A stretch of DNA of 64,000 bases, from the NCBI GenBank assembly GCA_051294905.1, contig CM119380.1, forward strand, positions 558,001 to 622,000, written 5' to 3'. The position numbers were made by a program, and so were the translations under genes. The stretch comes from Botryllus schlosseri (Eukaryota). This document shows, one piece after another, positions 1 through 64,000 of the stretch. Every line of letters starts with the position of its first letter. Positions within the stretch are counted from its first letter, which is position 1. Under the pieces are notes generated by a model. It was not told the origin of the DNA, made no database searches, and worked only from the letters and a program-made list of their open reading frames with translations.

Positions 1-101
1 TTGGCTAATCGGCTATGCTTCAATGATCACGGCAGCAGCAGCTTGCTGATTATGTGTTCAAGAAGTCTGCTACCGGCGGGGATTCTGAGTTCGCATTGTT
101 A

Positions 102-1257
102 AGGCTGTATCAGACGAGGCGATGTCGGCCGATAATTTCTCTACCATCATGTGAGAGATCGTTGCACTTGATTAGTTTCAGAAGGCGTTGACCCGTTGCA
201 TTTAAACCTGCTCGGGGATGATTGACATCTGCGAATCGCATTTAAACCTGCTCGGGGATGATTGACATCTGCGAATCGGTTTTTTGTTGTTGTACAGGTC
301 AGGTACACTGTACTGTACAACGTACATACTACCGTATTATGATCAGTGATGGGCGGATAGTGATTTCTGAGGATTCGAATCCATCCGACAGCTCAAAGCT
401 CTGATGAGCAATCCTTCCGAATACGAACAATCTCATCCAAATACCCATGCAAATCCGAAAAATCTTGTCCATATTCCAGAAAATCCGAACAGAATAAATA
501 TTCCGAAGATTCCCAATTGTGCAGCGGAGCTAGATACATTTAGGGCCAAGAGTTGGTTGGTTTATATTTGCTTGGACCTTTGACAAAACAACTTCAGAGT
601 GCTACCAGTCCTATAACAAGGGGTACACTGTCCGTTTTGGTTGTCGAGCTGACGATTTTTTTCTTTCGACTTGAAAGTCAAGTCACTTCTGGTCAAAATT
701 ATCCGGAAACAAAGTCACAACTAGCCGAAAATATTCGAAACTAATTCTGCAATATGGTTATGATGTCTGTCAAATGTGTTCATGCTGCAATGTCTTGTCG
801 AATAAAACCTTCTCTGAACCATGGTAGTATGGTATTTGTAAGGGTAGGTCAAAAAAGTTGAAGGTAGCACAAGTTTTGACTGCCGTGATAGCTGTAGAAG
901 AATATGCGCGTGCTGATGCTACTCGAAGGTGGTGGGTGCATCCGATTTTGCAACGCCGGCTTATACTGGATAAGTGGAGCGGCTCAATAATTTAGTACTA
1001 CATCGCAGTAATTCGTTTCGCAATGCCTCGCCAGAAGGTCCGTCCGCCAAACGGCTTGAGCAAAAGTGACGCTATTCAAGTCTCGACACTGGTTTATATA
1101 TGGATACGCATGAGCGCATCTCTCACTTCTCTCATCGCCGGCGATGTCGCCGAGTTAATTGACACTGTCAATTAAAATCGGCGGCGATTCGGCCGATGGC
1201 AGCGATGATAAAACAAACACTAACGCTCCGCCGACATCGCCTCGTCTGATACAGCCT
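102..1257. mobile_element. Non-autonomous PIF/Harbinger element, copy 1 (internally deleted)
   Basis: TIR AGGCTGTATCAGACGAGGCGATGTCGGC at 102, with its reverse complement ending at 1257. TSD TTA at 99-101 and 1258-1260. Retains a Harbinger transposase N-terminal motif (VEEYARADATRRWWVHPILQRR, ~890-960, +). Near-identical copy at 33542-34658. Confidence 0.9.
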
Positions 1258-1354
1258 TTAGTATTTTGGCAGGTGATGATTTCAGATTAATTCAGGACAT
1301 GTTGAGTTACGAAATACATGATACACAGCTGATTGGACGATAGAAGATCTGAAA

Positions 1355-2313
1355 TCAAACTGCTAGTATCCCAAAAGCATTTTCTACGACCCGCCTAGCT
1401 CTACTTAGCCTGTAGTTGAAAATTCTCATTGCTCTCCCAAGAAAACGTTCAGGGTATGGTTTAAGCATACCAATTTGTAGTGGAAAGGCATCATTACATG
1501 CCACAAAATAAGGCATGATAATGTTGGTCGAAGGCGAAAAGTTGGCTGGAGGAATTGCCAAAGTGTTATTTTCAAATCTCTTTCCAATTTGCGAGTTGCT
1601 GAACACACCTCCATCACTGTGACGTCCAGAGTCACCAATATCAACCAATATAAAACGGTAATCTGCATCACAGACAGCCAAAAGAACGAGTGAAAATAGC
1701 CCTTATAGTTATAATATTCACTGCCGGAACTGGAGGAAGCCTCAAGTATAAATGTGTTTCCCATCCATTGCACCTATGCAATTGGGGAATTGCCAAATGC
1801 TGTCAAAGTCACGAACGATTTCTTGCCACTTTGCTGTTGTAGGCGGAACAAGCTCCAACGCAATGAGTTTATTCCATATAGCCTTACAGCATTCGTCAAC
1901 AATCACCCAAACAGTGGTGTGACCAACTCGGAAAGAAAACGACAAGTCTTGTTGGGTAGCACCAGTTATCAAATACCTGCAAATACCAAATTTGAGATAT
2001 TGGATCACAATCTTATATCTTATCTTATATCCAACCTCAATGTAACAATCAGTCTTCTTTGGGGAGCAATTGCTTTTCTAAAATTTGTATCCTCATGGAA
2101 AATATCCTCCTTTATTAAATCCAATAATTTATAGAATTTTTCTCTCGACATCCGAAAATATTTATGGCACAGTTGCGGGTCCCCATTTTCACACAGAAGA
2201 CTTTCTGCCAAGAGAAACTCGGACTTCTCATCTCTTTCCCGCCATAAGTCATGCGTCCAAAATGATCTGCTCAAGAAAGTTTCATACACCAAATTACAGC
2301 AGAGAAAATACAA
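1355..2313 (-). pseudogene. Harbinger (DDE_Tnp_4/HARBI1-like) transposase, frameshifted and 3'-truncated
   Basis: Motifs LIVTLR/YLITG, WQFPNCIGAMDGKHI, YYNYKGY, AVCDADYRF, SDGGVF, FNYRLSRARRVVENAFGIL spread over several frames. A 59-bp GT-AG intron at 2035-1977 joins LR|YLITG in frame. Confidence 0.9.
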
Positions 2314-2996
2314 ATTCAGCAGCTAAATGACACACCTGCCGACACCTGGGGAAGCATCTTCAAATAAACTGTAAGCCAAACAAGCTTTCTAAGTCACATT
2401 ACGAATCTTTCTTTTCCTGTTGTTCATTTCTCCGCTCAAATTACGATATACTATTGTGTACGGTACTACTATACTAATGTGCACTGTACCCAAAAGCTCG
2501 ATAAAATGGGACATCGATGGAATCTGACATATCTACCATGCTACCTAATCATTTCAAAGGTTACGTTCTTGAGATCTATTGGTATCAGAAATTTCGATTC
2601 CAACTCGACACACTTTGACCACTTGTTTTTCGGGCAGTGCATAAGGTAGGTTACATAAAACCGAAATCCATTACGCTTCCATAACGAGATACACACAGGC
2701 TATATATCCCAATCATTTTCGCTCTGAAACTATCAACTGTCTCATGGACTTCAAGTACCGGTGTGACTCTTCACAAAGTATGCCTACTGATACAGCTGAC
2801 GGCACAAAAGTGCTCTTGCAATTTTGCTTCAAGATCTACAATGACCTCAAGTCAATCTTAATTCGATAAAGAAACTATTGTAGTCGTCGTAATAAATACA
2901 AACCAGGGTAAACTACAGCGGTGATATGGAGACCACGCTCAGTAAGTGATGCGACCTCGCTCGCAACTCGCGACAAAGTCGACAATTTTCAACTTT

Positions 2997-4325
2997 AGGC
3001 TGCTGCACACTGGCTCTCGCCACACGACAAAACGAGAGAATCGCGCCTGTCTGTGACAAAACCATGCACACCGCGTCGCCAGACTACGCAACATAGCGTC
3101 GGCGAGCGGGCTGCGCAACTCGCCGACAAAGTTGAAAAATTCCAACTTTGTCGCGAGTTGCGGGCTCAGTCGCAGTAGAAAATAAGCACGCGCTCTTATT
3201 CTAATCGTTCAACTTCCTAATTTACCATTCTCGTGTACCAGATGCGTAATTTATCTTAGGTTACACGGTGAAGGCTGTGCAGGATTGACTCAGGGCGCAG
3301 TATGATATCCAACAGACCCAGAAAAAGAATGATTCAACCTCAAGTTGATAACTTAGAGATGGATGAACGTAACTTAGAGATGGATGAACGAAATGAACAT
3401 GACAGAGAACATGACTGTTAGCCCGCCAATGCCAATGACGTGCTTGACATTACGAAAGTACCGGTAGGCCAAGAAGAGTAGGACGAAAGTACCGGTAGGC
3501 CAAGAAGAGTAGGCCTATGTATCATGAAGATGATATCTGATTGATGGACTATGTCAGGGCGTTTCAACGATTAGACACCTTCTTTTTTATATTCTTTGTA
3601 TCTTGGGTACTATGTGCATCTGCGTCTTGAGTTGAAATATTAAACTGAGTTTTCGAATTTGAGAATATCTTAGTGGCATTATGGTGTATTCCTTATTAAA
3701 ATTCGGAGCATCAGCAACATGCTGTCAGTACACTTAGATAACACATATGTGCAGGAAGTATCTTGATGTGTTCTTCGATAATCAAGAACCTGTACACAGT
3801 GGAGGCCTTACGAACGGGGGGCACTGGGCGAGACTTAACGGGGGGCCCCCTAAAAGTATCTAACCGTAACTTCTGGGGGCGGAGCCCCCCAGACCCCCCT
3901 TTCCCGCGGTAAGGTTGGGCCAGGTGCTGGATTCGGCTATGTATATTATTGCATGTGTCCAAGGATAGACTACATCAAGACTAAGTAATTCTACCGCAGA
4001 CAGAGACGTGTTGATCATCGGGATACGGGACTTTTCTAACAAATGCAGAGATTTGATGATGATTGACACATTCGTACGGATTCATATTCTTGCTTGGTAC
4101 ACGGATTTCCATGTTTATTCGTTATTATCATTGAAAAAACGCATAATCCGAATAGGGGGGCCCGGGCGACCGCCCACCCTAAAACCACCACTGCCTATAC
4201 AGAACAGATAGGCCTACGTTACCACTCGGTGTCCCAGTGTGCAGCAGAACGCAACTACCGCGATCGTGACATGATCGGGGAATTACCAGTTTTAGTCGTG
4301 CCGCAAAGCCAGTGTGCAGCAGCCT
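2997..4325. mobile_element. Harbinger-type MITE with TTT target duplication
   Basis: TIR AGGCTGCTGCACACTGGC (2997) / GCCAGTGTGCAGCAGCCT (ends 4325). TTT at 2994-2996 and 4326-4328. Confidence 0.75.
3797..4193. mobile_element. hAT MITE (CAGTGG family), nested in the 2997-4325 element
   Basis: Termini CAGTGG...CCACTG. 8-bp flanks CCTGTACA / CCTATACA (1 mismatch). Homologous to 21533-21934. Confidence 0.8.
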
Positions 4326-4538
4326 TTTGTCGCGGAGTTGCGCAACCCTGTCGCAGACGTGATTTTGTGAGTTGCCGGAAACTCCGGTGTGCATAGCCTC
4401 GTCGCAGACAGGCGCGATTCTCTCGTTTTATCGGGTCGCGAGCTCAGCGTGCAGAGGCCTCAACAGTCGCGTGTTGTCGTAATACTTTCTCATATCTGCC
4501 AACATATGGATCATCGGTATCATATCTGCCAACATATG

Positions 4539-5065
4539 TGTAGTCGCCGTACGGCCCTAAGGTGTCACTGTGGCTCCTTCACACTCCCGCCGAACAAGGA
4601 AGTGGACTCAGTGTCATTGTTACCTCACAACGGTAACTAGGTCTGACCTATCGTGGTGCAATTCACTGCTTAGTGCACGTGCGTTAGTAGTAGGATCGTT
4701 TTGGCATTAGTTCAGTTATTAGAATAGGAATAGTTAGGTTTATTGCATTGCTAAAATAGGGCTAGTTAGGTTAATTCATTCATTGTCTCACTGTTTTGAT
4801 ATCTTTTGTTACAGTCAAACTAAATCTATAAATAAAATAAAATAAAAAACCCGGAAGACACATTGTCAAGTAAGATGCTTTGTATTTGATAGCTTAGTAC
4901 ATACTTGCCAACAGCTTAGTACATACTTGCCAATGCTTATTGTATTTCATTTTTAATAGAAAACACGCACCAACAAAGCGAGTCTTTTTCTCTGTGCCGA
5001 AAGGGAATATAAGCAGCCAGATATTTCAATCCACCCTGTGGCGCGATCTGCGGGTTGCGGCTACA
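4539..5065 (+). repeat. 5' LTR (LTR1, 527 bp)
   Basis: TGTAGTCGCC...GCGGCTACA. Contains two copies of the 22-bp unit AGCTTAGTACATACTTGCCAAC. Confidence 0.95.
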
Positions 5066-5128
5066 TTAGTTTTTTGACAATTTTCAAATCTGTTCGTTGG
5101 AACACCTTCATCAACAAAGAAAACCAAA

Positions 5129-5968
5129 ATGGCTGAAGAAGCTAATTCAAACTTGCTGCTAGTGGAGACCGAAGAGCAAACTACGGTACCGGTACGTAAT
5201 GATAAATCAAACAATGCCCAGGACGGCACAAGCAGTGGTTCTTTTGGCCTCGAACAAATCCAAAGAATGTCGAACACTGACAAACAAAGAGAAAACAAAA
5301 AGTCAAAGTCAGCTGTGTCGACTATTCACAAATCAAAGTTACTGAGGTCACATTCTATGACTCTAAGGAGCCTGCCGACCAAAGGTAGGCCGTCCTTGTC
5401 ATCGAGCCACTGCTCAAACAAGCCAACAACCCTACCGGTATTTGCCAAATCACTGAAATCACGATCATCCGTCTCAAGCACTGCAACAGGATCAAGCTAC
5501 ATGAGTAATTCTCAAATACTCAGTTTACAAAACTCGAGGGATGTTCACCGCGACAAAAAGGCTGAAATGAACAAAAAACACGTCCAGCATCGCTTTCAGC
5601 AAGAAAATGACGCCTTCGAAGATCAGATAAGATCTGAAGAGGAACAGATCTACCAGGAATTACGACGTCAAGAAGAGGAAGAAAAGAGGCGTCAAGAAGA
5701 GGAAAAGAGGCGTCAAGATGAGGAAAAGAGGCGTCAAGAAGAGGAAATGAGACGTCAAGAAGAGGAAGAAGAAAAGAGGCGTCAAGAAGAAGAAAAGAGG
5801 CGTCAAATGAAATTAAAACGTAAAGAAGAGGAAGATCGGAAGCGTCAAATGGAGTTACGACAAAAACTCGAAATCGAAATGCATAAAAAGAAAGCTCTCG
5901 AAGGCAGAAGGTCTTTGAATCAAAGATTGAGGAATAACCTACAAGAAATTGACGATAGAACTGAGTGA
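5129..5968 (+). CDS. BEL element ORF1 (279 aa), Ser/Lys-rich N-terminus plus (EEEKRRQ)n charged helix; copy 1
   Basis: ATG-initiated ORF just downstream of LTR1. 21-bp coding repeats at ~5670-5810. Probably the N-terminal part of gag. Confidence 0.7.
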   Translation: MAEEANSNLLLVETEEQTTVPVRNDKSNNAQDGTSSGSFGLEQIQRMSNTDKQRENKKSKSAVSTIHKSKLLRSHSMTLRSLPTKGRPSLSSSHCSNKPTTLPVFAKSLKSRSSVSSTATGSSYMSNSQILSLQNSRDVHRDKKAEMNKKHVQHRFQQENDAFEDQIRSEEEQIYQELRRQEEEEKRRQEEEKRRQDEEKRRQEEEMRRQEEEEEKRRQEEEKRRQMKLKRKEEEDRKRQMELRQKLEIEMHKKKALEGRRSLNQRLRNNLQEIDDRTE

Positions 5969-6048
5969 GAAAAGCTACAATCAAAAGCTCAATTCGAGGA
6001 AATTATGATTGAACGGGACTATATAACGGCTCTAAAAGCACCCAAATT

Positions 6049-8670
6049 GTGCATCAACCAACATCAAGCTCGAACTCCGTCACAGTATCCGAGAACGCCA
6101 ACGTCCCACTGGCACCTGTGGTGAAACCAGAACCGCAACAACTTCAAGAATCGTCGGTGACTCCAAATCTCTCAGAAACAGGTACGTCGGCTATTTTCTC
6201 ACCCCTTGGAAGTTCATATTGTTCCTTACCAATTCGCAGTGTGGGTGCTATGAATGCAAGTAGTGTGAGTGCAACGAACGCCAGCATTACGAGCATAAGT
6301 AGCCCTAGTACTGTGATATCTGGCACTAACGCCTATCTTCAACCTTCTAACTTGGTTTGGTCTAATAGTCCCATCATGTCAAATCTAACAAACATGGTAG
6401 CTACAACTTCTCCGCTCACTGCTTTGAATCGTAAGCCTATTTTGGATTCGAGAAGCCCATCTGGCCCAGAAGTAGTGCCAAGTTCCATTTTGGCTTCCAC
6501 AAAAAATGACTCATGTTCGTCTGCCAATGTTAGCCCCGCCCCGCCAGTAATTCAACCAAACCTTTTGCCACCCTTAGAACCCCCAATCTTTTCTGGTAAT
6601 CCAAGTGACTTCAATAGTTTCATGGACATTTTTGAAATAACAATTGGAAACAAAATTATAAATCAGAAACAAAAACTGGTGTACTTGATGCGTTACACCA
6701 AGGGACCAGCAAATACTCTCGTCAAGAGCTGCTTATACCTTGATGCAAACGACTGCTACCGAGAAGCGCTGAACCTGCTACAAGAGATGTATGGCCAAAA
6801 GTTCAGAATCGGACCTTCTTGTTTAAACTTAATATCCTCTGGTCCTCAAGTAAAGTTGCATGATCAGGATGGCTTGGCGATTCTTTCCGCCGATCTTATA
6901 TCCTGTGTAAATACTCTCAAAGGTATTAACTACCAATCCGTCTCGCTGGAGACAATTGATAAAATCGCACTCAGAATGCCCTCACAATGGAGGTCAGGCT
7001 GGCTTGGCGTCATGGATCATATCCTCCATGAACTGCAGGGCGACGTGAAAATGAGTGACCTGTCGGCTTACGTGCGTAAAAAGGTACGTGAAGCGTCAAA
7101 TGTCCCTCCCCGTGAACAAAGTACAAACAACAAGCCAGTTGTTGTAATGCAAGCAAAATCAAACTTTGCAACTTCAGTTCGTGCTGGTAATAACGACGCC
7201 AAGGATGACCGTGGATCATCGTGCGTAAAATGTAAGAAAAAACACTTTCTCAATCAGTGCCAGGAGTTCCGCGATATGGACGTTACTGGCAGAAGGGATT
7301 TTGTGAAAAATAATAAGCTATGCTTCTCGTGCTTGCAACCCGGACACTGGTCTGATAAATGTACCAGAGATAAACCATGCAAATATCAACATTGTAATGG
7401 AAAACATACAACACTCCTGCATGTGAATCCAGTGTCCACAAACGATGAGAACAAACCCGTCGTCCAAAATTCTGCGGCTTCAACTGTCGCCCAAGAAAAC
7501 GCTCCAAAGGCTCATGGACCTGTGAAATTCAATGCATTCGCCAAATTACCTGAAGAAAATGTGTTACTCAACGTGGCACCTGTCCGCGTCAGAATTCGAG
7601 GAACAAACTGCTATATTGCTACACACGCTTTCTTTGACAACGGAAGTCATCTTTCCTTCATTAGTGAAAATCTTGCAAATGAACTTTGCCTCCAAGGCGG
7701 TCAAACAGAATTTGATCTTCGCACCCTGGCAGGATTATCCGGTTACAAAGGTAACGTATTCGATAATCTTGAGTTATCCGACTTCTATGGTACAGAATAT
7801 GCTCCGTTCACACCATTAGTATCCACTGACTGTATTGGTGTCGAGGACGTTGATATTCCCAGACAAGAAGACGTCAACCAATTTCCGGAATTGCAAGACG
7901 TGTGTATTCCAAAACTAGCATCCGAAGTTGGACTAATAATTGGAAAAGAAAACAGATGGTTTCACAAGCCCTTGGAGGTAATTCATGGTCCAAATGACTA
8001 TTATGCAACAAGAACGTTTGCAGGCTGGATGATAAACTGCCCGGCCAAAGTGGCAGATGGAACAAAAAAGGTATTTTTTTCAAAGCCTGCTACGAATTCG
8101 CCCAAACCCCTATATCAGCTGTGTCGTGATTTTGTGGACTCGACAACGAATGAAAAACAAGAACTGTCACAAAATGATAAACTGTTTATTGAATCTGCAG
8201 AAAAATCAATGGAACTGTATAATGACATCTCACTTAATGATGGTCTGTTACAGGGGCCAGATTGGACAAAGGACCTGGTTGAAGTCTCATCCGGTGTCCA
8301 CAAACATATCGTTGGCATCCAAGGAGATGTCCGAGCTGTGATTCACCAAGCGAAGGCTTGTAAAGGAGACAAGGATCTGTTTCGACTCCTACGGAAGAAA
8401 GAATTCCCCTACTCTGAAATGAACTCAAGCTGTACGGTCAACAATAACAAATACTTTCCAAAAGGACCGATATTTCCAATTAGCCTCTCCTTTCTGTGGA
8501 GGATCTGTATAACAGTAGCGTGGTATCTTGCAACTTTCTGCAAAGTCTTCAAGGCATTGGTTTTCAACTTTGTCAACCAAATCAAAGTTAGGTCCAACCT
8601 GTATCGATGGTGGAATGTACCGTCCGAGTTGAATCCCTGCAGACATCGCCTTGAGAGGCCTTTCTGCTGA
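6049..8670 (+). CDS. BEL/Pao Gag-protease polyprotein with RT relic (873 aa); copy 1
   Basis: DUF1759-like PIFSGNPSDFNSFMDIFE...KLVYLMRYTKGPA. Knuckles CVKCKKKHFLNQC, CFSCLQPGHWSDKC, CKYQHCNGKHTTLLH. Protease AFFDNGSHLSFI. RT-start relic SLNDGLLQGPDW...GDVRAVIHQ. No YxDD, RNase H or integrase. Confidence 0.9.
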   Translation: MHQPTSSSNSVTVSENANVPLAPVVKPEPQQLQESSVTPNLSETGTSAIFSPLGSSYCSLPIRSVGAMNASSVSATNASITSISSPSTVISGTNAYLQPSNLVWSNSPIMSNLTNMVATTSPLTALNRKPILDSRSPSGPEVVPSSILASTKNDSCSSANVSPAPPVIQPNLLPPLEPPIFSGNPSDFNSFMDIFEITIGNKIINQKQKLVYLMRYTKGPANTLVKSCLYLDANDCYREALNLLQEMYGQKFRIGPSCLNLISSGPQVKLHDQDGLAILSADLISCVNTLKGINYQSVSLETIDKIALRMPSQWRSGWLGVMDHILHELQGDVKMSDLSAYVRKKVREASNVPPREQSTNNKPVVVMQAKSNFATSVRAGNNDAKDDRGSSCVKCKKKHFLNQCQEFRDMDVTGRRDFVKNNKLCFSCLQPGHWSDKCTRDKPCKYQHCNGKHTTLLHVNPVSTNDENKPVVQNSAASTVAQENAPKAHGPVKFNAFAKLPEENVLLNVAPVRVRIRGTNCYIATHAFFDNGSHLSFISENLANELCLQGGQTEFDLRTLAGLSGYKGNVFDNLELSDFYGTEYAPFTPLVSTDCIGVEDVDIPRQEDVNQFPELQDVCIPKLASEVGLIIGKENRWFHKPLEVIHGPNDYYATRTFAGWMINCPAKVADGTKKVFFSKPATNSPKPLYQLCRDFVDSTTNEKQELSQNDKLFIESAEKSMELYNDISLNDGLLQGPDWTKDLVEVSSGVHKHIVGIQGDVRAVIHQAKACKGDKDLFRLLRKKEFPYSEMNSSCTVNNNKYFPKGPIFPISLSFLWRICITVAWYLATFCKVFKALVFNFVNQIKVRSNLYRWWNVPSELNPCRHRLERPFC

Positions 8671-8920
8671 TACACTTCTAAATTTGTCTTCTTGTCAAAC
8701 AATACACAGTTGCTCCTAGTCCAGCCACTGTGGACCTAACTTCCAAAGTACACCTGTTGTATTAATAAGCTTGCCCTCTTACATAAGAGAGAATAACTTG
8801 AGTTTTGATTTCGTTAAATAATTACCATTTCGTTTGGTAGCACCTGCTGACTGCGTGAGTGTGTGTATGTGTGGAAATCTCCAAATTCGGAACAAATTTT
8901 GAATTTCCAAGGGGCCAGGA

Positions 8921-9447
8921 TGTAGCCGCCGTACGGCCCTAAGGTGTCGCTGTGGCTCCTTCACACTCCCGCCGAACAAGGAAGTGGACTCAATGTCATT
9001 GTTACCTCACAACGGTAACTAGGTCTGACGTATCGTGGTGCAATTCACTGCTTAGTGCACGTGCGTTAGTAGTAGGATCGTTTTGGCATTAGTTCAGTTA
9101 TTAGAATAGGAATAGTTAGGTTTATTGCATTGCTAAAATAGGGCTAGTTAGGTTAATTCATTCATTGTCTCACTGTTTTGATATCTATTGTTACAGTCAA
9201 AGTAAATCTATAAATAAAATAAAATAAAAAACCCGGAAGACACATTGTCAAGTAAGATGCTTTGTATTTGATAGCTTAGTACATACTTGCCAACAGCTTA
9301 GTACATACTTGCCAATGCTTATTGTATTTCATTTTTAATAGAAAACACGCACCAACAAAGCGAGTCTTTTTCTCTGTGCCGAAAGGGAATATAAGCAGCC
9401 AGATATTTCAATCCACCCTGTGGCGCGATCTGCGGGTTGCGGCTACA
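8921..9447 (+). repeat. Middle LTR (LTR2, 527 bp, chimeric)
   Basis: The 5' substitutions match LTR3; the doubled 22-bp unit matches LTR1. Confidence 0.95.
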
Positions 9448-9510
9448 TTAGTTTTTTGACAATTTTCAAATCTGTTCGTTGGAACACCTTCATCAACAAA
9501 GAAAACCAAA

Positions 9511-10350
9511 ATGGCTGAAGAAGCTAATTCAAACTTGCTGCTAGTGGAGACCGAAGAGCAAACTACGGTACCGGTACGTAATGATAAATCAAACAATGCC
9601 CAGGACGGCACAAGCAGTGGTTCTTTTGGCCTCGAACAAATCCAAAGAATGTCGAACACTGACAAACAAAGAGAAAACAAAAAGTCAAAGTCAGCTGTGT
9701 CGACTATTCACAAATCAAAGTTACTGAGGTCACATTCTATGACTCTAAGGAGCCTGCCGACCAAAGGTAGGCCGTCCTTGTCATCGAGCCACTGCTCAAA
9801 CAAGCCAACAACCCTACCGGTATTTGCCAAATCACTGAAATCACGATCATCCGTCTCAAGCACTGCAACAGGATCAAGCTACATGAGTAATTCTCAAATA
9901 CTCAGTTTACAAAACTCGAGGGATGTTCACCGCGACAAAAAGGCTGAAATGAACAAAAAACACGTCCAGCATCGCTTTCAGCAAGAAAATGACGCCTTCG
10001 AAGATCAGATAAGATCTGAAGAGGAACAGATCTACCAGGAATTACGACGTCAAGAAGAGGAAGAAAAGAGGCGTCAAGAAGAGGAAAAGAGGCGTCAAGA
10101 TGAGGAAAAGAGGCGTCAAGAAGAGGAAATGAGACGTCAAGAAGAGGAAGAAGAAAAGAGGCGTCAAGAAGAAGAAAAGAGGCGTCAAATGAAATTAAAA
10201 CGTAAAGAAGAGGAAGATCGGAAGCGTCAAATGGAGTTACGACAAAAACTCGAAATCGAAATGCATAAAAAGAAAGCTCTCGAAGGCAGAAGGTCTTTGA
10301 ATCAAAGATTGAGGAATAACCTACAAGAAATTGACGATAGAACTGAGTGA
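9511..10350 (+). CDS. BEL element ORF1; copy 2
   Basis: Translation identical to 5129-5968. Confidence 0.7.
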   Translation: MAEEANSNLLLVETEEQTTVPVRNDKSNNAQDGTSSGSFGLEQIQRMSNTDKQRENKKSKSAVSTIHKSKLLRSHSMTLRSLPTKGRPSLSSSHCSNKPTTLPVFAKSLKSRSSVSSTATGSSYMSNSQILSLQNSRDVHRDKKAEMNKKHVQHRFQQENDAFEDQIRSEEEQIYQELRRQEEEEKRRQEEEKRRQDEEKRRQEEEMRRQEEEEEKRRQEEEKRRQMKLKRKEEEDRKRQMELRQKLEIEMHKKKALEGRRSLNQRLRNNLQEIDDRTE

Positions 10351-10430
10351 GAAAAGCTACAATCAAAAGCTCAATTCGAGGAAATTATGATTGAACGGGA
10401 CTATATAACGGCTCTAAAAGCACCCAAATT

Positions 10431-13052
10431 GTGCATCAACCAACATCAAGCTCGAACTCCGTCACAGTATCCGAGAACGCCAACGTCCCACTGGCACCTG
10501 TGGTGAAACCAGAACCGCAACAACTTCAAGAATCGTCGGTGACTCCAAATCTCTCAGAAACAGGTACGTCGGCTATTTTCTCACCCCTTGGAAGTTCATA
10601 TTGTTCCTTACCAATTCGCAGTGTGGGTGCTATGAATGCAAGTAGTGTGAGTGCAACGAACGCCAGCATTACGAGCATAAGTAGCCCTAGTACTGTGATA
10701 TCTGGCACTAACGCCTATCTTCAACCTTCTAACTTGGTTTGGTCTAATAGTCCCATCATGTCAAATCTAACAAACATGGTAGCTACAACTTCTCCGCTCA
10801 CTGCTTTGAATCGTAAGCCTATTTTGGATTCGAGAAGCCCATCTGGCCCAGAAGTAGTGCCAAGTTCCATTTTGGCTTCCACAAAAAATGACTCATGTTC
10901 GTCTGCCAATGTTAGCCCCGCCCCGCCAGTAATTCAACCAAACCTTTTGCCACCCTTAGAACCCCCAATCTTTTCTGGTAATCCAAGTGACTTCAATAGT
11001 TTCATGGACATTTTTGAAATAACAATTGGAAACAAAATTATAAATCAGAAACAAAAACTGGTGTACTTGATGCGTTACACCAAGGGACCAGCAAATACTC
11101 TCGTCAAGAGCTGCTTATACCTTGATGCAAACGACTGCTACCGAGAAGCGCTGAACCTGCTACAAGAGATGTATGGCCAAAAGTTCAGAATCGGACCTTC
11201 TTGTTTAAACTTAATATCCTCTGGTCCTCAAGTAAAGTTGCATGATCAGGATGGCTTGGCGATTCTTTCCGCCGATCTTATATCCTGTGTAAATACTCTC
11301 AAAGGTATTAACTACCAATCCGTCTCGCTGGAGACAATTGATAAAATCGCACTCAGAATGCCCTCACAATGGAGGTCAGGCTGGCTTGGCGTCATGGATC
11401 ATATCCTCCATGAACTGCAGGGCGACGTGAAAATGAGTGACCTGTCGGCTTACGTGCGTAAAAAGGTACGTGAAGCGTCAAATGTCCCTCCCCGTGAACA
11501 AAGTACAAACAACAAGCCAGTTGTTGTAATGCAAGCAAAATCAAACTTTGCAACTTCAGTTCGTGCTGGTAATAACGACGCCAAGGATGACCGTGGATCA
11601 TCGTGCGTAAAATGTAAGAAAAAACACTTTCTCAATCAGTGCCAGGAGTTCCGCGATATGGACGTTACTGGCAGAAGGGATTTTGTGAAAAATAATAAGC
11701 TATGCTTCTCGTGCTTGCAACCCGGACACTGGTCTGATAAATGTACCAGAGATAAACCATGCAAATATCAACATTGTAATGGAAAACATACAACACTCCT
11801 GCATGTGAATCCAGTGTCCACAAACGATGAGAACAAACCCGTCGTCCAAAATTCTGCGGCTTCAACTGTCGCCCAAGAAAACGCTCCAAAGGCTCATGGA
11901 CCTGTGAAATTCAATGCATTCGCCAAATTACCTGAAGAAAATGTGTTACTCAACGTGGCACCTGTCCGCGTCAGAATTCGAGGAACAAACTGCTATATTG
12001 CTACACACGCTTTCTTTGACAACGGAAGTCATCTTTCCTTCATTAGTGAAAATCTTGCAAATGAACTTTGCCTCCAAGGCGGTCAAACAGAATTTGATCT
12101 TCGCACCCTGGCAGGATTATCCGGTTACAAAGGTAACGTATTCGATAATCTTGAGTTATCCGACTTCTATGGTACAGAATATGCTCCGTTCACACCATTA
12201 GTATCCACTGACTGTATTGGTGTCGAGGACGTTGATATTCCCAGACAAGAAGACGTCAACCAATTTCCGGAATTGCAAGACGTGTGTATTCCAAAACTAG
12301 CATCCGAAGTTGGACTAATAATTGGAAAAGAAAACAGATGGTTTCACAAGCCCTTGGAGGTAATTCATGGTCCAAATGACTATTATGCAACAAGAACGTT
12401 TGCAGGCTGGATGATAAACTGCCCGGCCAAAGTGGCAGATGGAACAAAAAAGGTATTTTTTTCAAAGCCTGCTACGAATTCGCCCAAACCCCTATATCAG
12501 CTGTGTCGTGATTTTGTGGACTCGACAACGAATGAAAAACAAGAACTGTCACAAAATGATAAACTGTTTATTGAATCTGCAGAAAAATCAATGGAACTGT
12601 ATAATGACATCTCACTTAATGATGGTCTGTTACAGGGGCCAGATTGGACAAAGGACCTGGTTGAAGTCTCATCCGGTGTCCACAAACATATCGTTGGCAT
12701 CCAAGGAGATGTCCGAGCTGTGATTCACCAAGCGAAGGCTTGTAAAGGAGACAAGGATCTGTTTCGACTCCTACGGAAGAAAGAATTCCCCTACTCTGAA
12801 ATGAACTCAAGCTGTACGGTCAACAATAACAAATACTTTCCAAAAGGACCGATATTTCCAATTAGCCTCTCCTTTCTGTGGAGGATCTGTATAACAGTAG
12901 CGTGGTATCTTGCAACTTTCTGCAAAGTCTTCAAGGCATTGGTTTTCAACTTTGTCAACCAAATCAAAGTTAGGTCCAACCTGTATCGATGGTGGAATGT
13001 ACCGTCCGAGTTGAATCCCTGCAGACATCGCCTTGAGAGGCCTTTCTGCTGA
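10431..13052 (+). CDS. BEL/Pao Gag-protease polyprotein with RT relic; copy 2
   Basis: Translation identical to 6049-8670. Confidence 0.9.
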   Translation: MHQPTSSSNSVTVSENANVPLAPVVKPEPQQLQESSVTPNLSETGTSAIFSPLGSSYCSLPIRSVGAMNASSVSATNASITSISSPSTVISGTNAYLQPSNLVWSNSPIMSNLTNMVATTSPLTALNRKPILDSRSPSGPEVVPSSILASTKNDSCSSANVSPAPPVIQPNLLPPLEPPIFSGNPSDFNSFMDIFEITIGNKIINQKQKLVYLMRYTKGPANTLVKSCLYLDANDCYREALNLLQEMYGQKFRIGPSCLNLISSGPQVKLHDQDGLAILSADLISCVNTLKGINYQSVSLETIDKIALRMPSQWRSGWLGVMDHILHELQGDVKMSDLSAYVRKKVREASNVPPREQSTNNKPVVVMQAKSNFATSVRAGNNDAKDDRGSSCVKCKKKHFLNQCQEFRDMDVTGRRDFVKNNKLCFSCLQPGHWSDKCTRDKPCKYQHCNGKHTTLLHVNPVSTNDENKPVVQNSAASTVAQENAPKAHGPVKFNAFAKLPEENVLLNVAPVRVRIRGTNCYIATHAFFDNGSHLSFISENLANELCLQGGQTEFDLRTLAGLSGYKGNVFDNLELSDFYGTEYAPFTPLVSTDCIGVEDVDIPRQEDVNQFPELQDVCIPKLASEVGLIIGKENRWFHKPLEVIHGPNDYYATRTFAGWMINCPAKVADGTKKVFFSKPATNSPKPLYQLCRDFVDSTTNEKQELSQNDKLFIESAEKSMELYNDISLNDGLLQGPDWTKDLVEVSSGVHKHIVGIQGDVRAVIHQAKACKGDKDLFRLLRKKEFPYSEMNSSCTVNNNKYFPKGPIFPISLSFLWRICITVAWYLATFCKVFKALVFNFVNQIKVRSNLYRWWNVPSELNPCRHRLERPFC

Positions 13053-13302
13053 TACACTTCTAAATTTGTCTTCTTGTCAAACAATACACAGTTGCTCCTA
13101 GTCCAGCCACTGTGGACCTAACTTCCAAAGTACACCTGTTGTATTAATAAGCTTGCCCTCTTACATAAGAGAGAATAACTTGAGTTTTGATTTCGTTAAA
13201 TAATTACCATTTCGTTTGGTAGCACCTGCTGACTGCGTGAGTGTGTGTATGTGTGGAAATCTCCAAATTCGGAACAAATTTTGAATTTCCAAGGGGCCAG
13301 GA

Positions 13303-13807
13303 TGTAGCCGCCGTACGGCCCTAAGGTGTCGCTGTGGCTCCTTCACACTCCCGCCGAACAAGGAAGTGGACTCAATGTCATTGTTACCTCACAACGGTAA
13401 CTAGGTCTGACGTATCGTGGTGCAATTCACTGCTTAGTGCACGTGCGTTAGTAGTAGGATCGTTTTGGCATTAGTTCAGTTATTAGAATAGGAATAGTTA
13501 GGTTTATTGCATTGCTAAAATAGGGCTAGTTAGGTTAATTCATTCATTGTCTCACTGTTTTGATATCTATTGTTACAGTCAAAGTAAATCTATAAATAAA
13601 ATAAAATAAAAAACCCGGAAGACACATTGTCAAGTAAGATGCTTTGTATTTGATAGCTTAGTACATACTTGCCAATGCTTATTGTATTTCATTTTTAATA
13701 GAAAACACGCACCAACAAAGCGAGTCTTTTTCTCTGTGCCGAAAGGGAATATAAGCAGCCAGATATTTCAATCCACCCTGTGGCGCGATCTGCGGGTTGC
13801 GGCTACA
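13303..13807 (+). repeat. 3' LTR (LTR3, 505 bp)
   Basis: TGTAGCCGCC...GCGGCTACA. Only one copy of the 22-bp unit. Followed by the ATATG TSD. Confidence 0.95.
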
Positions 13808-14739
13808 ATATGGATCATCGGTATCATATTCTTGCTAATACTACAAGAAACGGTTAGTTTTGTTGATACAATACATTTTCACTTACCGATCTTGGACACT
13901 ACCGGTCGTAGCTTTAGAGGAGTACCGGTATTCATCCGTGGAAATATAGTGTGGACGGGAATCAGTGCGACATTAGCTTTCAAATAAGACCAACTTTATT
14001 GAGTTAAGGCGCGCGGGTCGTCAGCTATGGGATTAGAAATTATGCTGCGTTCAGATTGCTGAGCAGTTATTTCCGCCGGGCAAGCAAGCGTGACAACGGG
14101 TGTTGGGTATCTATCCGTAGGTTAGTTATCTATACTTGGTCCTTCTCAGATCGTATCAGTCAACGTCTGCATAAAAGGAGAAAAGGCAGGATATTTGATG
14201 ACAAGATAAGATGTTGTCAAAGTAGTCTTTGTTGCTAGCCTACCCAAGTTTTGCTTGATGCGACGCATATTTTGTTTAGAGGAAATAGGATGGGACAAGT
14301 ATATAGCTGCTTACAAGGAGCAGTGCCAAAAGGACAGAGAGTCACGCGAGAGATTGGTTATGTCCCTGAACCAGACCTCGCGAGACTCGATAGAGTACTT
14401 GGTAACAAACCAGCGACCTGCTGTTGTTCTGCAGGTACCAGCAGCTAACGAGCCAGAGGAAGGTATTGAGTGATGAGAAAACATTGGACTCAGCGGTTAG
14501 TGAGAGAACAGACGGAGCAATGATGAGTAGTGCGTTCCACTATTTCGTTTACGTTTTATTTGAATTGAAAACAAAAAAAAAGAAATCCGGCTAATTATTC
14601 AGTTTATCCATATAAGGAAAGCTGCGGTTCGCTACCAAAACGGGCTACTATGGTAGATGACTCATGTTAAGTGGGGCGGATAGAGAAAATGGGACAGCAG
14701 GCACTGGAGAAACACATTGTGTAAAACAATTTGAGCAGT

Positions 14740-15140
14740 CAGTGGTTCTCAGCCGCGGGTCTGCGAAGTGTCTAATTTACAAAACGATTGATAACCATAT
14801 TTCATTTTCAAAATAGAGAAATTACGAGGTGGTTTCGCTTCATTACTGCATCAACCGAATGTCCATCTGAGATGAAATAGCCTCAACATATTGCTGTTAA
14901 GAGATATTTTGTTGATAAAAAAGTATCAACAAAATAAGGTCAATGAGCGTGATTGAATTGTTTTGCAAAATCAATTTACCTGTGGTATCCATAACCGCTA
15001 CTTCAAAACAACTTCGAGATGAACTGCTGTTTGTCACTAACCTACAGTTACACATTCGCAAAACACAGATTGCACGGTGATTGAGCTAAATTTGAACCAA
15101 AACTTGGGGTCCGCGAAGATAAAAAGGTGGAGAACCACCG
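14740..15140. mobile_element. hAT (Charlie-like) MITE, degenerate
   Basis: Termini CAGTGGTTCTC...GAGAACCACCG with subterminal GGGTC(T/C)GCGAAG. No clean 8-bp TSD. Confidence 0.5.
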
Positions 15141-15439
15141 ATTCAGAGGGACACTAGTTCAGATGCTAACAGTAATTATAGACTAATTTATATGACTCAA
15201 CTAATGTACACGGAGCAAATGTCCAGGCAAAATCATACATAGTCAAGAAGTGACTCTTGTCAATCCAAGGTGACAACCAAAATCGCCTATCCTATATGCG
15301 AAAAGACCGCCTTAGTGACAGGGTACCAATGGATGATCAATGAAACTTACAACAATTGAAGACTGATTGCTCTCACAAGTGACACGGGCGCATCGCCAAC
15401 AACCTAAACATACATAATATCTAGGGTGATTTAATCGAC

Positions 15440-15605
15440 ACTGTTTACTCAATGACTCGAAATTGACTCGTGAATTTTGCTCCGAGTCACGAGTCAATCC
15501 GCAATTCTGTGGCGCCGAGTCAAGTCAACTGATTTTTGCAAAGTGACTCGAGTCAAGTCAAGTTAAACGAAAAAGGTGACTCGAGTCTGACTTGAATGTG
15601 CCTGT
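15440..15605. repeat. GACTCGAGTC-rich subterminal region of a DNA transposon end (hAT-like), orphan
   Basis: Clustered GACTC/GAGTC motifs in both orientations. The partner end was not found. Confidence 0.35.
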
Positions 15606-16339
15606 GATAGTGTAGAAAAAACGAGAAAAGTGATGCAGAGAATACAAGACAAATCTCAGGCTTATGTGAATGCACTATGATTTGATAAGAACTGAACTTG
15701 ATATATGCTGCATTCATTTCTCATTTAGAATTTCATTCAATTTCCAGGTTTTTGCAAGTTTAACAATCAATTGGCTAGGTCGAAAAACGCCCAGGTCGAA
15801 AAATGCCAACATTTCATTTCAGGTAAAAATCTTCAGTTTTTTAGGTAAAAAAAATCGCCCTTATAGTTACATTCGCGTCGCATGCATTGCTATCGGTGGT
15901 TGCTAACGCCGAGAGGCATTGTACAGTCAGAATGCATCCTTACGTACTTCCGGTTTCAACCCACATTGGTCAATCATCTTCAACAATGGAACATGGTCAT
16001 CAACCGGAAAAAACATTGTGATTAACAATGAACTTAATAATTGATCACGGTAGAAGAGTTTCCGGGCCTGATGAACACGAACATTCCATGTGTAAGTCCA
16101 GCAATAACTTCAGCAGCGTTTGGTCAACTAAAGGTGGTGAAGATGTGATTGCAAGTAAAGAAAGAATGAACAGGATAGCGAAACTTGCGAACTTGCAGGA
16201 ATATAATTAAAAATTAGGCGCAGTAGAAACTACAGTGGCCTTTAGGATTAGGCTGATTTCTATCTATGAATAATTTTATGTCGTAATAAAATTTGTGAAA
16301 CAAATCATCGCTAAATATATCATTTCATTTCATAGCCCA

Positions 16340-17100
16340 TATTTATCAGTAGCCAAAGCATGTCGAGTTTAGTTGGTGTAGGCATACCAGAGCTCATTGG
16401 AATGGGCGCGCTGTCAAGAAATACTGCAGCCATTTCGGTCACAGGACACATTTGGATGTCGCGATCATACACGAATCAAAGATCAGTAATCGGACCTGCA
16501 TTGACTGGTGTCAACTTTAGGGAGGTAATTTCCAAGTTTAATTGTATAGCATGGCACTATGGTTACTCTGTGATATTTTCAAGGTCTGCTCGAGTGTGCT
16601 ACTGAGAGGCTCCGGCGTCGTTGGTGGTCCAGGACACGTTGTGGCTATTGACGAGTCTGTCGTAGCTAAGCGCGGCCGTGGGGCAAACGCCCAGGCAAGA
16701 CCCGTCCCACAACAGTGGATATTTGGAGGCGTGGATCTTACAACGAAGGTTGTATACAGAAAATAACACCCAAGGTTAGCAAAACTTGAAGAATAATAAA
16801 TGTTTTATACAGTCAATGCTTCATGCGATCGTCGCGATGCCGGTACACTTTTGCCGATTATTCGTCAATACATTGCTCCAGGGACTGAAATTTGGTCCGA
16901 TCAGTGGGCTGCATATCGTGGCATAAACGGTACAAATGTATATTTCAACAATAACGGTGACTTTTATGAAAGTATTTATATTTCGCTAACAGGAATGGGC
17001 CTGAATTACACGCACAAATCGGTGTGTATCCAATAATATAGAGAGTCAATGGCGACATTGCAAGAGAAAATTCAATCGCATGTATGGTTCGGTAAGACGT
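16340..17100 (+). pseudogene. Merlin (IS1595/ISXO2-like DDE) transposase relic with introns
   Basis: GGPGHVVAIDESVVAKR...QQWIFGGVD, RRDAGTLLPIIRQYIAPGTEIWSDQWAAY, IESQWRHCKRK. GT-AG introns at 16749-16812 (64 bp) and 16930-16992 (63 bp). Confidence 0.8.
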
Positions 17101-17329
17101 TTTGTGCCCTCATATATTGATGAGTGGATGTGAAGAAGAACCAGAACCGATATCACTCCTGCGATTGCGACTCATCCAGAGTATCAATTTTAAAATGACG
17201 ATGAACCATTCCTGCAATTTCGTTCAATTTTTATTGTTTCGTTTTTTCACAAATAAACGTGATACACCTGAGTATTGTGGGTGGAAACAAGATTTGATGA
17301 GTACAGGGCTGTGGAGTCGGTAAATTTGG

Positions 17330-17495
17330 CTGGAAAGTACACTTGGTATCATACCCTACTATGCGAAAGTACCTATATGAGTATCTTGGCCGCAAAGTAC
17401 ACTTGGTATGCGAAATTACCTATATGAGAGTATCTTGGCCGAAAAAAGTACACTTGGTATCTTATCCTGTTATGCTAGTGTCTCTACATGAGTAT
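17330..17495. repeat. Imperfect tandem repeat (AAAGTACACTTGGTAT...ATGAGTATCTTGGCC units)
   Basis: Three AAAGTACACTTGGTAT cores about 50-60 bp apart. The hAT at 17496 inserted at its edge. Confidence 0.6.
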
Positions 17496-20021
17496 CAGTG
17501 ATGAGCATCGGACGGACTCGGATGGCTTTCGGACCGGATATTAGACGATTTTGTGGCAGTCGGATAGGACTCGGATATTATCACAAATATTTTTTCGGAT
17601 ATTGTCGGATAGTTGTAACTTTTGATAGGATATTTCCGGATAGTTGTAACCTTATGTGAGATTTGATTACAGGCCTATAGAAAGAAGTCATCAATTCAAT
17701 AACCAAATACAGACAGCTGACACCTTGCGATATGACTGGTAGCAGTCTAAAAATGTTTGTCAAGAGTCCAAGATAATATAGATCAACTATTGCCACTACC
17801 ATTCTAACCATTCAAGAATAGACAATACTATAAGATCAGCCATGTTATCAGATTTATTAGCTAAAACACATAAAGTATACCATACTTGCCAGTCTAACGA
17901 TATATAATATGTGAACTGATAAAAGATGGTATGATTGGACATGAGCTCGCCTGACGTGGTTATCATCAGTACGGTATTCTCGCAGAGCAGTGTCTGAACT
18001 TCGCAAAATTGAAGGTATAGTTTCAACATCTGTCACAAAACTGCGTTTGCTTCTCGCCTTCACATGTAGTTTTTTAACCCATTGCTGATGAATGTCACAA
18101 TAGGGCACACAATTTCTAGAATCCTCAAATTGTTGTTGTGGCAGTCTTCTGTAGATTAATATAGCGGTAAGTCAAATCCCTCTTTGCGTACTTTACGATA
18201 CCCTTTCGATCAACACTATACAGCGGTGCTTGTGCTATGGCACAATCTTTGGCTACCATGAGTCTTTCAGCAGTTCATGATCATAACGGAATATATCCTG
18301 ATGACGTTCAACAATGTAATAACTCCATTCTGTGAGAAGGTATTCCCAGTGTGGACTTGGACTTCTTGTCAGCTTGGCACATCGAGTTAACAGCTATTCA
18401 CACACTTGCAGCCCGGTCAACCAAATAAGAATATGCATACAAACATGTACAAGTAACTTTCTGGAGTCAGATAATTATAAAGAAAATTATGTAAGAAGAT
18501 ATATAGATAAAATGTATGATAATTAATATAATGATGCCTTGACGGACGATACAGCAGCCTACCAGCCTCTTTGAAATCCTTCAAGATACATGCATATCAT
18601 ACTAAGGCACACTAATAACATATAACAAGGCTATAAAATCCAGAATTCCTATATACCGTTACAACGAAAGCAAACCTACTCAACTGTCCTGCTTACTCTT
18701 CCCTTCCTTCAGCTGCTATATTTTCTCCAATATGATTGACGGAATCAATCATCCAGAACCACTGAGCCATACAAGAAAAAGCTGTTAGTTTTTTGTCAAG
18801 CAATGGTCTGTTTGAGTAAATTTGATTTCAGTTGAAGAATTGTGAAAAAAGACTTTGACGTGATTATGGTGCTTTTCCATATGATTTCAACGACAGACCA
18901 TGTAAACAGTTTGAAAGTCAACGCCAAGGAGTGTTGATCAGTACGTTAGTGATGCGTCATATCTCTTGAGTGGAGCTCCATCAACTAGTGCATTGCATTA
19001 TTTGAAGACCTTGAATGTTGTCAAACTCCTCGTCTGAGTGTCGATTTGAGCTATGATTCCGTACTGTCGGAGTTTCGTTTCTCAATTATAATGGATTGAA
19101 GAAAGTCGACGTCTTGAGAGATAGCACAGCCGGAGTGGAGTGTAGAGGGGTTGCATCCGGATTTATGGGACACTGGCTCTGCTGAATGCTGTAATTTCTA
19201 TGTTCAAGTGAAACACCACACGTTATCAAGTGGTACAATGAACCTTACAAACCATATCCAAAAGGCCAAGGATACAGCACAGTTGAAGATGAGTTTCTTC
19301 TCGTCCAATATATTAGTCGGCAAGACAACTACTAACCAGCTACTGGAGAGGAAATTTGGACAGATTGTGGGACATTCAGGAATCAGGATGGTGCTATTAT
19401 TCACATTTTGTGTGACACGACTATAAGCGTCATGCTCGAAGCTTTGAACTGATTGACCAAAGGTATTATAAGCATCAGCAAGTTGCTACTAAACAGGCCT
19501 TCACGCCTTCCAGCACTTGTGCGCAAAATGTGGCTTATCTGCATCTAATATTGACCATCTCCCGATTGTGAAATTCCATGGTCACAACTTGCTACTATTA
19601 CTTCTTGATATATATTGGGAGATATGGTTAAATGCCTGATTGTTACATATGGCCATGGCTTAATAATCTTTGTCATTTTACATTTGCTTTTGATCGAGAT
19701 ACCACTTTCATTCGCACACTTACTTCAAATTCGTAGCGTTGTTTCTTTGCGTTAACTTTCCTATAAATGAAATTCCAATTTTTGTTCATTCCATAGATAC
19801 AATTCGTGATCTTCTAGTGCAGAACTGTAACTAAGCTCAGCTGTACAATTGATATTCTGCGATATCATTATTCGATAAGGATTTTTCGGATTCTTGTAAG
19901 AGATTTCTGGATAAATTCGGATAGTTGGATGAGATTATCCGGAGTCGGACGGATAGTTCCGCAGACACCAAAACTGTCGGACGGATTCGGATTCTCAAAA
20001 TCCAACATCCGCTCATCACTG
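17496..20021 (-). mobile_element. hAT element with decayed Ac-like transposase
   Basis: TIR CAGTGATGAGC / GCTCATCACTG. Perfect 8-bp TSD ATGAGTAT (17488-17495, 20022-20029). TCGGA-rich subterminal repeats. Weak PTRW-like motif after a frameshift near 18340 (-). Confidence 0.9.
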
Positions 20022-20372
20022 ATGAGTATGGACGATTTCCAGCGCTCTGGCGCCAGTAGAGTATGACTGACCAATATTAGAACCAGCCACAGTTTGCTCC
20101 CCTGACGAGGTTATTCGCCGACGTTTCTGAATACCACGCCATTGGAATGTAAGGAAGCCGCGTATATATAAGGTGATTTAATATTAGTTGATACTAATAT
20201 CTTGTAAGAAGTTCAGCTTGGAACTGTAAAGAACGTAGTTCTTGGCTTCTTATTGTCGCGAACAGATGCATGGCGACAGGTGTAGCCTATGCACATTCAA
20301 CAGTTTTTACGTTTGTGGACATTGAAAAGTTTGCACTGAAATTCAATTGATCTGGAAATAATAGATTATTAG

Positions 20373-20558
20373 CAATGTTCCCTCTAAGCTGCGCACGTGC
20401 GCAGTGCTTACACGGTCTCTGCGCACAGAAAATTCAAGTTGCGCACAAAATATCTGAAGTGAGGACCATTTTTTTAGTCTTTACGCACTGTTGTCCAAGG
20501 CTCTGCGCAGTAAGTTGGTGAGTGTGCGCAGAATCGTCAAAAATTAGAGGGAACATGG
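20373..20558. mobile_element. hAT MITE (186 bp)
   Basis: TIR CAATGTTCCCTCTAA / TTAGAGGGAACATGG. Perfect TSD ATTATTAG (20365-20372, 20559-20566). Internal TGCGCA repeats. Confidence 0.9.
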
Positions 20559-21532
20559 ATTATTAGGCTACAAAATGTTTGTAGAATACATGGATTTCAG
20601 TATTCTCATTTTCTCAGACACAGTACCGGTACATATTAATTTACTGTGTTCGATAATTGGCATTAATGCTGCATGAAACTTATTTGTAGATGATTGCCTA
20701 TCTTGATGTAGCATACCCAAAACGGCATAACAATATTGACTCCTATATGCTCATTCAATCTTTAGTTTGCAAAGATGAAGACATACATGATTGCAGCCAA
20801 GTGCGTGACAGTCAGCATTCAATGAAGCTCCATCGCATCGCAAGGCATCTCATTTTAGTAGTGAAACTATCGAATGTAAACAGGCTCTCAAGACTCTCCC
20901 GTTACAATAACAGCTGAATCCATCGACAATGGCGAACTCGAACTGAAGGACGTACATTTCACGACATTATGATCTTACTGGTCTAATAATTGATTTTCAA
21001 GCGTAAAATTGTCCTGACGAAATCTCTGATGAATCCAGGGGATGGTCGAAAACCCCAGATCTGGGTAGAAAAACCCAGGGGTGGCCTGTCTCACTAGCTC
21101 AAACAGCTTCGGCGATGGTAACAGCATTTAATCGAGACAGAATCAGCTGCATTTAATCGAGACAGAATCAGCTGATATGAATGGGTGGGGTATCTTGGCT
21201 TGACGTGCGATGGCGCGGCGCGGATACTGCCAAGACTGAGAGTCATAGAAAACCACTTAGGGATTCCCACAAGATTAAGAGATGTCTTTCAGATAGTACT
21301 GTACTGGTATGCAAACTGTTGTCAGGTATCGTACGCAGCTTATACTCTAGAATAAAATGATATTCATGATCCCGACATTCTTTGTTGTATTTGTATTCCT
21401 TCAATAAAATACTAGTTCTTTTGTGGTAACTATGTGTGACTTATTTCGTCTCGATGTTGCCTTGAGACTGGTATTGAGTAGGCGAACCCTGCTGTACAAA
21501 CTGGTTGGATCTGTCTCTATGCGTATTGAGTA

Positions 21533-21934
21533 CAGTGGTGGCCTTACGAACGGGGGGGGGCTATAAGTATCTAACCGTAAGTTCTGGGGGGCTCCGCCCA
21601 CCAGACCCCCCTTTCCCGCGGTAACGTTTAGCTGCTGGATTCGGCTATGTCTATTATTGTATGTGTCTAAGGATAGACTACATCAAGACTAAGTAATTCT
21701 ACCGCATGCAGAGACGTGATGATCATCGGGATACGGGACTTTTCTAACAAATGCAGAGATTTGATGATGATTGACACATTCGTACGGAATCATACTCTTG
21801 CTTGGTACACTGATTTCCACGTTTATTAGTTATTATCCTTGAAAAAAAAAACGCATAATCCGAACAGGGGGGCCCCTTCGACCAGGGGGGGCCCGGGCGA
21901 CCGCCCACATCGCCCACCCAAAAAGCCACCACTG
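21533..21934. mobile_element. hAT MITE (CAGTGG family)
   Basis: Termini CAGTGGTGGC...GCCACCACTG. Perfect TSD ATTGAGTA (21525-21532, 21935-21942). Confidence 0.92.
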
Positions 21935-23049
21935 ATTGAGTATATACAAAAATATCCACGTCAACATGCAATCTTGCAGAGATTCTCTTCTCTTCACTCG
22001 GTGTTGCTCGACTGAAATCTTTTGCCACGGAAATTTAGATGGGGCAGAGCCATATCTCGTATTCTGCCTGCAGCAATGCGTTAGCCTGATGTTAGTATCG
22101 TGGAATTGTCTTCTATATACTTTGGTATTCCGAGAGCTCTAGTAATGTAAATCACTGACTGAGACAAGCCTGATAACACACTATCGTGGAAATGTCTTTC
22201 ACAGACTCTTATATTCTCTAAGTGATCTAGAAATGTAAATCACAAACTACAGACATATTGACAATTTATTGCTTCGTCCAAAATATACAAATTTGACTGG
22301 AAATCATGAAATTACATGTAAAGGTCTTATACTACTCGTCGCAACTATTGCAGTGGACTAATACAGTGCACTCATTTTACAGAGGATATAGCTCAGCTCA
22401 GTGGAGGTAACAGAAGAAGAAACACAAATAGGAGTCGAGGCAATAATAATATGCAGATTGTCATAATAATGATGTTTATGATAGAAGTAGATGGAAATAA
22501 ATGTTATAAATATCAAGTTTCTCGCAAATATGCCAGTGTTACACAAACCTTAAATAAAATCCTTTCCACAGTAACCTCTCCTATGTCCCAACGTAATACA
22601 ATCTTTCTTTATAGCTTCTTGTCTTTTGCGATGGAAGCTACCGGTACCATTCACCATTCTCTCATTACTGCATAATGCACATATGGACGCAACAATGAAG
22701 GTGTGAGACAAAGAGCTTATCGCGGAATAAGGCATTGCGATTTCAGACGCGTTCTGGGTGGAGGACAGTTGTGAAGTTTTTAATGAGAACATTTGATGCT
22801 TCCTCGTAACACGCAAAGTTTTTAACGTCTACCTAGAATATTTCCATTACTTTTCTGCAGTCAAATTCGCCCATGTCCATGTATTTACAAGGTACAAACA
22901 TAATTTCGCCAACGCAATTTTAATACGCAAAGTCAGGCGTGACGGTTCGAAACTGAGAACAATGGGTCGTCGCTCCATCCTACAATCTCCGTAGTGTAAT
23001 GCGGAGTGACGGTGTATTAGGGGTCAGAGAGGAATTGGAGGATCACTGC

Positions 23050-23640
23050 ATCACATTTTGGTAAAGTAATGTTAGTAGCAGAGCGTCGAAATTGGTAAAT
23101 TTGTGCGAGCGCATCTACGGCGGAGCAAACTCGAGAACTGATGCAATAATTCACGGGCGTACTCACGAAGCAACAGCCATACGAGAATTTTCAGCAGCAA
23201 CAGGTCTTGTCACATACAACTCCGGTAGGCTTATATATTCATAACGAATACTCTTATCTGGCCGCAACTCCTACGCGAAAATCGATTCCGACTGGATTTT
23301 TGAAGTAAAATGTCCTTATGCGGCAAGTAACAAACGAATTTGTTCCTGGCAACCTCTTCCGATACCTGGAGCAACTATCGTCCAATTGTAGATTGAAAGA
23401 AGTACCAAGAGGTACTATCGGATTCCGGGGCAACTGGCATGTTCCAGAAAAAATGTGATTTATACATTTGTTGATCTTTACATAGAAATAATGCACTACG
23501 ACTCTTCATTTTTTCAACACATGTTGGCAAAATTGAGAGACTTATACAAAAAGCATGGGCGTCATTTTATATCGCATATAATTGCTTACCTTGAAACTGT
23601 TATTCATTCCGGATCACAGGACTTGCTTCAATCCTAACCT
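23050..23640 (+). pseudogene. YqaJ-like (lambda-exonuclease-type) protein relic, ISL2EU second ORF
   Basis: AIIHGRTHEATAIREF...GLYIHNEYSYLAATP...FEVKCPY...GQLAC...DLYIEIMHYDSSFFQHMLAKLRDLY, read across frameshifts. Confidence 0.7.
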
Positions 23641-25299
23641 TGCCATATGCTGCCGTATAGTTTTATTTTACGGATGCAGATGCAAATACGCGATATCGAT
23701 AATGGTCGCTGTACCGACAACGCTGCGGACCAATGATCGGCTAGGAGATTAGAAAATCCGATCGTAAAACTGTCACTGACGCCCAAACCCATTTGCCTTA
23801 TTTGAAAGGGTCGTGATGTGATGACCGGGAGATCTTTCATTTTAACCGGGTTTATACTTTGGTACCGCGTTTTTTTTTTATACAACAGTGCATAACTGGC
23901 TAACGTATAGCAAATGGCCGATAAATTGTCACTATACAATGTTGTAACCGCATAGTTGTTCATTTATTGAAGAGATGAGAAAGGAAAACATGCAGTCTTG
24001 GGTAGTCAGGATTGCCTGAAGACTTCCGTGAGTTGTGCTCGACAGATTACACCATGGTACAAAAATTAGTGAAGTCGATTTCCTATGTCATATTCCTTGA
24101 TAAACATGTTTCCAGCATCATTTTTTGCCACAAGTGTCGTTCAAAAATGTTATGTTAAGCTTTTTAATCATACCGAACCATGTTTTTCAAGCTCCTTATT
24201 AACTGTGACGTCACATTGATCCGGCATTCAGTTCATAACGGTTGGTTGTTAGCAACAATCATCGTCTCAGTCTGACTTAAGCAACAATCATCGTCTTAGT
24301 CAGTCAGTCAGTATTGGCTACAGAAAGCAATCTCAAATTCCTTTTCATTTGATTCTGTTTATACTCACTGCACTGATCCTTATACTCACTGCACTGATTG
24401 CGGATCTAGTGAGTATAATCTCAGCATTAATGTCAACATCACAAATGTAATCTGCCTGCTGACTGTTTTTGCTATATCTGTGTTCTGTATATCAGATGTA
24501 CAAAATGTAGATAGAAGTAAGGTTTTTCATACTTATTAACTTTACTTTCGTATGAAAACTGAAAAGTCTGAAACTGGAGAACAAGATGAAAAACAGGCAT
24601 TTCATGTAATCTGCGAAACAAGCCGTTGGAATATGGGGAGATCGACATTCCAATGTCATTTGCTATTAAAGAATCTGGTCATTTACTATTAAAGAATCTG
24701 AAACAAAATTTCGAAACCTTAGAGATGATGACTGTTATTTCTGTATGGCTGACACTCCAATATTCAGAATGACTGAAATGACCTAACATTAACTCCAAGG
24801 ATGTAACTAGGGAACATGTTGAATTCATCGTGTCGATGTACTTCGTCGAGTAAAGGGCATGAACGATAGCTGGTATTTCTGCTCCATAGTCCATAGGAGA
24901 AGTTTTCTCATTTCAAAGACGCAAGTCACGCACAAAAACCACTTCTGACGATTTTTAAAGTGTTGCAACGTTACTTGATGCATGAGTAAGCTATATTTGT
25001 TTATATTATCCTTTTTATTTGCATTTGTTTACGTCCATTAAAGAATTATTGTGATTAATGTGGAGCAATGAGTAAAATGAAAAACTAAAGAAATTGACAT
25101 TTCTTCCACATTTGGGACACACTTCAGGAAAAATTTTGGTATTTTGTTTGGAATACTAAGACACTATACATAAAAATTTCAAACTTTTGCAAAATTTTGT
25201 TACATTGTGTTATTATTCAACCGGATTGACCGTTATATCCCATCCAATTTTTCATGCTAATGCGGCTCATCACACGAAAATTAACCAGCATGAAACAGA

Positions 25300-26330
25300 T
25301 AAAGACTATCTTACTACACAAAGGCAGTAGATTGGATGGTATTAGACCTTGCAAAATTTTACAAATCTTGACGTAGGCTATCCCATTATTCTTTCTGCGT
25401 GTACTCGCCTTGAGGACACGGCGAAATTCGCTTTTCGCTCTGATGCGCCAAGCCTTTCCCGCCCTTTCAAAAGGAGCAAGTAGATCCTGGACTAAAAATC
25501 ACCTTGTCCGCCATAGCACGATCGGGATCGCATATCTGAAATATGGATGATGCATTCCAAGGCTTGATTGCTCAATCATTTGCGTGTCACTGGTTGATCA
25601 TATATATTAATTAATTTTGGCGTTGCTCCAACAGGCACTTGAATCGTGTTTCGGTTTTTGTACGTCGAAAGGGTTAGTTTCTGGGCATTGATATTGGAGG
25701 GTTTTTCTATGGGAATTTCCGTAGAATCAATTATTACTCTAGTACTGGGAAATTACTTCTTGAAACTTTCACGCATGGCATATGGTTGATTTTGTTGGCC
25801 AAATATTCATTTGTTTCAAGGTCGAATTTGAATGCTCAATCCAGAATTTGAAGATTTTTGAAACCGTGGCATCCGGCATATCAAACATGTAAGGTAGTAA
25901 CGGATGATCAAGGTTCAGGCGCAGTTTTTCAAGACAAGGAATAGACAATAAATAGCATTGAGCAAAGGTATTTGGGTTTTCCCGAGTAAAATGTATATCA
26001 TGAAACAACCTGATTGATATGCGCAAAATTCTCGAAGCCAGTGAAGTACTGTATCCCTTCTGTTGTCAGATTTCAAATAAGCCACGCGAATTTGTGGACG
26101 TGCGGACAGCATACTTTCAAGGGTCAAATGTCTATTATCGACAGCGTCTGTCTGTGTACTTTGTGTAGAGACAGTAGTATGTTCGATTGGTATCAAATCT
26201 GACGATTCTTCGTCAGTTTATAAAATTTGCGGTTGCGTGGTTAACGATGGGACTGAGTGATTATGCTGGGACCGTCGTATCACCAGGCTTCGAAGGTCGA
26301 TCAGCAAATACTGTCGGTACAGCACAGCTC
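25300..26330 (-). pseudogene. ISL2EU-type transposase relic (THAP end, HTH_Tnp_4, DDE_Tnp_4)
   Basis: KLRLNLDHPLLPYMF...TVSKIFKFWI...IWP, FPSTRVIIDSTEIPIEKP...STYKNRNT...VGATP, RVHAERIMG. Confidence 0.8.
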
Positions 26331-27210
26331 CTGGTATCAAAATAGGCGTGACTCGTAGTCGAGTCACGCCTATGTTTTAAATATCTACCTGAGAAGCAAC
26401 TGAAACATCTGCAAGTCGTGCTGATGATCACGCTGTCTCACTTCTCGCTCTTTTGCTATCTCTCATCTCTAAAAATTTCTGCAAGTCACTACTTGACATC
26501 TCAAATTGCATTAGAATGCAGTTTTGTTCTATTATCGGCCTTGCCAATTATACAAGAACACTTTGTATTGACTATTACCTTCATACTAGGCCGTACTGAG
26601 CATTATGTTGTACGTATTGTAAGACTGTCCGTCCATAATCGATTTACCTGAAACTTGATCAAGCGGTCAATCAATTCTTTTTTCTGCTCTACTTTGGCTC
26701 TCTTCCAATAAGACCTTACATGGAATAGAACCAATTAAAATATGATTTGCACATTCATGTTCAAAGTCCATACTCACGCATTTCTTCAGACAGATCTCTA
26801 GCTCTTCTCTTCGTAAGCCATGTAAGACAGTTGACACACGATAACTGTAACTAATTAACGAACTTCGAAATTCAAGAGTATAACTTTTATAACTAAATTT
26901 TGTAATATCATATTACAATGTATACATTGTAAGAGAAGAACGTGAATAGGCTCGTCTGGTCGAGAGAGAAGATGGTGTTTCTCAGCGCCAGCTTGTCGAA
27001 ATCGACGCCGTAAACGAGCTTGCTTCGATTGTCTGATTACTAATCACGGGTTACAATTTGTTTTAGGCGCTAGTTCGTCGTCGCCAACGAAGCTGCGTAT
27101 TCAATTATTCGCGCGCGTATTGGTTAAAGGTAAATAAATAGTTGGCATTTGAGCGCTATCAAGGACTCGCGAATTAACAGCCCTGTTGATTTGAAATCGC
27201 AGAGGGCGGG

Positions 27211-29712
27211 CCGGGGCCTACGATATTTACGGCCTTATCTGGTACATTACACTTGCAAGAGCTAACAGGCCGATGCTCACAAAACAGAAATTCGCGATTA
27301 CTCTTGACGTAATTAATAATGGGCGAAAGTTTTGATAGGACGATTACTCTCAACGTGACAATCGGCGATTGTCTCGTTTTCGCTTCTCATACCGGACTCT
27401 TCGCATATTGAAGCGAGTTTTCGAGTTGAAGGTTGACAGCTATGTTTCAAGTTGCCGTTTTTACCGTCTTATACTATTAGGCAGGCTACAGTAATGCGAT
27501 TGAAATACTCTGTAGCAGACCCCTCAAGTTTGAGTTGAAGTTTTTGAGCTCGTCGCCGCGTTTGAAATGGTACAGGATGATGCCGTGATTAGCTAAATGC
27601 TCCAGGGACGATATTCCGTATATAGTGCAGTGGAAAACGTTTAGCTGTCGTTTTGACCGGCTTACAGCGTGGCGTAGGATACCGCTATGCAGTGGTTTAA
27701 TAGTTCTTTATGGTGCGTATTATGTATATGGTGAAGAATTGCTGGTGAGCTTCACGTGGCCTTTCTTCCCGTTAATTTTGACTGATTGTATATACTTGGT
27801 GACTCAGGTTTAGCTTAAGGTAAAATAATTGATAATGGTCAATAAATGTTGTGCTTATGGTTGTATGGCTGGATATTTGACAACTAAACAAAAAGTTTCA
27901 ATTTCCATTCGAGGATTTAGAGTTACTAGAAATGGATATCTTTCGTGAATGGACGTGATTGGAGGCCAACGAAGAATTCTGTAATTTGTGCGTTGCACTT
28001 CGAAGCAAAGTACATTAAAGACTGTGGCTTTCGAAAAAATACTGCTCTTGGATAGAAAACCAGTTCCTACCATCCGATCGGAGCATGAGCTGCAACGGCC
28101 TTCATTGATCCCGACTATGACCCCTTACAGAAAACCACCGAAGAGAAGGATATTTCAGAATGATCAGTTGAAAGATTTTGAGCTGTCTGATAAAATGAGC
28201 AGTTTATAAGATTTGACCGAGTCCCACACTCCAGAAAGCTATACCATGTACAAAAGAGGGTAATCAATATGTAATGTTCTACCGTATGGAATTCAATGAT
28301 GACTAGGTGTGGCGTGGCGCATTATTCAACTTCCCGAAATATCTCAAAAATGTATGAGACATTGAGACAAATCCGAGAACAATTTACTGGAAGAACTTTT
28401 CGAGCCAAGAAATTTGTCTTTCCTCCATTCTCATTCGCCGTTGATTCTTCAGGTGTATCATCACCCAGCGGAGTTATTGCATGGAGCGATCTTCACAAAA
28501 TCAGGGAATCTCATGATAATGATTCGAATTTGCGGAAAGTGCCAAAAGTGATATATGCCTCGTTACATCCGAGCAATAACAAGCAGAATGTCAACTTAGC
28601 TCTTGCTCCATTCTATGAGTCGACTATTGCAGCTTGCAAAAGTTACTTGCCTCTCATGGAAGATATGGCTTCATTCTTGAACCTGATTAATGCTCGGTTG
28701 ACGATTCTCACGGTATAGGCAAATGTGTGTGGGGAGGTTTCTGGTTGGTTCAACATAAGTTACCAATTCTGAAAAGATAATACTGCTCTGTTCCATCCTA
28801 AAAATCGACATCAAGCTCAACTCATTTTTACCATTTCGAAAAAGTCATTGAAGAAGTGGCTATTGAAATAACCGAATCATTTCTATCTCCTTACAGTGAG
28901 AAGGTGTCGTGTGTAGTTGCTGAGTAAATTGGAAAGCAAGTTCACGCTATTTCGACTTACTCGATCGTGGGGACTGCTTACTCCCTCAGAACCACTTGCC
29001 GAGTTTTTTCATCCAGTTTTTTAATCCTAGATTGGTCTGATAAAATCATCTGCCCTCACCCTAAGTCGCAGTGAATAAGTTTTGCATCGTTTATTATTAT
29101 TATTATTATTTATTTTGGGGGGACTTTGCATGTTATGATAATCGAGATCAAGCTTTGAAATTGGCGACAAAATCATTGTGAATATATATTACAATAACAA
29201 GCAGAAGCTAGTTAATGCCTCTGTGAGAAAAATGCTTTAAAAACGGACTTTAAAACGACGACAGTTGAGCAAGACATTGCTTGCATTCTTCGGTGATGCA
29301 TTTCATTCTCATTACCGGTACTTATGGCCGTAGCTTGTACGCTGCAAGTTTGTTTTTGATACAAGTTGGTTATTGCAAGTAGTTTCTTATATGACATGTG
29401 TACCAATTCGTCTTCAAGTGCTTGAATTGATTTTACCATGCAATAAAATGGTTTACATGAGCATGTCGGTGTTTTCTCACTACTTACCCTACTTCTGCAA
29501 TCGGTGGATAACTGCATCTACGAGGCTGTCTCTTGCCACTTTTTGACGGTAAGGTACTAATTTGACCTGTTGTACGAATACATACAGCTTATTTGAGGCG
29601 AGGCGTCTAGTAGCGAGAAGCGAAATCGCGAATTTCTGTTTTGTGAGCATCGGCCTGCTAGCTCTTGCAATCGTAATGTACCAGATAAGGCCGTGAATAT
29701 CGTAGGCCCCGG
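27211..29712 (+). mobile_element. P-element-like THAP DNA transposon, decayed
   Basis: ~90-bp TIR CCGGGGCCTACGATATT(T/C)ACGGCCTTATCTGG... at both ends. THAP: VNKCCAYGC...WISFVNGRDWRPTKNSVICALHFE...PVPTI. Transposase: KKFVFPPF...WSDLHKI...LHPSNNKQNVNLALA. Flanks GCGGG / GCGGG. Confidence 0.8.
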
Positions 29713-29899
29713 GCGGGCGTATAATCTTGTTGTATGGGGTGGCCGCCACCCCATAAATGTTTCATGGAGTGGCTGGGCCACCCCGTAACTCGGCGCCTAT
29801 GCCTATGGCGTGTCAACACGGAGAAATCGTTCACAGAAGCATGCCATATCAGATATGATACACCCCTTTCAAAAGGGTCAAAAAAGAATTGTGCGGTCT

Positions 29900-30520
29900 A
29901 TTGGGTGATATACGCAAGCTGGTTTCGTCAGACGGAGGGGATCAATATCATACGTTGGCAAGTCGATGGCCAAGCAAATTCAGAGCATATTTCGACAAGC
30001 ATTTTAAAGGGTGACATTTCTAAAAATACCTGCAGATTTAGAACCAAGCATTTCACCACTTTTAGTGAGGGCCCAACCACAGTGAATCTATGAATAACAA
30101 CGTTTTGAAGCCTCCGAGCGGGCGCAAGGAAATGGCGTTGGGTGCTATTATGTTGTGGCTTAATCAACTGCAAACCGGCTATTTGGAATGATTTTTACCG
30201 CGCGGAATGCGGAATCAAAAATTGTTTGGATTCTCGTCGACAAATGGGTTTTCTCCGTTGCTTCAATGAGTCAACGCCAAATTCATTGCGTTGTACTACC
30301 CGAATCCCCGTCTTGTACTTGCCCAAGCGCTACGACATGCTATCTTATCCTAGCTGTAGCGATGGCGCTCGGAGACAACAGCATACAGAAAGGTCGCCTG
30401 CATTTTGAGTCAGCTCCTGATAAATCGCAAGGATCGAACCAGCAGGAAGTCTGGTCGATAAAGGCCTCGCCAAGGAAAACACACCAACTGACCATTCAAC
30501 TTCCAAAAAACAGTCACCCT
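29900..30520 (+). pseudogene. Mutator/MULE transposase C-terminal relic with SWIM zinc finger
   Basis: VASMSQRQIHCVVLPESPSCTCPSATTCYLILAV (CxC...CxH-like, with His lost). Confidence 0.65.
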
Positions 30521-30599
30521 GGCAACAGCCTTCGAATCCAGATCCATCGATGATATCCGATGAAGACATGTCTGAAATGAATGAAGAAGCACTGCCATT

Positions 30600-32640
30600 G
30601 GACTTGACGACCGACTCCGTCAAGCTGCTCGCCACCAATGATTACCCTTGCTTTCGTCGTCTGCGGATAACAATCCGGTGCATGATTCACGCCAATGCTG
30701 GAAACCTGGACAATGGTTAGATTGCAACAACAGAGCGATCAATAGAAGCATTTTGCATCGCAAAATCTTCGATTCTATTTTTCAATTTGTTTCTGTACGG
30801 ATATGCAGAACATAATCGCAATGCATCCATCGGGACCGCAAAACATCTGTCCAGGAAGAGGGTGTAAGGCTATTGTCAGATATCAGCGTCTTCCATTTGG
30901 AGGGTTCTAGATGAATCCAATACTCACTCCGAACGTTATCACGAGTATAGCCATCAATATTTTCGAGGGGTGAGAAGTTATATTTGCAGCCAGGGAAACT
31001 GCAGACGGTTCAGTGCGGAAGGGATTTGGTAATTTGTGGGCGGTGAGTCGTGACCGGGGAACTCATGATCTAATTCGGCCTCATCAGAACGAGAGGGCTT
31101 ATCCATGAACGAGAGGCTTATCCTTATCATACACAAATCCCGGACACCACGTGTCACCACAACGCGCTCCCCGTAGCCTACATATCGGTCGCTGCTCCCT
31201 AGTAGCAGTTACTCATGTACTTCACAAGAGGTTCAGGCGTACCCATCAGTCGGGCCGCCCGCAGAATGCTGTCGTTCTTGACCGAATCGAACCCTTCTTG
31301 AGATCCAGAGCACGCACAGGTTGGACCCCATGGCCTTGGCCTCTACGATCATCGTATCCAGTTACGTGACATACTCCGCGCAACCGTCAGTAGGGAGGAA
31401 CGCCATCTGCGTGGGATTAAGTTCAAAGTCCATGGTAAGACGAGAGTCCAGCACCTTGTGGAACACCCGGACCAGCATCGGGCCAATAGTAATCGGCCGG
31501 TACTCGCCGGGTGCACTTGTGCTGTTAACCTTGAGGACCAACACGGTCCAGGCTGAGCGACTTAGGCATCTCGCGGCTTAGGATATACTGAATGAACAGC
31601 TTGACCAGGCAATTGCGGACATCTTCTTGACGCAGCGGAGTGTCATCCCATCCGGGCATTCTGCCGAATGGCGAGAGGATCGCAAGGCTATGGTCATCTC
31701 CTTTGCTTTCACCGCAGATATCAATTCCCATATAGCTTCCCCTTCCGGGCTAGTCTGTCTGCTATCAATGCCAGCCTCGACACTCATGATCTTGCGCCTG
31801 AAGTTGATCATTTCTGACCTGGACGGTTGCCCGAAGGTTCCCCCACCCAAGACCAGACGCGCACACGACTTCCTGGATTTTGCGTACAACCGTTGTACGA
31901 CCGCGTAGCTATCCCTTCGGAGGGATTTTTCTCATCGGGCGCCCTTGCTAGGGGGCTTCCTCGATGTCCAAGAGTTCGATAGCAAGTTGTTCAGCAATCA
32001 ACTGATCTAGGACGCCTTCTCCACCAGGGTCCTCGGGTTCCACGGGATCACAGGAATTCACGTAGTTTTTAATCCCAATCACCTAGAGCTTTGACCGACC
32101 TGCACTGGCTCCGGGGTTCACCGTCCCCCCTTCCATTGACGTGGCTTCTGCGACCCCGACTGCGGGGACTTGGGTAGCCGGACCACTTGCCGCACCGTAA
32201 CTCATGGATGTTGGGATCCCACTGCTCTTGGGATCAGGGTCCCGCTTGTCCATCAGCCGCACCAGAAACCTTAGGGAACCCAGCCCATTTGCCGCACTGT
32301 GCTTCTCTGTACTTGTGGAACGTTGCTGAAGGGGTCCTTGGGGTTGCATTCCTTCGGCCGCACTGCTCCCCACAAAGCTGGGGTCCAGTCTGGGACTCAT
32401 ACGAGCTATTGGCCGCCTCGGTTTCCATTCTCTCCACAATTTCCCAGCACTTCTTTGTTTTTCTATGACATCGAATGGCTTCCATGCTCCGCTCAAAGTT
32501 GAGTGCCCGCCGAAAGACCTGGTAGTCAATCTTTCCGCTGGAGTTCCTGAGGCGCAATTCTTCATCGGTAAGAACCTGCTCCTCTTCGGGACACCACTGC
32601 CGCCTTTTGTTCGCGATTATCGCAACCGCTTCCGCCGCAA
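30600..32640 (-). mobile_element. R2-like (RLE-clade) non-LTR retrotransposon, decayed and internally deleted
   Basis: Myb-like KRRQWCPEEEQVL...RSMEAIRCHRK. YAVVQRLYAK. SAECPDG...RTVLV..PGEYRPITIGPMLVRVFHKVL...QMAFLPTDGCAE. LDLKKGFDSV...TRGVR. CDAKC and a PD-like relic toward 30650-30760. Confidence 0.85.
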
Positions 32641-32756
32641 AGATAGAATTCAATAATAATGTCATTCAGAAATTCTCCCTCGTTGAGACGGAAACAATCC
32701 TTCTTAGTCACAGTGGCCCCACGATTTAGGGGAGGAGGGGGATAAATGAAGAGTAT
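32640..32756 (-). pseudogene. Ulp1/SENP6-7-like SUMO protease fragment (39 codons)
   Basis: ILFIYPPPPLNRGATVTKKDCFRLNEGEFLNDIIIEFYL resembles the start of a peptidase C48 domain. Confidence 0.7.
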
Positions 32757-33344
32757 TTTTCGTGGCGACAATCCACAAGCAGGCGGGGAATTGGGATGAT
32801 GTACCACTTGCGGACATTTCGCAGGGGGCAGGATACACCGGGACCCAAGCCGGCCGCCCGAGGTAGGTAGGTAGGGGGACATTTGCATCTTGCGACAACG
32901 AACTCAACTCTTGTTCGCAGGATGACTCCTGTTCTTTCGCCGACGAACTTGCTCTTTTATATTCAGAATTTTCTGCTTGTTGCGAGATAGTAGCAGGAGG
33001 AGCATGGTAGCTTGCTCCTTTATCTCAGCTTCCGTCATCTTCTTTCCATAATGTTGATGAAGGACCAGAATTCCCTATTGGCGTGTCGTTAATGGCTTCT
33101 TCGGTATATTTTGTCAAACATCGGCGATTACTTCATTCGTGCATTTGCGTTGGAAAGTTATTTTTATCAATAAGCTCGGTACCGGTATTCAATATTCAGT
33201 TGAGGCATGTATGCCTGCATTTTCTTTCAACTGGTTGTAAAATATTGAATTAGTTTATATACATCAGTTGAATTACGCGTGCTGATCCACTTATGCACCA
33301 TTCCTTCTGAGGCTAATTCGGCAATGTGTATATAACCTGACAGG

Positions 33345-35400
33345 TGACTTTCCGCTGCAAGAGACTATTGATATTTGTGACAACGCGCTGTACGGTGGTA
33401 AGGTACTGCCACCATCAATCCCGCGTAACGTCTTCGTTGAACTTTTACAAGTGGCAACTTGTTCCGTTGAGTTTAGCTTTAACGGGGTAATGTATAGACA
33501 ACCAGACGATGTGGCTATGGGCAGTCCCCTGGGACCTATTAAGGCTGTATCAGACGAGGCGATGTCGGCCGATAATTTCTCTACCATCATGTGAGAGATC
33601 GTTGCACTTGATTAGTTTCAGAAGGCGTTGACCCGTTGCATTTAAACCTGCTCGGGGATGATTGACATCTGCGAATCGGTTTTTTGTTGTTGTACAGGTC
33701 AGGTACACTGTACTGTACAACGTACATACTACCGTATTATGATCAGTGATGGGCGGATAGTGATTTCTGAGAATCCGAATCCATCCGACAGCTCAAAGCT
33801 CTGATGAGCAATCCTTCCGAATACGAACAATCTCATCCAAATACCCATGCAAATCCGAAAAATCTTGTCCATAATCCAGAAAATCCGAACAGAATAAATA
33901 GTCCGAAGAATCCCAATTGTGCAGCAGAGTTAGATACATTTAGGGCCTAGAGTTGGCTGGTTTATATTTGCTTGGACCTTTGACAAAACAACTTTAGAGT
34001 GCTACCAGTCCTATAACAAGGGGTATACTGTCCGTTTTGGTTGTCGAGCTGACGATTTTTTTCTTTCGACTTGAAGTCAAAAGTCACGTCTGGTCAAAAT
34101 TATCCGGAAACAAAGTTACAACTAGCCGAAAATATTCGAAACTAATTCTGCAATATGGTTATGATGTCTGTCCAATGTGTTCATGCTGCAATGTCTTGTC
34201 GAATGAAACCTTCTCTGAACCATGGTAGTATGGTATTTGTAAGGGTAGGTCAAAAAAGTTGAAGGTAGCACGAGTTTTGACTGCCATGATAGCTGTAGAA
34301 GAATATGCGCGTGCTGATGCTACTCGAAGGTGGTGGATGCATCCGATTTTGCAACGCCGGCTTATACTGGATAAGTGGAGCGGCTCAATAATTTAGTACT
34401 ACATCGCAGTAATTCGTTTCGCAATGCCTCGCCAGAAGGTCCGTCCGGCAAACGGCTTGAGCAAAAGTGACGCTATTCAAGTCCCGACACTGGTTTATAT
34501 ATGGATACGCATGAGCGCATCTCTCACTTCTCTCATCGCCGGCGATGTCGCCGAGTTAATTGACACTGTCAATTAAAATCGGCGGCGATTCGGCCGATGG
34601 CAGCGATGATAAAACAAACACTAACGCTCCGCCGACATCGCCTCGTCTGATACAGCCTTTACGGTTGACAGCGTGAGTCCGTCAAACCACTGTTGTATCG
34701 CCGATATGTAGATTATACTTTTGTGATATGCATGAATGAGTCGGAGTGTGTGATGAATTTCTCATTCGCTTGAACTCGCTTCACCCGGCCTTGCAATTCT
34801 CAATTGAAAAATAACTCAATAACTCATCATTTCTGGACGTTTTAGTCGAAAAGCGCAATACCAACAAATTTGAAACGCCTGTCTTCAGGGAACCGACATT
34901 CACAAGACAATACCTTCGTTGGAATTCATTTAGTCCTCGACGCAGAAAGATTAACCTCATATGTTCGGGTAACAAACTCAGTTTAGAACTTGACACAATC
35001 CGAAAAATCTTACTTTGATAACGGTTACCCTGAACACGTCATCAGCCGCGGCATAGAGGGGAAATTACCGCAATTCTACGCATAAAAATCGACAGAGCCC
35101 ATCGAACGAACAATAAAATATTTCTGCGGTCAGTAAGTGTTACGACACAGTCAAAACCAATGTGATTTTTACGACAACACAACTGCTTCCTTCAACACGC
35201 AAAGACGTGCTGTGCTCTTCAACAAAGTAATGTAGTGTACGAATATAAGGGCCACCGTGATTGTGGCTACGTGGGAAGAACGTCAAAACTACTGCAGGAA
35301 CGCATAAACCAACATGTCTCCAGATTTATCAGAACACGTGCATCATGCTCAGTGAAAAGCTCATCCGCTTAAGCTTGATGCTGACCGATCAAAGGCCGTT
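33345..35400 (+). mobile_element. Penelope-like element (RT + GIY-YIG), decayed and split by a Harbinger MITE
   Basis: PLQETIDIC...EFSFNGVMYRQPDDVAMGSPLGP | YRRYVDYTF, LNSLHPALQFSIE, VFREPTFTRQYLRWNSFSP, SNVVYEYKGHRDCGYVGRT...ERINQH. Confidence 0.9.
33542..34658. mobile_element. Non-autonomous PIF/Harbinger element, copy 2
   Basis: Same TIR as 102-1257. TSD TTA (33539-33541, 34659-34661). Inserted right after the Penelope GSPLGP motif. Confidence 0.92.
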
Positions 35401-36894
35401 AATTCTGCCATCGGCATACATATGTACTGGCATTCTCCGTTGATGCCCCATCATCACTGATAAGGACGAGGGACCGATTAGAAATTCACTGCGTGGCAGA
35501 AAATAATGAAATCGTGGAACTTTGTATGTGAATTGATTGGAAAGTGTCTACCAATCATCATAGAAGTATTCGTAGATGAAAGTAGGTAGAAAGCTTTTAT
35601 TTACTGTTGAAACAAGTGTGATTTCGAAAGTGCCCTGCTGGTTTGCGTCTTTTTGTTGATTCTTCCAACCGTTTCTACAATTTTTCATAATTGGCAATGA
35701 AATTGTCGATTGATGCTTTCTGCATCACCCAGCGAGTCGGGCATAGCGGCCGGAGCGAAGGTAACGCTTGTTCAATTTCATCGTCATCAGTGTTCGTGTT
35801 AGGAAAAAGCCTTCAAGCATTCCAGTCGTTTTGGCGAATTTCTCACGAACTTAGATACCTCGTGTAGTATGCGTAATGCATTCGCACCTTCGGTGAAAGA
35901 CTGGCTTTGCTATTTTGGACTACAAGATTGAGATGATGTCCCATACAATATATGTAAGTAGCTTTTGGAGCAACTCGCTTAATTCTAGCTTGGACACCAT
36001 TAATGCGCCCTTTCATATTGGCTACCCACTCATTAGGGCTGGGCAAAATCGAGAACCTTAGTGATTCAATTCTGATTCGCGTATTATGCCTCGAGTCGAG
36101 TATCACTCATTACGACGTCACAACAAATTTGTTATGTCAAAGTCTAAATATGTACCTTTTGTGCCACCACAAAGAATATAATGCCTGTGATCAGTGGTGG
36201 CCTTACGATTGGGGGGGGGGGGGGGGGCTAGGCGAAACTTCCGGGGGTGGGCCCTCCTTATCTATATTATCGCAACTTCTGGGGGGCTAAGCCCTCCAGA
36301 CCCCCCTCACTAGCGCTTAACGATACTTTTATTGTTCTACACCACGTATACACTGTTCCGGTAGTGCTTTGTCTGTACATCATGTTGAAACTTTCAGCAT
36401 ATAAAATAATTATAATGTCATGCCACAGTGCAATAAACGACTTGGCATATTCGAAAACAAGTGACTCAAGTGAACTACAGCGCGTGCCCAGACCCACCTA
36501 TGTAGAAGAATTACGGGAAGTAGCATGACATAATAGTATAACAAGGCAAGCAACTGCACGCCAAATATACCACATAAATCCAGAAAGCTGTCGGCTGACA
36601 TTAGTAATAAGCCAGCACACCACGTCAAGGTTTCAGCCAGGTGCTGGATTGGGCCTATCTTTTTGCTACAAAGAAGATTTTGTTGCATGATAAGGCATAA
36701 AAGCAAAATGTGCGGCAATGTGGTACAACACCAGTAATACCACAGGAACACATCATTACTGGTATCACCTGTGAAGAGCTAGTTCCATGATCTGTAAGAA
36801 TATAGCTTTCAATACAACATCCATTGTAATATAATATTTATTGAACTCGGATAATTTTTGGGTGCCTCTCTTCAAGAGTTAACTGCACACCTAA

Positions 36895-37908
36895 AGCCTA
36901 GTGCACATTTGCGTAAATCGTACGCGCGTACGATTATCACTCTCTCACTAAATTGGCCGAAACGAGAGCTTACGTCATCGCTGAAGGAAAAGTGAGAATC
37001 AATTTAGTGCTGTGCCGCACGTTGTCGCTGCCGAGCGTCAGCAACGCAACAATCAAAATCACAGACCATGAGATTCACATTGTACCACCAATGGCAACAG
37101 TAACAAACTTTGCAGTATACGGACATACGGTACTATAGTAGCAACGCAATTTGTAGATAAACAGTTACACGCATTAATGAGAAAAATGTAAGTTATCAAG
37201 GAAATCTTTTCGTCTGCATAAAATAGGTTTGTTCAACTGAATAATAGTAGACTCCAACACTTTTAAATGAAACAAAGATCTGCCACGCGCAATGACATTA
37301 TAGTGCTGTGCGCACTGGCGAGGTTTTCACTCATATGCTTGGTAATCGTCATAGCAGTCTGTTTTGGCAGCCAATTTACACTGACATGCGAGCTCCGTGC
37401 GATCATTTGCGCATGTTTTTGACCGAATCAGTTAAGGGATATGCTGCTTAATACGCTCAAACAATCTTATCACAGTGGCACTTGTATTGGTAGACAACAT
37501 TGCTTGCATTGAAGGCAGGAAGTTCATATTTTCGAGAGTTGGGCAACAAGGATTTCGTCGTGTACACCACATGCGTGTTAACGCTGAAATAACAACGGTG
37601 AACAGCCGATTTAATAAGCTTTTCAAAACGGTTAGACACGTTACCTAGCCAAGGTGTGAAAATGCCGGGCATTTTTCTGGACCATATTTGGGAGCTATGT
37701 CTGATTGGGAGCTTGGCAAGTCAACAATACGCGCGTACGAATCGCACTCTCCGCGTAAGGTCTGCGTAATGCCCGCGTAAAAAAACGAGAGAAAAGAGGC
37801 TCTTTACGCGACGAGCAAACGAGAGAAGAGCAGAGAAAGGAAAGAAACTACAAAAATACTTTACGCGTCCAGTACGCGCGTACGAATTACGCAAATGTGC
37901 ACTACGCT
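36895..37908. mobile_element. Harbinger-type MITE carrying a Penelope fragment
   Basis: TIR AGCCTAGTGCACATTTGCGTAA / TTACGCAAATGTGCACTACGCT. TSD TAA (36892-36894, 37909-37911). Confidence 0.75.
37430..37680 (-). pseudogene. Penelope GIY-YIG endonuclease fragment
   Basis: RFEKLIKSAVHRCYFSVNTHVVYTTKSLLP...SNVVYQYKCHCD; homologous to the 35100-35300 region. Confidence 0.75.
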
Positions 37909-39989
37909 TAAGGGATTTAAATAGATTTAAAAGCAAAATCAAAACGGCAAAGTATGACGCAACAATCAAAATCACAAACCATGATATTCGCATTGTAACA
38001 ATGACAACAACAACAACAAACCTTGAAGTATACGGACATACGGTACTATAGTAGCAGCGCAATTTGTAAATAAACAGTTACACACACGAAACAACACGCA
38101 CTAATGAAAAAAATTGTAAGTTATAGAAAAATTCTTTTTGTCTGTAAGAACTTGCCTGGTTGGATTAAACCTAAAACGCCACAACTAGCATAGACAAAAG
38201 ACCACTACAATCAAATACAATATACGTATTTGAAAGCACTGTTACATCATTCAAGTCTACAAGGCAATATAGTTGGTGGAAAAACAGCGTCATCCTCAAT
38301 TTGTGCAGAAAATTCCTGAGCTGAAATAGATGGTTAAAATATTTGTGTAGCAGTTCAAAATTTGCATTGTCATTTCTTTCTGAATCTGAGATCCTGACTT
38401 ACATCTAGCATGTACTTGCGGCATTGTAGCAGATACTTGACTAGAGTAATTAGGAGATACTAATGCTACAAATTATAACATAACATATAACTGAGTGATA
38501 CCAAACTCATCGTAGCTAATGAAAGGTACGGTTGTCAACTGACGAGTGCGCCTTACTAAATATGCTGTTTACCGAGTCACATTTATATTGAACTGGTAGC
38601 CCATTTCAAGAGTGTAATGGTCAAAATTTTCTTATGCAACACCTGATCTTAGGGCAAATTTTGGTTGCGATCAAATCCGTGGAAAGTTGCACATATTTTT
38701 CATTTATTTTTCACTAAAGTTACACTAAAAAAGTACATTTATGGATAAGTTTCTTGACATTATTAAGGTACGAGATACTCGAATCGATGCGTATCCAAGG
38801 CACTGTCGCAAAACTCAGTGTTGGCGCCTTCAACAAAATCAATAGCCTGAAAAAATTGACCCAGTAGTAGGCTAATATAATTTACGGCTGTCTAGCCTGA
38901 ATGTATGTCAACTGAGAAATGACCTCAAATTTAAACGACAGTGATGATAATCAAGCGATCTATTTACATAAAGTACCAAATATTTCCAGTAAAAAGTGAG
39001 TTGCATGAAAAATCGAAAAGCTGCAAAAAGTTGCTCGAAAAAATGAAGAAAAGTCGCAATATAAGATTCCTCGAAACAGCTTAAAACACCATACTGCATA
39101 ACTTCCGAGTATTTAGGAAGCTGCCAGAAGCTGTAAAAAAAGTTGCAAAAACTTGACTTGTGATCATTTAATTCTTTCCTCTGCCCTGCTGAAATTGATT
39201 CCATTGCTAATTGTTTGGTCACATTTTGGTCTTTTTCTGTGACATCACATTAAATTATCAACCTCACAACAAATTGAATATATGTAGCATTTCGTACACC
39301 TTTCTCAATGATAGCCATTCAAACCTTTCAAGTATCGACATAGATTTTTGAGGCAGAAAATATCAGGCATCAGGCCGCTAGTAACTGTCCTGCATGCAAG
39401 ATGTATTGCATATCTATCTATAGTACACCACCAATTATAAGACATCCACCTGTGATAAAAAAAAAACTTTCTGACAACACCATACACACTTTCTGACTGA
39501 CTGTACCGGGTGCACATTGAGCATGGTAAAGCTTTGAAAATACGCTGCTAATCCGCAGACAAGAAATGAACAAATTTACCATCATGACAACCCTGAAAAT
39601 GGATTTCCATTCAGAAAAGGCCCAATTCACAACAAGAGAATGGCTCAGTGAACAACAATATAGGCTATAATAGCCTATGCTTTCATTGGCTTTCAATTGA
39701 CTATTTCCTTTGATATTTTGGATATTCAGGCTCAGTGTGGACACGGTTCATTATCAATTAACATACGGTATCATATGAAAGCTGGCATCAAGAGCTAGCA
39801 AGTAGAATCTCACAAACTTATACTGGAAAATTTTGATGCACTGAAATATACACTGCTGCCACTAGAAAATATATACTCAATAATAATTCATTCCATGTTA
39901 CAATATGACCTCATTAACATAAAATCGAAGTACGCTCTTTTAACAACCACAGAAATTCAATTATCGAACACCGTTTACTAGACAATATT

Positions 39990-40860
39990 CTACATGGGTA
40001 GGCCTACATGTATTTTCACAGTTATTCGCAAAATGAAAAACTAAAATTGGCATAAATGGAGGGGGGCTCATAAAATCAAAGTAAGCTCTCTTAGCAGGTG
40101 CAGAAATTTAATGATCGACTACTGTTTACTGTACCATATTCTACATGGGTACATATATTTTCACGGTTACTCGTAAAATGACAACTAAAATTCGCATAAA
40201 TGTAGGGGGGGGGGGGGGCTCATAAAATCAAAGTAAGCTCTTTTAGCAGATGCAGAAATTTAATGATCGACGGTTTACGGAACCATATTCTACATCGGTA
40301 CATACATTTTCACGGTTATTCGCAAAATGATAACTAAAATTCGCATAAATTTAGGGGGGGCTCATAAAATTGAAGTAAGCTCATTAAGCGGATGCAGAAA
40401 TTCAATGATCGACTACTGTTTACGGTACCATATGCTACATGTATTTTTACGGTTATTCGTAAATTGATAACCAAAAATCGCGTAAATGAAGAAGGCCCCC
40501 CCCCCTCATAAAATTAAAGTAAGCTTTTAGCAGGTGCAGTAATTTAATGATTGACTTCTGTGTGCGGTATTACATTCTACATGGGTACATGTATTTTCAG
40601 TTATTCGCAAAATGATAACATTTGCGTAAATGTAGGAGGGGGGGGCCTTTAGCTAATGGCAAAATAGATAGAGATCATCAAATCAAAGTGAGCTCTTGCA
40701 CCAAGTGCAGGAATTTAATGATCGACAACTACTCACGGTACCATATTCTACATTGGTGCATGGATTTTTGTGGTTATTCGTAAAATGATTACTAAAAAAT
40801 GAGATTTGATTATTGACCTGTCTTTACGGTACAATACCATATTCTTAATGGATACAAGGA
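39990..40860. repeat. Subterminal tandem array, about 6 units of ~145-170 bp
   Basis: CTACATGGGTAC...GGGGGGCTCATAAAATCAAAGTAAGCTC...AATGATCGAC units start at about 39990, 40141, 40290, 40435, 40577 and 40748. Confidence 0.9.
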
Positions 40861-43208
40861 TTCCGTGGTTATTCAGAAAATGGTAATACTTGAAAAAAAG
40901 CGCGTAAACCAGAGAAATAGTTGGAAAAAGCGCGTAAACCGAGGAGGGGGGCCCTCGAAAGCGCGTAAATCAACCAGGGGGGGCCCTAGGCCGCCTACCT
41001 CGCCTACCCCAAAAGCCACCACTGCCTGTGATCCATCACATTCAAGATACCTTGGTATTTCTCTCGACCCTACCGACTTCATTGCCCTTTGTGGGAGGAT
41101 CATGGATGGCTTCAGAAATGTTTTTCCAGTAACAGTCGTACCGTTGTATACGATATGTTTCGTATGCTGCGATACGGCCAATCATGGTTTCAAGTCTTCC
41201 TCATCGGAAAACAGTATCGAAACCATAATTTTCGTAGATAAAATAACTTTGAGTACCTAGGAGCCTAAAATTTCAGTACTCGAAAAAATCGTATTTTGCT
41301 ACTCGACTTGAATCAATAAAATAATTACTCGATTCAGATTCGAGTACTCGAATCATTGTGCCCAGCCCTACCCATCATACGCCTGCCCGCAGCATTTTCC
41401 TAAACTCAATCCGAAAGAAGCCAAGCATTCCTGGATATCATTACTCAGTGTTTCCGAATCACATTTTGGTGTTTGACAAAATTACTCAGTGTTTCCGAAT
41501 CAGATTTTGGTGTTTGACAAAATCCCCAAAACACCTTTCGTAACCCAATCGCTGTCCGCGTTCCGGGCGCAGACCGAAACCTGTTTTTTTTCCGGATTAT
41601 GGAGTAACATCCTAATCCGGACTTTTTGATATCGTTGACAATTTGTCGCAGAATTGCGTGTGAGGGAAGTTCCAGAATTTGTTTTGGAATGTTGTGAATC
41701 AACCATGTGTATCTTCTACTTTCACTAGGGTTGTTAGTCCGTTTCCCATGACTTAACAAATTCTAGCTACTTTTTTTGTAATTCACCCCCTGCATCCGTG
41801 TGCATGTTGCCGTTTTTTCATGCACCTGATATTTTGACTGATGCTGTTCGCGAGTCTAGCGTAGGATTACAGTGATTATAGCCTTTAATTATTTGATTTT
41901 ATGGACGTGATACTCTTGTTATATATACTGGGATAGGAAGCAGAACTTGAAAATGTCTTTTCCAGTGACAGTGGAGTACCGCCTATCTGTTGCTCTAAAT
42001 ATATGTTATTTCCTAAGATAGCAATATACTGGTAGGTGGTTTGAGTAGCAATATACTGGTAGGTGGTTTGAGTATTTCTAATATTGAAATAATTATCTTC
42101 CATGATAAATCAGGGGATATAATCCGGCTCTTCTTGTGCAGTTATGCAGTATGTTTTGACCAAAGAGAACAAAATTGTTTTATCAACAAAATTGTTTTAT
42201 TTACTCTTTGATGCTTGACTGAGGTGATGTATATTTATTCTTCTAGAATGAGCCGTAGGGCGAAATGTCTGGAAAAAAGAAACCTGCAACAGTATCAAAG
42301 AAAACTAGAAGAAAACGATCGCAGCTCGATCCAGCACAACCGATATTGCAAAATGTGACAGCAATAAATTATACGACCATTCTAAATTTAAATTAATTAC
42401 AAATAAATAGGTGGAACGCTAGGTAAAAGGCACAGTTATCAAATCGGGATTTCAAAGAAGTTGGCTTGACATCTTTCCTTGGCTAACATAAAGCCTATCA
42501 GAGGACGGCGGTTACTGTGAGTATCGAATGTGACTATGGAACGGAAACTCCCGTTTTCCCATTGTTAGGTCACGCTTGACTGAATCTAGCGACTTTGGTC
42601 AATCGCAGCGCAACAATCGAACAATTTGCCTTAGTTTAAATGGCATATCACACTTATAGATACTCAACTGTGATAACGAAATTACTAGACTAATCAGTTA
42701 GTGGTAATCTTGAAACTTGCTACAGTGTTAGATGACATCATTAACATATACAATTAGGAAGCTAGTCGCTCATCTGGGTATGCAACACAATCAAAATCAA
42801 CATAGACCGATAGCGGCTTTTGCGAAAAATCCGTTTTTGGCTAGGCTGCTCGCACCTATACACTCGACTTCGATGACTAAATTACCACCCTAATCAGTTA
42901 GTGGCAATCGTGAAACTTGCTGCAGTGTTAGACGACATCATCGAGATATAGGGCGGAGGCCAATTCACTGACTCAAAGCAAAATTGCTGACTTAGGATCA
43001 GAACAGTGACTCAGCGCTGGGCCAATTCTTCGCTTCATTGTTTTCAGCGACTCAAGTGGAGGAAAATTTGAGACAGGCCGTCAGGAAGTTTAAGTCAACA
43101 ATTGTGGCGCGGAAGTCGCTACAAACGTATAATTGTGTGTCGGGCTGCGTTGGATTCGTAGACGGCGTATTAACTGTGGTTTCATTATATTCTATCAGTA
43201 TAGATATT

Positions 43209-44501
43209 ATGGAGTATGTGAATAGTAAAAAGCCAAGAGTACCAAATTTTACGCCATCAGAAAAAGATCTTCTTGTGGACCTTATAGCGATGTACCCTGC
43301 AATAACATGCAAGAAAACGGATTAACTGTCCCGAAACACTAAAAAGGCGGCTTGGGATAAATTAACAAGTGAATTTAATGCGTCAGGACTAGCAGCTACT
43401 ATGAGGAGTTCTGAAGCGTTGCTGAAATGCTGGAAGAATATTGAATCCCGCACCAAAACTGTTCGTGCCCAGCAAAATCGGGAGCGATTCAAAACTGGTG
43501 GAGGGCCAAAAGTCATCATTGAGAGCGATAGCATCACTGATAAAGTTGAAGGTATATGAGCAATATGAGCATATGAGACTTTTTATAGTTATTGTGTGTT
43601 GCCAACGAAAAACAGTTACCGGTACCGTATCAATTGACATACCAGCATCTAGAATCTGAATTGTTCAGAACAATCGGATGATAGCAAAACAATGAGCCGT
43701 TGCGGCTCTCCGATTGTTCGGACAATGCCGATAATTCAGACCTGGAGGGCGAATTATGGGTGGTTCAGTGCCTGATCATATTTTAATTTATATTTTCGTT
43801 GGTGCGACAGTAGCGCTCCGGAAGATAACTTTCGCATTGCCAGAAATCCGCCTACAGTTGCTCCATGTTAACATTCGATACTCACAACTTCAACTTTGTC
43901 AGTTATGCTATTATGCATCTTTTGTCACACTGTTTGCTATTTCAGCCCTACTTCCAAAAGAATCATTCGGATTGCACAATCCATACGACGATGATGCTGG
44001 CTGTGTGGAATATATCAATGGTTGGTGATTTTAATGTGCAGCTCATCAAGCAACATTTTTAAAATTAACCTGATTGATTCAGGCGATGAGGTAAAAAGAG
44101 ACGAGGCAGTCGCATTGGTATTAGTAGAAGAGAGATCACAGCAAGCTCATGATATGAATGTTTCTGCTGCGTCTTCATGCTCAAATAATATCAGCATTTC
44201 GGAGAAGAGTTCTGCAAATTCAGGTGATATATCCAGTCATTATTTTCACAACAGTTCGTTCATCTTCTTCACTTTTGGTTTGTCAGGTTACAGTAAAAAG
44301 GAGCGAGAGCAAGATCCATATAGTCTTAAGCGTAGAGTGCTGGAGGAAGAGCTTGAGTTCATTCAGTTTAAAAAGAAAACTGAGATGATTATGGTGGATC
44401 AGCAGTCAGAACTGTTTCAGTTGAAAAGGAAAAATGAAATATTGAAAGGAGAGCTTTTAAAACTGGAACTGCAAAGTAGGAAGCAAGCCCAAGAGAAATA
44501 G
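43209..44501 (+). pseudogene. Harbinger Myb/SANT-like DNA-binding protein (3 exons: 43209-43551, 43946-44020, 44083-44501), one in-frame stop
   Basis: RVPNFTPSEKDLLVDLI...KKTD*LS...KKAAWDKLTSEFNA...LLKCWKNI...KTGGGP. The splice phases give VEA|LLP...GLHNPYDDDA|G. C-terminal coiled coil. Confidence 0.8.
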
Positions 44502-44599
44502 GCGGAATATTTATAACAGTTGTTATGTTTATTTCAATACAACAAGAAAAACTCGTTAATGTGAATGAACATATTATAAGCAACCGTTGGTTGTACAAA

Positions 44600-45640
44600 T
44601 CAAGTGAAAAACCGGCGAATTATGCTCCTGCGGTATGCTCGTGCGCCAATAGAATCATCAGTTTCTTCCACATTATCAGGATTTGACAGATCCAGTTCGT
44701 CTTCATCTAAAGTATCCTGTCGGGTATTAATAGCCAAATTGTGAAGGCATGCAGCAGCAACGATTATGGCAAGGCTGTTTTTCATATCAGTTCTTAGTGC
44801 AATGCTAAGACACATAAATCTTCGCTTCAACATACCGAAGCAGTGTTCGATGCGAGTCCTCGTAGCGATTTGTGCTTTGTTATACCTCCTCTCCCCAGGG
44901 GAGGTCGGGTTCAAAATTGGAGTCATCAGCCAGGTTTTCAGTCCATAGCCATTGTCACCCAGCAGCAGACCAGGAATTCTTTTTTCCAAGAATGAGTTAT
45001 ATATTGACGTATTTGCTAGAATCCGGCTGTCGTGTGTCGCTCCAGGCCAGCGCGATACAATATTGATGATCCTCCGGTTAGCATCACATATTACTTGGAC
45101 ATTTATTGAAAAATAACCTTTGCGGTTTCTGTATACTTCTGCACTATCACCCCCAGGTGACTGTATGGGAATGTGGGTGCAGTCAATTGTACCCACAACA
45201 TCGGGAAATCCAGCAATATTATAAAAATTTGTCTTGGTCTCCGAGAAGTTCTCAGGCAGTTTTATGAATATACATTTTTTACGGCATATTGCCCTCACCA
45301 CTTTGTGCACACTTCTCTGTGCAGTACGGCGAGCAACTCCTATGAGATCGCCATCGGTACATTGGAAGTTTCCTGTCGCAAGGAAGCGTAAGGTACATGC
45401 CAATGGAATGACAGGGGGCAATGCGTGTTTACCGCAATCCAATTCATGGTCATCACGAATGACGTCGAACAATTGCAAAAACACTTCCTTGTTGAAACGG
45501 TACCTGTCCTTAAACTCACTGCAGGTATATTTTTCAAGTGGATTCTGCACATCCCGTAAATATTTTCGCCGTGAGTTCGGGTTTAACACTTCTTCGCCGT
45601 CAATACAGTTTACGATTTCCACAATATCAATAGCATCCAT
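44600..45640 (-). CDS. Harbinger transposase (HARBI1-like DDE_Tnp_4), intact, 346 aa
   Basis: FKDRYRF, LRFLATG, VVGTIDCTHI, YRNRKGYFSINVQVICD, WPGATHDSRIL, LLGDNGY, YNKAQIATRTRIEHCFGMLKRRF. No stops. Confidence 0.95.
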   Translation of the reverse strand: MDAIDIVEIVNCIDGEEVLNPNSRRKYLRDVQNPLEKYTCSEFKDRYRFNKEVFLQLFDVIRDDHELDCGKHALPPVIPLACTLRFLATGNFQCTDGDLIGVARRTAQRSVHKVVRAICRKKCIFIKLPENFSETKTNFYNIAGFPDVVGTIDCTHIPIQSPGGDSAEVYRNRKGYFSINVQVICDANRRIINIVSRWPGATHDSRILANTSIYNSFLEKRIPGLLLGDNGYGLKTWLMTPILNPTSPGERRYNKAQIATRTRIEHCFGMLKRRFMCLSIALRTDMKNSLAIIVAAACLHNLAINTRQDTLDEDELDLSNPDNVEETDDSIGARAYRRSIIRRFFT

Positions 45641-48549
45641 CGCCTATATCAAAGTAAACAAAACCTATATCGAACTACAGATAACTTTACTACGTAAATA
45701 CGCTGGTTGCCATGGAGTTATGGTTACAGCGATAAAACGTCTTATGACGTCTGCGAAAGCCACTGCTCAGCTGAGTCGGCTGGTGTTTGGACTTTTGGCG
45801 CGGAGTTGAGTTGGTAATCGGAACGCGCCTCAACTGAGTTCGTATTCGTGACTTAAGTTAGTTTTTTTTGAGACTAGCTTTTGGCCTCCGCCCATACACT
45901 TCGAAAGCTAGTCGCTTATCTCGGTATTCAACACAATCAAAATCAACAATTCAACATAGTCCGAAACCGGCTGTTGCGAAAAATCCGTTATTGGCTAGGC
46001 TGTGCGCAGTGCGCACCTAATACAATGCGTATGTAACGAAATTACTAATCCAACTGTGTAGGAAGAGCCTTCAAATTTCGCGCAGAGTTATAACGCATAA
46101 TCCGAAAAATAGATACGAAATCTCGTCATCTCTCCCGCTATGGAAACACCTTCAAAATCTATAGAGCAACACAGGTTTTTGCGTAAAATCTGTTCCGCAG
46201 GTAGGCCTATAGGCTGGATGCAGGACCGTAACAGCACTTCGTCAGGCCCCCCAAAACGTTGGTCTTAGGCCCCCCATAGGGTGATAAATACAGGCCGACG
46301 CCGAAATGCCCATTTGAAGTTGCGTATATTTGCAGGTTCGCGCAAAGTGCGCTATCGCATAATAGATTTTACGCGAGTATATAGGACATAGGTGCGCGCA
46401 CCGCCCAGCCTAGCGCGTAACGTATTTTTCGCAAAAGCCGGTATCGGTCTATGTGGATTTTAATTGTGCTGCATACCCAGATGAGCGACGAGCTTTCGAA
46501 TTGTATATATTGATGATGTCATCTAACACTGTAGCAAATTTCAAGATTACCACAAACTGATTAGTAGGGTGATAATTTCGTTATCGAACTCGAGTATATA
46601 GGTGCGCGCAGCCCAGCGCGTAACGGATTTTTCGCAAAAGCCGCTATCGGTCGATGTGGATTTTGATTGCGTTGCATACCCAGATGAGCGACTAGCTTCC
46701 TAATTGTATATGTTGATGATGTCATCTAACACTGTAGCAAGTTTCAAGATTACCACTGACTGATTAGTCTAGTAATTTCGTTATCAAAGTCTAGTAATTT
46801 CGTTATCAAAGTCGAGTATTTATAAGTGTGATATGCCATTTAACTTAAGGCAAATTGTTCGATTGTTGCGCTGCGATTGACCAAAGTCGCTAGATTCAGT
46901 CGAGCGTGACTTAACAATGGGAAACGGGAGTTTCCGTTCCATAGTCACATTCGATACTGTGAGCCTTGTTATGTTTTTTCTCGGCATTGGCTGGTGCAAT
47001 GCGCTAAAACAATTTGTGACTACTCCAGTCACCAACTGGAAAAAAATGAAAGATCTTTGCAATGAGCATCAAGAAAAAAAGTTCCACGGCCTTGCCGTTC
47101 AGCGACGTGAATGATTAGCGCAGGCATTCCGGACCGGCAATGATGCATAGCGGTAGGAAACGCTCGGTCGAAATAAATCGGAAGGTCATGTCTTCGATAA
47201 TCGACACACTCAAATTATGCGGCCGCCAAAATATTTCGCTGCGTGGCCACAGGGATTCAGGGCGTTTAGGCCCGACCGAGACATATGAAACTGCTACGAA
47301 CGAAATTAATTTTCGCGCCCTTCTCTGGTACAGGATGGCAGCAGTGGATCAAGCCCTAATTGATCATTTTCGCGACGCGCCTGGAAATGCGCAGTACAAC
47401 AGTGGCGGTATCCAAAACGAAATAATTAATTTGTGTGGGGATAACATTCGGTCTGAAATTGTTCAAAGAAATAAAGCGGCTACTTTATTCTCTGTTCTCG
47501 CAGACGAAACAAGCGACGTTTCCACCAAATTCGTCCGGTACGCCGACGTGAATACAAAATTGGACGGCATCCTTCGCGAAAATTTCCTCGGATTTGTACA
47601 CGTTAAGGACCTGACTGGATAGGCCTTAGCTAATTAATTGATTAGGTCCCTAACATCGGGAGGTGTTGACCTTAGTGGCCTCAGGGGTCAAGCCTCAGGG
47701 GTCAAGGATACGACGGTGTCGCCAATATGTCTTGTGAGTTCAGGCTTTTGTCCGTGAAAGGTTTGCCGGTGCTGCCTACACGCACCACAACTCGCACGTA
47801 CTGAATCTTGTACTTTCGCATGCTTGCGGGGAAGCCGCCATCAAAAAGACAGTGAGAACGATTCAGGATGTGATCGTTTTCTTTAATGGCAGTAATAAAC
47901 GCACTGAGATTCTCCAATGTGCCATAAAGGCTTTGTGCCCTTCCGCACACAGACCGAGGTTGATGCCTTTGTGCGAGACTCGCTGGGTGGAGAGGCACGA
48001 CGCTGTAATGATATTCTGCCTGATGTATCCGTCAATCGTACATTCCCTGGATGAAATAGAAAACGGCAACGACAACACAGCTACAAAGAGCTCGGCTGGA
48101 CGTTAGCGTTTGCGAATTCGGATGACGGATTTTGTGGCAAATATTCCGGAAAAACTAGTCGGTTATTTCAGAAACAGGTTCTCGGATATCTCAGAAATAG
48201 GTTCTGAGAAGATTTCCAAAGAAAGCTTCCAGAACATCTTGTGAGAAGGTCCGCAGGCAAACATAACACTGGTCGACATGATTTTTGTTTTCTGGCCAAA
48301 ACGATGTCTATTAAGTCAAGATAAGGACATCCCACTTACAGGGTCCAGGGTCGCCTATATTTATTCATCAAGTGTTTTTGGAGTTGACAGGAAGTGTTGT
48401 CATTTTTGAAATATGTCAGATACCTATATATTAACCTCTATATTATCGACAATCGTAGCAGTTTGCCAGTGGTCCGTTCAATTCTAGATATTGTAGGCCT
48501 ACAGCACGTTATTTAATTCGCAGGTTTTTTCAAATGACAGATCTTTCTA

Positions 48550-48722
48550 GGTTCTAGAAGCTGGGGATCCGGTTAGTTATCAATTGAAAGATTACGCAAA
48601 CGAAATTATATCCGGTCGTTTTCAACGTCGAAAAGATTCTGTCTACACGTAAGAAGGCTGGAAAAACTCAGTACCTGGTCAAATGGTCTGGATACCCCGA
48701 AAAATTTAATTCATGGGTTTTT
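48550..48722 (+). pseudogene. Polinton integrase C-terminus with chromodomain
   Basis: DPVSYQLKDYANEIISGRF, then a frameshift, then VEKILSTRKKAGKTQYLVKWSGYPEKFNSWV. Confidence 0.8.
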
Positions 48723-48726
48723 TGTA

Positions 48727-48945
48727 ATGTTTTCAATCGTGAATATGGATTCCGAGTCCACGTCAAGTCGCGTTAATGAATTCAAACTCGAATTAAAAAA
48801 TCAGTGTGTATTTGTACAATTTTTTATGTTAGTCGGAATAATCATTGTTTCATTATATCAAATTTCTGTGAAACCCGATCGTGAAATATATTTAACGCTG
48901 TTATCGAGCTGTCTAGGATATTTATTGCCGCATCGTGTGCGCTGA
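48727..48945 (+). CDS. Small two-TM Polinton-associated protein (72 aa)
   Basis: VFVQFFMLVGIIIVSLYQI...IYLTLLSSCLGYLLP, positioned directly after the integrase. Confidence 0.6.
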   Translation: MFSIVNMDSESTSSRVNEFKLELKNQCVFVQFFMLVGIIIVSLYQISVKPDREIYLTLLSSCLGYLLPHRVR

Positions 48946-48957
48946 AAATACAATAAA

Positions 48958-49740
48958 ATGTTGCTAACTTTACCGTCTAACGCTAGTATGTCAATTTTTG
49001 AAAATACCGCGTCAGATTTCGAAACGGAACTCTAGAGCAAAATAGAAATGCCACAAAACATGGCAGGCCTTAGTGAGATAAGTTTTGCAAACAATTTCGA
49101 ACCTCGAATTGAAGTCGCAAGAAATACAATAGGATTCAGATTTGGTGATGAAAATTCAGGTGTCAAGCAATATTATATTCCAGAGGGGTCATGTCACAAT
49201 GTCGCGGAAATGCTAGAATCTTTTGAAAAATACTATATGGGTGAAATATTCATCGCTCAAGGATATGATGAGTTTAGAATCGCTTTTCGGTATTTATCAT
49301 CACACAGAGTTAGACACGCGCGAAGTATATCGACAAATAATGACGTCGGGGGTATGATTACAACATCGAGAGACCTTAACACCGAGAAATCAATAGAGAC
49401 TGACGGATTGTCACATATTGGTCCAGTGTTGAAAAAAAGTAGTTTTTAAGCGCGTTTATGCACCACATTCCACTATGCCGATAGAATTCATATTTTCCCC
49501 CGCTGTGAAATTACATCGCTTCGATCAAATTTATGTCTATTCTGATTTAATTCAACCAAGACCCCATGGTTATCAGTGGCTGTAACATGTGAACCAAACC
49601 AGAATCAAACTAGTGTCTTTCATAAACGATACTTTTTCCCGTTGACAAAAAACAATTTTCACCGTTACGTGATAAATTCGGTAATCCAATTAAATTTCAA
49701 AAAGGACCTGTCACTGTCAGTCTTTTAATCCGCCGAAAAG
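48958..49740 (+). pseudogene. Minor capsid (penton-type) gene, copy 1
   Basis: MLLTLPSNASMS...GLSEISF, IYVYSDLIQP, GNPIKFQKGPVTVSL. Contains stops and frameshifts. Confidence 0.7.
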
Positions 49741-49775
49741 CTGTGGACTCGATATGACATACGTCACAATTTCTG

Positions 49776-50420
49776 GTGATCACGGGGAATTCTCAGTTGA
49801 CCTTACCAAGACTATCTATCATTTGCAATGAAATCTCACTTATGGATATTAGCTTTAATGCTGAGTTGAACAATAAAATTATAATTGAAAGTGATGAAAA
49901 TCTTTGGGAGTATCGTATTTCACAGCAATTACTTGATACATACCTTGCTCCTATTGGAAATTATGCTACCCCGAAACAGTTGATGCATAGGATTTTATTT
50001 GAAAGATTTGCAGATACTACTGTTTATAACATAGAGAAAATCAGTGGAGAACTATTCCGAATTCTAACTCCGATATATATTACAATCCATCCTGGTGGTG
50101 TTCTAGAAAAATATTTCAATGTCACCCGCGACCTAACATCATTAATCAGGTGTAAGCCAGTGTCCACTGAGATAAGATATCTTTTTGTTTATTGTAACGC
50201 AGTCAAGCATCGTCATGTGGGTGATTATATGAGTCAACTACTTCGCGTTATTCGAATCAAAATCACTCCTCGTTGCCGCGAAGATTTCATTTATGAGAAA
50301 CCGATATATTTTCCAGTATCAACAAACTACATCCAGAATATAAAAATCTCCATTAGGGATCAATTCGGTCAGTTGATCGAGTGTATGCACACTACATTGA
50401 CACTACTTCATTCACGATGA
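49776..50420 (+). pseudogene. Minor capsid (penton-type) gene, copy 2
   Basis: LFVYCNAVKHRHVGDYMSQLLRVI...PIYFPV...IKISIRDQFGQLI. Confidence 0.7.
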
Positions 50421-50805
50421 ATTTAACGCTGACCAATTCTGGGAATGGTATAGGTTTTCAACACTCGCTGTCCACTGTTAACGAAATCTCTACTACAAGA
50501 TGCCGAGAAGTAGCGCCTATGGAAATGAATCTGACGTTGACCGAACCTAGGCCAGGCCGATTTTGTTTGTTTATTGTAATATTATCAACCCATGTTTGGT
50601 CGGAGACACATTAGCCAATTTACTCCGTTTCATCCCGTTACAAAATAACACCATGTCACAAAATTGGATAACAACGAATCCATATTATTTTCCGATCTCG
50701 CAAGATGTAATACACTCCGTTTGTATTTCACTGAGAAATGAATTTGGTGACCCTATAAATATAGACAACCAATCATTACAAGTCGTATTTAACATTAGGC
50801 AGCAA
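50417..50805 (+). pseudogene. Minor capsid (penton-type) gene, copy 3 (short)
   Basis: MNLTLTNS..., FVYCNIINPCLVGDTLANLLRFI...PYYFPI...ISLRNEFGDPI. Confidence 0.65.
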
Positions 50806-50809
50806 ATAG

Positions 50810-51170
50810 GAAAGTTGCGTACACCTGCGGTACACAACCATTATAATCAATCAGGGAATGGATTTGGATATTTCGTCGGTGGCCACCAGACAGGGTCTGG
50901 AATTGGTAGCTTGTTTAAAACTCTCGGTCGTTTCGTGGCCCCTGTTGTGAAATACGCCGGCGGACAATTGTTACGCACCGGCGTTGAGATAGCCAGAGAT
51001 CTTTTGAACGGACACTCCATTAAGACCAGTACCCTCAAAAGAAGTAAGCAAGCTGGAACTCGCGTTATTTGATCGAATTTTGAAACCCACCAATGGTATA
51101 AAAAGAAAGAAAACTACTAAATCAAACACTTCTAAGAAGCGTCGTCGCAAAAGAGAAGCACATCTTCGAT
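50810..51170 (+). pseudogene. Gly/Arg-rich Polinton core-like protein
   Basis: HYNQSGNGFGYFVG.HQTGSGIGSLFKTLGRF...GVEIARDLLNG...KRSKQAG, with a basic tail KKRRRKRE. Confidence 0.65.
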
Positions 51171-54100
51171 TAATATATTGATGCATGCAGATTCCCTAGA
51201 ATGTCATAATAACGGATTAAATATATTGAGTGTTCCTCATACCCAAACCTCGATAGATAATTCACAATATGACATCGTTAAACTACACAGTGTGGGAAAT
51301 GTAATGGAAATTTCGGTTCAGATGCAGTAAATACCTACTCTACACGGGGAACACTGTTTGAAATTCGAGAGAATGGTTGTAAAAGAAGTGTGTTGTGACG
51401 AGGCAAATAATTTATTGAAGTTTACTTGAACTTATATGGAACAAATGAATTTAATACCACCAAAATTTGACGTGTAAGCGTAAAGAAAATGGTGGAAATG
51501 TAGTGTAGAGTAATCTGAACTTGAGGGTATTAATGTAGTGTACGTATAACAAGGATAATTGCTAGAAACAACCATAAATTGCCAGAAGAATAATTCGTCG
51601 GCCATTTTAAATAAAGCGGAGTTTGAGGTCGACAGCGGTAGCCTATGATTCACGGCAACCACATATTTCAAAATAACGGTTAGCGCTTGATGCGATGCGA
51701 ATTCAGGAAGTTATAAGGAGCCGAGGCCGAATCGTGACACTTAGTCATTTCTGCTCGTGCACGAAGTCGTTATAATGGGTCATTTATAATGATGAGGGAG
51801 ATTAACTCGCACACGAAGCTGTGCCATTTTGGTAGCTGATAGAGCCGAAAACAATTGGTTAATGAGTACGGCTGGTCCACGAACTGTGATTCATAAAGAA
51901 TAAAGAGAGAATAACTTGTCACGAGCTAGGTCCGAAATTAATTACCAGCTATTAAGTAAAGGAAGTCTTAGTTTTTTTTTAATCAGAAACCCATATAATC
52001 CGCTGCGCAACACAGTCTAATTCAGTCCGATCTGGACTCGCAACACGGAGCAGAAGGAATTGAAGCTTAGAAAGGACACAGGAGCAAGGCGGCCATCCTT
52101 GCACCGAGGCTACGGCAAAGATCACAGCGCTGAGTTGAGTACTTTATAAATATTGCGTGTCCCATGTAGCGGTAGCTAAACGTAGTTGCAGACGTGGAAG
52201 GTTGGGGCTTTGCTCGGTTATCTACGCGCTTGAAGTAGTGCGCACCAAATCGCCTTGTGCTTGCACCCTGTAAAGAGAAAATTTAGTACACCGAATATGT
52301 TCCCGATTGTAAAAAGCCGGCCTGTGTTTACTTTGGGTGCCCTTTCGATTACCCTTGAATGTGCGGGTCCTTTCAGTTTGAACTCGAGCCCCTGGGCTCG
52401 CAGATACGAGCAGCCCATGATGGAGGTTACGGGCACAGCTTGCGGGCCATATCTACCCATAGTCCACTCTGAGGTCGCTGTGGAAATCCCGGCAAGTTTC
52501 GCCATAACAAGATTTTGGAATTACAAATTACGGCCGGCATAAAGGCGACCCGGCCTGCATGTATGTATGGAGTTGTGCGTTTTTTTTCGTATCGAACGCA
52601 AGATACTATCATAAGTAATTTGGATTTTTCCGAAGGTTGTAAGATCCTCGTTTGTGGAAACCCGTCGAAGGGGACCCACTTGAAATTAATATATTAATAT
52701 CCCTATTATTAATGCCGCGGCCGCAGCACCTCCAAGACTTGGGAGAGAGGCTTGCGAGCATGTCCGAATTGGGGCCTCTGGATAGAACAGGAAGGCGTGA
52801 AATGATAAAATATTTAATTGGTTAAGGTAGGCTGCCGTTTGTCAAGTGTGGGAATGTGTCTGATTTAGTGCATGCTAATTATTGTTTTTCAATAACCTTT
52901 TTAGGCGATTACTGTCAACAGGTACCCGGGATCATCAATGTCCGAATATTATTATGTAGGTCTATCCTGGGAGACTAGGCTGGGAAATGCGCGGGGTCCC
53001 GCTTGGAGGTGTTGCGTTAACTACGGCGATTTACGAGCGCTGCCGAGCAGACCTTACACTAAGTAAGGAATATGCACCTGCCACCCGGTGGGTTCATATC
53101 AGCTTCAAATCGGAAGTGAGTCAGGTTGAGTAAAATACTTACGGCACGTTTTGGTAGCTGGCAACCTCCAGACGGGCGATTAGTCCCTGGAGCAAAGCCT
53201 TCATTGCGAGCTTGTGAACAGATGCGAGCGACGCGATGGGCTGGGCCTTTATTGTCTCAAGTTCAAGATGGGCTTTGTTCCAAAGCGTATAGTTAGTTAA
53301 CGTATAAGTTAGTTAGGGATAATTCCATTCTTAGATGATTGCACGGCAATCCGGGCCCAGGAACCAGTAACTCGCCTCGGTAGCGGGAAGCCTTACGTCT
53401 ACCGCAAATAGGTGCAGTAGGATCCGCAGAGCAGGCATTGCATAGCCGCTCGCAGGACCACTGTACATATCGAGCGAGTTCTAGGCTACGGCCTGGGGAA
53501 ATTTTGTAGAGCGTAGATAGCGATAGGCTGAACCAAGGACTGTAACGCCCCAGGTTCAATACGAACCCTAAAACCCGCAAGGATGGGTAACAATCTAATG
53601 TTCTAGCGCAGAGCCGGGCCACGTGTGGCCCGCAAGAGAGTTTAAGGTGGCGCGTGTGGTAATTTGCGAAATTAGTAAGATTATTAAGGGTGGATTGCAC
53701 AGATTGTGAACTTGTAAGGCCGACCAAAACTTGATTGGTCTGGCCGCCGCCGTTGAGACGTGATAACTAAAATATCAGTTCCGACGCGTTCCCAGATCCA
53801 TGAGGCGGTCACATTTTGGTGGATCTTCATACACTACTATAAAGCGGAATAATTTGCGATAGATTTATCAAAAGCAAAGATTGTCTACACGCTTTGCCCA
53901 ACACGTTGTCACTCGATTTCTTACTTTTAATAAGGTTACAAAAACGCCTAATGTGTCAGTTTGAGTCGAATTACATTCGCGGTTGCGAGACTAAGTGTCG
54001 TTCGGATTATGCGGCCTCCGTTTGCACTCGCAGAAAGACCTCGAATATGAAAACTAGGCACGAACTGCATTTGTAACTGTGATAATATTCACCCGCTTTT

Positions 54101-57100
54101 TCGACATTCTTTCTCTACAAAATGAGTTCTGACTATTCGGTGCTTTGTTTAATGCGAACGCCAATACAATTGCCTGAAAATTTCAAATGGGCTCTTCTGA
54201 AATGCGATGCAGTTGAATTGAGTGACAAATTTCATACAAAGAGCATATCGACAAAGGGTACGTTCTTGAAATTGGTCTTTATCGCAACTTGAATAGCAAT
54301 GCAAAAGGAATTGCATCAAATTTTGGAAGCTCGTGCGCCTGTGAACAATAGTTGCGAGCAATGAAATTCACGAAGAGCAAGCTAAGATTACGTATTTCTG
54401 ACGTCAATTTTGAATATGGTCTGATTCTTCTTTCATTTGACTCGTTACCAGACCTCGCTGACGTAAGATGAAACGGACTAACTCAAGAATAGCGTCAGAA
54501 ATATACCCACTTGTCGCATTAAGTAATAACAAGGACAAAGTCAAATTGGATTTATTATTGGTACTGCAAGCAGGCGACTCAAACCAGGCTTGGACAACTA
54601 AATAATTCTAGTCGTCTAATCTCACGGAATTAGAGCGAAATGCCAGTAATATAATTCTAATCTAATTTTGAAAAAGCTGCGTAGCTCTAATTCTAATTTT
54701 AACATAATTTGAAAAAGCTGTGTAGCTCTAAATCTCATCTAATTCGGAAAAGCTGAAAATTTTCTAGTAGTCTGGGTCTAACTCGAAATGAAAATATATT
54801 TACCTATATCTGAACGTCACAAGCGCTACTATTCCGGCAAGGTCAATACACTCAATACCATTCTGATCAGGACGTCAATGCCCCTGTGGAGACGCTGTAA
54901 ATGGTCACGGAGCAGCGAGCCAGTTCGTTGGCTACTGTGTCCATTTTGTGTTGTCATGTATATCGGGGCCTTGTGTCGATTTTACGTCCTAGCGCTGAAG
55001 CGCCAGTATAGTTGCCGGCTATCTAATCGCAAACAACAATGTCAACGGATTTCCAATTGCTACCTCGATACCTTTGGTGCTAGACCTTGGAGAAGATCGA
55101 CTAATATTCCAAAAGTTTAGGGCTACATATTGTGATTAATAAACATCGATATCTTGGTCACTAACTAGGATTAATAAAGAAGTATAATGTAACCGGAATT
55201 ACTAGGCCTATAACATTAGGTATACTTCAGGCCAGTACTGCTAATATAAAGACCTTAGAAAAGTAACCCATGGTTGAACTTATCCACACATTCGTTTTTC
55301 GAAACTGATGTGTCGATGATGGAAAATGACACTAGCCTAAAACCCGCTTTGTCCGCGTATTCACTTTACGAAGTGAATGCGCCTGACGAGCGCCATTTTG
55401 TCGCATTGCAATCATTACGTGTATGAACTATGAAAGTTTACTGTATTGGCAAAAATCAATCTGCTAATGGGTATTTCATGTGAGGGTTTACTATGATGAA
55501 TTATTGTATGGTGACGCCAATATTTCCTATTGTGTTCAAGTACTGCATTCACCGTATCTTTGATATCTACGACCCGGTTACTTTAAAATGACACTAACAT
55601 TTTATGTCTTAGATATGGGTATGGGTTAATGACCATTTATTATGTGAATTTGGTTGTTACTAGGCCTACTCTTATTTAATAGCGAGTAGCCTACTACATC
55701 TGTAGGCATCAAGAAGGCATCATAACTGACCCCGCCCCTATACTAGCGTCAGGACCCTTAACCCCAACGGGACAAAAGTTTGTGAAAATTTGATGCGTAA
55801 TGGACCATAGGACAATAGAAACATGGGTATTTAAAGACCTCTTGGGGTAAGGCATTGGAGCATATGTGAGTTCGAAATTCGCAAATAAGCCTAGTCTATT
55901 GCCTATGAAGCACGATATATACGATTGATTAAAAAAGCTTAAGCACACCAATACTGGAAATTAAGGAATATAGCATGATTACAATTGGGATATTGGTTCA
56001 CATATGACTATTATAAGTGAGATGGTATCATTTTGTGCTTATCTGGGACTGTGTCGTATGCGTGTTAAGTGTTAGCTATACCATCAGTTTGCTTTACCAA
56101 AAATGGCGCCACCATTTTTTTCATGCATGCGAGCTTTTACAGTGAGCCGAAGTATGACTGACATGTGTATGCATATCTATGCCATGTATGATGTCCACAT
56201 GAATTGTACACTCAGTTGTAGTATCCAATTATTGCACATAAAGACGACATCGGTGCGTCCGCTAGTTTCGGCGAACTTGTGACTCTATGCCAATGTAAAT
56301 CCGCCAGTCTGAAACAGAGCCCCAAACGAAGCATCCAGTAGCAGACTATATCCAGGAAACCGGACATTGACCGAGGCATTGCGGAAGGGTTTGACGTCTT
56401 TTGAGATTGAAGGGTGATGTTCCGATGTCCCTCTGAAAAATCTTGACATGCTATTGATTGGATCGGCTGCTTGCTGCAGTTGCAAACTATACAGAAATAA
56501 AGCAGTGCGATGAAATGGGAGCGACTGCTAACCGAAATTGCAATGTATATATAAATGAAGAAGCTTGATTATATTTGCTGGAATCGCTCCATAAAGCCGA
56601 TGAGCTAAAGATGGAAAGAGCCAAGAACATAGAGGTATTGCATTCGGAATATCGTTACGACGTACCCTCAACAAACCCCGCGTTCTGTTGGACTCGGAAT
56701 GCCCGATCTCCGAATCGACACGCAAGTACTTGATGATCCTAAGTAGTAACGACTCAAACAAGGGGTCGGTTCCTGGACTAATTGCAGTTTGATATCTGCA
56801 TCTGGAAGACTGGGGAACTCTTATAAACAAGGTGGTCGGCAAATTGGTCAACTTGAACTCTGTGTGGTATTGTTTTTTTGTGGCATCGATTGGCATATTT
56901 CTTGCATATTATATGCATGTATATTGTAGGCAGGAAGTACCGTCACATTTATGGTGTAAACACACCTTGGAGTATTGAACTGTTATTAATCGTGCATGAA
57001 TATGAATAGGTTAAATCTTGACTCGTGTTGTGATTGACGTATGTTCCGTGTGCCAACTTAACCGAGTTTTGCATAGATACTTCATTGCTGTCTGCATGAT

Positions 57101-58292
57101 AATTATTGGAATATGTTGGTTGAATTAAGCCAAGGGGCTTGTCTATTGTATGAATAGTTTGAGCCGCTGGACCTTCCAAGGTCACTGCTTCGTTCGATCA
57201 ATCTGCAACCAATGCTTCAATCAACGTCGACAAAACCGGGTTGTATAAGGGGTGTGGAAAAATGTGGAAAAGCCAGGAGATGGGGTTGAGCTCTGTGAAG
57301 TAAATCGAACCAAGTGTGGAATACTTGCATGGCAAGCGCCATGAAGCTACACTATAATCAAATGGAGGCACCAACTGAAGGTCTTCTGGGGCTCAGCGTC
57401 ATTTCTTGGCAATTTCAGTGGACGGGGGAGAGTCTGAAGACGAACACATCGATTACCTCCTTACTATCTGCGAACGCCAATCTATAAAAAGAAAAGATCG
57501 TCGAAGGATCACAACTGGGGTGCCAATTTTACGGAATTATTTGGTCGCCGGACTTTGTATTTAGTTGACACAACAACAGGTTTTCTGCGCCGACACGGGA
57601 AGCGTCCTCAAATTGAAAAACGTCGTAGAAACCTAATACCCGCCAAGCTGGGAGGAGCGACAACCTATAGACATGAAACTACGTGATATAGGTGACTCCT
57701 CCCACGTTGACTCCTTAGTAATAATCAATTTCGACAGACTATCGGCTCCATTTGCGATCGAGAATGGAGACCTCTCGATATTGTAGGTCTAAAATCGATT
57801 GATCATGTACAACAATTACCAAACATAGCGACCGAATTTGAATCTCCGCCTGATGCAAACGAAGAGTTGTCTTTAGTAACGCTTCATGACGGGATCTCGT
57901 GTGATCAACGGGACGGAACCAAAGTCGGAAGCAGTCTTCGCGACACTGTAACCGATGATGGGTTGATGGAAGCTGCAAATCAAATTAGCGTCGAGCCGGC
58001 ACGTTGTCTGTGTCGCCGCAGGCCGTTGCCGCTGGCGCAAGTGTCGAGATGGTAATCACCACTCGCGCGAAATGTGTCGAGTCAGGAATCCCTGCTGGCA
58101 CCAATCATAAATACGCCGATCTTACGACGGCAACTGTCTTACCTTCTTTCCCAAAAGGTAAAAAAATATGGGAAATCCCTAGTGTTGGGTCAGGTAGCCC
58201 CTGCTGGCACTAGTCGAGAATGTGTCGGGTCAGTTAGCACTGCTGGCACTAACTAAAGATGTGTCGAGTCAGGAATCCCTGACGGCACCATT

Positions 58293-58560
58293 CAGAAGAC
58301 GTCGAGCGTGGAATGCCCGCTGGCGCAAAAGAGGACCAACACGAGAAAATTGGTCCTGAAAGCTTTCGTGGATGCACTTGTCCGAATATCTGTAACAATT
58401 CGGCCCATAGCTTGCATGCGACAGCAACAGAAGACGTCGAGCGTGGAATGCCCGCTGGCGTAAATAAGGACCTGCACGAGAAAACTGGTCCTAAATGCTC
58501 TCGTGGATGCACTTGTCCGAATAACTGTATTGATTCGGCACATAGATGCATGACGACAGC
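58293..58560 (+). repeat. 135-bp coding tandem repeat (2 copies; 45-aa unit with CTCPNxC)
   Basis: EDVERGMPAG...RGCTCPNICNNSAH.. / EDVERGMPAG...RGCTCPNNCIDSAH.. Shorter related CVESGIPAG units occur upstream. Confidence 0.85.
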
Positions 58561-59079
58561 CACAGTCATGAGTACTACTCCAAAAGGTTCAAACAAAGCA
58601 GCTGTTGCCGGTCAACCAGATACATGCCCGGACATGTCCGGCAAGGAGTCTGGGGATTTTAAGATGCACGTCTCCCCAGAAACGGGCCCCGGCGGCGACC
58701 GAATCCGCCGGCGTGACGGTAGGCGTGGGCACGCGCCGAGATCAGAGGTCAGATTGAATAGGTTGGGAATCCCCGCTGACAACGAAGAGCCTCGCCCTCT
58801 CTCCACCAACACCAAAACCCCGTTCATCACGAGATTCGCATTGGGCCAATAACTGCATGGCCCAATTACTATGTAGCCTAACCTTACAGCAAGACACCAG
58901 TCCCAGCGTGAAGACGGAACTCGAAAGTCTCTGGGCACAATCGGTAGCACTGGCGAAACTGTCGTACAAACCTCCTGACTTTTGACTGGCCTAGAAATTA
59001 TCGCCATTCCTGAAGGAGTCTTGACAGCCGTTTATGATCCATTTGCTTCCGAACTTGATAGCCTGCGGGGCCAACTCAG

Positions 59080-59390
59080 CGCCCCCCAATCCATGAAATA
59101 CCAATGCGACATCGGACGTAAGGACCCATCGACTGAGCCTTTCGTTTCTGGCCCTTATAACCTGACGCGGGAGGGTCAGGCGAAGGCACTAAAGGAAGCA
59201 ATAGATATAATACCTGATTTTGGTATTATTGAACAAGGTTTTGCCGAATGAAAATTGGCTATTTTTGTTGTTCATGACAAAACGAATGAAAGACTACAAG
59301 ACAAGGCGAGCCGCACTCGATAGTAACAAGAAAACCCCCTTCCCAAGAAGTGTACATGATCGCTTACTACAGTTAGACGTGGGTAACTCC
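59080..59390 (+). pseudogene. Gypsy/Ty3-like reverse transcriptase N-terminal relic
   Basis: EPFVSGPYNL...ALKEAIDII.DFGIIEQ...AIFVVHDK, then a frameshift, then DYK...LDSNKKTPFPRSVHDRLLQL. This resembles the Gypsy PYR...GIIEPS...VxKK...DYRxLN...YPLP block. No YxDD follows. Confidence 0.5.
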
Positions 59391-59905
59391 AGCGGCGAAA
59401 GCCCATGATCCATGCACTACAACGCTGAAACACCTACTACCCATAGCTCTGGCATGGCGGATGGAAACGACGCTGGTGCAAGTTACACAATCGCAACCGA
59501 TGCATGTAAAAAAAGACAAACTGTGACTGCTCATGGGAGGCAGCAGTTGCAAACTCGCACACGTAACCAACCCGAGGAAACGATGCAAACCAGCGGTGAA
59601 GCACCAATGACAACGCGTGTACTTCCAGTTACCACTGCGGACGCTCTGCAGGACTCCACGGATGACGGCGGAATTGGAATCGGAGCGTACTACCAAGATC
59701 CGGATCACAACCATAAGGCAAGTACCGAAACATTCATTTTGTATTTATCAGGAGACAACAACGACGACTCATCCACGAAGAGTGTCGAACTAATGACTAC
59801 TATCTTGACGTCAACGATGGATGACGCATCGCTATAGACTGGGCAGAAGAACATCAAGGGCTCGAAACGTCCGCACCTGAATATCCCCGACTATCAAGAA
59901 CCACC

Positions 59906-60241
59906 GTGGGAAAGACAACCCCAAAGTCGACTGATTCGAGCTATACTCGACGGCTACACAAAATGGTGAGGATGGAAGGCGGATATAAGGTAGGAGGCTT
60001 ATCTTTCACCGATAGGATGATTATGGAAGGTGCGAAACTGATACCTACACTGGAACCAGTGGCTTTAATAATGGCGGTAACAGGGTTGATTGCTCTGTTG
60101 AGTGTGATATGGGTAAGTTATATAAAGTGTCGTCGACGTAGAACCTTAAGTCGCACTAGGAACACGAGGAGACGAAACGGAGCAGAGCAAAGGATGGCGA
60201 TAAGAGTACTACGGAACACAACGGAGAATTACAGAATTTGA
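59906..60241 (+). CDS. Membrane-anchored protein C-terminus (TM plus Arg-rich tail), preceded by a Thr-rich ORF at 59412-59837
   Basis: VALIMAVTGLIALLSVIWVSYI followed by KCRRRRTLSRTRNTRRR. Confidence 0.55.
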   Translation: MGKTTPKSTDSSYTRRLHKMVRMEGGYKVGGLSFTDRMIMEGAKLIPTLEPVALIMAVTGLIALLSVIWVSYIKCRRRRTLSRTRNTRRRNGAEQRMAIRVLRNTTENYRI

Positions 60242-61701
60242 AGGTAACAGAATTGGTTCTTAAAATTTACTTGTAAATACAAGATGTATGAAGTTTGTAT
60301 AGGAAAGTAGTGAAGTGTGATGTTATAATTGTGGTAAATCGTTAAGTAAATTTGTGATAGGTATCAGGCGTACAAAAATAATCCCGGCGACGCATGGTTT
60401 GTAATAGGTTTCAAGTGAAGTATTTTACGTAATGGGCGTAAACGGAAAAAACTGAAACCTCGTAACTAGAAATCTGCTGAGGTGTGAAATATCAAATCGA
60501 GAGAATTATAAAAGAAAAAAGTTGACGTGTAAAAATACTTAGTCATTAAAGTGATAACCATGAACGGGTAATGTTGGTGTATAGTTCACTAGTTCCGAAA
60601 TTTCATTGCCTCAGACAGATAGATATATCGACCTGCAAAATTCATTCTTGCGATTATGCCTGAAGCTTACTAAACGTGATGGAACAGATTTAGCGGATGA
60701 CGCGGAAATAGCATTTGTCAACAATATGTTAGATTCTCTTTTCAAAACTATCGGAAATGAAGTAATCACCAATTCAGACAATTGCCCGCATACTAATCGT
60801 ATATCTATCCACTGTTGAATGACACACCAGGCACGTCTAACAGTTTTGTTCGGGGTCAGGGCTTCCACAAAGACACCGCGAAATTTATGGATACTATAGG
60901 TGCTGAAAACACAGGGTATGTCACGCGAAAAGGTCTTACGAAAAGTCGTAAAGTATTGGAGTTGATTGGTAAAATTCGAATGGGGCTTTTCGAACAATCA
61001 AGATGCATGCTGGATAATGTCGACATGAAATTACGATTCACATGTAACGACGACGATTCACATGTAACGACGACAAATTCTGCCTTCTTGGAAACACTGA
61101 AGACGTGAAAATTATTATTACGGATATGGAACTTTATGTCAAACAAATGATAGTTGCAGAGAGTGTCAGCTTAGCTCACAAGTCGATAATACAGAAATCG
61201 AATGCTAAATACCCGTGGTCTCGTCTTCAAATTTCAACTCATACATTCGCCGGGGGGCTGATGAAGTTGGATCGCGAGTTAGTTAGCGGGAAAAATTGTA
61301 ATTGGTTTGGTTGAAACCATAACATTCAACGGTGTTAGAAACAAAAATCCGTTCAAATTTAGACATTATGACGTTCAGAATTTGTCATTCGCTGTTTGTG
61401 GCAATTACGAGGAAGAGAATTTCATTTCGATTATGATAAATCAGGGGATTTAGAAGGTTATATATGATGCTCTGTTCTGAGACAGGGATGTGGGAAGGTG
61501 AGGCACCTTTGAATATATCACCCACTGACTATATGAACCGTTATACTCTGTTCGTGTTTGATTTGACCCCAGACAATAGCTTAGGGTGTTACCAACTACG
61601 CGAAACTGGAACCGTACACCTGGTTTTGACAACTTCCAAACCACTACCAACGTCTGTCACATTGCTGTGCCTAAAAGAATATCAACACAGGTCGTAGAAA
61701 T

Positions 61702-62160
61702 ATGAACACGGATGAGAATAATAATATTATCTACGATCACTCTGATACGAAAAGTCTATTCATAGGGACTTACGCTGTGGATGAGCTACCGAAAAAAACA
61801 GTTAACCAGAAATTTGCTGTTGTCATCAATTACGACGATTCAACGTTACCAGGTTCTCATTGGGTGTGTGTATATAGCGAGTGTATATAGCGATAACTAT
61901 AATAATCATGTTCATGATTTCCCTTGGTTTCCCACCACTAAAACCCCAGATATACTCGAGTTTCTAGGCCCAGAGGACTTCAGCGTTACCAGGCAACAGC
62001 TTCAAAGTAAAAAATCTGATACGTGCGCTGATCATTCTATTTCATATTTGATTAAAAGGTCTGAAGGTTTTTCAACTGAACAGTATCTAAATTATTTTGG
62101 TGATAAAAACATGAGAATGATAAAATTGTTCGTGTATTTGTAAAGAGCTTGATTACGGGT
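61702..62160 (+). pseudogene. Adenain-like cysteine protease (Polinton PRO)
   Basis: MNT...FIGTYAVDELP...VINYDDSTLPGSHWVCVY, then QQLQSKKSDTCADH...LIKRSEG. Confidence 0.85.
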
Positions 62161-62799
62161 GACTAATAAACACATTAAATGAATACATCTGTGATTCGTG
62201 ATATACTTGACACAGTGAGTCAGTTTGGTACTGAGCGATTGCTTCTGGTATGTCCGACTGTCCGTAGCACTCGATACCATATTACGATAGGATCAGTTTA
62301 CTGCAGCGGCACAAAACATCCAACAAGCTGTTTTACAGGAAACAATTCGGGATGTAACCACTATAGTGAGAGGACAGGATGCCAGAGTCATCTGTCGCGC
62401 CGAATATGTAGGTTGCGCGCGCTCGAACATCTGTTTTCAAAATCCGATTTCGACGAAATGCACAACTCGCGTAGCACAGCACGCTTTTTCGAATTTCCGG
62501 TGTTAGTTTATTTATTATATTTCACGAAACGATATAGGCCGCTTTTAGAGCACCTCATAATGCGGCTTTTCTGACTTCCGGTGTGTTTAATTGTTTATCA
62601 TATTCCCACATCACCAGGTCTTACTTACACTACTAACGTGGAGTCGGAACCAGTATCACTCGGTAGCGCATGGCAACGAAAGCTCCTGTTAGAGGACCGC
62701 CTCCGCCCGAAGTTGATGCGATTTCCCAAAAAATCTACAGCACAATTCCAACACAGTTATTGCGAGCATGGATCAACACGGAGCAGACATCCGCCCAGC

Positions 62800-62960
62800 G
62801 AGCGAGATAGTGTAAGGGTTATGCGTCCGGTTTCTCGAGCGGTAGGTCGTGGGTTCGATCCCCGGCCGGGTCATACCAAAGACTCGAAAAATGGTATCCG
62901 CAGCTATCCTGCTAGGCGCTCAGCAATCACGGATAGCATGGAGGAGAAAAAAAACGGGGG
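62800..62960 (+). mobile_element. tRNA-derived SINE
   Basis: Box A-like AGATAGTGTAAGG (~62805), box B GGTTCGATCCC (62852-62862), then a body GGGTCATACCAAAGACT...AAAAATGGTA...GCTCAGCA. No tRNA acceptor stem. Confidence 0.75.
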
Positions 62961-63179
62961 CGCAGACTAGATGACCTCATGGGGCCGTATCGCAACTCCG
63001 TCGCCAAAGCATCTCGATGGAGCAGGCGAGAAAGAATATCATTTCTCTCTCTCAATACGTCAAGTCAGAAAAAACCTATACCTTGGATTCACCCCGAAAA
63101 TCAAAAACGGAATTTTATACATAATAAAAAAAGAAGCACGAAGCAAATTTGGTGGATATCATTAAAATTGAGAGGTAAT

Positions 63180-64000
63180 ATGCTAATAATATAAAAGGGA
63201 GCAAACTAGCAAAAAGAGCGTCATGGACCGAAGACAAAAATGCACCCCTAGTAGCTGTTGTGCAGTATAATGGCGAACCACGGGAGTGCATTGCTCACGG
63301 AAACAGCAGAGGAAAAAAAGCAAATCTATATTCGAACGAAACCCAACGTTATGGATGAAATGAAAGATAAATGCTCTTATATATGCCAACAAAAAGACTA
63401 CATCAATTTGCAAACGGAGACAACATACTTCACGAAACTACAACCAAATCCTCCAAACCCTATATAGAGTAAAACACAGACATGAGCAATCTAATTCTAA
63501 AATTCATCCGAAGGGAGGGTTTACCGACGAAATGCTGAATGTAATTAACACGGCACAGGCATCCAATTTCGTTCAGAAAACCCTGCATTCTCAGAACAAT
63601 CCTCCAAACATAATTCTGCTCACTAAAGAACAAATCTTAGATTTGAAAACAGGAAAGGGGGTTTTTGGCTTCGATAGAACATTCAACTTAGGAGACATCT
63701 ATGTGATTGTCGCAGTATTGAATCAGAGTTCCCCCAATTAATCGTTCGTACTGATGATGAAATAGCTCTTCATGCAGCTATCGAGAGCTCGTTCCCAAAT
63801 GCACACACATACTATGCGTGAAACATTCGAAGGACAATCTAATTGACAGGCTGAAAATCGCATTGGAGCCGACAAAGGTCGGCTGAAATAAGTTTCATTA
63901 AGCCCATTTGCATGGCCGTTTGGGTCAGCTTCGAAGCTGACTCGTCAATCCGACTCTCTCGTTTTTGAAAAAGAGAAAAAGGCAGACGGCTTCAATCCGT
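63180..64000 (+). pseudogene. Mutator/MULE transposase relic (runs off the window end)
   Basis: PNIILLTKEQILDLK...VFGFDRTFNLGDIYV, HAAIESSFPNA. Confidence 0.7.

What the first reader, a model, noticed from the sequence alone, without database searches (positions are those of the whole stretch)
51315..60596. 9.3-kb unclassified element in a Polinton capsid gene: 8-bp TSD, no LTRs or transposase seen, Gypsy RT relic plus several membrane-protein relics
Seen: exact TSD GAAATTTC; excision restores the capsid frame (VMEIS|LPQTDRYIDL). The ends are GG...CC with only 12/21 inverted identity. Contents: a minus-strand relic ending in a TM (LGGAAAAALIIGILIY, ~52690-52745); a plus-strand Cys-containing relic ending in a TM (SVWYCFFVASIGIFLAYY, ~56850-56915); a repeat-rich region; a Gypsy-like RT start (~59080-59390); and a Thr-rich ORF followed by a TM plus Arg-rich tail (59412-60241). 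Known: Gypsy integrase makes 4-6-bp TSDs with TG..CA LTRs, while 8-bp TSDs are typical of hAT, Merlin, P and Zisupton. Inference: either a DNA-transposon vehicle (GG ends would suit Merlin) carrying enveloped-retroelement or viral glycoprotein cargo, or an undescribed multi-glycoprotein retroelement with different integration chemistry.
Basis: partly seen in the sequence, partly recalled or inferred. Interest (0 to 1): 0.85.

Follow-up and report, generated by a model that had tools for sequence, protein, structure and literature searches.

The report
Reverse-transcribing virus inserted by DNA transposase
This 9.3-kb insert is a cut-down copy of a family of giant jumping elements in a likely sea-squirt genome that carry retrovirus-type capsid, reverse-transcriptase and envelope-like genes but no integrase or long terminal repeats, and that are likely inserted by their own Merlin DNA transposase after likely replicating through an RNA and a circular DNA.

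Summary
The insertion is real: an 8-bp duplication flanks 51315-60596, 12 of 13 other capsid-gene copies are empty there, and 27 of 30 other loci with these ends have their own perfect 8-bp duplication. The window copy is a non-autonomous deletion derivative of 38-42-kb elements with the same ends. These encode Gag, protease-RT-RNase H-KptA (no integrase), a Merlin/IS1595 transposase and two envelope-like glycoproteins, without LTRs. The scan already reported this family on other DNA. Added here:
- Sister families have the same genes in circularly permuted order.
- The chordate spliced leader sits inside the elements, upstream of gag, and is the point where copies swap partners.
- A transposase-less sister family lies in permuted, rearranged pieces, like plant endogenous pararetroviruses.
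- All core genes are under purifying selection.
Best model: an enveloped, pararetrovirus-like element with an RNA/circular-DNA cycle, inserted by a captured Merlin transposase. No end-to-end junction was found, and an end-linkage test was negative. Ten literature searches found no description.

The parts
51307..51314 (.). Left copy of the 8-bp target-site duplication
60597..60604 (.). Right copy of the 8-bp target-site duplication
51315..60596 (+). Whole non-autonomous element, 9,282 bp, a deletion derivative of 38-42-kb coding elements (family A)
51315..51633 (+). Left terminal region: GG start and short imperfect inverted repeat; 77-90% identical to the left ends of three coding-intact copies
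51843..53939 (+). Apparently non-coding region, also in the 5' part of coding-intact copies (66-74%).
53648..54971 (.). Very high-copy genomic repeats carried inside the element (bin limits). About 2.3 kb present in the closest sister copy is missing at 54452
   Evidence: DNA contig depth 40,000-72,000 against 200-15,000 elsewhere
55065..55781 (+). Non-coding DNA matching the region about 1.5-2.8 kb upstream of gag in coding-intact copies (74-77%)
56023..57104 (+). Region just upstream of the spliced-leader copy (inferred U3-like / RNA 3' end). 79% identical to the gag-upstream region of another family
57105..57129 (+). Decayed copy (3 edits) of the 24-nt chordate spliced-leader exon; exact (23-24 nt) in coding families; inferred RNA 5' end and strand-transfer site
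57211..57221 (+). Short stretch that can pair with the first 9-12 nt of the leader (candidate self-priming site; not significant in this copy, 12 of 100 shuffles as good)
57525..59293 (+). Frameshifted pol relic: protease, spacer with a 135-bp repeat (58293-58562), N-terminal part of RT (Pol residues 53-578 of 1188)
59265..59460 (+). Two small late-Pol fragments (residues 828-849 and 880-925, connection/RNase H); the rest of RT, KptA, transposase, env1 and most of env2 are deleted, and gag is absent
59410..60241 (+). C-terminal relic of the second glycoprotein (Thr-rich stalk, TM, Arg-rich tail), in two frames
60242..60596 (+). Right terminal region ending CC; last ~200 bp 88-92% identical to coding-intact copies
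51181..51314 (+). Host side: 5' part of the interrupted multicopy gene (probable Polinton major capsid)
60597..60818 (+). Host side: continuation of the interrupted gene up to its next break

Best explanation
The insert is a non-autonomous, internally deleted copy of a family of 18-42-kb elements that encode Gag, protease-RT-RNase H-KptA, two envelope-like glycoproteins and a Merlin/IS1595 transposase but no integrase or LTRs, and that likely replicate like an enveloped pararetrovirus (RNA, reverse transcription, circular DNA) and are likely inserted by that transposase. SHOWN: shared ends, 8-bp duplications, gene content, purifying selection, circularly permuted gene order between families, an internal spliced leader (SL) upstream of gag where copies swap partners, and a transposase-less sister family in permuted pieces. 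INFERRED CYCLE: (1) the transposase excises the element and the two ends are joined into a circle; (2) a long RNA starts at the SL (host trans-spliced, or templated), runs through gag-pol, crosses the joined ends and stops just past the DNA copy of the SL, which gives a short terminal repeat; (3) RT, possibly self-primed by the SL 5' end, jumps between the two SL copies and gives circular DNA inside a Gag particle with an envelope; (4) the transposase opens the circle at its ends and inserts it with an 8-bp duplication. The window-type copies lack gag and mostly share a decayed SL, so they probably move mainly as DNA, cut and pasted in trans, and only occasionally pass through RNA.
For: ENDS. 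27 of 30 other loci with these ends have a perfect 8-bp duplication (one of these extends to 9 bp); one has 7 of 8, one has 3 mismatches, one right end was outside the fetched DNA. Three coding-intact copies (38.2, 38.3, 41.7 kb) share both ends. Four more families have GG..CC ends with a perfect 8-bp duplication in 8 of 9 pairs. GENES. zf-CCHC E=5e-4, RVT_1 6e-17, RNase H 2e-18, KptA 2e-5, DDE_Tnp_IS1595 9e-13, no rve. No LTR-like repeat in 2 of 2 intact copies. The Gag core model (pLDDT 83) has retroelement capsids in 16 of its top 23 rows, Z 5-6. LINKAGE. 58 of 68 RT loci have a same-strand transposase within 60 kb; 85 of 90 transposases of 38% identity or more lie by an RT, against 0 of 12 ordinary Merlins; chance about 1%. 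Element transposases form their own clade. Contigs in three runs labelled as other organisms bridge pol-transposase, and two of them also transposase-env1. SELECTION. dN/dS RT-RNase H 0.02-0.03, gag 0.10-0.21, transposase 0.14, env1 0.09-0.22, env2 0.30-0.42. CIRCULARITY. Families A and H read accessory-gag-pol-Tnp-env-env; B-E read Tnp-env-env-accessory-gag-pol. Family F has no transposase in 47 kb and 37 kb fetched, and has gag sequence on both sides of pol-env, with 100%-identical inverted duplications. RNA STEP. A 23-nt motif is identical in 10 of 10 gag-upstream regions and matches the 'Chordata 1' SL (PMC3795323 Table 1). It lies 3.9-7.5 kb upstream of 23 of 32 RT loci (chance 0.3%). In controls it heads LINE copies and sits in both repeats of an LTR-like element. 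Across the SL, copy relationships break (Spearman 0.31 against 0.58-0.74 at four neighbouring borders; 21 of 93 close comparisons drop below 80%, against 0/82, 12/108, 3/63, 0/46), and the flanking 6-7 nt differ in 45 of 61 and 24 of 32 close pairs, against about 22% at control sites (pairs are not independent). RNA reads cover the region before the SL and fall off soon after it.
Against: No right-end/left-end junction in the assembly: 0 matches, and 1 match that was chance. None among the 15 of 71 joints displayed. Left and right ends of 26 window-type copies are not more linked than other segments (Spearman 0.08-0.18 for the longer end segments), although a circle predicts tight linkage. The intact gag-pol-transposase cassette drew only 34 reads from one RNA run. 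The read pile near the SL comes mostly from sister families, and internal priming at an A-rich stretch near 57480 is possible. The anti-SL site is significant only in one family group (1-4 of 100 shuffles; 8 of 8 copies) and is not seen in E and F. The env1 model is poor (pLDDT 50). Ten of 68 RT loci have no transposase nearby, and one of the 58 positives belongs to a neighbouring element. Transposase activity on these ends is inferred from the signature, not assayed.
Confidence: 0.65

Rival explanations
1. A giant Merlin DNA transposon moves only by cut-and-paste and carries a captured retrovirus-like cassette as cargo; RT is not part of its own copying.
For: The ends and duplication are pure Merlin (PMC8101967 passages). 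Window-type copies without gag or a whole RT have spread recently (two copies 99.9% identical on different chromosomes), with a shared decayed SL. No end junction found; ends not linked. Other cargo is present (IAP, E2, LRR).
Against: RT-RNase H dN/dS 0.02-0.03 across families; about 60 long RT frames; the exact SL and partner switching at it; permuted gene order; a sister family with the same cassette and no transposase. Passive cargo should decay, as it has in the window copy.
Confidence: 0.14
2. The element replicates through RNA but without excision circles. Full-length RNA comes from tandem or nested copies or from read-through, or RT stitches a left-arm and a right-arm RNA together at the SL, and the transposase trims the linear cDNA at its ends.
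For: Same RNA evidence as the best explanation. It explains the missing junction and unlinked ends. The window copy differs from its closest sister most at the termini.
Against: No tandem head-to-tail copy in the assembly. It needs a second priming event for the right arm. Family F looks more-than-unit-length and permuted, which fits a circle more simply.
Confidence: 0.15
3. The internal SL is not an RNA end. It is an element-encoded SL-RNA-like gene, a first exon for cis-splicing, or the scar of SL-targeting LINEs/SINEs; the replication mode then stays open.
For: A conserved motif and small hairpin follow about 35-45 nt downstream (likeness to an Sm site is recalled, not tested). About half of the contexts have GT after the SL.
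Against: GT is not invariant and the spacer is not conserved. No LINE or SINE follows the SL in the elements. The hairpin shows no compensatory change (0 of 9 pairs). Partner switching peaks at the SL.
Confidence: 0.05
4. The interval is a chance pile of independent known insertions (Gypsy relic inside a MITE).
For: High-copy repeats do sit inside, and copies are mosaics.
Against: The same ends and colinear interior recur at many loci with separate duplications, and all parts map in order onto one intact element type.
Confidence: 0.01

Closest known systems
Merlin superfamily / IS1595 (IS1016 group) DNA transposons (PMC8101967, 12 of 30 matching passages read)
   Same: DDE_Tnp_IS1595 transposase with DDE motifs, terminal GG, 8-bp (once 9-bp) duplication. 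Highly imperfect TIRs are known in one Merlin family.
   Different: 18-42 kb, carries gag, pol and env-like genes under selection; TIR only about 14-21 bp and imperfect; transposase preceded by a splice-acceptor-like sequence; some families carry two transposases.
Caulimoviridae / endogenous pararetroviruses (features recalled; CaMV RT 8r0s is the best PDB hit)
   Same: Zinc-knuckle Gag, PR-RT-RNase H without integrase or LTR; inferred circular genome with terminally redundant RNA; family F integrated as permuted, rearranged pieces.
   Different: Animal host, envelope-like glycoproteins, KptA domain, own transposase with fixed ends and a duplication; no movement-protein hit; no tRNA primer site seen.
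Teratorn (PMC10175614: abstract, outline and section 10 read)
   Same: A cut-and-paste transposase fused to a non-integrating virus genome and spreading in an animal genome. The review calls Teratorn the first such fusion with a DNA virus.
   Different: Here the virus is reverse-transcribing and the transposase is Merlin, not piggyBac; 18-42 kb, not 180 kb. Section 10 lists no RT-virus plus DDE-transposase fusion.
Metaviridae (Ty3/Gypsy, errantiviruses) and Retroviridae (features recalled)
   Same: Capsid-like Gag, gag-pol overlap, Ty3-type RNase H, furin site + hydrophobic peptide + helices + TM in env1; in families A and H the transposase sits where integrase would.
   Different: No rve integrase, no LTRs, no TG..CA ends, 8-bp duplication; RT-RNase H on its own long branch (22-27% identity to Gypsy).
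Tf1-type self-primed LTR elements and retrogenes with DNA-encoded spliced leaders (recalled; lead from earlier notes e1-7804146, e1-7882894)
   Same: SL copied into DNA at the RNA 5' end; a short downstream stretch can pair with that end.
   Different: One internal SL instead of two LTRs; pairing significant in only one family group.

Membership tests
Merlin/IS1595 DNA transposons | DDE_Tnp_IS1595 transposase with DDE triad | tested here: met
   Met in coding copies; deleted from the window copy
Merlin/IS1595 DNA transposons | 8- or 9-bp target duplication and terminal GG | tested here: met
   27 of 30 and 8 of 9 loci
Merlin/IS1595 DNA transposons | TIRs of 24-462 bp | tested here: inconclusive
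   12 of 21 in the window; short and imperfect in all families; PMC8101967 reports one family with 12 mismatches in 26
Merlin/IS1595 DNA transposons | Single transposase gene, DNA-only cycle | tested here: not met
   gag, pol and two glycoprotein genes under purifying selection
Metaviridae (Ty3/Gypsy) / Retroviridae | Gag and PR-RT-RNase H | tested here: met
Metaviridae (Ty3/Gypsy) / Retroviridae | Retroviral integrase in Pol | tested here: not met
   No rve in Pol of families A, D, F or in close outside relatives; Pol ends after KptA in 6 of 6 families
Metaviridae (Ty3/Gypsy) / Retroviridae | LTRs, TG..CA ends, 4-6-bp duplication (recalled) | tested here: not met
Metaviridae (Ty3/Gypsy) / Retroviridae | RT nested within a known clade | tested here: inconclusive
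   Own clade, support 0.998, stem 0.51; sister group unsupported (0.045); no named caulimovirus or retrovirus rows in the 114-row tree
Metaviridae (Ty3/Gypsy) / Retroviridae | Class I fusion envelope | tested here: inconclusive
   Sequence anatomy fits; Atlas neighbours are class I fusogens at 0.88-0.90 with low recognition; model too poor to search
Caulimoviridae (pararetroviruses) | PR-RT-RNase H with no integrase and no LTR | tested here: met
Caulimoviridae (pararetroviruses) | Circular dsDNA episome with terminally redundant RNA | tested here: inconclusive
   Indirect support; no junction found; ends not linked
Caulimoviridae (pararetroviruses) | Plant host, movement protein, no envelope (recalled) | tested here: not met
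   Chordate SL; no movement-protein hit among ORFs scanned; two glycoproteins
Caulimoviridae (pararetroviruses) | tRNA-Met primer site | tested here: inconclusive
   No shared TGG-type motif upstream of gag in 11 regions; host tRNAs not compared
Teratorn-type fusions | piggyBac transposase plus alloherpesvirus genes | tested here: not met
   Merlin transposase and retro-type genes instead
DIRS/Ngaro (tyrosine-recombinase retroelements) | Tyrosine recombinase, split or inverted repeats, no duplication (recalled) | tested here: not met
   No recombinase hit; 8-bp duplications; no such repeats

The most novel reading that the evidence does not exclude
An undescribed lineage of enveloped animal pararetroviruses (integrase-less Ortervirales with a KptA domain, circular DNA, and the host spliced leader as terminal repeat and primer) exists in tunicates and other unnamed hosts. 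One branch captured a Merlin transposase and now excises and integrates as a provirus through DNA-transposon chemistry, joining class I and class II transposition in one cycle and supporting non-autonomous satellites such as this insert.
Probability: 0.5. Interest if true: 0.96.

Novelty: categorically new. Interest (0 to 1): 0.88.

Why it matters
Known reverse-transcribing elements integrate with a retroviral integrase, a tyrosine recombinase or an endonuclease, or do not integrate at all (pararetroviruses) (own knowledge). A family that uses a cut-and-paste DDE transposase of bacterial IS1595 type would bridge the two transposon classes. It gives a living model for how an RT element can gain or swap its integration module, and it would put pararetrovirus-like replication into animals. 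The transposase-less family F and integrase-less RT-KptA proteins in other collections point to a wider unrecognised virus group. Use of the spliced leader as the strand-transfer repeat would be a new link between trans-splicing and retro-replication. The window copy itself is a decayed satellite; its value is that it shows the ends are enough for insertion.

Tried and rejected
Pfam on six read-through frames of the left 3.6 kb of a longer non-autonomous copy: 0 families. Zisupton/KDZ, hAT, P, MuDR and tyrosine recombinase were considered from the 8-bp duplication; none was hit in the ORFs scanned, and Merlin was found instead. IMG/VR scan: no relative. Metagenome scan: 4 loci, one true relative cut before the end of pol (L079) and three distant RT loci, of which L080 was read and is Gypsy-like. 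End-junction patterns: none real. End-linkage test negative. env1 fold searches: no match with E<=0.001 in BFVD or PDB from a pLDDT-50 model, so no verdict. Gag Foldseek gave no significant match. Rfam: 0 hits in 60 kb. No covariation in the hairpin after the SL. Atlas: no usable hit for the family F ORF after pol. Run search: no RNA holder listed. Unplaced contigs C125, C104, C94 (partly fetched) showed no sign of a circular episome; C125 has a normal right end. Base composition of the target sites was not computed, so target preference is open. Literature: ten searches of the held PMC/bioRxiv library found no paper describing Merlin plus RT/env. Apart from PMC8101967, PMC10175614 and PMC3795323 I saw search listings only; no supplements were read. 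Repbase, Dfam and subscription journals could not be searched and may hold these elements under a Merlin or Gypsy label.
Full report
1. Observation. The element spans 51315-60596 between two identical 8-mers, starts GG, ends CC, and has 12 of 21 inverted identity. In 12 of 13 other copies of the interrupted gene the flanks overlap by exactly 8 bp, so the site is empty there. The gene is multicopy with 432-447-aa frames; its capsid identity is only weakly shown. Both 400-bp ends are multicopy (41 and 63 matches, lower bounds). Of 30 other loci examined, 27 have their own perfect 8-bp duplication. Two 14-kb copies on different chromosomes are 99.9% identical, yet only the last ORF exceeds 200 codons. 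So this is a recently active non-autonomous family.

2. The autonomous partner. A search with the last ORF found copies with 1047-1049-aa frames. Three of them were followed to both ends: 38.2, 38.3 and 41.7 kb, with the same termini as the window copy and duplications of 8/8, 8/8 and 7/8. Their 3' 14 kb hold five ORFs: Gag with a zinc knuckle; Pol with a protease-type DTG motif, RT, RNase H and a KptA/Tpt1 domain but no integrase; a DDE_Tnp_IS1595 (Merlin-type) transposase; a glycoprotein with signal peptide, furin-type site, hydrophobic peptide, long helices and TM; and a second type I glycoprotein with a mucin-like stalk. No LTR-like repeat exists in two intact copies. The Gag core folds with pLDDT 83, and 16 of the top 23 VIA rows are retroelement capsids, each only Z 5-6. 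KptA aligns to solved Tpt1 enzymes over most of their length; its role is unknown. Pyrimidine tract plus AG precedes the transposase in families A, B, C and H and env1 in A (read by eye; no read confirms splicing).

3. What the window copy keeps. Termini; non-coding 5' DNA; internal high-copy repeats; the region around the leader; Pol residues 53-578 and two late-Pol bits; env2 residues 768-1049. Gag, most of RT, KptA, transposase and env1 are gone. The two extra 'membrane relics' have no ORF in any relative found and no codon signal, with the caveat that one positive control also failed. The interior is within about 0-3.5% of the closest sister over most of its length, while both termini are 6-13% away.

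4. A whole clade. The genome holds about 60 long RT frames at 47-100% identity and about 90 related transposases. I used 68 of 104 RT hits and 102 of 135 transposase hits, dropping short fragments. 58 of 68 RTs have a same-strand transposase within 60 kb (one of these belongs to a neighbour). 48 of 51 and 37 of 39 element-type transposases lie by an RT, and 0 of 12 ordinary Merlins do. Families B (38-40 kb), C (25-26 kb), D (17.8 kb) and E (21.4 kb) have GG..CC ends and perfect 8-bp duplications in 8 of 9 pairs. All core genes show purifying selection. RT-RNase H of six families plus five outside proteins form one clade (support 0.998, 114 rows). None of the outside proteins shows an integrase; one is cut short after RNase H and one ends in an exonuclease III domain. 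The best solved relative is CaMV RT (137.6 bits, Ty3 119), which is similarity, not a placement. Contigs of runs labelled as three other organisms bridge pol-transposase, two of them also transposase-env1, at about 94-95% identity. This excludes mis-assembly but is not deep conservation.

5. Evidence on the cycle. (a) Gene order is circularly permuted: accessory-gag-pol-Tnp-env-env in A and H; Tnp-env-env-accessory-gag-pol in B-E. Going from one to the other needs a right end joined to a left end, or new ends placed on a circle or dimer. (b) Family F (RT 46-49%) has the same Gag, Pol and an env1 homolog but no transposase in the DNA fetched. One locus reads pol-ORF-env-accessory-gag with exact inverted gag duplications; another begins in the 3' part of gag and ends in a middle piece of gag. 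That resembles endogenous plant pararetroviruses (recalled). (c) A 23-nt motif is identical upstream of gag in 10 of 10 coding regions, including F, and is the chordate SL consensus (PMC3795323). There are 246 exact genomic copies; within the listed range, 23 of 32 RT loci have one 3.9-7.5 kb upstream and three F loci have it downstream of pol. It heads LINE copies and lies in both repeats of an LTR-like element, so in this genome it marks RNA 5' ends. In our elements it is single and internal, like a one-LTR circle opened at the Merlin ends. (d) Copies change partners at the SL more than at four neighbouring borders, and the bases touching it vary more than control sites. Partial duplications of its 3' half recur. 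One copy has an exact SL with an upstream part from one subfamily and a window-type downstream part (L195). These are expected marks of RT strand transfer. (e) A stretch 80-104 nt downstream can pair with the SL 5' end in most families, significantly in one group only and not in three LINE controls; this test followed a lead from note e1-7804146.

6. Against. No end junction in the assembly or among the joints shown. Ends of 26 window-type copies are not specially linked, though these copies may move mainly as DNA. The intact cassette is nearly silent in the one bulk RNA run laid on it. The fusion function of env1 is inferred from sequence anatomy only. Nothing was assayed.

7. Comparison and novelty. 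It inserts like a Merlin element (features as in PMC8101967 passages), is built like an enveloped LTR element or retrovirus, and probably replicates like a caulimovirus, but it fails a defining test of each. Teratorn is the nearest concept (PMC10175614). Ten searches found no description; Repbase, Dfam, closed journals and supplements were not seen. This scan has already reported the family from other windows of the same genome.

8. Verdict. Real insertion; non-autonomous member of a categorically new element type. Family assignment about 0.97; RNA-plus-circle mechanism 0.65; interest 0.88.

Noticed in passing
window 4539-13810: Three 4,382-bp-spaced repeats around two identical units with 296- and 885-aa ORFs; the long ORF has DUF1759 and a weak zinc knuckle, so a tandem BEL/Pao-like gag-only element.
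   Followed up: partly
window 99-1258 and 33539-34662: Two 98%-identical copies of a ~1.15-kb element with 32-35-bp inverted ends.
   Followed up: no
window 42520-46958: Long inverted-repeat element holding a 347-aa DDE_Tnp_4 transposase at 44600-45643 minus; a DUF4371 fragment follows at 47119-47622.
   Followed up: partly
L089-L091 (G000 C10:14.42-14.44 Mb): Family B carries long single-frame accessory genes on one strand: IAP (3 BIR + RING), ubiquitin-conjugating enzyme, LRR protein, PWWP-C-like proteins and a second Merlin transposase.
   Followed up: partly
L119:6450-7154, L156, L120, L121 (G000 C3:28.66-28.68 Mb, C1:23.95-23.96 Mb): Transposase-less family F: Pol has a G-patch domain, and an unknown 235-aa ORF sits where the transposase lies in family A. 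A prime candidate for a free animal pararetrovirus-like virus.
   Followed up: partly
L054, L057, L059: A second kind of deletion derivative keeps an open protease-to-env2-tail fusion frame (749-1304 aa), a gag-position ORF and an exact SL, with a variant right end.
   Followed up: partly
L022:8344-9399 and other non-autonomous copies: The env2 C-terminal ORF stays open for 219-352 codons in 7 of 10 otherwise ORF-less copies; selection was not tested.
   Followed up: no
L065:3604-7465, L215, L219: A LINE family headed by the spliced leader; one copy is inserted antisense in the 41.7-kb element.
   Followed up: partly
L204-L206: A small element with paired direct repeats 1.8-1.95 kb apart, each containing the SL and a significant anti-SL stretch, around one 380-420-aa ORF.
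   Followed up: partly
P0002, P0053, P0055, P0056, P0052: Integrase-less RT relatives and an env1 relative lie on unnamed contigs of 16-450 kb; P0002 ends in an exonuclease III domain. Env-cluster member P0203 and P0002 lie on contigs of nearly equal length (361,202 and 361,219 bp).
   Followed up: partly
L080:2191-7326: A Gypsy-like Pol from a brine metagenome with what looks like a DNA methyltransferase domain between RNase H and integrase (motif recalled, not scanned).
   Followed up: no
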